DNA of 32,839 nt from Pseudomonadota bacterium (GTDB taxonomy: Bacteria > Bdellovibrionota_F > JAHFAK01 > JBDREC01): the NCBI GenBank assembly GCA_043820105.1, contig JBDREC010000097.1, forward strand, positions 1 through 32,839, written 5' to 3'. Shown piece by piece: positions 1-32,839 of this stretch (position 1 is the stretch's first letter; the number at the start of each line of letters is the position of its first letter). The notes beneath the pieces are model-generated. The model was given only the letters and a program-made list of their open reading frames with translations. It was not told the origin of the DNA and ran no database searches. The position numbers and the translations under genes were made by a program.

Positions 1-9
1 CCTAGTCAT
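1..9 (-). CDS. 5' end of an unidentified gene running off the window (Met-Thr-Arg...)
   Basis: ATG at 9-7 on the minus strand, preceded by a purine-rich RBS (GAAGGGGG, + strand 16-23). Only 3 codons are visible. Confidence 0.55.
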
Positions 10-24
10 AATTAACCCCCTTCT

Positions 25-255
25 TAAGCTTTGTGACCTTTGAGTATCCCTACTGCTCAATTATGCCTTAGCACCTGGATCATGGTTTCTCCTTCTAGCT
101 GTTTCACCATTGCTGATGACCCTGGCTAAAATTCGATGCTAAGTTTATCGGTTCTTGCCGACACAATTTATTAAGTACCCAGCGAACTGTTTACTTAACC
201 AGTGTGGACCTTTTATCAGGCCTAACTACCTCTTAGCTACTCCCCCCTGCCTTGT
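25..255 (-). ncRNA. Putative structured leader RNA or ncRNA, family not recognised
   Basis: About 9 helices can be paired by eye, including nested long-range stems (59-67/160-168, 67-75/135-143, 93-99/125-131), a GCAA-capped hairpin (104-119) and a UUCG-capped hairpin (171-198). It is more GC-rich than neighbouring intergenic DNA and lies between a sigma70-type promoter and an RBS. Confidence 0.65.
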
Positions 256-262
256 AAGATAA

Positions 263-291
263 CTTATAAGCAAACAATTTACATTTGTCAA
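263..291 (-). promoter_or_regulatory. Sigma70-type promoter
   Basis: Minus strand reads TTGACA (291-286), 17 bp, TATAAG (268-263). Confidence 0.7.
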
Positions 292-307
292 CAATTATTT
301 CATATTA

Positions 308-380
308 TTTTCACATAATCGTCACAATTGAATGATTTCAATATGTTGTGTTGTCACTTTTTTTTTCACAATTCCGTCAC
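308..380. promoter_or_regulatory. Direct-repeat protein-binding sites flanking an IHF-like site
   Basis: TTTTCACA-N5-GTCAC at 308-325 and 363-380, an extra TGTCAC at 352-357, and TTTCAATATGTTG (336-348), close to the IHF consensus WATCAANNNNTTR. Confidence 0.4.
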
Positions 381-665
381 TTACAGGGTAAGGTTTTAGA
401 TGCATGACATTGTTTTTCTTTGCTGTTCAGCTGTGCTTGGCTTATTGCTTGCCATTAAGCTATTGTTGCTTGCTAACATGTGCCATAATACGGTTATCTA
501 GATCGCTTGTTTTCTGCTTCTGTTTATTCAATACGACTTAACGTACGTTTTAAAATAATCAATAAACAACAATTAATAATTAATATGGAAGAAATACTAA
601 TTCTCTTTTTTTTGTTCTCTTGAGCTCTTGTTCTCCAATAATTTTATTTGGATGTTGTTTTATTT

Positions 666-698
666 AAACACAGAGTCACAGGGGACGCAGAGAGAAAA
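666..698. repeat. CACAGAG-type short repeat element
   Basis: aaacacagagtcacaggggacgcagagag; related copies at 8799-8829 (inverted) and 8935-8961. Confidence 0.6.
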
Positions 699-733
699 AA
701 CACATGATCTTTATGAATTTTGGCTTAGGATTT

Positions 734-1243
734 TTAGTCTTCTATACTATTACCTAAGGAACCAGATTTATATGCATCGCCACTGCCTGTTTTATCTCTT
801 CTGAAGAACTGACCATATTCGCCTCTTGTTCCATCATCATCTAAATCTTGCCAAACAATTATTGCACCATTAGTGGTGGGGTCAAAAGCTCCATTTGTAC
901 AATCAACTGCAGCTCCTGAATAAACATCTTGATCTGGAATATAGCCTATAATTTTAAAACCATTAGTATCATTTGCAAATGCTGATTGTGAACCAGATAA
1001 CTTATTTCCATTTAGAACATTGACATCTTGCGTTGGAACAGCTGATAGAATTGAATGAAATCTTGCATTATCAATATTGTAATCTGCTTCTGCTGCAAAG
1101 ATTCCATTTACCATTGAATTAACTTCTGATTTTTTTGATTTCTTGATGTAAGACATAAAGCTAGGAATAGCAATTGCTGCTAAAATTCCTATGATTGCTA
1201 CTACAATCATGAGTTCAACTAGGGTAAAGCCTTTTTTCTTCAT
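734..1243 (-). CDS. pilA: Type IV pilin (prepilin, PilA-like)
   Basis: [27 protein letters not shown] class III signal / N-methylation motif with Glu5; AAGGAG RBS. Confidence 0.9.
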
Positions 1244-1261
1244 TTCTTTCTCCTTTGAAAA

Positions 1262-1307
1262 ATTGATTATTGATTATTGATTATTGATTATTGATTATTG
1301 ATTATTG
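1262..1307. repeat. Perfect heptamer tandem repeat (TTGATTA)x6
   Basis: Six exact copies at 1263-1304, directly upstream of the pilin RBS. Confidence 0.95.
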
Positions 1308-1370
1308 TAATTTTTTTTATAAAAAGCAATCTATTTTTAATTTAAATTAATCTTTGAATTAAGGTTTACT

Positions 1371-1400
1371 GCTGAAAGCAGAAGGCTGATAGCTGAAAGC
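1371..1400. repeat. Degenerate heptamer repeat (GCTGAAA)x4
   Basis: gctgaaa gcagaag gctgata gctgaaa gc, just after the hcp stop codon. Confidence 0.75.
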
Positions 1401-1408
1401 CAATGAAA

Positions 1409-3049
1409 TTAGAGTATCATTTCCTTAATATCACTATCAACATCTGAAATGCCTGAAATACCAAAGTTTTCAACTAAAACATTTGCAACATTTCTTGATA
1501 AAAAGGCTGGAAGAGTTGGGCCTAGTTTAATGTTTTTTACACCCAGATGTAAAAGAGCAAGCAAAACAATTACTGCTTTTTGTTCATACCAGGCAATATT
1601 ATAAACTACTGGAAGGTCATTGATATCATTTAGTTCAAAAACTTCTTTTAGTTTTAAAGCTGTTACTGCCAAAGAATATGAATCATTGCATTGTCCAGCA
1701 TCCAGCACTCTTGGAATTCCGCCAATATCGCCAAGATTTAATTTATTGTATCTATACTTGGCGCAGCCTGCAGTTAAAATAACTGTGTCTTTAGGAAGTT
1801 TTTGTGCAAATTCACTATAATAATCTCTGCCTTTTTGCCTTCCATCACAACCTGCCATAACAACAAACTTCTTAATTGCTCCTGATTTTACTGCCTCTAC
1901 TACTTTATCAGCTAATTCCAAAACCTGATTATGAGCAAAGCCACCAATAATTTCACCTTCTTCAATTTGCTTTGGAGCTTCACATTTTTTTGCTAGTTCA
2001 ATAATTTCGGAAAAATCTTTTTTGCCTTTTTTATTGTCTGAGATATGCTTTATTCCTTCAAAGCCAGCTACACCAGTTGTAAAAAGCCTGTCCTTATATG
2101 AATCTTTTGGGGGAACAATGCAGTTTGTAGTCATAAGAATTGGGCCCTTAAAACTTTCAAATTCTTCTTTTTGCTTCCACCATGCATTGCCATAGTTTCC
2201 AACAAAATGACCATATTTTTTGAATTTAGGATAATAATTAGCAGGAAGCATTTCACTGTGAGTGTATACATCGACACCACTATCTTTGCTTTGCTCAAGA
2301 AGCATTTCCATATCTTTAAGATCATGACCTGAAATTAATATTCCAGGATTATTTCTTGTACCAATATTTACTTTTGTTATTTCTGGATGACCATAGGTTT
2401 TAGTATTTGCCTCATCTAATAAGGCCATAACAGAAACACCATATTTACCTGCATCTAAAACCATAGCAGTCAAATCATCACCTGACAAAGAATCATTTGT
2501 AGTTGCGATTAATGCTCTTTCCATAAAAGAAACAATTTCATCATTCTTGTAATCTAGCACATCAGCGTGCTGATAATATGCTGCTATTCCCTTGATACCA
2601 TAAATTAAAAGCTCTCTTAAAGAACGCACATCAGCATTTTCTGTAGCCATTGGCGAAACAGTTTTCGCCTTTTCCTGGAAGACATTTTCACTTCCATGCC
2701 AACGAATTGAATCATGTGAAGTCTCATCAAAAGAAAAACCTTTTTCCATTAATTCAGATTTTAATTCATCTCGAAGTGAAATAGCTTCATTAATAAATTT
2801 TGTGAAATCAACTCTATTAAAATTTGCATTTGTAATAGTTGAAAATAAAGCCTTAACAAGAAATGACTTTGCTTGACTTGAATTTATTCCAAATTCTCTT
2901 GCTTTTTGATTAACATGTGCAAGTCCCTTCAAACTATAGACCAATAGATCTTGCAAATTTGCAGTTTCAAATGTTTTTCCACAAACACCATTAATAGTAC
3001 AGCCTTCAGATTTCGCTGTCTCTTGACATTGATAACAGAACATATTCAT
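1409..3049 (-). CDS. hcp: Hybrid cluster protein (hydroxylamine / NO reductase, prismane)
   Basis: N-terminal [11 protein letters not shown]...GVCGK Fe-S motif, [32 protein letters not shown] and WYEQKAV; 546 aa. Confidence 0.97.
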
Positions 3050-3067
3050 TTTGTACTCCTAGGTAAA

Positions 3068-3133
3068 AAGCTGTAAGCTATAAGCGGTAAGCTGTAAGCA
3101 AGGCTTAAAGCTTAAGGCTCAAAGTTTATAGCT
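3068..3133. repeat. Inverted pair of heptamer arrays (AAGCTGT)n / (GCTTAAA)n
   Basis: Four AAGCTGT-like units (3068-3099) followed by four approximately reverse-complement units (3103-3133) in the hcp leader. Confidence 0.8.
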
Positions 3134-3179
3134 AAAATTTAACTTTTAATATAAAATACTCGGAATTAAATAAAACACC

Positions 3180-3193
3180 TTGATCTATATCAA
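3180..3193. promoter_or_regulatory. Fnr/Crp-family (Fnr/Dnr/HcpR-type) binding site for hcp
   Basis: Exact TTGAT-N4-ATCAA (TTGATCTATATCAA) about 130 bp upstream of hcp, a gene commonly controlled by Crp/Fnr-family regulators. Confidence 0.8.
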
Positions 3194-3214
3194 GAAAAGA
3201 GAAAAGAGTTCAAA

Positions 3215-3308
3215 ATTTTGAATTTTGAATTTTGGATTTTGAATGAATCACCAAAAGTTATCACTCCTTACTCCTTACTCCCTACTCCTTACTCTTAACC
3301 CTTAACTC
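3215..3308. repeat. Two further heptamer arrays: (ATTTTGA)x4 and (ACTCCTT)x6
   Basis: Arrays at 3215-3242 and 3263-3308, read directly. Confidence 0.85.
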
Positions 3309-3398
3309 AATTATTTTTTGACATTATGATAAATTGTTGATACTTGATTAACAGTGCAAAAGAACATGTACGCAAGAGAATAATGTTTAAAACAATTC

Positions 3399-3430
3399 CT
3401 TGTTTTCTTGTTCCCTTGTTCTCTTGTTCT
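3399..3430. repeat. Octamer tandem repeat (CTTGTTCT)x4
   Basis: cttgtttt cttgttcc cttgttct cttgttct immediately before an RBS; related units at 611-636. Confidence 0.75.
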
Positions 3431-3447
3431 CTAAAAAGGAGATCACA

Positions 3448-3852
3448 ATGATAAAAAGTGCCCAATTAGGTGAAGAACTCATAATTATCGTGCCAAATGA
3501 AATTGGAGTATTATCTGAAATCTCATCTTACATCGCGAAAAAATCTGTTAGCATCTTGGCTATCAGTGCAAGCACAACATCCAACATGGTAGTTTTTAAA
3601 TTATTAACTGATAATAACGAATCTGCAAAAGAAATATTAAAAGAGAATGGATACAATGTTGGAAAAAGAGAAATAGTAATGGTTAATCTGGAGAACAAAT
3701 CTGGAGCCCTAGAATATGTTTGCAGCAAACTATCTGAAAACAAAATCGACTTTTTCTATCTATATTGTTCAACCTGCTGTGGTGATTGTCCTGCAATGCT
3801 AGTTTTTTCTTCAACTAACAATGAAAATGCAGTAGAATTACTTAATAAATAA
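3448..3852 (+). CDS. Tandem ACT-domain protein
   Basis: Two ACT repeats (VPNEIGVLSEIS; LENKSGALEYVCSKLSENKIDF). Start moved to ATG 3448 behind AAGGAG; the track's N-terminal extension translates the octamer repeat. Confidence 0.85.
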   Translation: MIKSAQLGEELIIIVPNEIGVLSEISSYIAKKSVSILAISASTTSNMVVFKLLTDNNESAKEILKENGYNVGKREIVMVNLENKSGALEYVCSKLSENKIDFFYLYCSTCCGDCPAMLVFSSTNNENAVELLNK

Positions 3853-3936
3853 TAGACCCAAAGTTCTTAAAAAATAGCTAGAAAATATTCTTAAAAAATG
3901 ATATAATACAAATGTATATTCTAATTGGAGGGGTGC

Positions 3937-5517
3937 ATGTACTCAAAAGTATTAATTATGGCTATCCTGCTGATATCATTAATATTGTATAATTGTGGTC
4001 CTCAGGGAATTCGTGCCAACTTAGATGATCTTGAATCATCAGAAAAAGAAACCCAAGAAAATGAGCAAAATTCTGAGTCAGAAAGCCTATCAAACCTGGA
4101 AGTAAACAACCTTACAGAAGAAGATTTATTAGAGTTACTAGAAGACTCAGGGCTGGAACTGGGCGATGTTGTTACTGAAACAGAAACTATCACTACCCTA
4201 GAAGAAGTTGAGGTTGAAGTGGAATACAGTGAATCCTACCTTTATGATTGGACTATAACTATTGGAGGAAATGGTACTGACCTTGCTTCTTCCTCTATTA
4301 TTGACAGTGAAAACAACCTATATATCGCAGGTTATTATACATATAACGTTGATTTTGATTATGGAGATGATGAAGATGAACATGTAGCTGATTTATCTAT
4401 CGCTTATCAAGAATTATTTGTAACAAAAATAACAGCAGCTGGTGAATATGGGTGGACGAAAACTGTAGACGGAGGAGTTTATTCAAAAGTTTATTCAATG
4501 GCAATAGATGATAATGATAATATTTTTATTGCAGGAGCGTATGCGGGAACTATTAATTTTAATCCATCTGGAATTGAAGACTCACACACATCTGAAGCCG
4601 AATTAGATGGTTTTTTGATGAAGCTTGAAAGTGATGGCAGCTATGCTTATACAAAAACATTTTCATGTTCAGGAAATTTAATAGCAAGGAGTGTTAATGT
4701 AGATACTTCAGGAAATGCATATATTAGTGGAGAATTTGAAAAAACAGCAGACTTTGACTTTACAGAATCAACTGATGAACTTAGTTCACGAGGAGACTCA
4801 AAAGATATATTTATTTCAAAAATCAACAGCAATGGAACTTATGCATGGACCACGAAAAGGGGTGGAAATTATGATGAAGTAGCTTATTCTATAGCAATTA
4901 ACAGTGAAAATGACATTATTGCTGCAGGTATGATGGAAAATGAAGAAGAAGATGCCGGGGACTATATTTTCCTATTAAAAATATCCTCAGACGGTAATTT
5001 TAACTGGATGACTACCTATGATGGAACATTTTGTAATCAACCAGACAGCTTATCAATAGATTCAAGAGACAATATTTATTTAGCAGTTGTAGGCCAAATG
5101 ATCATGAAACTTAATTCAGATGGTGATAAATTAATTGAAATTACCTTGATTGATGGTGGTGGAATGTCTGTTGCTATAGACAATGAAGACAACATATATA
5201 TTACTGGATATTTTACTGAGGAGCACACCTTTTATGATGGTGAAGAAGAAGACGTACACACCTCTTTAGGAGCTAGTGATATTTTTATAACAAAATATAA
5301 CTCAGACCTTGAATACCTTTGGACAGAAAGCATTGGATCAACAGGTATTGATTCCCCTCAATCAATTTCTGTTGATGCAAATAAAAACTTATATGTAGTT
5401 GGTGGTTTCTATGGAACAATTGACTTTGATTTTACTGATGCAGAGGATGAAATAACTTCAACTAATGATAATTTAGATATTTTTATTTTAAAAGCAAGCC
5501 TTGATGATAGTGAATAA
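3937..5517 (+). CDS. Acidic lipoprotein with SBBP-type beta-propeller repeats
   Basis: Signal peptide ending LYNC; repeated (I/V)D..NN(I/L)YI.G.F...DFD......DIFI.K....G...W units; GGAGGG RBS before ATG 3937. Confidence 0.8.
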   Translation: MYSKVLIMAILLISLILYNCGPQGIRANLDDLESSEKETQENEQNSESESLSNLEVNNLTEEDLLELLEDSGLELGDVVTETETITTLEEVEVEVEYSESYLYDWTITIGGNGTDLASSSIIDSENNLYIAGYYTYNVDFDYGDDEDEHVADLSIAYQELFVTKITAAGEYGWTKTVDGGVYSKVYSMAIDDNDNIFIAGAYAGTINFNPSGIEDSHTSEAELDGFLMKLESDGSYAYTKTFSCSGNLIARSVNVDTSGNAYISGEFEKTADFDFTESTDELSSRGDSKDIFISKINSNGTYAWTTKRGGNYDEVAYSIAINSENDIIAAGMMENEEEDAGDYIFLLKISSDGNFNWMTTYDGTFCNQPDSLSIDSRDNIYLAVVGQMIMKLNSDGDKLIEITLIDGGGMSVAIDNEDNIYITGYFTEEHTFYDGEEEDVHTSLGASDIFITKYNSDLEYLWTESIGSTGIDSPQSISVDANKNLYVVGGFYGTIDFDFTDAEDEITSTNDNLDIFILKASLDDSE

Positions 5518-5560
5518 ATTCTATATTGAATAATATATTTATCAGTTTACAAAAAGTTGA

Positions 5561-6289
5561 TTATTTATCTAAAACTTCTAAGAGTTCAACAGTAAATATT
5601 AATGTAGCATTTGGACCAATCATGTCTCCTGCTCCACGCTCACCATATGCAAGCTCAGATGGAATATAAAACATATATTTAGCGCCTTCTTTCATAAGCT
5701 GTAAGCCTTCTGTCCAGCCTTTAATAACGCCATTTAAACCAAATGTTGCTGGTTCGCCTCTTTTATATGAACTGTCAAAAACTTCACCGCTAACGAGGGT
5801 TCCTTCATAGTGAACTTTAACCTGGCTTGTTTCTATAGGCTTTTTACCAGTACCTTCATTTATTACCTTATATTGTAAACCAGAAGCAGTTATTTTAATA
5901 CCCTCTTTTGCTTTGTTTTCCTCTAAAAACTTATCAGCTTCGGCTTTATTTACTTCCCCGGATTCTTCTCTTTCCTTCATCATTTTTGACATTTGTTCTT
6001 TTTGGAATTCATATAAAACTTTTTGCATTTCATCTTCTGTTAATAAAGCCGCTGAAACACCAAGAGCTGATTTCATTCCATCAACTAAAGCATCCATATT
6101 AACTTGAATCTTTTGCTTATTAAGAGAATCCCCCATTGAAAAACCTATGGCATAACTAACTTTATCTTCATTTGATTGAAGAACTAGCTTCTTTTCAACA
6201 GGAGCCTGTTTTTGCTCAGTTTTTGTACAACATAGAGTAAAACCAGAAACAATAACAATAATAATTAGCAAACCTAAGAATTTCTTCAT
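5561..6289 (-). CDS. fkpA: FKBP-type peptidyl-prolyl cis-trans isomerase (FkpA/Mip-like)
   Basis: SYAIG N-domain, SGLQYKV, VKVHYEGTL..G.VFDSS, VIKGWTEGLQLM, IPSELAYG and IGPNATLIFTVEL. Confidence 0.93.
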   Translation of the reverse strand: MKKFLGLLIIIVIVSGFTLCCTKTEQKQAPVEKKLVLQSNEDKVSYAIGFSMGDSLNKQKIQVNMDALVDGMKSALGVSAALLTEDEMQKVLYEFQKEQMSKMMKEREESGEVNKAEADKFLEENKAKEGIKITASGLQYKVINEGTGKKPIETSQVKVHYEGTLVSGEVFDSSYKRGEPATFGLNGVIKGWTEGLQLMKEGAKYMFYIPSELAYGERGAGDMIGPNATLIFTVELLEVLDK

Positions 6290-6424
6290 ATCTTTCTCCT
6301 TTATAAAATCATAATTTAAAAAAGCAAAATATTATAAAAGCTAATAATTATTTAATCAATGAAAATTGACTACTTATTAGTTTATTTATATGTTTTATGT
6401 TGATTAATTATAAAAGAGTCCATT

Positions 6425-7804
6425 TTGAAGAAAAAAATTTTTTATATTTTTTTTATACTAAATTTAAATTTTACTATACTTTTTGCCCTTGAAATTCAAA
6501 GCCCATTTATCGAAGATAAAAACATTTTTGAAATAGATTCTAAGCTTAATAATGATCTTTTGATTTTTAATGAAAAGGATAATTTTATTAAAGCCCTTTT
6601 ATTTAAAAAAACTAATATTGAAACAGATTCTGAAGAATATATTTTAGAAATTTATTTTTCAGAAGATAATCTGATAAAAAAGCAACGACAATATTTAAGT
6701 GCTGAAGAAGCTATTAATTTAAGAAGCAAAATACTAGACAGAAGTAATAAGAGTGGAATTTTCAATAGACTAGAGCAATCTGGCAGATATCAATTATTAA
6801 CAGGCACAACTCTTTTATCGCTTGGGTATTGGGGTTGGGCTGTTCCAGCATCACTTGACATTGATGATGAAAAATACTCGATTGCAACTTATATGCTTGT
6901 ATCAGCAACAGGAATTATAGCGCCTATTATTGCCACAAAATATATTAAAACTACAGAAGCCTCTGCTAATCTAAGCGTTTATGGTGGCACCCGTGGCATT
7001 GTTCATGGTGCCTTTTTAATGAGATTAATTAGAGGCCCTGATACTCGCTTTGAAAACATGGCAGGCCTGGGAGTTCTGGCTTCCTTATCAGAAATGTCTT
7101 TGGGATACTATTTGGGTAGAGATATTATCAAAGCACCAGGTTCAGCTGAATTGCTTGGAGTTTTGGGTGATTTTGGAATTGGCTGGGGTGCGGGAGCTTC
7201 TTTTTTAATCGATGGTTTTGAAGATGGAAATGATAGAAATGCTGCTGGTTGCGTTTTAATTGGCTCAGCTACAGGCCTGGGACTTGGATATTTTTATTCG
7301 CAACAAAAGTCTTATACAGTTGGTAATGCATATGTTTTAAGAGCATCAGGACTTTTAGGAGCCTATATTCCAATGGCAATTATTGATGCATTTAATACTG
7401 ACAATGAAAAGATTTATGCAGGTGCTTCAATAGCTGGTTCCGTACTAGGACTCGGAACAGCATATTATTATTTAACTAACAACAAAAGTTTTTCAACAAC
7501 AGATGGTTTTTTAATAACACTAGGAGAAGTTGCTGGGGGTCTCATTGGGGCTGGAATAGCATATCTTGCATCTAACGTAGAAAATGATAATAGCACCTTA
7601 TATTTAACTGCTAGTTCTCTAGGGGCACTCACAGGCTTTTCTCTTTCTTACTGGCTTATTAATAATAAAATGAAAGATGATAAAAAAGATATTTCATGGA
7701 ATCTACGTTTGCACCCAGAAAGCTTATTCCTAAGTGAAAATAATAAAACCTATAACTATAATTCTACCATTCCTCCAGTCATCTCATTTGAGTACACCTT
7801 TTAA
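6425..7804 (+). CDS. Exported or membrane protein with Gly-rich hydrophobic helical repeats
   Basis: Signal peptide, many GxxxG hydrophobic segments and C-terminal VISFEYTF. No family recognised. Confidence 0.7.
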   Translation: MKKKIFYIFFILNLNFTILFALEIQSPFIEDKNIFEIDSKLNNDLLIFNEKDNFIKALLFKKTNIETDSEEYILEIYFSEDNLIKKQRQYLSAEEAINLRSKILDRSNKSGIFNRLEQSGRYQLLTGTTLLSLGYWGWAVPASLDIDDEKYSIATYMLVSATGIIAPIIATKYIKTTEASANLSVYGGTRGIVHGAFLMRLIRGPDTRFENMAGLGVLASLSEMSLGYYLGRDIIKAPGSAELLGVLGDFGIGWGAGASFLIDGFEDGNDRNAAGCVLIGSATGLGLGYFYSQQKSYTVGNAYVLRASGLLGAYIPMAIIDAFNTDNEKIYAGASIAGSVLGLGTAYYYLTNNKSFSTTDGFLITLGEVAGGLIGAGIAYLASNVENDNSTLYLTASSLGALTGFSLSYWLINNKMKDDKKDISWNLRLHPESLFLSENNKTYNYNSTIPPVISFEYTF

Positions 7805-8326
7805 ATGCAAGTTATGAACAATAATAATAATGAAAATAATGTTTTTGAAGTTTATTGTGATGGAAGCTGTAATACTCAAAAAAATATTGGAGCCTGGGCA
7901 AGTATAATAATTAATAAGGATAAAAACTTTACTATTTCAGGAAAAGAAATAAATACAACTAATAATAGAATGGAAATTTTAGGGGCCTTAAAAGCTATTG
8001 AATTTATAGAAAACCAATATAATTCCATAAATAATATTATTATTTTTACAGATAGCCAATATTTATGCAGGCTCCCATTGCGCAGGAAAGAGATGATAAA
8101 AAACGATTTTATGACAAAAACCGGCAAAGAAAGAAAAAACATAGATTTAATTAAGCCCTTGTTTTCATTCCTTAATACTTATAACATTAACTTCGTCAAA
8201 GTTAAAGCCCATCAAAAGAAAAACCCAAATGGTGCCAACTTCAATAGGTATGTTGACAAATTAGCCAGAAAAATAGTTAGGCTTAGCACTACGATTTTTG
8301 TTGCTATTGTGAAACAGATAGTCTAA
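7805..8326 (+). CDS. rnhA: Ribonuclease HI
   Basis: YCDGS, TTNNRMEI, FTDSQY, VKAH and NRYVDKLA give the D-E-D-H-D catalytic set. The start may be a few codons later. Confidence 0.9.
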   Translation: MQVMNNNNNENNVFEVYCDGSCNTQKNIGAWASIIINKDKNFTISGKEINTTNNRMEILGALKAIEFIENQYNSINNIIIFTDSQYLCRLPLRRKEMIKNDFMTKTGKERKNIDLIKPLFSFLNTYNINFVKVKAHQKKNPNGANFNRYVDKLARKIVRLSTTIFVAIVKQIV

Positions 8327-8414
8327 AAGGGCATTTCGTTTATTTAATGCTGCAGCTTGCAATGTTTTAAGGATTAAAAGATCTATAGTGCAGCAAATTT
8401 TTTAGGAGTTTTAA

Positions 8415-8708
8415 ATGACTGAAAAGATTTATGTGGGAAACTTATCCTACACAGTAACAGATGAATCACTTGAAGAACTTTTTTCACAATGTGGAAAAGT
8501 TGAATCAGCAAAAGTTATCACTGATCGTGATTCTGGCAGAAGCAAAGGTTTTGGGTTTGTAGAAATGTCATCAAGCCAAGAAGCAGCAGCTGCAATCGAA
8601 AAATTTAATGGTACAGAATTCGATAATCGTGAGATTAAAGTTTCTGAAGCTAAGCCAAAAAGCGACAACCGCAGAGGCGGCGGCGGCGGATTTCGTTCAA
8701 GATATTAG
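8415..8708 (+). CDS. RRM (RNP-1) RNA-binding protein with Gly-rich tail
   Basis: RNP2 IYVGNL, RNP1 KGFGFVEM and RRGGGGG tail; TAGGAG RBS. Confidence 0.95.
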   Translation: MTEKIYVGNLSYTVTDESLEELFSQCGKVESAKVITDRDSGRSKGFGFVEMSSSQEAAAAIEKFNGTEFDNREIKVSEAKPKSDNRRGGGGGFRSRY

Positions 8709-8729
8709 TTTATATTGAATTTGAAAATT

Positions 8730-8766
8730 AAAAAAAGGCGCTCATTTATTTGAGTGCCTTTTTTTT
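8730..8766. terminator. Intrinsic terminator, probably bidirectional
   Basis: A-run, GGCGCTCA, loop, TGAGTGCC, T-run, between convergent genes. Confidence 0.85.
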
Positions 8767-8798
8767 GGCCTTTTTTCTCTACTCTAAATCCAATAACA

Positions 8799-8961
8799 TT
8801 TTTCTCTGTGTCTCTGTGACCCTGTGGTTCTTTTTCATTTCCATTTGATCAATCTGTCCGCAGATACCTAAACTCATTAAATTATAAAATAATGATCTAT
8901 AAGATGAATAATTTATGATTTTTTCATTTTTTTTAAACACAGAGACACAGGGGCACAGAGA
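8799..8961. repeat. Inverted pair of CACAGAG-type repeats
   Basis: ttctctgtgtctctgtgaccctgtggtt (about 8802-8829) and aaacacagagacacaggggcacagaga (8935-8961). Confidence 0.7.
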
Positions 8962-8973
8962 TAAGATGAAGGT

Positions 8974-11307
8974 TTATTTTAAAAGGTTCAAACAGATCTT
9001 TTCAGCTGTTATAGGCATTGTTTTGATTCTTATGCCCAATGCATCTTCAACTGCATTAGCAATAACAGGAGCAGAAGGAATCATTGTGTGTTCTCCAACA
9101 CCACGGGCTCCAAAAGGACCATCAGGTTGGGGTGTTTCAATGATAATTGGTACAATTTTTTCAGGGATGTCGAGGGCAGTTGGAATTTTATAATCAGTAA
9201 AATTTGGATTAAGCATTTTTCCTTTATCATCAAAACGCATGTCTTCAAATAAAACTGTAGCAAGACCTTGAACTATTCCTCCAACAATTTGACCTTTAAC
9301 TAGATCTGGATTAATCGCACATCCAGCGTCCACTGCTAAAACAACCTTTAAAACATCAAGTTTTCCAGTCCTTTTATCAATTTCAACGGTTGCAGCACTT
9401 GCTCCAACAGTATAATGTACATTTGGCTTTCCACCCTGGCTTGTTTCTGGATCAGATAGAGCAGAGGCAAATTCTGGTATAAAGCTACCAGTACCCATTA
9501 TTGGTCCACCTTTATACTGACCTGTATCAGTCATAATACCATTTATAACAAAGTCTTTTAAGGGAAGTTCAAAACCCGGATTTGTTGTGCACTTAACCTT
9601 TTCATCTTCTAAATATAAGGTATCTTTTTCAAGACACATTACTTTGTGTACAACATCAAATATTCTATCTTTTGCCTCAAGTGCTGCCCTTTTAACAGCA
9701 TTACCACAACCCCATGTAACATGAGAACCAACTGTTTGCCACTCATAAGCATTTCTATCCGTGTCTGGAGTTTCGACCCTAATTTTTTCAACAGGAATAT
9801 CCAAGACCTCAGCAGCGATTTGAGCCATAACAGTTAGATAGCCTTGCCCTATTTCCATACCAGCGACTGTAATATTTATAGAAGCATCTTCATTGAATTT
9901 TAAAAAGGCACAACTTCCAGCGTTAGGCGGCATTGCAGGAGCTTTCCAAAATAGAGAAAAACCTTTTCCTATTGCCTTGTTTGGATCTTTTGATTTTTCT
10001 TTTTTGCCCCATTCAATTTCTTTTTCGACTTTTTCAATGGCTTCGGCTAGGCCGCATGGATTCATTTTAGCACCGTATGCTAAAATATCCCCACCTTTTA
10101 TAGCATTGATCTTTCTAAACTTAACAGGATCCATTCCAATTTTATCAGCCACACGATTAATGTGAGACTCTAGACCAAAGTGAAATTCTGAATAGCCAAA
10201 ACCTCTATAAGGCCCACCAGGAGGTAAGTTTGTATAAATACAAAGCGAGTCAATAGAAACATTATCAACTTTATATGCGCCTGTAGCTGACAAGCCACCT
10301 GCATTAACAACATTGGCACCATATTCCACATAAGCCCCAGCGTCCCAGTAAAGATCATGTTGCAGAGCTGTTATTTCTCCTGTTTTTTTAACGCCAATTT
10401 TAATTTTAGCTAAAACACCTTGGCGCTGATAAGTATTATAAAATTCTTGTTCGCGAGACCATTTTACTTTTACTGGATGTCCTTTTACAGTGGTAGCAAG
10501 GGCTGCTCCTAAAATTTCCATAGAAACCCCAGCTTTTCCTCCAAATCCACCTCCAACATAAGGAGTGATTACTCTGATATCTTTATGAGTAAAACCAAGG
10601 GGAGCTAAAGTTTCAGCAAACAAATTTCTTTGAGTAAATGGTGACTGTGAAGCTGACCACAATGTAAGCCTTCCTGCGTGATCATTAAGACCAACTATCA
10701 CATGCGGTTCAATAGCACAATGAGCATATCTTGGAACCTCATAAATATCTTCCAAAACAAAATCAGCTTCTTTAAATCCTTTTGTAACATCACCTTTTTT
10801 AGTTTTTCTATGATGAGCAACATTTGATTTTCCGGTCGGAAAAAACCAGGGAACATGTTCATAATTTTCCAGATCAGGATGAATTAAACCAGTTTCTTTT
10901 TTGATAGCTTCCATCTGATTTAAAACAGGTTTTAAAACTTCATATTTAACTTCAACAAGTTTAGCTGCTTTTTTAGCAATAGCAGGAGTTTTTGCTATAA
11001 CTGCTGCTACTTGTTCACCAACAAAACGAACCCTATCTTGAGCAAAAATATATCTGTCTTTCATATACAGACCAAATTTATAAGGAAAGTCCTTGCCTGT
11101 AATAACCTTAACAACACCCTCAACCTTTGAAGCCTTGCTAGTATCGATCCCTTTAATAATCGCATTAGCGTGTGGACTTTCAACAATATGAGCATGCAAA
11201 AGATTTGGCCCAAAATTTATATCATCAACATACTGGGCAACCCCTGTAATTTTTTCAAGCCCATCAATTCGTTCTGGCGACTTTCCAACATGTTTGAATT
11301 TTGTCAT
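8974..11307 (-). CDS. Xanthine dehydrogenase-family molybdopterin-binding subunit
   Basis: GKSPERIDG.EKITG, HCAIEPH, VGGGFGGK, YRGFG, EIGQG, GQIVGG..QG, DYKIP and GARGVGE (catalytic Glu). Confidence 0.95.
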   Translation of the reverse strand: MTKFKHVGKSPERIDGLEKITGVAQYVDDINFGPNLLHAHIVESPHANAIIKGIDTSKASKVEGVVKVITGKDFPYKFGLYMKDRYIFAQDRVRFVGEQVAAVIAKTPAIAKKAAKLVEVKYEVLKPVLNQMEAIKKETGLIHPDLENYEHVPWFFPTGKSNVAHHRKTKKGDVTKGFKEADFVLEDIYEVPRYAHCAIEPHVIVGLNDHAGRLTLWSASQSPFTQRNLFAETLAPLGFTHKDIRVITPYVGGGFGGKAGVSMEILGAALATTVKGHPVKVKWSREQEFYNTYQRQGVLAKIKIGVKKTGEITALQHDLYWDAGAYVEYGANVVNAGGLSATGAYKVDNVSIDSLCIYTNLPPGGPYRGFGYSEFHFGLESHINRVADKIGMDPVKFRKINAIKGGDILAYGAKMNPCGLAEAIEKVEKEIEWGKKEKSKDPNKAIGKGFSLFWKAPAMPPNAGSCAFLKFNEDASINITVAGMEIGQGYLTVMAQIAAEVLDIPVEKIRVETPDTDRNAYEWQTVGSHVTWGCGNAVKRAALEAKDRIFDVVHKVMCLEKDTLYLEDEKVKCTTNPGFELPLKDFVINGIMTDTGQYKGGPIMGTGSFIPEFASALSDPETSQGGKPNVHYTVGASAATVEIDKRTGKLDVLKVVLAVDAGCAINPDLVKGQIVGGIVQGLATVLFEDMRFDDKGKMLNPNFTDYKIPTALDIPEKIVPIIIETPQPDGPFGARGVGEHTMIPSAPVIANAVEDALGIRIKTMPITAEKICLNLLK

Positions 11308-11759
11308 TTCACCACCTCCTTAATCGCCTTAATAATTTGCTCATAACCTGTGCATCTACACAAGTTGCCAGCAATAGCTTCTTTTATATCTTCTTCTGAT
11401 GGTTTTTTATTTTCTTTTAATAGTTCAGTAGCAGACAGCACTATTCCAGGAGCACAAAATCCACATTGAAAAGAATTGTTTTTTAAAAATGATTTTTGAA
11501 GCTTTGATAGTTTTGCCTTATTCAGTCCTTCTACTGTAACAATTTCCTGACCATCTACTTCAATTGCCAATATAAGACAGCTTCTTGCAGTTTTTCCATT
11601 TAGTAAAATTGTACATGTACCGCAATCACCTCTTTCGCAACCTGATTTTGGACTCTTTACGCCAAGCTTTTCTCTAATTACATCAAGAAGTATTTCATTT
11701 GCTTCAACATCAGCAGAAAACTTTTCGCCATTTAGTTTAATATTAATTGTTTTTTTCAC
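11304..11759 (-). CDS. Xanthine dehydrogenase-family (2Fe-2S) subunit
   Basis: GCERGDCGTC..SC, QCGFC and NLCRC. Likely GTG start at 11759 overlaps the upstream TGA (GTGA) behind GGAGG. Confidence 0.95.
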   Translation of the reverse strand: MKKTINIKLNGEKFSADVEANEILLDVIREKLGVKSPKSGCERGDCGTCTILLNGKTARSCLILAIEVDGQEIVTVEGLNKAKLSKLQKSFLKNNSFQCGFCAPGIVLSATELLKENKKPSEEDIKEAIAGNLCRCTGYEQIIKAIKEVVK

Positions 11760-12604
11760 TTTCCACCTCCCAAACATGCATCTTCAAACATAACTCCAAT
11801 CATATGACTTCTATATTCTTTAGAAGAACGAATATCAGTAATAGGTGAAATTTCTTTAAGCAAAACATCTTTTGCCTCACTAATAAGTTTTTTATTAAGA
11901 GTTTTATTTCTTAATTTATCTTCTGTTTTTAAAGCCCTAAAAGGAACAGGGCCAACAGCTCCACAAGCAAGCTTATATTCCTTATTATTTAAAGCTAGAA
12001 AGGCAACAGAAGCTTGAGCAAGGTCTTCGCCTTTATATCTGCCTAGTTTATGATATGAGCCATAGCTTGCATTTTTTGACAATGGAATTTCTATACCCAC
12101 AACAATTTCATCACTTTTTAAACAAGACTTTTTAGGTCCAGCAAACCATTTGTTAATGTCTACTACTCTTTCATTTTCTGAACTTTTTACTAAAACTTCC
12201 GCTTCATAAACAAGTAAAGCAGGAGCTCCATCGCAGCTTGGAACAGCAGCACAAATATTTCCAACGAGTGTTGCCCTATTCCTTAGCCCCTTAGATGCAA
12301 CAGTCTTTGAAGCTTCACAAAGAATTGGAATTTCTTTTTTAACAAGCTTTGATTGAATAAGCTGATTAAAAGTTACCAAAGCACCTATAAACAGCTTGCC
12401 ATCTCTTAATTCAATTTTATCAAGGTCTTTAATTTTTTTAATATCAATAACAGCATCACATGTAACAATATCTTCTTTTAACCATACAATCAAATCAGTA
12501 CCACCTGCTAGAATCTTTGCCTTGCCTTTATACTTATCAAGCAAAGCACAAGCTTCCTTTATTGATTTAACTTTAAAATATTCAAAATCATTTGATATTG
12601 GCAT
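11756..12604 (-). CDS. Xanthine dehydrogenase-family FAD-binding subunit (CoxM/CutM-like)
   Basis: LAGGTDL, RNRATLVGNI, PSCDG and PITDIRSS.EYR. Confidence 0.95.
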   Translation of the reverse strand: MPISNDFEYFKVKSIKEACALLDKYKGKAKILAGGTDLIVWLKEDIVTCDAVIDIKKIKDLDKIELRDGKLFIGALVTFNQLIQSKLVKKEIPILCEASKTVASKGLRNRATLVGNICAAVPSCDGAPALLVYEAEVLVKSSENERVVDINKWFAGPKKSCLKSDEIVVGIEIPLSKNASYGSYHKLGRYKGEDLAQASVAFLALNNKEYKLACGAVGPVPFRALKTEDKLRNKTLNKKLISEAKDVLLKEISPITDIRSSKEYRSHMIGVMFEDACLGGGK

Positions 12605-12679
12605 TTTTATTAGCTCCTTAAAATATGTGTACAGCGTACAAAGTACGGTCTAAACATTTAACTATCTATTTTACACTTT

Positions 12680-12705
12680 GGATCCTGAAACAAGTTCAGG
12701 ATGAC
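12680..12705. repeat. 26-bp REP-like palindrome, copy 1
   Basis: GGATCCTGAAACAAGTTCAGGATGAC with stem ATCCTGAA/TTCAGGAT; identical to 17618-17643. Confidence 0.9.
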
Positions 12706-12713
12706 CTCCTGAA

Positions 12714-12736
12714 CTTACCACTTACCACTTACCACT
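12714..12736. repeat. Heptamer repeat (CTTACCA)x3
   Basis: Three exact copies abutting the cyclase stop codon. Confidence 0.8.
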
Positions 12737-13556
12737 AATCTTCTGGTGGTGTAAAAGCCACAACCCTGCACATACTTGATTCCAGCTCAATTCCTCTTAA
12801 TGGAAATAAGCCTATCCATACTCTTTTATTGCTAACTTCATTAAGCTCACCACCTAAGTTTTCAGCATGAACAAGTTTCTTTGGAAAAAGCTTAAGATGC
12901 ATTACTTGATAGTAAATCTCTTGTGGAAAAAGTTCATCCCAACCTTTGCCATATTTATCTTTAATTTTTGCTTCACAATCTGCAAAAGCAGCAGGATGCC
13001 AAGATCTAATAATTGTGTTCATTGGATGATCAGCGCTTCCACAGTCAACACCTATCCATTTTAATTTCATATCAAGAGCCCATTTATGAAATTCTGGATC
13101 TGGTCCTGGATGCCTTACAAAATATCTAAGTTCGTCAGATTCTTCCTGATCCCAACCATATCTGTTATACCCAGTATTAATAATTAAAATATCACCTTTT
13201 TTAACTTCAACTTTATCCATAATCATTTCAGGTGAATATAAATCATAATCACCGACTTGATCTGAAATATCTGCAACAGCTGCCTGACCTATCCATTCAT
13301 GCAAAGGAACATCTCCAATTGTTCTTCCATTGGCATGAAAGTGAATTTCGCCGTCTATGTGTGTTCCAACATGGTTACTAGTTGTAACGATTTGACCATT
13401 AGCCCCTTGTCCCATATGAGCACCAGCTAATCTTTTAAAATATTGCAGACCAAGTGGCATATAGCTTGGCCATGGGGGAGTGTGTATTGATAATCTTTGA
13501 GTTAAATCAAAAACTTTCATATTATCCATAAATTTAAAGAATTCATTGTTGTCCAT
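12735..13556 (-). CDS. Cyclase-family (kynurenine formamidase-like) metal-dependent amidohydrolase
   Basis: HVGTHIDGEIH is a variant of HxGTHxDxPxH; also GDILIINTG, WIGVD, ENL and S.CRVVA. Confidence 0.9.
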   Translation of the reverse strand: MDNNEFFKFMDNMKVFDLTQRLSIHTPPWPSYMPLGLQYFKRLAGAHMGQGANGQIVTTSNHVGTHIDGEIHFHANGRTIGDVPLHEWIGQAAVADISDQVGDYDLYSPEMIMDKVEVKKGDILIINTGYNRYGWDQEESDELRYFVRHPGPDPEFHKWALDMKLKWIGVDCGSADHPMNTIIRSWHPAAFADCEAKIKDKYGKGWDELFPQEIYYQVMHLKLFPKKLVHAENLGGELNEVSNKRVWIGLFPLRGIELESSMCRVVAFTPPED

Positions 13557-13579
13557 TTAGTACTCCTTTGTTTTTATTT

Positions 13580-14983
13580 CTATTGCAAAGACTCTGCAAA
13601 GCCTTTAATTGCTTCTATAAATGGTTCAACTGATGCATTTAAAACACCAGCTCCTACTTGCCCTATTCCTGGTTCTTTGTGAGCTACTCCTGTGTCAATA
13701 AAGGGCAGAATATTTTTTTCAATAACTTTTATAAGATCAATTCCAGTTGGGGTTCCTCTGAAATTTAAATATGGTATTTGATAAACATTATTTTCAGCTT
13801 CTGAGATTTCATACATTTGTTTTGTGTAAGAAATAGCATCACCTGTTGAGCCGCCTACAAATTGAACTATTGCAGGACTTGCAGCTATTGCAAAGCCTCC
13901 AAGCCCAGCAGTTTCTGTTATTGAACTGTCGCCAATGTCCGGATTTGCATCTTCTTTTGTAAAGCCAGGAAAAAAGAGTGCGTCTGGAACCAAAGCAGGT
14001 CCAGTGAACCATTTTTTATCAGTACCTGCTATTTGAATGCCAAAATCTGTTCCATTTCTACTCATTACAGTTAGAATTGAAGAGTTTTTGACTTTTCTAG
14101 CAGGATCTAAAACTGATTTGCATGCTGGCATTGATAAATTTAAGAAGAAATGATCATTGTTGTTTATAAAATCTAAAACTTTTTCGCAGGTTTCTTTGTC
14201 AGCACAGGTCTTAACAATTGCTGGAGCAAGTGTCCTGTAAAGCAAAGACGTAGCAGCCCTATTTCTATTGTGAACTTCATCTCCCATATGAAGAGCCTGA
14301 GCAATGATGTTTTTTAAATCAATTTTACCAAGGATTTCAATCGCTGTTTTTAATGTTGGATAAAGATAATTTTTCATCCAATTCAGTCTTTCTATAACAT
14401 CATCACTATATGCACCATATCTTAAAACTTTTCCAAGGCCTTCATTCATTGTACAATAAGTAAAATTTCCATATTCTTCATTCTTTAAAATAAAAACAGG
14501 CATTGATGCAGAAACTATTCCTGCCATTGGCCCAACAGAACTATGCTCGTGACAAGGAGCGTATTCAATTTCATTTGAAGAGGCGAGTTTTTCAGCTTCT
14601 TTATCATTGCTTGCCAATCCTTCATATTTTAAGGCACCAATTATTGCACCTCTCATTGGTCCACACATTCTATCCCATGTTATTGGGGGTCCAGCGTGAA
14701 GGATAAGATTTTTTTTCATCCCGGGAATAACATTTATAGCAAGGTCCATTCCAACTAAGTATGGTTTTCCATTTAAAATAATATCACAAGCTTCTTTATT
14801 AGCCTTTTTTATCTTATCTTTATTCTTATTAATTTTACTCAAAATCATAGGATCAACATCAATACCAGGTTTCCAATCAACTTGTACTGATTCAACACCC
14901 TCGTTATCCAAAGTTTCTTTGAAAGATTTTAATCCAACATTGATAACCTTTAGTTCTTTTTTAAAAAGTTCATTTATAGACAT
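13580..14983 (-). CDS. DUF1116 protein (YahG/YlbE/AllG-like)
   Basis: LHAGPPI.W..MCGPM.GA, PCHEH..VGPMAG, NEGLGKVLRYGA, MGDEVHNRN, NPDIGDS.ITET.GLGG and G.AHKEPGIGQVGAG; N-terminal VINVGL.SF module as in YahG. Confidence 0.9.
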   Translation of the reverse strand: MSINELFKKELKVINVGLKSFKETLDNEGVESVQVDWKPGIDVDPMILSKINKNKDKIKKANKEACDIILNGKPYLVGMDLAINVIPGMKKNLILHAGPPITWDRMCGPMRGAIIGALKYEGLASNDKEAEKLASSNEIEYAPCHEHSSVGPMAGIVSASMPVFILKNEEYGNFTYCTMNEGLGKVLRYGAYSDDVIERLNWMKNYLYPTLKTAIEILGKIDLKNIIAQALHMGDEVHNRNRAATSLLYRTLAPAIVKTCADKETCEKVLDFINNNDHFFLNLSMPACKSVLDPARKVKNSSILTVMSRNGTDFGIQIAGTDKKWFTGPALVPDALFFPGFTKEDANPDIGDSSITETAGLGGFAIAASPAIVQFVGGSTGDAISYTKQMYEISEAENNVYQIPYLNFRGTPTGIDLIKVIEKNILPFIDTGVAHKEPGIGQVGAGVLNASVEPFIEAIKGFAESLQ

Positions 14984-15010
14984 TTATTTCTCCTTTTATG
15001 TTTTCTTCTC

Positions 15011-15097
15011 ATTAATTATTAATTATTAATTGTTAATTACTAATTATTTTACGTTTTCAAATAATTAATAACCAATAATTAATAATTAATAATTAAT
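15011..15097. repeat. Inverted heptamer arrays (ATTAATT)n / (AATTAAT)n
   Basis: Five units, a spacer of about 12 bp, then five complementary units, between fdrA and the DUF1116 gene. Confidence 0.8.
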
Positions 15098-15110
15098 TTT
15101 GGAGCTTTAA

Positions 15111-16646
15111 CTAAGCAACCACTTCAAGACTAAACTCAACAGCTGCAGCATTCGACGGCAGAACAACAACTCCGAGCTCCTCCAAAGCATTTTTCACAAG
15201 GCTTCTATTCTGTGGATCTTTATCTGTTCCTGTTATTGAGCAAATAACTGGAACTTGACCAAGGGCTTCTTTTAGTACATCCTTTAATTCATCAATAGGA
15301 TTCATATTTGAACCATAACCTAAGACAACATCAAGCAAGATCAGAGCTGTTTCAGGGTCTTTCGCTTCTTCTAAAATTCTTTTATTTCTTAAGGTAAAAT
15401 CAATCATTGGATGAGGTCTGCCAACCGTAAATTCATCTTCTCCAAGATCAATAATTGTGTGGGCTACACTTTTCATTGAGTCTTCAAGTTGATTTAAACC
15501 TGGTAGCGGTGCATTAGAATAAATTTCATTTAATTTAGTTTTGCAAATAAGTTGAGCTTCTGTACAAAATGTGCCGCCTGCGAACAAGCCTCTTATATAT
15601 TTTTGCTGATCATTTAATTTCTCTTTAAAAACTATGGCCTTGGTTTTTATTTCAATACTTCTTGCACTAAGATTATCTTTTAATTTTATTGGATTCACTT
15701 CTTTTGAATAACAGACAGCGGCCATTGCGGCCTCTTCTAAGGTTTCAGCTTCATACACTTTATTGCCCTTTAGAAGACCTTTTGGAGCAGATAAAAATAT
15801 TGAAACAATTGGCTTTTCTGTATTTTCAAGTTCTAAAGCAATCTTTTTAATAACATCTTCATATGGAGGTTTTGATACAAGTAAAATTACTTTTGTATTT
15901 TCATCATCAATTAAAGCCTTTATGCTTTGAATAAACATAAGACCAGAAACTTCCTTTTTAACATCACGGCCGCCAGTTCCGATTGCTTGAGATATTCCAC
16001 AACCATTATTTGAAACAATTGTAGTCACTTCTTGCAAACCTGTTCCAGCTGCTGCTACAACACCAATATCCCCTCTATTTACAACATTTGCAAAAGCTAA
16101 TGGGATGCCATTTATAATAGCTGTTCCACAATCAGGTCCCATTACTAAAAGCCCTTTTTTGTTTGCGTATTCTTTTAATTCAACTTCTTGCTCTATGCTA
16201 ATATTATCTGAAAATAGCATAACATGCAGATTGTTTTGAAGTGCTTTCATTGCCTCAATAAAGGCGTATTTTCCAGCAACTGAAATCATGACCATATTTG
16301 CATCTTTCATTTGCCCTAGAGCGCCATCTATGCTTTTTGGAGTGAATTCCTCACCATCATCTTGGCTATCTGATTTCTTAGCTAAAATTTCATCTGCTTT
16401 TAAAAAAGCAGCTTCTAAAACCTTATCATTATCTGACTTAACGGCAATTAAAAGATCAGAATCCTTTGCGTCTTTGAAGTAATCAACAAATAGATTCGAG
16501 TTTTTTAAGATTGATATATTTTCCTTTGTCCCCATTACAACAGCAGCATCTTCAACACCTTCAAACTCAGCAAGCTCTTTCCCAACAATCATAAGTGTTA
16601 CAGAATCAAAATAGGCTCCTTTTAGGATTTTGCCTTTTATGGTCAT
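15111..16646 (-). CDS. fdrA: FdrA/YahF/AllF-family protein (succinyl-CoA synthetase alpha-like fold)
   Basis: YFDSVTLM, MGT.EN, FSDN, MGPDCGTA, GTGLQE, IGTGGRD, SKPP, GGTFC.E, DLGEDEFTVGRPHPMID and DVVLGYG. Confidence 0.93.
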   Translation of the reverse strand: MTIKGKILKGAYFDSVTLMIVGKELAEFEGVEDAAVVMGTKENISILKNSNLFVDYFKDAKDSDLLIAVKSDNDKVLEAAFLKADEILAKKSDSQDDGEEFTPKSIDGALGQMKDANMVMISVAGKYAFIEAMKALQNNLHVMLFSDNISIEQEVELKEYANKKGLLVMGPDCGTAIINGIPLAFANVVNRGDIGVVAAAGTGLQEVTTIVSNNGCGISQAIGTGGRDVKKEVSGLMFIQSIKALIDDENTKVILLVSKPPYEDVIKKIALELENTEKPIVSIFLSAPKGLLKGNKVYEAETLEEAAMAAVCYSKEVNPIKLKDNLSARSIEIKTKAIVFKEKLNDQQKYIRGLFAGGTFCTEAQLICKTKLNEIYSNAPLPGLNQLEDSMKSVAHTIIDLGEDEFTVGRPHPMIDFTLRNKRILEEAKDPETALILLDVVLGYGSNMNPIDELKDVLKEALGQVPVICSITGTDKDPQNRSLVKNALEELGVVVLPSNAAAVEFSLEVVA

Positions 16647-16657
16647 TATCTTCTCCT

Positions 16658-16742
16658 AATTGAAAATTAATTATTAATTGTTAATTATTGATTATTTCCC
16701 GCGTCCTTAGAATAATCAATAATTAACAATCAATTTTCAATT
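16658..16742. repeat. Long AT-rich inverted repeat built from heptamers
   Basis: attgttaattattgattatt pairs with aataatcaataattaacaat around tcccgcgtccttag; outer arms are aattgaaaatt / aattttcaatt. Confidence 0.8.
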
Positions 16743-17596
16743 CTTAATGCAAATAAATCCTTATCACAACTTAATTTATCTTTGTTATCAATTGTATAAA
16801 CAAGACCAGTTAAAATATCTGATCCTGAAGTATTACCAATATCCATACAAGCATCAATGCTTGCCTTTAGTTCTTGTTTATCCTGTCCGTAAAGAGATAA
16901 AATAAGCTTCTTATGCACATCTATCACTTTGCCCTCTTGAGCAAGCTTTAAAAAGCTTGAAGACAAAGCTTCATCTTTTTTTGCAATAGAAAAAATACTT
17001 TCTTTTAAGTTACTTAAATCAACATCTTTATTTTTTTCAATTATATTTAAAGCAAGCAATAAGCCAGCTATGAAATCATCACCACTTGGGGTTAAGCCAA
17101 AACCTAGGCCTTTTATTTTATATATCCCATGCTCTAAATTTGTATTAAATAAACTCTTAATTCCATCTTTTAATTGCTTTGCCATATTCTGAGCAAAACC
17201 TATTTTAAAATTAAGAAGCCTTTTTTCATCAAAAACAAAGACAAGGCTTGCTTTATCTGCCTTTTGAACTAAATATTGTTTCAAAAAACCTACATTCTTC
17301 TTAAAATTTTGGAGCTTTTCTAAGTTAATTTCAAACTGAGAATGATAACGCTCTTCTTTAGCAAAATTAAATACTAAATCTTTAATTTTCACGGAATCTT
17401 TTGAAACTTCAAGCGAATCAATATTATATAAATCAAGATCTTGAATCTGAATATTATTAGGCCCAAGGCATATTGAAGGATCAGTAAGTGATACAAAATC
17501 ATCACCACACACAAAATTAGCTACTTTTTTGAAGCAAGAATGAAGCCTGTAAGATCCAGGCTTCACATTATCACCTATTGAAAGTAGTTTTTGCAT
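16730..17596 (-). CDS. DUF2877 protein (YahE/YlbF/AllH-like)
   Basis: GLGFGLTPSGDDFIAG and IGNTSGSDILTG motifs; adjacent to fdrA and DUF1116. Confidence 0.9.
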   Translation of the reverse strand: MQKLLSIGDNVKPGSYRLHSCFKKVANFVCGDDFVSLTDPSICLGPNNIQIQDLDLYNIDSLEVSKDSVKIKDLVFNFAKEERYHSQFEINLEKLQNFKKNVGFLKQYLVQKADKASLVFVFDEKRLLNFKIGFAQNMAKQLKDGIKSLFNTNLEHGIYKIKGLGFGLTPSGDDFIAGLLLALNIIEKNKDVDLSNLKESIFSIAKKDEALSSSFLKLAQEGKVIDVHKKLILSLYGQDKQELKASIDACMDIGNTSGSDILTGLVYTIDNKDKLSCDKDLFALRIEN

Positions 17597-17617
17597 TAAA
17601 ACTTATCCTTACTCATG

Positions 17618-17643
17618 GGATCCTGAAACAAGTTCAGGATGAC
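17618..17643. repeat. 26-bp REP-like palindrome, copy 2
   Basis: Identical to 12680-12705 and in the same orientation. Confidence 0.9.
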
Positions 17644-17681
17644 AGCTCAATATACGCCGTACGCTGTACACCGTACTATTC

Positions 17682-18029
17682 TTACGCTTTATAAAACACA
17701 AAGCCTTGATTACTCTTAAACTCATCTTCTCTAACAGTTTTAACTTCACCTTTGACTTTCATACCCATTTTAGGTTCATCAATATCAAGTTGACCTAAAA
17801 CTTTAACGCCATTTTCAAGTTCAACAATACCCAGGCTTAAAGCTTCAACTTCAAAGTCAGCTGGTAAAGCAAAAGTTTTTGTAAAAGTAACAAGCTTGCC
17901 ATTTTTAGGAAGTGGGACTTGCTCAAATTTATCGTACATGCCTTTTGAGCATTTTTTACAAATCATATGATAAGGGTAATTTAGATATCCACATTCTGTA
18001 CATTTATATGCATAAACATTTAAACTCAT
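17682..18029 (-). CDS. DUF35 Zn-ribbon / OB-fold protein
   Basis: CTEC..CKKC zinc ribbon followed by an OB fold (GKLVTFT, GIVELENG). Start moved to ATG 18029 behind AAGGAGG. Confidence 0.9.
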   Translation of the reverse strand: MSLNVYAYKCTECGYLNYPYHMICKKCSKGMYDKFEQVPLPKNGKLVTFTKTFALPADFEVEALSLGIVELENGVKVLGQLDIDEPKMGMKVKGEVKTVREDEFKSNQGFVFYKA

Positions 18030-18031
18030 GA

Positions 18032-19207
18032 TTACACCTCCTTTACGAAAGTAAGGCAAACAACGTTGTTTCCAAAACCTCCAAAGTTACAAGTAAAGCC
18101 AACTTTCGCATCTTTTACCTGTCTTTTTTTAGCTTCACCCCTTAATTGAAGAACTATTTCGTGTGCTTGGCCAACGCCAGTTGCTCCAACTGGATGTCCC
18201 TTTGCCTTCAAGCCACCAGATGTGTTAATAGGGATTTTTCCACCAAGCTTTGTTTCGCCTCTTTCGAGTGCTAAATGCCCTTCACCTTTTTTGAAAAAAC
18301 CAACTTCTTCTGATTCAACGATTTCTAGAATTGTGAAAGCATCATGAAGTTCTGCAACATTTACATCTTTTGGTTTTAGCTTTGCCATATCAAAAGACAT
18401 TTTTGCAGCACGCCTTACTGCTAATAAATCAGTTGGTTCTTCTCTTTCAAAAACAGCGTGAGTATCAGTTGCTTGACCAAGGCCAGCTAAGCTGACAAGA
18501 GGCTTATCAAGAGTCTGTGCTTTTTCTTTTGTTGTTAAGATCAAGCAGGCTGAACCATCTGAAACTGGACAGCAATCAAAGAACCTTAGAGGGTCAGCTA
18601 CAACTGGATTATTTGTAGATGCTTCTGGTGAATCAATAATTCCTTCTAAGGTCACGCGTTGATGCAAGTGAGCGTAAAAATTATCCATTGCATGGTCATG
18701 GTTTTTTACAGCAACCATTGCAAGGTGTCTCTCAGTAACTCCATATTTTTCCATATATAATCTTGTAAACATTCCAGCTAAAGATGGAAGAGTCACGCCA
18801 TAAATATATTCAGCTAAAGGATGAGATAAAGTTGACACAAAGTCAGTTGCATCTAAATTATTTACTTCTCTCATTCTTTCAGCACCAATTACCATTACAG
18901 TGTCGCATAAGCCTGAAGCAATCGCTGTATATCCTTGCATAATTGCGCTAGCTCCAGAAGCTGGTCCATTTTCAATGGAAGTTGCTCCAGCTGGTATCAA
19001 ATTCAAAGAACATGTAACAGCAGAAGCCAAGCCAGTTTGAGAGTTAACTCTTCCTGAACCCATATTTGCAACAAAAACGTGATCCATTTTATTTAAGCCA
19101 CAATCTTTCATTGCCATCATACCTGAGTAGGATGCAATTTCAGACAAGGGATATTCAAGCCGTGTAAAACTCGTAATTCCAATGCCTGCTACATATACAT
19201 TTCTCAT
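18032..19207 (-). CDS. SCP2/archaeal-type thiolase-fold protein lacking the N-terminal nucleophilic Cys
   Basis: VAVKNH, PL..FDCCPVSDG, AELHDAFT and NTSGGLKAKGHPVGATG are present; IENGPASG replaces the usual ENACASG. Confidence 0.9.
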   Translation of the reverse strand: MRNVYVAGIGITSFTRLEYPLSEIASYSGMMAMKDCGLNKMDHVFVANMGSGRVNSQTGLASAVTCSLNLIPAGATSIENGPASGASAIMQGYTAIASGLCDTVMVIGAERMREVNNLDATDFVSTLSHPLAEYIYGVTLPSLAGMFTRLYMEKYGVTERHLAMVAVKNHDHAMDNFYAHLHQRVTLEGIIDSPEASTNNPVVADPLRFFDCCPVSDGSACLILTTKEKAQTLDKPLVSLAGLGQATDTHAVFEREEPTDLLAVRRAAKMSFDMAKLKPKDVNVAELHDAFTILEIVESEEVGFFKKGEGHLALERGETKLGGKIPINTSGGLKAKGHPVGATGVGQAHEIVLQLRGEAKKRQVKDAKVGFTCNFGGFGNNVVCLTFVKEV

Positions 19208-19971
19208 TTTTTACCCCCCTCTTCTTTTTTATTATCCTGAATCCACTTCTGAGACATTAAAGCAGTGCCAGTGGGGTCACCCATTGCTCTTGTACAAGCC
19301 ATCAAATCTATTGGAGGTTTTGGAGGATCAGATGGTGGTAAAATCCCAGCTTTTGCTTTTTCAAGAAGCTTTTCAGGAACTGGTCTTCTTCCAACAACCA
19401 ATGTTTCTCTTGCTCTATCAAAAAGTGCCTTTGTAAGTGACCAGGAAGGTGGTCCACCAAGTTCATGCGGAATATGAAAGCGTTTTTCAAGTTTATATTC
19501 AATCATCCATCTTCTAAAACCAATTGGACTTTCTGCTACAACTAAAACCTCTTTTTGCTTTATTATATCAATGTGATATTCCATTTTAGCTGCAAAAGCA
19601 TGAGCACCAATCCTAAGACCTCTTCTTAAGCAAAGAGTGTGATAGCTCATTCCAACATCTTTATCTACTAAGCGACCATTAACAATAGCACAAAGCTCGC
19701 CATCAATTTGAGCAACTAATACATATTCATCTTGAACTCTATATCTGACATAAGATAAAAGTTCAGCATAAACCCTGGCTGCAACTATATCATAATAATC
19801 CCTTTCAACATGAATCAAGGGTTCTACATATTTCATTACGTCAACGGTTTCTTCTCTTGAGATTTGCCTGATAACCATTTCTTCGCCACTTGCTAAGGTT
19901 ACATATTTAGCTGGAAATGGTGGAAATGGATTTTCCACAGGTCTTAATACTTTTTCTAAATCAACAGACAT
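19204..19971 (-). CDS. Hypothetical protein, possible GNAT-like fold
   Basis: MVIRQIS, VLVAQIDGELCAIV and LRRGLRIG resemble GNAT beta1, beta2-3 and motif A. It overlaps the thiolase start (ATGA) and has an AGGAGG RBS. Confidence 0.6.
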   Translation of the reverse strand: MSVDLEKVLRPVENPFPPFPAKYVTLASGEEMVIRQISREETVDVMKYVEPLIHVERDYYDIVAARVYAELLSYVRYRVQDEYVLVAQIDGELCAIVNGRLVDKDVGMSYHTLCLRRGLRIGAHAFAAKMEYHIDIIKQKEVLVVAESPIGFRRWMIEYKLEKRFHIPHELGGPPSWSLTKALFDRARETLVVGRRPVPEKLLEKAKAGILPPSDPPKPPIDLMACTRAMGDPTGTALMSQKWIQDNKKEEGGKK

Positions 19972-20174
19972 ATAGTCCTCCTAAGTGTGATATATAAAAA
20001 TGATAACCTAAAATAAGGTATTTTTAAAAAAGAGAAATTTTCTATATCAATAATGTGGAGATTACAAGAAATATATTAGATAAAAATAATCAGAAAGATT
20101 TACAATTTACTTGATTAATGGTATGATAATAGTATCATTTAACGCAATCTGGCAAATGAACTAAAGGGGCATTT

Positions 20175-21449
20175 ATGAACATGGGACTAAAATCATCAAT
20201 TTTTCTAATTTCTTTATCCTTATTACTAATTATTTTTTCATATGGCACTCCATCTGGTTGTGGTGGCACATATGATGAAGCTAATGACTCACGAGTATTA
20301 AATACTAGTGAAAAAACAGCCCTAGATGGAAATGGGGCTGATTTTGATCAAGGTGACTATGGCAAAGAAGTTGGAGAAGATGGCCTTGTTACAAGCCCAG
20401 ACAGGCTTCCTGAAAACTGTGAAAAATATTCGATAGATTCCATCCAAAGTAAAATTAATGAGATTGCATCTTCCACAATTGATGAAAACCAATTATATGA
20501 ATACTTATTCGAAACACTTGATTATTATGGCACAAATAAACGAATGCCAGATAATGAAGAAATCATTGAAAAAGGTCTTTATTTTATCTTGCATTATGCA
20601 GCCCAGGACTTAGAGGAAATTGGAAATATTACACCACTTGTTGGCAACTTGCGGGATTTTATCTCATCAATAGATAATGATCCTAAAAATATGGACAGTT
20701 TTAATTCTACTACCAATTCAGTAGACTTAGAGTATTCCAGCGACAGTTCACAAAGCTTTTCATATTATTTTGATAAATCACTAGTCTCTCCTGCTTTAGA
20801 AGAGAAACAAGGGAGAGCCTACCTTGGGGTTTTAATAGAAGGCTTGAGTGAACTTGAAATTAAATATGAATTTGAATTTTCAGGTCAACATTATGATTCA
20901 GAAAACAATGACACATATTATATTGATGGAGAAGCTGAATTAACCTTAATACCCTTTGAATCAACACCAGATGAAGAAAATCGAAGAATCAACAATGTTC
21001 GTTATTTTTCGCAAACAAATCGCTTTAGCTCAAAAATTATTTCGTATTTAGGAGAAGATCTTATTGCTGAAAAGATAAGTTTTAATATTTCACCTGGGAT
21101 TGTTGCAGAGCTAAAACTGCTGGCATTTGATTTTACAGTTGACAATGGCAATACAAATGATGTCCATGAACTTTTAGAGAAATATAATCTTCTCTTAGAA
21201 TACGCCTTTAACACAAATACAAGTTTCGATGAACTTTTTGATAATGTAAAAAACAATATTGATGAGTTTGATTATGCAGATGAACTTTTCAGCGAACTAT
21301 TAAGCGAAGCCGCTTTACTAAAAATCCAAGAGGATAAACCCTTGGCTCAAATGAGAAATCCATATATTCGCTCAATCAATAACGATGATACAATTACGAT
21401 TTGCGTTGAAGAGATGCCAGAGGAAATCCCCACATATAATTCAAGATAA
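20175..21449 (+). CDS. Hypothetical acidic exported protein, possible lipoprotein
   Basis: Hydrophobic signal then PSGC; AAGGGG RBS. No family recognised. Confidence 0.75.
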   Translation: MNMGLKSSIFLISLSLLLIIFSYGTPSGCGGTYDEANDSRVLNTSEKTALDGNGADFDQGDYGKEVGEDGLVTSPDRLPENCEKYSIDSIQSKINEIASSTIDENQLYEYLFETLDYYGTNKRMPDNEEIIEKGLYFILHYAAQDLEEIGNITPLVGNLRDFISSIDNDPKNMDSFNSTTNSVDLEYSSDSSQSFSYYFDKSLVSPALEEKQGRAYLGVLIEGLSELEIKYEFEFSGQHYDSENNDTYYIDGEAELTLIPFESTPDEENRRINNVRYFSQTNRFSSKIISYLGEDLIAEKISFNISPGIVAELKLLAFDFTVDNGNTNDVHELLEKYNLLLEYAFNTNTSFDELFDNVKNNIDEFDYADELFSELLSEAALLKIQEDKPLAQMRNPYIRSINNDDTITICVEEMPEEIPTYNSR

Positions 21450-21991
21450 TTTTTTTCATTGCATTTGTTTCATTTGCAACAGCAATTGCAGTTGTTTTAT
21501 TTGGTAAAAAGTTTTTATCCAACATCCCAATATTAACCGGAATACTAGTTGGATATTTCTTGTCTATTTTCTTTGGTGTTATTGATTTTTCAATTGTTGA
21601 AAATGCTGCATGGTTTTCCATTCCTTGTGTTGCTTTAACAAAATCGTTTAAGCCACTCTACATGGTAATAGCAGCCTTTACAGCGATCACACTTTCCTTT
21701 TTGGGAAAGTTAGGTGCCATTTTAAAAACAATTCCAATTCCAGTTATGGGTGGCATATTAATTTTGCTATTTGGAATGATTGCAACAATTGGTATTAATT
21801 CCTTGGTTAAGGCAAAAGTAGACCTGTCAAAAGCTCAAAACCTTGTTATAGTTTCTACTATTTTAGTCTTGGGAATCGGAGATATGCAACTTTCAATTGG
21901 AAGTTATTGCCCTGGTGGCATTGGGCTTGCTGGTCTTGTGGGAATTATTTTGAACTACATTTTAATGAAATATCAATCAAAAGATTTATAA
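21440..21991 (+). pseudogene. uraA: Uracil-xanthine (NCS2/UraA-like) permease remnant
   Basis: Open frame from 21440 gives IPILTGILVGY..WFSIP joined directly to VALTK..GKLGAILKTIPIPVMGGI.ILLFGMIA..NLVI. The N-terminus and the central substrate-binding segment are absent. Confidence 0.8.
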
Positions 21992-22569
21992 TATATAGAG
22001 CTGATATATTTTTCATTTCCATCATTTGATCGAACTTTCATAAAGTGATGAAAAGGACCTTCACACATAAATTCAACGCCATTATCACTTATTTCATAGT
22101 GCATACTTTTACAGCCTATTTTTTCTTTTTCTGATTTTTCAATATACTCCTTTATATATTCAGAATTTTCTGCATTTTGACTTATTAAAATCTCTTCTAA
22201 AAGCATAGCAATATTATAACATTCAGCTTTTTCAGGACCTAATTGAGCCTTATAATAAGCAAGCTCAAACCATATTTGACCATTAGTCTTTGATATTTCT
22301 TCTTTTTGGCCAATTTCCCCCATAATCTTATTAACAAGTTCAACTTTATCAAGATCATGCTTGCTTGCAATTTGCTCAATGGAATCTAATTTATGAGCAA
22401 ACCATTTATAGTTGCATGTCATTACATTTGAATGTATTGCAACCTTTATATCTGCTATATACTGATCCTTGTTTTCAAAACTTACATGTTCTATGCTAGC
22501 CAATATATTTAAACTGAATAACATAACAATACTAATTTTATTAAGTAAATTTTTAATATTCATTTTCAA
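21973..22569 (-). CDS. Hypothetical exported protein
   Basis: 198-aa ORF with a signal-peptide-like N-terminus and GGAG RBS. Confidence 0.65.
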   Translation of the reverse strand: MKMNIKNLLNKISIVMLFSLNILASIEHVSFENKDQYIADIKVAIHSNVMTCNYKWFAHKLDSIEQIASKHDLDKVELVNKIMGEIGQKEEISKTNGQIWFELAYYKAQLGPEKAECYNIAMLLEEILISQNAENSEYIKEYIEKSEKEKIGCKSMHYEISDNGVEFMCEGPFHHFMKVRSNDGNEKYISSIYYKSFD

Positions 22570-22706
22570 TCTCCATAAATAAATTTAACAATTTTATATT
22601 TCAACATATGCTCAAGTGTAAATGAAAAAAGTAATCTTTTCAGTTTCAATTCTATGAAAATCCAATTTTGTAATTTAAGCATCTTAAAAACCCATACTTT
22701 GTTAAC

Positions 22707-22736
22707 TTGACAAAGACCTAACAAAAAGCTTATCAT
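22707..22736 (+). promoter_or_regulatory. Possible sigma70 promoter of the LysR gene
   Basis: TTGACA, 18 bp, TATCAT. Confidence 0.4.
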
Positions 22737-22777
22737 AAGTAAAATTAATTAATTTAATATCTCTATTAGGTTTTCTT

Positions 22778-23638
22778 ATGGGTATAATTTTATCATCAAA
22801 TTATCTTGAAGCCTTTTTGGCACTATGCAAAACATTGAACTTTACAAAAGCAGCTGAATCAATTTTCATTACTCAATCTGCCCTCTCACAGAGAATAAAG
22901 GCACTTGAAGATCAACTTGAGCATACATTATTTATAAGAGAGCCCTCAGATATTTCATTAACAGAAGCAGGCAAAAAGCTTCTCACCTATTGCCTGACAA
23001 AAGAAAAGTTAGAACAAGAATTTTTAAATGATTTCTTTAATAATGATGACAAAGAACTCGCTGGATCATTGAGAATTGGCAGTTATTCATCAATATTTAG
23101 GTCAGTTATAATTCCAGCCCTTGCTCCTTTAATTAGAAAAAATCCCAAGATTCATTGTGAGTTCATTTGCAAGCCCATGGCAGAATTGCCAGATTTATTA
23201 AAACAGGCTAAGGTTGATTATATAATCATGGACTATGTATTAGAAAAAACAAATATTAAGTCACACTTTCTTGGAAATGAAGAATATGTTGTAATTTCAT
23301 GCAAAAAACAAAAAACGCCGCCTAATATCTTTCTAGACAATAACCCAGAAGACAAAGCAACAAGTGACTTTTTTGCAACCCAAAAGGATAAGAAATTTAA
23401 ATATGAAAGATCTTTTATGTCCGATTGCTATGGCATTTTAGATGGTGTAAAAAACGGTCTTGGAAAAGCTGTAATCCCCATACACCTAGTTAACGAAAAG
23501 CATGGCATAAAAATAGAAAAAAAATACAACAAATATAAATTGGATGTCACTCTTCATCATTTTGAGCAGCCATACTACACGAGATTACATGATTCATTTA
23601 TTGAAACCCTAGTTTCAAATAGCAATAAATTCCTGTAA
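22778..23638 (+). CDS. LysR-family transcriptional regulator
   Basis: NFTKAAESIFITQSALSQRIKALEDQL...LFIR...LTEAG helix-turn-helix; GSLRIG. Confidence 0.95.
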   Translation: MGIILSSNYLEAFLALCKTLNFTKAAESIFITQSALSQRIKALEDQLEHTLFIREPSDISLTEAGKKLLTYCLTKEKLEQEFLNDFFNNDDKELAGSLRIGSYSSIFRSVIIPALAPLIRKNPKIHCEFICKPMAELPDLLKQAKVDYIIMDYVLEKTNIKSHFLGNEEYVVISCKKQKTPPNIFLDNNPEDKATSDFFATQKDKKFKYERSFMSDCYGILDGVKNGLGKAVIPIHLVNEKHGIKIEKKYNKYKLDVTLHHFEQPYYTRLHDSFIETLVSNSNKFL

Positions 23639-23771
23639 TATTATTTGCAGCTTCGCTGCATTTATCATTGGCTTTATTAGACGATTGAACCATTAAAACC
23701 CAATCGAAACTAGTACACATTGGGGCAAGGAGTTTAACAGATGTTAGCTCCTTAAAATATGCCACATTTTT

Positions 23772-25022
23772 TTAATAATCTATAATTACATTTGCATCTG
23801 CCAGCCACAAAGTGCCATCCATAATTCTGTTTGCATCACTAAGCGCAGCTTGACTTGAATCTGCACTCAAACACCTTACTCTTGTTTCATTGTCCTTCCA
23901 ATTTGCAAAAGCAATTTCAAAATCATCAGTAAGCATTACCAGATAAGAGTTGATACATTCATTTGAAAAGGCATTTTTTGCTAATGCTAAATGATTTTTC
24001 ATTTCTGTAAAAAACTCTTTTCTTAAATACTGTTCTTTTCTTTTGCCAATATATAGGGTGGAATTTCCACTTTTCCAGTTGACCTCTTTGTCATGCTTGA
24101 AAACAGAGTAAATCTGATTTTTTCTCATTTTTCCTTTAATATTTTCGAGCTCAACAGGTACACTGCTAAATTGACCAGTTGTTAAAGTGTCTGAGATTTT
24201 ATTTATAAAATTATCTATCGCTGGATTTGATTTTTTAAGTAGTTGCAAAATCACAGCTTTTGCTGTATCTTCTGATGATTGAGGGTTTTGCCCTGTAATA
24301 AAGGGACCGCTAACTTGAACATGAGATGACCATGGATTCTTTGAATCATATTCCGCGCCATTTTCAGTTATTCTGTTTTGCAATAAGCCTTTAAGAGGCG
24401 AATTAATAACTACTTCTAATATACCTGGAATAAAACCTTCTGCTTGTGTTTCTTCTTCATTAGAAAAAGCCGTAATTTTATATCCTTGAATTATTGGTTT
24501 TGAGTCGATCATGATATCTACTAATGCTGCTGGTCCATGACAAACCGCTGATATAATTTTTTTATCTTTATAGAATTCTGAAACAATTCCTTGTAGCTCA
24601 ATATTGCCAACTAAGTCCCATAAAACCCCATGTCCACCAACAATAAAAATTGCATCAAATGTTCTAGGTTTTTTAATTTCACTAAGTTTTTTGCTGTTGA
24701 AAAAGGCTATGTTTTCTTTGGCTTCAATGAAGTGGATTATGTTTCTAATATTTTCATCTTCTGAATTGATAATGCTACTTCTATCAACAGGAGGCTTGCC
24801 CCCTTTGGGAGAAGCCAGTACCAGCTCAAATCCAGCATTTTGGAATAATTTTGCGGGCACTACAAGCTCCTCTGCCCAGTAACCTGTTTGATGACTGGGA
24901 ATTTCGCCTTTTGAACTTGTTACAACCATAAGTATTTTGGGATTTTTGCTTGTGGCAAGCAAATTACAGCTTACAAATAATATGAAAGATAATATAAAGA
25001 TATTAGTTTTTGCATTAAACAT
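23772..25022 (-). CDS. DJ-1/PfpI (Hsp31-like, type 1 glutamine amidotransferase fold) protein with signal peptide and C-terminal extension
   Basis: KILMVVTS, TGYWAEEL..P, ASPKGG, GGHG, AVCHG (catalytic Cys) and ITGQNPQS. Confidence 0.88.
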   Translation of the reverse strand: MFNAKTNIFILSFILFVSCNLLATSKNPKILMVVTSSKGEIPSHQTGYWAEELVVPAKLFQNAGFELVLASPKGGKPPVDRSSIINSEDENIRNIIHFIEAKENIAFFNSKKLSEIKKPRTFDAIFIVGGHGVLWDLVGNIELQGIVSEFYKDKKIISAVCHGPAALVDIMIDSKPIIQGYKITAFSNEEETQAEGFIPGILEVVINSPLKGLLQNRITENGAEYDSKNPWSSHVQVSGPFITGQNPQSSEDTAKAVILQLLKKSNPAIDNFINKISDTLTTGQFSSVPVELENIKGKMRKNQIYSVFKHDKEVNWKSGNSTLYIGKRKEQYLRKEFFTEMKNHLALAKNAFSNECINSYLVMLTDDFEIAFANWKDNETRVRCLSADSSQAALSDANRIMDGTLWLADANVIIDY

Positions 25023-25113
25023 ATTTTACCTCATTTTGATGTTTATAATAATAATTATCAAAGCAATGATTTTTAAAATCAATGGTGCTTTGTTTTTCAA
25101 TATCCAATTGTTT

Positions 25114-25168
25114 GCATTAATGATGCCATGTAACATAAAAAACATGTGCCCATAATTTCAACAGGTTA
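25114..25168 (-). promoter_or_regulatory. Candidate sigma54 (-24/-12) promoter with upstream IHF-like site
   Basis: Minus strand TGGCATCATTAATGC (GG-N10-GC, 25128-25114); TTTCAACAGGTTA at 25156-25168. Confidence 0.5.
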
Positions 25169-25489
25169 TATCGCTTTGTAGTTTCTATAAATTAAAATGG
25201 GGTGTTTTAGGGCTTTTTACGCAAAAAGCGCAAAAAGTGGCAGGCAGGTCAATTTTGTTTTTGAAAGCATTTTCATAAAAGGATAATTCCATCCTCGCTC
25301 TATAAATTCAGACAGAATCGCTCTGGCGTAACTCTTAGATTAAATTGGACAAATAGCCTTGGTTTTTGTATCAAAAAAAATGCCAATTTGTGATTTTTAA
25401 CATAGATTCTATTGATATATTTTGGTATAATTAATTAACTTTAAAAAATTCAAATTATTGTAAGATATCGATATTTTAAGAAGGAAATT

Positions 25490-27970
25490 GTGAAAGTAAA
25501 GTGCATAAAAAGTTTTATAACAACTATTTTTATTGTATTTTTATCAATTTATTTCCTTTCATGTTCACGACTTACAGATTCAACTGATACAACAGGTGAT
25601 GGTTCAAGCACAGAAACAACAACAATTTCTGTAACAGAAGATGTGCTAGCCCGCGTTTTAGCTAATATTACTACAAATGGAGTTAATTTAGGAATTCCTG
25701 ATACTGCCCTAGAAGAAGATGCAAACGTTGCCCTTAATTTGTTTTTTGAAGAAGACTTTGTGGATTATTTGACAGAAAACGGAATTACTATCTCCTATGA
25801 CAATGCTGAATACGCTAGTGGTATTCAAATCTCCTTTAGCAACGCTGATGGCAACGCTGTTAGAACAGCTGATAATATATTCTTGTCAGAAGACATCAGT
25901 TCACTTAGCTTAGACCTTTTTGATGAAAGTGCAATTCCAGGTGCAATTCCTTCTGCAATACCAGGAGCGATCCCTGCAGTTATTCCAGGTGCTATTCCAG
26001 GTGCTATTCCAGGGGCTATTCCAGGAGCAATACCTTCATTTTTGAAAGATTACAAAAATTCCGAAACACCTGACTTTACAATGATTGCCTTGGCAATCAT
26101 TGATGGCGAGGTTTTTGAAATTCCAATTTATTTAAATGAAGACAGTACCTTAATTGTTTTTGTAATTCCAGCTGATGTATCCAGTATCGAAATTGTAATG
26201 TTTGCAGTAGGAATTGATTCAATTTTTTCTGTTATCACAACGAATAGTGCTGGTGAAAGTGAAACCTTAGAACTTGATGATTTAGAAGAGCTTGAAGTTG
26301 AAGATGAAGCGCAAAGCCAAAGTGGTAGTAGAGATGAAGAAGATGGAACTGAAACAGAAGTTGATGAAGATGATGTAACAGAAACAGAAGATGATGAAGA
26401 TGATGAAACAATAACATATCCAACAATTGTTTCAACAGTACCAGCAGATGAAGAAGGAGGTGTTTTTGATACAAGTTATTTTTCTGTAACATTTTCAGAA
26501 GCAATGATTCCTGGCACCATTGACACAGATGTTACAGGCGGTGATTGCGATGGTACTTTCAATGTTTCTTGTGATGCATTTTCAACATGTATTAAAATGA
26601 GAAGTGCACCTATTCCCTCAGAGGGAAATACAGTTTTCACAATCACTCCAGACGATGAGTATCTTACTTCTCAAGCAGATTGCAAAATCAGAATTAGAAC
26701 TGTTGCAGAAGATAGTGATGGCAATAATCTTCAACGCGAATACATATCCACACATGATTTTGAAATAAACGCAGATGATGGTTTACATTTTGCAAGCGCA
26801 CTTACTTATGATTCATCAGGAAATGCTGGAGGATTTCCTGATCCAATTACACCTGTAGAACTAAAAGTTGGATACATGGATGGGGACAGTTACGCTGATG
26901 TTGTGATTGCAAATGCTGGATCAAAAGATATAACAATTTTATATGGAGCAATAGAAGGTTTGGATACAGCAATAGGAAGAAATCCTTTTATTTCCTGCCT
27001 ACCATTTGGAGAAATTAATCCAAGTGGATTGGAACTAGGGGATATTAATAATGATGGTTTAGACGATGTTGTTGTAATTTTTGATAGTGGAGATGAAACA
27101 TATCAATTTTTAAATACAGGCTCAGGGAATGCTAGATTTGATTGTACTGATGAAACTTATAAATTCTACCAATCAATTATGGGAACGGATAGCAACATGA
27201 CTGGAGTTGCTCTTGGGGACATTAATAGAGATGGGAATTTAGACATAGCTGTTTCTTCAAGTGATTCTTCTGCATTCACTTATTATGCAATGGGAGATGG
27301 TACTGGTTCTTTTGGTATATCTCATTCTGCTCTTTCAAGCTCAATCTTTCATCATGATGTATATCTCGGTAATTTAGATGAACCTATAAACTCTGCAGAA
27401 GATGATTATGATGATATTGCTATTACAGCCACTAACCCAAATTATAACTATATTGATGATCTTGGTGTAAATAGAAGCTTGAGCTCGGGAGATGGGGATT
27501 ATCCCTACTATAGCGATGCCTTATATCGTTTTTTTGAAGATGAGACTTTATACCCTGAAGTTATACAAGGAGAAGATATAAACGGTGATGAATATACTGA
27601 CCTAATGACACTCGATAGCTATTCTGGTATACTTAGTATATTCATAAATGAAGGAAATGGAGATGGAAATTTCACTGCAAGTGAAACTAATTATGTTACT
27701 GGTGCCAATGCAAGTGATTTTATTTTATACGATATAAGCGGTGATGGTATTTTCGATTTAATAGTTGCAAACACAGAAGATGATACAGTTAGCATAAGAA
27801 TTGGAATGGGAAATGGAACCTTTGGGGGAGAAGAATTGCTAAGTGTTGGAGATGGCCCTGTTTCAGTTGCTGCTGGAGACATTAATGGAGATGGAACTCC
27901 TGATATTGTTACAGCTAATGAAAATGATGGAACAATTAGTGTCTTGTTGGGGACTGGATTTGATGAATAG
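25490..27970 (+). CDS. Surface lipoprotein with (AIPG)9, Ig-like domain and FG-GAP/VCBS repeats
   Basis: Lipobox FLSC; PTIVSTVPA..VTFSEAM Ig-like start; multiple GDINxDGxxD repeats. Confidence 0.85.
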   Translation: MKVKCIKSFITTIFIVFLSIYFLSCSRLTDSTDTTGDGSSTETTTISVTEDVLARVLANITTNGVNLGIPDTALEEDANVALNLFFEEDFVDYLTENGITISYDNAEYASGIQISFSNADGNAVRTADNIFLSEDISSLSLDLFDESAIPGAIPSAIPGAIPAVIPGAIPGAIPGAIPGAIPSFLKDYKNSETPDFTMIALAIIDGEVFEIPIYLNEDSTLIVFVIPADVSSIEIVMFAVGIDSIFSVITTNSAGESETLELDDLEELEVEDEAQSQSGSRDEEDGTETEVDEDDVTETEDDEDDETITYPTIVSTVPADEEGGVFDTSYFSVTFSEAMIPGTIDTDVTGGDCDGTFNVSCDAFSTCIKMRSAPIPSEGNTVFTITPDDEYLTSQADCKIRIRTVAEDSDGNNLQREYISTHDFEINADDGLHFASALTYDSSGNAGGFPDPITPVELKVGYMDGDSYADVVIANAGSKDITILYGAIEGLDTAIGRNPFISCLPFGEINPSGLELGDINNDGLDDVVVIFDSGDETYQFLNTGSGNARFDCTDETYKFYQSIMGTDSNMTGVALGDINRDGNLDIAVSSSDSSAFTYYAMGDGTGSFGISHSALSSSIFHHDVYLGNLDEPINSAEDDYDDIAITATNPNYNYIDDLGVNRSLSSGDGDYPYYSDALYRFFEDETLYPEVIQGEDINGDEYTDLMTLDSYSGILSIFINEGNGDGNFTASETNYVTGANASDFILYDISGDGIFDLIVANTEDDTVSIRIGMGNGTFGGEELLSVGDGPVSVAAGDINGDGTPDIVTANENDGTISVLLGTGFDE
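25931..26038 (+). repeat. Coding 12-bp tandem repeat, 9 units of AIP(G/S/A)
   Basis: AIPG AIPS AIPG AIPA VIPG AIPG AIPG AIPG AIPS, with varied synonymous codons. Confidence 0.9.
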
Positions 27971-28131
27971 ATCTTAGATAAGTAAATATTTTAATGAAGG
28001 CCTTACCATCAAACAATCCAAAGCATCTTCAACAACACCCCTGCCCTGGCGCTGCGCATTATTTTTATTGACAGGTTGCTTCAAACTTATTATTCCCCAA
28101 TAAACCTAAACAACCTCGATGGTGGACTTTT

Positions 28132-29757
28132 ATGAACAAATTTATATTTTTCTTGATATTTATTTTACTTATCACAACATCACTATTTACCAAACCATTG
28201 CGATTTTATGAAAAGTTTGTTGATATTACTTATGATACTTCAAGCTTGTTTTCCATACTAGATCTAAAAGACAAGGACGGAAATGGCTTAATTGATAAAA
28301 ATTCAAAGGATGTTTATAATTACTCTTTTGACATCAATAGTGATGGTATAGTCTCTGAGCTTGAAGCAAAAATATATTTAAGATGGATGGATATTCCTTA
28401 TTTGATTCAAAAACAATTCCCAATTCATGTAAATGAATTAGCTCAAATAAACATTTTATTTCAAGAAGCTTTTAAAAAGGCTGGAAGCATAGAAAATATT
28501 ACAAAAAGAGATCTGGAAATTATCAGATTACTAAACCTTATTATTGATACCAAACTTTTTGAATTAAATGTAGAAGTATTAAGTGAAGTCACAGATAACC
28601 AGGAAGTTCGGAACTTAATATTTGAAAGTCAAAGGCTTAAATATTTTAATGAGACATATGAACAAAGCAGAGAAGAATTTGTTGAACTTGGGAATTTACT
28701 TATCCAAAGCCAATCAATTGAAGGATCATATCAAGGTGAAATTAATGTTGCCTGCACAACAGACGATGATCTTACATTTAATTACGTCTATATCCCAGCA
28801 CTTGAAAAAGAAAAGAATTTAATCATTGTTAGCTCAGGAGTCCACGGCATAGAAGGCCATGTTGGCTCTGCTTTACAAAGATTTTATATGAATAAATTAA
28901 TAGCGGAATACGATTTAGATAACTCGCAGCTTGGCTTTTTATTTATCCATTCAGTCAATCCTTGGGGTTATAAATATTCAAGAAGAGCTTCTGAAAACAA
29001 TGTTGACATGAATCGCAATTTTGACATTAGCCATGAACTATTTGAAATTCAAAATGAAGGATATGATTTAGTCACTGGCCTTTTAAATCCAGAACATAAA
29101 TATAATGCCAAAGATCCATTTTTTATGACTGCTCTTCTAAATATTTTAAAATACGGTAAACCTGCATTGACTCAAGCCATTGCCCAGGGTCAATATGTTC
29201 ATTCAAAAGGAGTCTTTTTTGGTGGCAAGGACTTTGAAAGTCAAAACAAAGATGTTGAGCAAATTCTTTTAAACATTCTTCCTTCTTATGAAAAAGTTAT
29301 GGTTCTTGATATTCACACAGCTTATGGCGAAAGAGGCAAGCTTCACATGATTGCAATGCCCTCAAGGGATGAGGAGCTTGAACTTATTAGGGATTATATT
29401 TTTCAAGATGTTCCTATAGATAAACCATATTTAGATCCTGAATTTTACACTATTCATGGAGGCTTTGCTGATTTTGTTACAAAGCTTTGCCATGATGAAG
29501 TGCAATCTTGCATGCAGATGGCACTTGAGTTTGGAACACTTGATTCACAAACAACAACAGGGGCAATTGAAACAGTAAGGCGCTTTGTAGCAGAAAACCA
29601 GGGTTATCACAATGGATATAAAGGCAAGGCCGATGAAATCAAAGTTAAGGATGATTTCAGAGAAATGTTTTATCCGAGTGATAGACAATGGCGTTTGAAA
29701 GCCTTAGATCAAGGTGAAAATGTAATAGATAGTGTTATTAATAGAATGAGTGAATAA
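28132..29757 (+). CDS. Secreted DUF2817 / M14-like zinc carboxypeptidase with N-terminal EF-hand-like loops
   Basis: SGVHGIEG, VNPWG, RR.SENNVDMNRNF, DIHT and LEFGT; DKDGNG and DINSDG loops. Confidence 0.85.
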   Translation: MNKFIFFLIFILLITTSLFTKPLRFYEKFVDITYDTSSLFSILDLKDKDGNGLIDKNSKDVYNYSFDINSDGIVSELEAKIYLRWMDIPYLIQKQFPIHVNELAQINILFQEAFKKAGSIENITKRDLEIIRLLNLIIDTKLFELNVEVLSEVTDNQEVRNLIFESQRLKYFNETYEQSREEFVELGNLLIQSQSIEGSYQGEINVACTTDDDLTFNYVYIPALEKEKNLIIVSSGVHGIEGHVGSALQRFYMNKLIAEYDLDNSQLGFLFIHSVNPWGYKYSRRASENNVDMNRNFDISHELFEIQNEGYDLVTGLLNPEHKYNAKDPFFMTALLNILKYGKPALTQAIAQGQYVHSKGVFFGGKDFESQNKDVEQILLNILPSYEKVMVLDIHTAYGERGKLHMIAMPSRDEELELIRDYIFQDVPIDKPYLDPEFYTIHGGFADFVTKLCHDEVQSCMQMALEFGTLDSQTTTGAIETVRRFVAENQGYHNGYKGKADEIKVKDDFREMFYPSDRQWRLKALDQGENVIDSVINRMSE

Positions 29758-29793
29758 ACTTAATTTTGCATAAATAAATTGTGGGATAGCCAA

Positions 29794-31173
29794 ATGAAAA
29801 CTATAAAAATATTTCTAATTTTATTATTTTTTTCCTTAAACATATTTGCTTTTGACTTAGAAAAGGCTGGCAAAGTTGAAGTATCATTAAAAGTAACAGA
29901 AATTGATACAGGACTCTATTTAGGAGAATATTCCTATACTGTTTTTGATGATAATGCTGAATGTGATTTTGATAGATATTTTTATTCTAGGCTTGTTGAA
30001 GTAGAATTAGTCAATGAACATGCAACAGATCCAATAGATAAATGGAAACCAGTTCAAAAAGAAGAATTAAAAGCTTCAATAATCTTGCTTCCGCCATCTG
30101 CTTCAAATTTTGACTTTTTTAAAATTGGTGAATTAAAAGAATCAATCGCTGGATATTTAGCTTATAAAGGAATGGATGTATATGGATATTCGCCAAGAAC
30201 CATGGGCATACTGGAAAATGACTGCTCTTTATTAAGCTTTAATAAAGCATGTAAAAAAATGAAAACCTGGGACCTTTTACAATATCATCAAGACATTGAT
30301 AAACTAAGAGAAGAAATTGCAAAAACCTGGAAAGATGAAAAGCCATTTATTTTCGGCTTTTCAATGGGAGGAATTATTGAATACACCCTCTTAAACAAAG
30401 ATCCTGGTGCTTATCAAGGAGCAATTATTTATGATGGTTTGATTTATCTTAATCCCAATAATGATCAAGAGAAAGAAAATTTCATTGCTGAATATAAAAT
30501 GGCTTCATATACTTTTGCCATAGCTTCAAATTTTCAACTTGCCTATTCAATGCCAAGCTCAAAGTTTAGAAAAGCACACAAAAATAATAGCATTTTGAAT
30601 TCTGATCAAATCATTAGTGAGGATACTTTTAATGAAAAATTATCTGAGTATTATGACATTTTCAATTCTGTCGTAAATGCACCATTTGGGCTTTCGCCAT
30701 GGTATAGAAAAACGACTCCCAGTGAAGACAATCATTTCAAATATGCCTCAGAAGCTAAAATCAATTCATTTGCTGCACGTGTTAATTATTACGATATAGG
30801 AGCATGTTATGTTGATATTTACAAAACATTTTCTAGAAGTGATGAACATTATAAAAACCTTTATAATTACACTGCCCCCACATTAATAATTGAAGCAGGC
30901 AATGGAGTGGGTGATTACACCAATGACTCGATTAAGCTTTTAGGAAGTGAAGAAATCTATTATCTCATGGGATTAATCAACAAAAATGATCCCTTTGAAA
31001 ATATAAATATCACTATCGCTGATTCAAGCCAAAGAGCCTATTACAGATATCTTGATAATCAGCATGAAAATATATTTGAAGACTTCGCCCACTTTGATCA
31101 CTGGGCTCATGAAAATTCGTTAGAGTTGCTTGTTGAACCGGTTTGGGAGTTTATCTATAATATCATTCAATAA
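29794..31173 (+). CDS. Secreted alpha/beta-fold hydrolase
   Basis: Signal peptide, LAYKGMDVYGYSPR, nucleophile elbow GFSMGG and C-terminal FAHFD. Confidence 0.8.
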   Translation: MKTIKIFLILLFFSLNIFAFDLEKAGKVEVSLKVTEIDTGLYLGEYSYTVFDDNAECDFDRYFYSRLVEVELVNEHATDPIDKWKPVQKEELKASIILLPPSASNFDFFKIGELKESIAGYLAYKGMDVYGYSPRTMGILENDCSLLSFNKACKKMKTWDLLQYHQDIDKLREEIAKTWKDEKPFIFGFSMGGIIEYTLLNKDPGAYQGAIIYDGLIYLNPNNDQEKENFIAEYKMASYTFAIASNFQLAYSMPSSKFRKAHKNNSILNSDQIISEDTFNEKLSEYYDIFNSVVNAPFGLSPWYRKTTPSEDNHFKYASEAKINSFAARVNYYDIGACYVDIYKTFSRSDEHYKNLYNYTAPTLIIEAGNGVGDYTNDSIKLLGSEEIYYLMGLINKNDPFENINITIADSSQRAYYRYLDNQHENIFEDFAHFDHWAHENSLELLVEPVWEFIYNIIQ

Positions 31174-31252
31174 TAAATTACACCTTAATACTTGACACTT
31201 AGCTCAACTTTGAATATTTAAAAATAATTAAAATAAGTGGATTATTATAATC

Positions 31253-31561
31253 ATGATGATATATAAAATTCCAAAATTAGTAAGCTTTATAAAAGAAAAT
31301 CCTTTGTCTTATTGTAACAGCGGAAGTGGAAATACCACAGTTTGGGGTTGTCGTTCCGGAGCCGAGAACTCAGCGGGGGCTTGCGGAACAGGATCAGGCG
31401 TTGACGATGCTGCATGCCAAAACGGAACTGAAAACTCATCGTGTAGTTGTACAAATGGTCTAAATACAAGTTTAACTCCTGGATCTAATTGCATTGAAGG
31501 ATCAGGAAATTCTACTGGTGATACGGGTGATGAATGTGGTGTAGGAACTATTCCCACCTAA
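31253..31561 (+). CDS. Cys/Gly/Ser-rich CxxG-repeat peptide, putative RiPP precursor
   Basis: Leader YKIPKL (YxxPxL) followed by seven CxxG motifs at roughly 11-15 aa spacing. Confidence 0.7.
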   Translation: MMIYKIPKLVSFIKENPLSYCNSGSGNTTVWGCRSGAENSAGACGTGSGVDDAACQNGTENSSCSCTNGLNTSLTPGSNCIEGSGNSTGDTGDECGVGTIPT

Positions 31562-31779
31562 TTTTAATTTTTAAAGAACTCATAAAAGAAATCCTTTGAA
31601 GTTTTTTTTAAAGAAGGCAATTTGTTGCCTGGATATAATACTCTGTAGGTGAGACCTTAAAGCAAAGTACATATATCAATAACAGAATCACAGATATTAA
31701 GGATTAAGCATATGAGGAATAATTAATTAAAGTATACTATTATATTATAAGCTTATCTTTTTTTGTTTTCTAATAATAA

Positions 31780-31808
31780 TTGACTTCAAAATTCTAAAAT
31801 CATATATA
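31780..31808 (+). promoter_or_regulatory. Possible tRNA promoter
   Basis: TTGACT, 17 bp, TATATA, about 35 bp before the tRNA. Confidence 0.45.
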
Positions 31809-31841
31809 CCCTAAATCGAATATGTTTCGATGTTATCACAA

Positions 31842-31916
31842 CGGGGCGTAGCGCAGCCCGGGTAGCGCACTTGCATGGGGTGTAAGTGGTCGCTGGTTCA
31901 AATCCAGTCGCCCCGA
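31842..31916 (+). tRNA. tRNA-Pro(GGG), CCA not encoded
   Basis: Acceptor CGGGGCG/CGCCCCG-A, D arm GCGC/GCGC, anticodon arm CTTGC-ATGGGGT-GTAAG and T arm GCTGG-TTCAAAT-CCAGT. Confidence 0.96.
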
Positions 31917-31936
31917 TTGAAATGTTCAAATGATTT

Positions 31937-31972
31937 AAGCGACTTGTTGTTTATTCGATGAGTCGCTTTTTT
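31937..31972 (+). terminator. Terminator-like hairpin after the tRNA
   Basis: AAGCGACTT...GAGTCGCTT followed by a T-run. Confidence 0.6.
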
Positions 31973-32001
31973 CGTTTTATTGCTATGTACTCAGAATGTA
32001 C

Positions 32002-32839
32002 TCAGCTTTTATGCCAAGAAATTGCTTTTTTATTCTGAAAATCTACTCTTACAACTTCTAATTGTGGCTTCCCAAAATTCAGCAATTTTCTGGCCTTTTC
32101 AAGAGTCTTTGATCTTAAAAGTTCCTGCTTTTTACTGATAGCAAGATAATTTCTCTCATTGGTCTCAAGAGTATGCCCAAGCCAAAATGCAGCTTCATCA
32201 CCTGTAAATCCTTTTTCTCTTAACCAAAGATTTACATTCCTTCTTAAATCATGAGGAATAACTCTTCCATCCAGTTTAATATCTGTTTCATTTACAGCAG
32301 TTTTAATCAAGGTGTGGAACGCTCTAATAAATGTTTTTCTTCTAAGCCATTTCTTCAAGATGCCGTCGTAGTATGGAAATAAAAAGGGATATTCTACTAA
32401 TTCAAAATCTTCATTTCTTTTTCCAATCACACCATAGATCTTATCCTTCTTGTGCTTTTCTAATTGAGTCTTAATAAATCTGATAGAGCGTTCAGATAAA
32501 GGAATCTCTCTTGTACCAAGTTCAGACTTAGGGCTAAACCCAAGGCCATAATCCATAGGGCAATCGTCCTTTTCAAATATTCTGATTGAATGAAAGTTAT
32601 CTATAGATGGATACAAGTTATGAGTGCTAAGAGTTGAATCTTCTAAAGTACGCAAGCCAGTTTTTCGACGAAAATGAAAGTGCTCTTTAGTATCATGTGA
32701 AATTAGTGCCATTATAATGAAAAGCATCTCTCGCTTCTGTATAAATTGTTGTATAACAATATTATTATTAAGATACAAGAAGGAGAGACGCAATGAATAG
32801 TTATATTGGAGCAGATTTGCATTCAAAGTCAATAACTTT
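32002..32839 (-). CDS. Tyrosine recombinase / integrase (probably 5'-truncated by the window edge)
   Basis: TGLR, HDLRR, LGH and RNY give the R...HxxR...H...Y catalytic set. The frame stays open to the window edge. Confidence 0.85.
   Translation of the reverse strand, partial: KLLTLNANLLQYNYSLRLSFLYLNNNIVIQQFIQKREMLFIIMALISHDTKEHFHFRRKTGLRTLEDSTLSTHNLYPSIDNFHSIRIFEKDDCPMDYGLGFSPKSELGTREIPLSERSIRFIKTQLEKHKKDKIYGVIGKRNEDFELVEYPFLFPYYDGILKKWLRRKTFIRAFHTLIKTAVNETDIKLDGRVIPHDLRRNVNLWLREKGFTGDEAAFWLGHTLETNERNYLAISKKQELLRSKTLEKARKLLNFGKPQLEVVRVDFQNKKAISWHKS

Follow-up and report, generated by a model that had tools for sequence, protein, structure and literature searches.

The minus strand from position 255 to position 1 of the window (the whole 32,839-nt stretch of DNA analysed, C97:1–32839 of the source genome G000) is most probably the 5′-terminal quarter of an independent gene that encodes a structured noncoding RNA of ∼1.15–1.2 kb and is present as four paralogs, and not a leader. 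Window base 1 is also contig base 1: the contig break falls inside the RNA gene, and the window opens at that break. A folded, noncoding ∼1.2 kb RNA with four gene copies, no catalogued family and a presence in RNA libraries therefore looks like a new large bacterial RNA. The contigs C4, C76, C28, C87 and C15 referred to below all belong to the same source assembly.

Four gene copies, two of them split by contig ends

The promoter and 5′ domain occur four times in the G000 genome. BLAST with the 5′ region of the window finds C28 (91% identical over 559 nt), C4 and C76, and a covariance model of the 5′ domain, R1, has exactly four genome matches of 208–222 bits, the one in the window covering positions 52–260 with 220 bits. 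In the corresponding nhmmer alignment, HMM positions 2–253 fall on window positions 259–10. Two copies are complete (C4:54524–55700 and C76:31172–29990) and span ∼1.15–1.2 kb between promoter and terminator. The remaining two are split, with 5′ parts that open the window contig and C28 and 3′ parts that open C87 and C15. nhmmer places the 3′ ∼220 nt of the family at C87:22–228 and C15:22–227, and on both contigs a hairpin and T-run trail this 3′ part. The ∼700-nt middle of both split copies is absent from the assembly, and either C87 or C15 may carry the 3′ part of the window copy. The ∼245 nt that the original prediction placed between the promoter and an ATG is thus a length set by the contig end and not that of the RNA. 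The C4 copy ends in a terminator of 17 pairs; the terminator scanner returned none for the C76 copy or for the copy in the related genome G003, where the ends were read by eye.

The genes flanking the copies differ, and the downstream genes in C15 and G003 are convergent. An AhpC/TSA-family gene is the upstream neighbor of the C76 and G003 copies (two of the five known upstream neighbors), an adjacency that we take as coincidence because the family is common. Among the ORFs listed up to ∼3 kb away from a copy there is no reverse transcriptase, maturase, transposase or nuclease (four neighbors were run against Pfam and the others read by eye), which argues against the suggestion that the RNA is the noncoding partner of an off-window reverse transcriptase or RNA-guided protein. 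The multiple copies and the contig breaks at them might also point to a non-autonomous mobile or retro-element that has reached four sites, with the RNA being that of a group II intron lacking an ORF or of a retron-like or IS-derived kind. We find this barely credible given the neighboring ORFs, the lack of an intron, retron or IS RNA match in Rfam at E up to 1 and of any phage, plasmid or viral-contig match, and the copies themselves, which resemble duplicated genes in being 70% diverged, each with a conserved promoter and terminator of its own.

Promoter and upstream elements

The predicted TTGACA-17-TATAAG promoter on the minus strand is confirmed by direct reading of the window, with the −35 hexamer TTGACA at positions 286–291 and the −10 hexamer TATAAG 17 nt past it at positions 263–268; both are identical in all four copies. 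It is missing from the consensus-scanner list because the scanner requires T as the last −10 base. Further upstream, in A/T-rich (UP-like) surroundings, lies TGTGAC-N5-TGTGAAA (309–326, minus strand), after which come TGAAA and the −35 box with an 11-bp phase. This element occurs exactly four times in the 3.8-Mb assembly, solely at the four RNA-gene promoters, and may be an activator site or an UP element. Reading of the upstream regions of the four copies also revealed a conserved GGAAUUGUGAAAAAAAAAGUGAC-like block (353–375, minus strand), ∼100–120 nt upstream of the start in the copies, which is possibly functional as well.

The transcript probably starts near A255 on the minus strand, and an RNA-library contig of the C4 copy starts at the A homologous to this position. 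The 5′ domain (255–1, minus strand) accounts for ∼255 nt of the ∼1.2-kb RNA and leaves the contig at base 1. Each gene has its own near-consensus σ70-type promoter with a family-specific upstream element and ends at an intrinsic terminator or U-tract.

Fold and covariation of the whole RNA

Compared with shuffled sequences, the complete copies fold with z-scores of −9.16 (C4) and −8.55 (C76), with none of 25 shuffles as good, and the G003 copy with a z-score of −6.18 (none of 20). A fold computed from C4 alone retains 290 of its 342 pairs when applied to C76, versus 125–161 when slid, and pairing is preserved in 59 of 78 double changes. In the consensus, which was derived from the same sequences on which the pairs were scored (two complete and two partial paralogs and, in the core alone, one relative), both sides have changed in 63 of 292 pairs, versus 2–11 when slid. 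In the 5′ domain, 21 of 45 pairs have changed on both sides. The middle of the window's own copy is absent from all of these structural counts. Frequent G-U pairing had been noted in the window, and it extends to the two full-length copies, where 36 and 48 of the 292 consensus pairs are G-U. These counts set the strand of the RNA.

The first and last ∼25 nt of the RNA pair with one another, and the RNA is therefore closed on itself. This terminal helix has energies of −23.7 to −29.8 kcal/mol in four cases, and in every one of them none of 200 shuffles does as well. Its 5′ strand in the window, AAGGCAGG (246–253, minus strand), has its partner CCUGUCUU at the start of C87 and C15, and the duplex between the window 5′ end and C87/C15 reaches −26.1 kcal/mol versus a shuffled mean of −9.3 (0 of 200 as good). 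The same closure is present in C4, C76 and G003. Between the closing strands, the body of the RNA consists of multi-helix domains that include two tandem three-way-junction modules of ∼160 nt, one of which bears an invariant 44-nt hairpin. A second module matching the core-module model, R2, comes after the core with 38.5 bits in C4 and 38.7 bits in C76.

A kissing interaction between the loop of the invariant hairpin (AAUCAA/AGUCAA) and UGAUU/UGACU ∼100 nt upstream was dropped when the sites proved to be three columns out of register; by eye it had looked compensatory. Set against the pairs, variants in the RNA runs mostly score as broken, a count that covers the 40 of 243 differences listed, so that compensating partners may be hidden and the count says nothing about the pairing.

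The 5′ domain in the window

Taken alone, the local 262 nt folds only modestly better than shuffled sequences, with an MFE of −66.7 versus −58.2 ± 4.2 (z = −2.0) and 6 of 200 shuffles as good or better. We scored the helices of the original prediction as 57 pairs, trimmed slightly at overlaps, on an alignment of the four copies (A3). Pairing is found in 85.4% of cells, versus 33–46% with slid partners, and 22 of the pairs have changed on both sides, versus 2–7 when slid. The covariation backs most of the predicted multibranch domain, whereas three of the predicted hairpins, two at the 5′ end and the final one, are not conserved in C4 and C76.

The hairpin UUAAGUA-CAG(UUCG)CUG-UACUUAA (171–198, minus strand) is paired in 90% of cells, with 6 of its 10 pairs changed on both sides among the paralogs. 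The multibranch domain (59–168, minus strand) is closed by AAUUGUG/CAUAAUU, which is 100% paired and includes one U-A to A-U swap, and contains three inner helices and a GNRA-type loop. The inner helices are 79–93% paired with three to five double changes each. Both CUUAGCAUC/GGUGCUAAG (92% paired) and UUUUAGC/GCUAGAA (93% paired) have five double changes and stand as predicted, and the alignment agrees in part with UCAUCA(GCAA)UGGUGA (79% paired, three double changes) and with UCGG/CCGA (86% paired). The three hairpins that do not carry over to C4 and C76 are UAGCUA/UAGUUA, GGCCU/AGGUC and UUGAG/CUCAA, with 71, 65 and 75% of cells paired, respectively; in these scores the rows of the window are paired by construction. 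Some of the UAGCUA segment pairs instead with the 3′ end of the RNA. As read from the alignment, the alternative pairing GGGUCAU/AUGAUCC, which had been proposed as switch-like, exists in the window and C28 copies only; C4 and C76 keep AUGAUC, but the partner there reads AGUCAAUG.

Noncoding nature of the RNA

The longest sense frame in the complete copies (C4 and C76, ∼1.15 kb) is 46 codons, and mismatches between C4 and C76 are spread over the three codon positions as 125, 123 and 120, with no codon periodicity. The original prediction ended the structured region at an RBS and an ATG, the start of a gene for a protein beginning MTR beyond the contig edge. A GGGGG and an ATG (positions 9–7) are indeed present, but neither is conserved in the complete paralogs, where the positions aligned to the ATG read ...AAAGGAUGUUAGCUGUAUUAGGG and ...AAAGGGUGUUAGUUUUAUUUUGU, without ATG. 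This segment (1–23, minus strand) corresponds to the 5′ strand of the next RNA helix. It aligns to GGAUGUUAGCUGUAUUAGGG in C4 and GGGUGUUAGUUUUAUUUUGU in C76, and the equivalent strand in these copies pairs with GUUAAC/GCUAAC ∼30 nt downstream (columns 247–252 with 278–283).

The idea of a ∼250-nt cis leader or riboswitch, or of a guide-like partner RNA, belonging to this MTR gene can draw on the purine-rich stretch and ATG at window positions 20–7, on the window-specific alternative pairing and on the unassembled ∼700-nt middle, in which a frame of up to ∼240 codons is possible by sequence. We nevertheless consider it highly improbable. Both complete paralogs lack the ATG and its frame at the aligned site and continue ORF-free for ∼900 nt to a terminator or U-tract, the sequence on either side of the gap is homologous to the noncoding copies, and the window 5′ end pairs with the 3′ parts on C87 and C15. 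Moreover, Rfam yields no riboswitch match, and the RNA neither lies directly upstream of a controlled ORF in the same transcript nor shows a recurrent tie to one gene family or pathway, because the downstream genes all differ among the copies and two of them are convergent.

Within the multibranch domain, GGAGAAAnnAUGAUC (78–92, minus strand) is near-invariant, with 13 of 15 positions identical in all four copies. It resembles a Shine–Dalgarno sequence plus AUG, and the frame behind it, read by eye, has only 5–8 codons. A role as mRNA, or as a dual-function RNA, that yields one or several very small proteins, such as the product of this 5–8-codon frame after GGAG-N6-AUG, would account for an SD-like GGAG followed 5–6 nt on by an AUG that is invariant in four of four copies. 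Yet the frame has 8, 8 and 5 codons with differing residues (read by eye), the substitutions lack codon periodicity and the segment lies inside covarying helices, which makes a coding role very unlikely.

Comparison with known RNAs

Consistent with the failure of the original prediction to place the RNA in a known family, a covariance-model search of Rfam gives no relevant match. With Rfam 15 at the gathering threshold, the only match in the window is a tRNA at 31842–31916; window positions 1–450 searched at E up to 10 give four chance-level matches of at most 19 bits; and at E up to 1 there is none of relevance, introns included, in the C4, C76 and C28 loci and none at all in the G003 locus. 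Rfam contains OLE, GOLLD, ROOL, HEARO, raiA, 6S, RNase P, tmRNA, group I and II introns and the Csr/Rsm RNAs. ARAGORN reports no tRNA or tmRNA gene in loci L001, L002, L003 and L017, and literature searches, as far as abstracts show, turned up no description of this RNA. With a length above 500 nt, no coding capacity, a compensatory multi-domain fold and an occurrence beyond one genome, the RNA belongs with the large ornate noncoding RNAs by kind, not by homology.

Large structured bacterial RNAs are rare. The OLE gene adjoins oapA, and GOLLD and ROOL are often linked to prophages or tRNAs. OLE RNA is reported to be ∼600 nt long and to form an RNP (PMC9723947), to be expressed at an exceptionally high level (PMC3413148) and to be associated with the membrane (PMC10898510), and the giant ornate RNAs GOLLD and ROOL are reported to form RNA-only homo-oligomers by cryo-EM (PMC12286853). 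The RNA described here is like OLE in being large, multi-domain, conserved, noncoding and bacterial, but it is about twice as long, has four gene copies, no linked partner gene and no Rfam match, and comes from a different, rarely sampled phylum. It shares with GOLLD and ROOL a closed, multi-helix architecture; unlike them, it is longer, lacks an Rfam match and is absent from phage and plasmid records and viral contigs. Multiple gene copies, a near-consensus promoter with an A/T-rich upstream region, paired 5′ and 3′ ends, a bounding terminator and presence in RNA libraries are reminiscent of rRNA, RNase P RNA, tmRNA and 6S RNA, although no model matches and no tRNA or tmRNA is called. The promoter-proximal covarying multibranch fold with its GNRA loop recalls riboswitches and leaders, but here it forms a single domain within a 1.2-kb RNA, with no regulated ORF after it.

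Multi-copy paralogous genes with their own promoters and repeated modules are also a property of CsrB, RsmY and RsmZ, activator dependence being on the side of those RNAs. The same gene could accordingly encode a protein-titrating RNA comparable to CsrB/RsmZ or 6S, whose modules soak up one RNA-binding protein and whose synthesis depends on a dedicated activator. An upstream element that is common to the paralogs and absent elsewhere in the genome would fit such a role, as would the repeated modules, the many short repeated A-rich/GG motifs and the presence of the stretch in RNA libraries. (GG-rich, A-flanked motifs were seen in the RNA by eye.) However, CsrA (PF02599) has no match in G000, which is 92.9% complete, whereas control genomes are positive, and the only Hfq-like match, at 25.6 bits, is sub-threshold. 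Known sponges are several-fold smaller, and the long invariant blocks, long-range helices and elaborate covarying junctions are closer to ribozyme and RNP RNAs. We rejected a CsrA sponge since no CsrA gene was found in G000, and we regard protein titration in general as an unlikely account of the gene.

Distribution among relatives

R2 matches a genome of the same class and another family (G003) with 66.8 bits (E = 7.5e-10), and in the core both sides have changed in 29 of 45 pairs over four rows, in an alignment fitted to the model. The RNA is ∼1,150 nt long in G000 and ∼950 nt in G003. R1 does not recognise G003, and a MAFFT/alifold alignment in which the 5′ region of G003 is set against the 5′ domains of G000 is unreliable; our claim of 5′-domain homology in G003 is therefore limited to the terminal helix and the first ∼20 nt. 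R1, R2 and BLAST find nothing in the order-level relatives G001 (96% complete) and G002 (81% complete).

Among genome contigs, the pattern ACAAGGCAGGG-N60-90-ATAAANTGTGTC, which is so G000-specific that G003 would have escaped it, has one match, in a Xanthobacteraceae MAG, which we treat as chance because it lacks an R1 match. The pattern GGAGAAANNATGATC-N9-14-GCATANTTGAG has no match in metagenome contigs. A single metagenome match to the core pattern CGAAAGGTTANTCAAAACCTATG is likewise attributed to chance, being a high-GC intergenic stretch without an R1 match. Three patterns gave no match in viral contigs, nor did BLAST of phage and plasmid records.

Presence in RNA libraries

Of 12 sequencing runs that contain the stretch, 11 are RNA libraries, and one RNA library of 15 Mbases contains 74% of the sampled words. 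Contigs from four RNA runs, from four studies, cover the RNA, two of them with relatives that are 80–94% identical. The runs were read as assembled contigs, which do not show strand, ends or level, and DNA can occur in RNA libraries.

The flanks of the C4 copy (L004 1–1430 and 2718–4270) are nearly uncovered in the four RNA runs, with the most cover in run X2, at depths of at most 3.2. Word depths inside the RNA in X2 are 537–24,130; contig depths and missing cover cannot rank genes. In runs X1 and X2, loose ends that flank the core fit neither C4 nor C76 and have no counterpart in the assembly; they could come from the unassembled middle of window-type copies or, equally, from a relative.

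Possible function and significance

Our best guess is that the genes encode a stable, trans-acting architectural or RNP RNA. Such an RNA would be very abundant and nuclease-protected, and its folded modules would serve as a scaffold. If the identity of the gene is right, there is a nearly even chance that the RNA is an RNP core or an RNA-only assembly like OLE, GOLLD and ROOL. On the same premise, a protein-titrating regulator is a weaker prospect, and a ribozyme appears doubtful, as does, to the same degree, anything else. At ∼1.0–1.2 kb the RNA exceeds, to our knowledge, any known bacterial noncoding RNA apart from rRNA and introns. A more speculative proposal, which we put forward only tentatively, is that it represents an undescribed class of giant RNA (∼1.0–1.2 kb) with duplicated three-way-junction modules, multi-copy and very abundant in bacteria from groundwater and wetlands whose phylum has barely been sampled, and that this RNA would not be a regulator but a ribozyme or the core of a new RNA machine or self-assembling particle.

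Large RNA genes at contig edges can pass for short "leaders". Metagenome-assembled genomes systematically break multi-copy RNA genes, which may explain why this RNA was missed. RNase P, tmRNA, OLE, GOLLD and ROOL each gave rise to a field of study, be it RNA catalysis, RNPs or assemblies made of RNA only. The present RNA stands out by its kilobase size, its self-closed and modular build, its four gene copies, the lack of a catalogued family and its presence in RNA libraries from several environments, and it lends itself readily to cryo-EM, probing and the search for partners.

Genomic copies and extent of the RNA gene

A BLAST search of the assembly (3.81 Mb in 113 contigs, 32% GC, completeness 92.9%, contamination 2.2%) with window positions 1-700 matched three other places: C28:1-558, which is 91% identical and lies at the very start of its contig, and the more distant C4:54403-54626 and C76:31157-31293. 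Downstream of the shared promoter, C4 and C76 carry ∼1.15-1.2 kb that is 70% identical between the two and contains no ORF of at least 80 codons. The C4 copy ends with a 17-pair hairpin and T-run reported by a terminator scan; the hairpin and T-run ending the C76 copy were read by eye and are absent from the scanner's list. A profile built from the C4 and C76 alignment matched four partial places in the genome. Window 259-10 and C28 259-9 correspond to profile positions 2-254, and C87:22-228 and C15:22-227, both at contig starts, correspond to positions 976-1193 and end in ...CCUGUCUUUAUA followed by a GC-rich hairpin and T-run. The window and C28 thus carry the 5′-terminal ∼255 nt of two genes that are nearly identical, and C87 and C15 carry the 3′-terminal ∼230 nt; either 3′ piece could belong to the window copy. 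The middle ∼700 nt of these copies is missing from the assembly, in which no contig is shorter than ∼2 kb. The window, bases 1-32839 of contig C97, begins at a contig edge, and what the original prediction described as a leader is the 5′ part of a long RNA gene.

The predicted minus-strand promoter was confirmed by direct reading of window 1-300 (TTGACA at 291-286, a 17-nt spacer and TATAAG at 268-263); a promoter scanner that demands T at the last -10 position does not list the TATAAG site. The same TTGACA-17-TATAAG arrangement is common to all four RNA gene copies. Farther from the start, within an A/T-rich stretch, TGTGAC-N5-TGTGAAA precedes TGAAA and the -35 box, which are at 11-bp phase. 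The 18-nt motif TGTGAC-N5-TGTGAAA occurs four times in the genome, only at the four RNA promoters. The promoter is predicted to be very strong and possibly activator-dependent. Farther upstream, window 548-585 is an A/T-rich ∼35-nt stretch with 7-nt periodicity that recurs at more than 150 further places on most contigs (80-97% identity with shifted registers, from the BLAST of window 1-700) and resembles an intergenic heptamer repeat spread across the genome. A long imperfect palindrome of CACAGAG/CUCUGUG units separates the RNA promoter region from the pilin-like gene (window ∼640-710; 592-710 in L003, the C28 locus), and in C28 it produces a false Rfam match to MIR173 on both strands.

Coding potential and gene neighbourhood

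On the minus strand, a G-rich stretch precedes an ATG at 9-7, after which only ACT AGG remains before the window ends. The reading of this element as a ribosome-binding site and start codon does not hold in the four-copy alignment, where window AAGAAGGGGGUUAAUUAUGACUAGG aligns with CAAAGGAUGUUAGCUGUAUUAGGG in C4 and AAAAGGGUGUUAGUUUUAUUUUGU in C76, neither of which contains an ATG; the aligned strand in these copies forms a helix with a partner ∼30 nt further on. Mismatches between C4 and C76 are spread over the three codon positions (125/123/120), the longest sense frame in either copy is 46 codons, and ARAGORN found no tRNA or tmRNA in the RNA loci. An invariant GGAG-N5/6-AUGAUC at window 78-92 (minus strand), with counterparts at the matching position of C28, C4 and C76, resembles a ribosome-binding site and start codon, but the frame that it opens is just 5-8 codons long. 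The decamer AUGAUCUUUG recurs near the 3′ end of C4 and C76, where it pairs with AAAGGUCA.

The upstream neighbour of the window copy is a pilin-like gene (734-1243, minus strand; Pfam, with an N-terminal methylation motif), beyond which Pfam identifies a Prismane/hybrid-cluster protein (1409-3049, minus), an ACT-domain protein (3400-3852, plus) and a secreted beta-propeller (SBBP) repeat protein (3925-5517, plus). The upstream neighbours of other copies are a CoA-ligase-like gene, a transporter-like gene, a peroxiredoxin and a redoxin. Each copy thus has different flanking genes, and two of the downstream genes are convergent. It follows that the RNA is not cis-regulatory and lacks a fixed protein neighbour, which leaves the proposed leader or riboswitch of one gene unsupported. 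An AhpC/TSA-family redoxin gene lies directly upstream both at the C76 copy (L012 2094-2747) and at the homolog in G003, a genome from another family of the same class (L017 3-689); this may be a coincidence.

Folding and covariation

The local 262 nt alone folds at -66.7 kcal/mol, whereas dinucleotide shuffles of it average -58.2 ± 4.2 (z = -2.0; 6/200 as good), which is unimpressive on its own. In the full-length RNA the folds are much more stable than their shuffles: -339.7 vs -276.0 ± 6.9 for C4 (z = -9.16) and -335.6 vs -252.6 ± 9.7 for C76 (z = -8.55), with 0/25 dinucleotide shuffles as good in each case. The RNAalifold consensus of C4 and C76 has 292 pairs in 48 helices, with both sides changed in 63 pairs; sliding the partners by 1-3 columns leaves 2-11 double-changed pairs, and 37-49% of cells pair. 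G-U pairs account for 36 and 48 of the 292 in the two copies and would be A-C mismatches on the opposite strand. Since this consensus comes from the very pair of sequences on which it is scored, we ran a less circular single-sequence test. When C4 folded alone is read in C76, 290/342 pairs still pair (125-161 when slid) and 59 of 78 double changes preserve the pair (17-27 of 40-52 with slid partners). With C76 folded alone and read in C4, the corresponding figures are 297/380 and 61/87.

The first and last ∼25 nt of the RNA pair with one another, AAGGCAGG with CCUGCCUU and then AAUAGC with GUUAUU. This terminal duplex has energies of -23.7 (C4), -27.6 (C76) and -29.8 (G003), and the 5′ end of the window or C28 with the 3′ strand of C87 or C15 gives -26.1 kcal/mol; in each, 0/200 shuffles are as good. 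Across four copies the 5′ domain, the region of the original prediction, has 45 consensus pairs, of which 21 are changed on both sides. Four of the helices drawn there are well supported, two are partly supported and three (UAGCUA/UAGUUA, GGCCU/AGGUC and UUGAG/CUCAA) are not conserved, the first overlapping the long-range terminal helix.

Homologs and modules

A covariance model of the 5′ domain (R1) and one of the best-conserved ∼170 nt (R2) were searched in the four species-level genomes that represent the phylum in the collection. R1 matches only the window's genome, four times. R2 matches G003 (4.6 Mb, 86% complete) as well, where the hit at C276:1230-1396 covers the whole model (66.8 bits, E 7.5e-10). 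The homologous stretch is ∼55% GC, has no gene-like frame and folds at z = -6.18 (0/20 shuffles as good). It starts with CUAUUUCAGGCAGCAAGG, compared with CUAUCUUACAAGGCAGGG in the window's genome, and ends with CCUUGAUGCC and a U-run, pairing with its own 5′ end. In a four-row alignment of the core fitted to the model (C4, C76, its second module and G003), 29/45 pairs show double changes and pairing holds in 96.6% of cells, compared with 3-6 pairs and 35-43% for slid partners; homologs are few, and the covariation rests on a small sequence set.

In both complete copies, R2 has another match immediately 3′ of the core (E about 3e-7), at 1385-1539 of the C4 locus L001 (38.5 bits) and 817-663 of the C76 locus L002 (38.7 bits). 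Direct repeats at ∼696-nt spacing are in line with module duplication, and the sequences indicate that the RNA grew through duplication of a three-way-junction module. In the first module, a 44-nt hairpin stretch is identical in C4 and C76 save one loop base.

Two order-level relatives (G001, G002) gave no match by BLAST, R1 or R2, and R2 had none in 147 genomes of other phyla. No Rfam family matches the RNA region: at gathering thresholds the only match in the window is a tRNA (31842-31916, plus strand, 75 nt, 56.2 bits). With E up to 10, the RNA region of the window has four chance-level matches of at most 19 bits. The G003 locus has no Rfam match. Pattern searches of genome, metagenome and viral-contig collections, with a pattern too narrow for the genome collection, and BLAST against phages and plasmids returned nothing real.

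Presence in RNA libraries

All or part of the C4 stretch occurs in 12 sequencing runs from eight studies, 11 of them RNA libraries. Of its sampled words, 74% occur in a 15-Mbase groundwater metatranscriptome and 48-49% in each of two more runs. Four runs from four studies were mapped as contigs on C4:52980-57249, evidence that speaks to presence in RNA libraries and not to strand, ends or level. X1 and X2 yield near-identical contigs of the C4 copy with loose ends that match C76, so that this copy is present too. Contigs from X5 (labelled wetland) and X9 are 80-94% identical and jointly span RNA positions ∼27-1130, which argues that relatives are present in RNA libraries of other habitats. All four mapped runs peak on the invariant hairpin.

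Possible function

The gene encodes a multi-copy, non-coding RNA that runs from promoter to terminator and is closed, modular and covarying. Full-text literature searches, at the abstract level, did not find a description of it. A regulator that titrates a protein is possible, though rather unlikely, and no CsrA gene was found in this genome; that the RNA is a ribozyme seems less probable still. A sub-threshold Hfq/Sm-like match (25.6 bits) at C19:36608-36763 (L015), inside a 254-codon open frame, is the only classical RNA chaperone candidate found among those looked for. At more than 1 kb, the RNA would be longer than all known bacterial non-coding RNAs other than rRNAs and introns. The closest known RNAs are OLE, GOLLD and ROOL, large and ornate and of unknown chemistry, which are analogues and not relatives. 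Because pairing between the ends, a gene present in several copies and junctions with long invariant sequences are typical of stable functional RNAs, we tentatively favour a trans-acting architectural RNA, which would form the core of an RNP or an RNA-only assembly.

Follow-up and report, generated by a model that had tools for sequence, protein, structure and literature searches.

A ten-gene operon within a 32,839-nt stretch of DNA from a Pseudomonadota bacterium (GCA_043820105.1, JBDREC010000097.1:1-32839; hereafter the window) may encode an undescribed, oxygen-independent pathway of oxidative and phosphorolytic breakdown of a pyrimidine-2,4-dione, most likely uracil and/or thymine; we put this forward tentatively, with a little less than even confidence. 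In the proposed route a Mo/FeS/FAD hydroxylase would oxidize C6 of uracil or thymine to give barbiturate, with water as the oxygen donor, and a cyclase-family metal hydrolase would open barbiturate to ureidomalonate (3-oxo-3-ureidopropanoate), an N-acylurea. A trio of AllH-, AllF- and AllG-like subunits, whose homology and conserved active site are seen and whose substrate is a prediction, would then convert ureidomalonate and phosphate to carbamoyl phosphate and malonamate. Carbamoyl phosphate would be turned into ATP, CO2 and NH3 by an unlinked carbamate kinase, whose gene is present and whose coupling to the operon we infer, and malonamate would be converted to a CoA thioester by either of two interchangeable modules. 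Such a pathway may yield ATP and could in this way serve energy conservation.

Organization and conservation of the operon

The preliminary description had placed ten co-oriented genes between positions 8974 and 19971, and open reading frames in the claimed order lie on the minus strand at exactly these coordinates (Table 1), with the family calls backed by Pfam and NCBIfam for nine of the ten. The terminator-like hairpin has a 15-bp stem, with an A-run before it and a T-run after it.

Table 1. Features of the operon and its surroundings, in positions of the window
Feature	Position	Strand	Evidence
GNAT-fold protein gene, 255 aa, unannotated family, first gene of the operon	19204..19971	-	predicted fold
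Thiolase-fold protein gene, 391 aa, without nucleophilic cysteine	18032..19207	-	Pfam Thiolase_N/Thiolase_C_1
DUF35 Zn-ribbon/OB-fold partner gene, 125 aa	17682..18059	-	PF01796, 28.9 bits
AllH-like (DUF2877) subunit gene	16730..17596	-	PF11392, 85.7 bits
AllF/FdrA-like (SucD-like) subunit gene	15111..16646	-	NF004760, 481.9 bits, cut-off 433
AllG-like (DUF1116) subunit gene	13580..14983	-	PF06545, 331.8 bits
Cyclase-family metal-dependent amidohydrolase gene, proposed ring opener	12735..13556	-	PF04199, 111.5 bits vs 23.1
FAD-binding subunit gene, Mo hydroxylase	11756..12604	-	PF00941 + PF03450
[2Fe-2S] subunit gene, Mo hydroxylase	11304..11777	-	PF01799 + PF00111
Molybdopterin-binding large subunit gene, xanthine-dehydrogenase-family hydroxylase	8974..11307	-	PF01315, PF02738, PF20256
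NCS2 nucleobase permease remnant, UraA/RutG-like, 5'-truncated, divergent from the operon	21503..21991	+	Xan_ur_permease
Terminator-like hairpin in the interval between the convergent Mo and RRM genes	8730..8765	.	consensus match only

By means of the cyclase alone we collected 80 related loci, which have their gene order in common with the window and contain the FAD subunit in 74 cases, AllG in 71, the FeS subunit and FdrA in 69 each, the Mo subunit in 66, AllH in 59, the GNAT-fold protein in 33, and the thiolase-like and DUF35 proteins in 30 each. Gene-neighbourhood analysis bore out the set as conserved: the whole seven-gene core (the AllH/AllF/AllG-like trio, the cyclase-family hydrolase and the FAD, FeS and Mo subunits) is colinear in 49 of the 54 related loci with enough flanking sequence. 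The ten genes described earlier as one operon do form a conserved unit, albeit not an indivisible one, as it is made up of this core and an optional three-gene module. The arrangement is far beyond chance. That the genes are merely adjacent, and constitute neither one functional unit nor one transcript, would agree with the finding that promoter-like sites, 46 in number, are no commoner than shuffling of the sequence gives (41.7 +/- 6.3), but the order is kept across many phyla, four junctions overlap (by 4, 28, 22 and 4 nt) and the gaps (85, 83, 127, 23 and 130 nt) do not exceed 130 nt, and we give this explanation hardly any weight.

Carriers of the cluster are uncultured anaerobes of many phyla. 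Of 40 unrelated genomes that were sampled, 4 contain it, as do 34 of the 101 sampled from one phylum, and it is absent from the three genomes that represent relatives of the window's own order and class; the operon in the window's genome was probably acquired horizontally. Our literature search gave no published account matching the cluster, which upholds the earlier view that it is undescribed.

The Mo hydroxylase

The Mo, [2Fe-2S] and FAD subunits carry xanthine-dehydrogenase-family domains according to Pfam. Conserved in 60 orthologues of the Mo subunit are the motifs SQSP, GGGFGGK, YRGFG and GEHTM, which we take to be general catalytic motifs of xanthine-dehydrogenase-family Mo hydroxylases and which do not discriminate between substrates. 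The Mo subunit lies below every NCBIfam equivalog cut-off and the FAD subunit reaches none. Assignment to the XdhA/PucD equivalogs was rejected (525.6 vs. 780, 495.6 vs. 916 and 403 vs. 783.65), and so was 4-hydroxybenzoyl-CoA reductase (alpha 507.7 vs. 994.55, gamma 152.6 vs. 257.8, beta 100.8 vs. 404.55, where the match to the beta model falls into two stretches).

Among NCBIfam models the Mo subunit nevertheless scores best with those of XdhA (525.6 and 495.6 bits), and this favours the same enzyme logic applied to another N-heterocycle, either a purine (xanthine, urate) or a five-membered ureide; the latter would yield oxalurate, which would make the trio a true oxamic transcarbamylase. 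We consider this alternative rather unlikely: both scores are far under the XdhA cut-offs, opening of the pyrimidine ring of a purine would, on chemical reasoning, give an aryl-ureide and not an N-acylurea, and allantoin genes are absent from the window, with none recurring in the 80 loci.

The nearest solved chain to the Mo subunit is the alpha subunit of 4-hydroxybenzoyl-CoA reductase (331 bits), a relationship that was weighed against the pyrimidine reading. It would fit a CoA-thioester pathway in line with the CoA activation and C-C cleavage of the preliminary description. In it a (hetero)aromatic acid is the substrate, the trio serves as an ADP-forming acyl-CoA synthetase, the CoA ester is acted on by the Mo enzyme in the manner of 4-hydroxybenzoyl-CoA reductase or furoyl-CoA dehydrogenase, and the thiolase-fold/DUF35 pair is a C-C cleaving enzyme. 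The scores with the alpha and beta models of the reductase are far under their cut-offs, and together with the evidence from the trio and the accessory proteins given below they make this pathway improbable.

The cyclase-family hydrolase

Orthologues of the cyclase are 74-80% identical across phyla. The HxGTHxDxxxH metal-binding motif, which is that of amide and lactam hydrolases, is invariant in their alignment and aligns with that of kynurenine formamidase; the related proteins of solved structure are kynurenine formamidase and isatin hydrolase (E 1e-9 to 4e-3). Identity as an arylformamidase was rejected (KynB equivalog, 51.7 vs. a cut-off of 223.05, N-terminal half only). To our knowledge, no cyclase-family enzyme has been shown to open the barbiturate ring. 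The window's genome (G000) also has a stand-alone dihydropyrimidinase/hydantoinase, which was counted against the pyrimidine reading.

The AllFGH-like trio and carbamate kinase

Each gene of the trio passes its model (Table 1), and identity to the E. coli proteins is 38% for AllF, 43% for AllG and 25% for AllH, the last alignment spanning the GLTPSxDD and GxTSGxD motifs. E. coli AllFGH has been purified as an oxamic transcarbamylase that acts on oxalurate (PMC11326118, in excerpt), which would also suit a heterocycle that yields oxalurate. Of the family-conserved positions, for which conservation within the cluster family is 95% or more, those identical in E. coli number 91 of 105 in AllF, 127 of 188 in AllG and 13 of 15 in AllH. 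The differences are concentrated in AllG, where 61 of the 188 conserved positions differ, and this suggests a substrate other than that of the E. coli enzyme and speaks against oxalurate. In the AllG-like protein the first ~40 residues are the counterpart of the E. coli AllF C-terminal tail, with residues 9-39 aligning to AllF 509-539.

The trio had earlier been taken, as SucD-like, to carry out CoA activation or acyl transfer, and the FdrA-like subunit does have CoA_binding and Ligase_CoA domains, as a CoA-thioester pathway would require. However, because most of its conserved positions are identical in the purified AllFGH, of which it would be a close functional relative, carbamoyl transfer to phosphate is favoured over CoA activation, and judging from the sequences a carbamoyltransferase is a likelier identity for the trio than a CoA ligase. 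The assignment to CoA activation is thus not supported; that the purified homologue is a transcarbamylase, with nearly all conserved residues in common, likewise argues against the CoA-thioester pathway as a whole.

The absence of carbamate kinase and allantoin enzymes noted in the preliminary description holds for the window but, as regards carbamate kinase, not for the genome, which encodes one elsewhere. No carbamate kinase gene was found in the window or any of the 80 related loci, and the lack of a locus-linked kinase, unlike in E. coli allFGHK, was weighed against the pyrimidine reading. At E<=1e-40 a carbamate kinase is encoded in 14 of 15 cluster-bearing genomes, as opposed to 12 of 36 without the cluster. 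None was found at this threshold in the cluster genome G047, which has no Mo-subunit orthologue either (best 35% identity) and whose permease is PbuX-like, not UraA-like; these features too were weighed against the pyrimidine reading. The window's genome also encodes CarB, so the kinase is not needed there for making carbamoyl phosphate. It contains three transcarbamylase-family genes, one of which the kinase could serve instead.

The GNAT-fold, thiolase-fold and DUF35 proteins

The protein encoded by the first gene has no Pfam or NCBIfam match, and no GNAT family of Pfam is found even at E<=10. Homologues at E<=1e-3 number 2935; of the 120 that were listed, none carries a Pfam domain, and wherever a source name is supplied it reads "hypothetical protein". 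The acyl-CoA pyrophosphate-binding motif of GNAT proteins is R/Q-x-x-G-x-G/A, and residues 117-123 (RGLRIGA) are a near-match in which G118, R120, G122 and A123 are invariant. Its AlphaFold (AF2) model (pLDDT 80, pTM 0.76) retrieved only GNAT acyltransferases in Foldseek (probability 1.00), and a VIA-align superposition covered 160 residues with Z 14.1 and rmsd 2.9 A. The earlier label "GNAT-like" is right by predicted fold only, because the model matches nothing but GNAT acyltransferases.

The thiolase-fold protein, whose best solved relatives are the archaeal-type thiolases 7yvy and 6esq, has ENGPASG where thiolase has ...ACASG. The nucleophilic Cys is replaced by Pro in 31 of 31 close family members, and a 32nd, more distant sequence (L012) has Ser at this position; all 32 sequences retain HDAF and (K/R)GHP. 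Identity as a true thiolase (acetyl-CoA C-acyltransferase) was rejected on account of this replacement, which also makes thiolytic C-C cleavage by the protein unlikely. The C-C cleavage formerly attributed to the thiolase-fold/DUF35 pair is thus not sustained, which also speaks against the CoA-thioester pathway.

The DUF35 protein has as its best solved relative 6esq_E, the DUF35 subunit of the archaeal thiolase/HMG-CoA synthase complex, and C20, C23, C34 and C37 of its Zn ribbon are invariant in 22 sequences. The pairing of a thiolase fold with a DUF35 partner was found at the level of domains, adjacency, the four-Cys Zn ribbon and the OB fold. Docking of the GNAT-fold protein on this pair was predicted with a score of 0.62 (best of three controls, 0.01). 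Among solved complexes 58 of 80 attain this mark, and among mismatched pairs 2 of 110. Contacts agree between the runs to at least 64%, with partner pLDDT of at least 77. The three proteins are predicted from these models to form a complex, which in the window would handle malonamate. Our guess is that it might deamidate malonamate in a CoA-dependent reaction, with decarboxylation to acetyl-CoA providing the pull.

The alternative module and linked permeases

In other lineages the GNAT/thiolase-like/DUF35 module is replaced by a family-III CoA-transferase and an amidase. The two modules are mutually exclusive, 29 loci having one, 19 the other and none of the 80 both. GNAT, thiolase-fold and CoA-transferase are three CoA-handling families, as might be expected of a CoA-thioester pathway, but it is the trio, the cyclase and the Mo enzyme that are constant, the CoA-handling module being optional.

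Malonamate had been set beforehand as a prediction, and malonamidase E2 then proved to be the best solved relative of the amidase, which is found in the other lineages and not in the window (176.8 bits, E 7e-51; residues 72-419 aligned to 53-399), the next best relatives scoring 141 and 129 bits. The Ser/Arg motif of the amidase is one that the amidase-signature family has in general. The CoA-transferase beside it is of the dicarboxylate type, and the two enzymes would together handle malonamate. The best model for the CoA-transferase is CoA:oxalate transferase (373.6 bits), a point in favour of a substrate outside the pyrimidines, whereas the closeness of the amidase to malonamidase E2 is a point against one.

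Permeases are linked in just 6 of the 80 loci, besides the remnant in the window, and all are below equivalog cut-offs (354.7 vs. 477); their small number was weighed against the pyrimidine reading. The remnant covers only positions 299-386 of the 389 of the Xan_ur_permease profile, scores 98.6 bits with the uracil permease, 89 with the RutG and 49 with the PbuX model of NCBIfam, and shares 49-50% identity with residues 177-388 of the intact cluster-linked permease of L058. The latter, 87-96% identical to those of L052, L060 and L094, ranks the models in the same order: uracil permease, RutG, PbuX. A uracil-type permease has probably decayed to the remnant in the window's genome. Linked PbuX-like permeases in L070 and L089 would fit another N-heterocycle, but the four intact permeases and the remnant are UraA/RutG-like. 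Nucleobase permeases as the linked transporters also disagree with a CoA-thioester pathway. The sequence of ring hydroxylation and hydrolytic opening of a nucleobase-like heterocycle that had been suggested for the operon is consistent with the protein families and with these permeases, and to that extent stands.

Comparison with known systems

With kynurenine formamidase and isatin hydrolase, the latter a precedent for lactam ring opening, the window cyclase shares the PF04199 fold family and the HxGTHxDxxxH metal site, but it is only distantly similar to them and belongs to a subfamily of its own, which is very conserved and occurs in linkage with the AllFGH-like trio.

The first enzyme of the classical oxidative pyrimidine pathway is a Mo/FeS/flavin protein. 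That pathway comprises uracil/thymine dehydrogenase, barbiturase and ureidomalonase (Soong et al., cited in PMC3758960, in excerpt) and leads from barbiturate via 3-oxo-3-ureidopropanoate to malonate and urea (PMC3758960, in excerpt). The intermediates proposed here, barbiturate and 3-oxo-3-ureidopropanoate, are alike, but the enzymes that would form them are non-homologous to the classical ones. The classical ring opener, however, has the AtzD/barbiturase fold, whereas the one proposed for the window is a cyclase/kynurenine-formamidase-family protein. No match to PF09663 (AtzD/TrzD-fold barbiturase) was found in the window's genome (92.9% complete), but none of the 14 control genomes gave a match to this family either. 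The classical pathway hydrolyses the ureide to urea and malonate, whereas we propose phosphorolysis to carbamoyl phosphate and malonamate, and its hosts are aerobic actinomycetes, in contrast to the uncultured anaerobes that carry the cluster.

The reductive uric acid pathway of E. coli and C. difficile (XdhD, YgfK, SsnA, YgeW, YqeA and others; PMC12507026, in excerpt) is likewise an anaerobic nucleobase route beginning with a xanthine-dehydrogenase-family enzyme, and in E. coli phosphorolysis of a ureido group supplies the carbamoyl phosphate from which ATP is gained, as proposed here. Its transcarbamylase is of the YgeW type, unrelated to the trio of the window, and as far as the excerpted text of PMC12507026 goes the two routes have no downstream enzymes in common, there being no mention in it of a cyclase, FdrA or a thiolase.

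The archaeal thiolase/HMG-CoA synthase/DUF35 complex (6esq, 6et9), which provides the best or near-best solved relatives of the thiolase-fold and DUF35 proteins, has in common with the window the pairing of a thiolase fold with a DUF35 Zn-ribbon/OB protein, and a third CoA-using protein is predicted to dock likewise. In the window, however, Pro occupies the position of the catalytic Cys, and the third partner is a GNAT-fold protein instead of HMG-CoA synthase.

The closest parallel to the trio is E. coli AllF-AllG-AllH (PMC11326118, in excerpt), to which the FdrA, DUF1116 and DUF2877 subunits of the window are homologous. The gene order is F-G-H-K in E. coli allFGHK and H-F-G in the window, and the C-terminal tail that belongs to AllF in E. 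coli is at the AllG N-terminus in the window. The E. coli locus links carbamate kinase (allK) and allantoin genes (allECD), neither of which accompanies the window cluster, whereas in the 80 loci found with the cyclase the window-type trio is accompanied by a cyclase-family hydrolase and, in most cases, by the Mo hydroxylase. The substrate of the trio is probably not oxalurate, but the chemistry, N-acylurea + phosphate <-> amide + carbamoyl phosphate, is probably common to both enzymes.

Gene content and flanks of the operon

All ten co-oriented minus-strand ORFs claimed in the preliminary description of this region are present with exactly matching coordinates; four of their junctions are overlaps (4, 28, 22 and 4 nt) and the remaining five leave 23 to 130 nt between genes, in a window with a GC content of ~33%. 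Pfam and NCBIfam searches upheld nine family calls, namely the thiolase fold, the DUF35 OB domain, AllH (DUF2877), FdrA (NF004760 in NCBIfam, 481.9 bits versus a cut-off of 433), AllG (DUF1116), the cyclase (PF04199) and the FAD, [2Fe-2S] and Mo subunits of an enzyme of the xanthine-dehydrogenase family. The absence of carbamate kinase and allantoin enzymes from the window was likewise borne out. The product of the operon's first gene (255 aa) gives no profile match even at E<=10; its family comprises 2935 database proteins, and of the 120 matches listed, those with a source name are all called "hypothetical protein" and none has a Pfam domain. An AlphaFold model built from 26 sequences (pLDDT 80, pTM 0.76) matches GNAT acyltransferases only (Foldseek probability 1.00; Z 14.1, rmsd 2.9 Å, 160 residues aligned) and a language-model atlas concurs, so the label "GNAT-like" given to it earlier is correct by fold.

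Among the sequencing runs listed for this DNA, three are DNA data sets with small shares and none is of RNA. Promoter-like sites are not enriched in the window (46 versus 41.7 +/- 6.3). Terminator-like sites number 10 versus 6.7 +/- 3.0, and the only notable one is a hairpin that, judging from its sequence, looks like a bidirectional terminator. The operon adjoins a gene for a small RRM_1 RNA-binding protein; similar genes, in varying positions, occur in four Cloacimonadota loci (L052, L060, L069 and L094; L numbers denote related loci retrieved through the cyclase gene), and this proximity is probably a coincidence in lineages rich in such genes.

Upstream of the operon, on the opposite strand, lie a LysR regulator, an ORF of no known family and a permease remnant. 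Only residues ~177–415 of the ~418-aa permease are left, in one open frame, and the 424-aa ORF stands where its 5' part would be. A phage-integrase-family ORF at the end of the window and the GC content of the operon region (0.33–0.39, slightly above the 0.28–0.35 of much of the flanks) fit with acquisition of the operon by transfer. The three closest relatives available, a pair from the same order and a single genome from the same class, gave only SucD-like FdrA matches and not the operon. We therefore consider that it was probably acquired by transfer; its permease has decayed.

Features of the window in and around the operon
Feature	Position	Strand	Remarks
RRM_1 RNA-binding protein gene	8415-8708	+	adjoins the operon
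Terminator-like hairpin	8730-8765		15-bp stem flanked by an A-run and a T-run; between the convergent RRM (+) and Mo (-) genes
AllG N-terminus	14867-14959	-	residues 9-39
424-aa ORF	20175-21449	+	low-complexity, signal-like N-terminus; no known family
UraA/RutG-like permease remnant	21503-21991	+	5'-truncated
Phage-integrase-family ORF	32002-32838	-	runs off the window end

Conservation and optional modules

A locus scan with a single FdrA sequence found no relative of the operon. In a sample of 40 diverse genomes, true FdrA homologues (42–57% identity) occur in four genomes of other families, flanked by further parts of the cluster; FdrA is linked to the cyclase in all three that could be fully assessed, and the fourth locus is cut off by a contig edge. 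The cyclase is the best conserved gene of the operon, and an alignment of four copies led to at least 382 confirmed loci. In the best 80, which were kept, the cyclases are 74–80% identical to that of the window. All 80 come from metagenome or single-cell assemblies, with hosts that include Cloacimonadota, Ignavibacteria, Verrucomicrobiota, Bacteroidota, Elusimicrobia, Lentisphaerae, Acidobacteriota, Chlorobiaceae and others. With the ten proteins of the window as tblastn queries (E<=1e-8, minimum coverage 40%), the cyclase is present in 80 of these loci, FAD in 74, AllG in 71, FeS and FdrA in 69 each, Mo in 66, AllH in 59, GNAT in 33, and the thiolase-like and DUF35 proteins in 30 each; many of the missing genes fall at contig ends. 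The seven-gene core AllH-FdrA-AllG-cyclase-FAD-FeS-Mo is complete and in the same order in 49 of the 54 loci with room for it, and 34 of the 101 genomes sampled from one candidate phylum have the cyclase subfamily (E<=1e-80). Thus, the possibility that the sub-modules never co-occur in other genomes, on which the preliminary description would have been given up, clearly fails, and the operon is a real, strongly conserved catabolic unit. ORFs inserted within it at other loci are uninformative, being of mobile or defence type (IS200, Fic, Schlafen, PD-(D/E)XK, radical SAM, methyltransferase), and the other recurrent flanking families are lineage-specific.

The remaining three genes form an optional block. 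GNAT, thiolase-like and DUF35 genes occur together in 29 of the 80 loci. Their place is before AllH, the arrangement seen in the window, or after the Mo gene. Four loci and one further genome (G026) have the GNAT gene alone. In nineteen other loci, mostly from Cloacimonadota, the Mo gene is followed by one for a family-III CoA-transferase, accompanied in 17 of them by an amidase-signature enzyme. No locus of the 80 has both modules, and among the 37 with room for both positions, 20 carry the GNAT module, nine the CoA-transferase, none both and eight neither. In our view, the two modules carry out one and the same step in different ways. In four Cloacimonadota loci (L015, L016, L044 and L049, e.g. 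L049:5148-5579) a HIT-domain gene lies between the Mo and CoA-transferase genes.

The AllFGH-like proteins and carbamate kinase

In E. coli, purified AllF-AllG-AllH is an oxamic transcarbamylase that interconverts oxalurate plus phosphate and oxamate plus carbamoyl phosphate, and it is encoded together with the carbamate kinase AllK (PMC11326118). Identity between the window proteins and those of E. coli is 38% for AllF, 43% for AllG and 25% for AllH. Positions conserved in at least 95% of the cluster family are the same in E. coli in 91 of 105 cases for AllF (64 sequences), 127 of 188 for AllG (69 sequences) and 13 of 15 for AllH (55 sequences), and hence the catalytic core of the trio looks unchanged; in AllG, the 61 family-specific positions may underlie a different acyl specificity. 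Unlike in the E. coli all system, the genes stand in the order H-F-G, and what forms the C-terminal tail of AllF in E. coli (residues 509–539) corresponds here to the N-terminus of AllG, a shift of the gene boundary that fits contact between AllF and AllG within one complex.

Carbamate kinase is encoded at none of the 80 related loci. In the window's own genome (G000, GCA_043820105.1) it lies elsewhere (360.5 bits versus a cut-off of 358). The four remaining genomes of the first sample that carry the cluster all have one, as do nine of ten further cluster genomes. At E<=1e-40 this amounts to 14 of 15 genomes with the cluster versus 12 of 36 sampled genomes without it, an enrichment that is suggestive only, because the ten further genomes were reached via their loci and picked for long contigs, and because related genomes are not independent. 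G000 has CarB, so the kinase is not needed for biosynthesis; rather than the operon, however, it could serve the three transcarbamylase-family genes of this genome. Two of these are typical, and the third (G000:C108:18769-19230; 404-aa frame, 90.5 bits on OTCace_N) is divergent and might likewise supply the kinase with carbamoyl phosphate. The context of the G000 carbamate kinase gene is uninformative, and no arginine deiminase was found in G000 above the cut-off. Carbamate kinase also occurs near SucD-like genes in five genomes; in the one examined (G022), these are ordinary SucCD with TCA-cycle genes.

Proposed pathway and its substrate

An AllFGH-type enzyme needs an N-acylurea, which a Mo hydroxylase followed by a lactam/amide hydrolase would supply from a pyrimidine-2,4-dione. 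As far as sequence analysis can tell, a general mechanism is probable in which the Mo enzyme hydroxylates the ring, a hydrolase opens it, and an AllFGH-type reaction sets free carbamoyl phosphate and an amide. Uracil would then be converted to barbiturate and further to 3-oxo-3-ureidopropanoate (ureidomalonate), phosphorolysis of which would yield carbamoyl phosphate and malonamate. Barbiturate and 3-oxo-3-ureidopropanoate are intermediates of the classical, rare oxidative pyrimidine pathway (PMC3758960). That the substrate is uracil or thymine, degraded via barbiturate and malonamate, is a tentative proposal whose chances we put at slightly below even.

Three independent observations fit this pyrimidine route. 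First, the permease remnant of the window and the intact permease of L058 find their best model in uracil permease, then RutG, then xanthine permease, all below the equivalog cut-offs; the L058 protein is 87–96% identical to the cluster-linked permeases of L052, L060 and L094. Second, the amidase of the alternative module, when searched against solved structures, is closest to malonamidase E2 (176.8 bits, E 7e-51, over almost the whole length), with a generic amidase at 141 bits and GatA at 129 bits behind it; malonamate had been predicted before this search. An Arg residue after the Ser nucleophile, shared with malonamidase E2, was given no weight, as it is general to the amidase family. Third, the CoA-transferase beside the amidase belongs to the dicarboxylate type, its best models being the transferases for oxalate, mesaconate and glutarate. 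The cyclase retains the HxGTHxDxxxH metal site found in kynurenine formamidase and isatin hydrolase.

The Mo subunit stays below all equivalog cut-offs and, among solved structures, comes nearest to 4-hydroxybenzoyl-CoA reductase alpha; its conserved motifs compared with nicotinate dehydrogenase, 4-hydroxybenzoyl-CoA reductase, PaoC and others are common to all and do not reveal the substrate. L070 and L089 (and L067) carry a variant of the cluster without Mo genes, in the order FdrA-AllG-cyclase-AllH and with a PbuX-like permease. The genome of L070 contains no Mo-subunit orthologue (best identity 35%) and no carbamate kinase at E<=1e-40, and this variant may take up an already oxidised ring. 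The generic character of the Mo subunit, L070 and L089, and the linkage of permeases at only 6 of the 80 loci speak against uracil or thymine or leave room for other substrates. The hydantoinase of G000 stands alone, with no evident reductive pyrimidine operon.

The GNAT/thiolase-like/DUF35 module and its predicted complex

The preliminary description proposed C-C cleavage by the thiolase-fold protein, which is unlikely in that form. Alignment to an archaeal thiolase (7yvy) places Pro at the position of the nucleophilic Cys, in a motif ENGPASG found in 31 of 31 close family members, and therefore the protein cannot act as a thiolase through a Cys-acyl intermediate; the HDAF and (K/R)GHP motifs are retained in 32 of 32 aligned sequences. 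DUF35 retains four zinc-ribbon cysteines; among solved structures, it is most similar to the DUF35 scaffold in the archaeal thiolase/HMG-CoA synthase complex. A complex prediction with GNAT as the scored partner passed with a score of 0.62, versus 0.01 for the best of three controls; 58 of 80 solved complexes attain this mark, as do 2 of 110 mismatched pairs, counts that apply only roughly here, as our own alignments were used. The runs share at least 64% of contacts, the partner pLDDT is at least 77, and the thiolase/DUF35 part is similar to solved complexes. To our knowledge, no GNAT-thiolase complex has been solved. At the predicted interface, GNAT residues 118–124, which we take to be a near-match to the CoA pyrophosphate loop motif, meet loop 181–201 of the thiolase-like protein, and the model suggests that the two CoA sites face each other. 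No malonyl-CoA decarboxylase is found among the 50 matches listed for the GNAT model, a listing that could miss a relationship. Because the module alternates with the amidase and CoA-transferase, our working guess is that it turns malonamate into a CoA thioester, possibly driven by decarboxylation.

A complete energy-conserving fermentation of uracil or thymine, common in uncultured anaerobes and including an energy role for the GNAT/thiolase-like/DUF35 module, seems unlikely. It would gain one ATP via carbamoyl phosphate from an AllFGH-type "ureidomalonate transcarbamylase". A second could come from the GNAT/cysteine-less thiolase/DUF35 complex, if this converted malonamate directly to acetyl-CoA through an uphill CoA-dependent deamidation that is coupled to decarboxylation; the intermediate would be channelled, following the example of the archaeal thiolase/HMG-CoA synthase/DUF35 complex. 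Should these readings hold, the orphan activity uracil dehydrogenase would obtain genes, a second barbiturase, non-homologous to the known one, would add a ring-opening activity to the cyclase family, and a gene set carried by about a third of the genomes sampled in one candidate phylum, and also present in many other phyla of anaerobes, would receive a function. Anoxic sediments, groundwater and digesters would host a new fermentation of nucleic-acid pyrimidines with substrate-level ATP gain. The recently discovered AllFGH transcarbamylase family would have a second specificity, the sole kind in our small diverse genome sample, and thiolase-fold/DUF35 complexes would include a new kind, with a GNAT partner.

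Comparison with known systems

As far as could be found, the operon is undescribed: the full-text literature searched contains no paper on this gene combination and none with the phrase "uracil dehydrogenase", in a coverage that leaves out most subscription journals, so that a prior description is possible. The xanthinase pathway of Tong et al. (2023) reportedly involves no cyclase or FdrA protein. The cluster is distinct from the E. coli allantoin system, as it contains no all genes and no allK. Nor is it the reductive uric acid pathway, with which, as described in PMC12507026, it has no enzyme in common downstream of the XDH-family step. It also differs from the classical oxidative pyrimidine pathway, because its proposed ring opener is of another fold and because the ureide would be phosphorolysed rather than hydrolysed.
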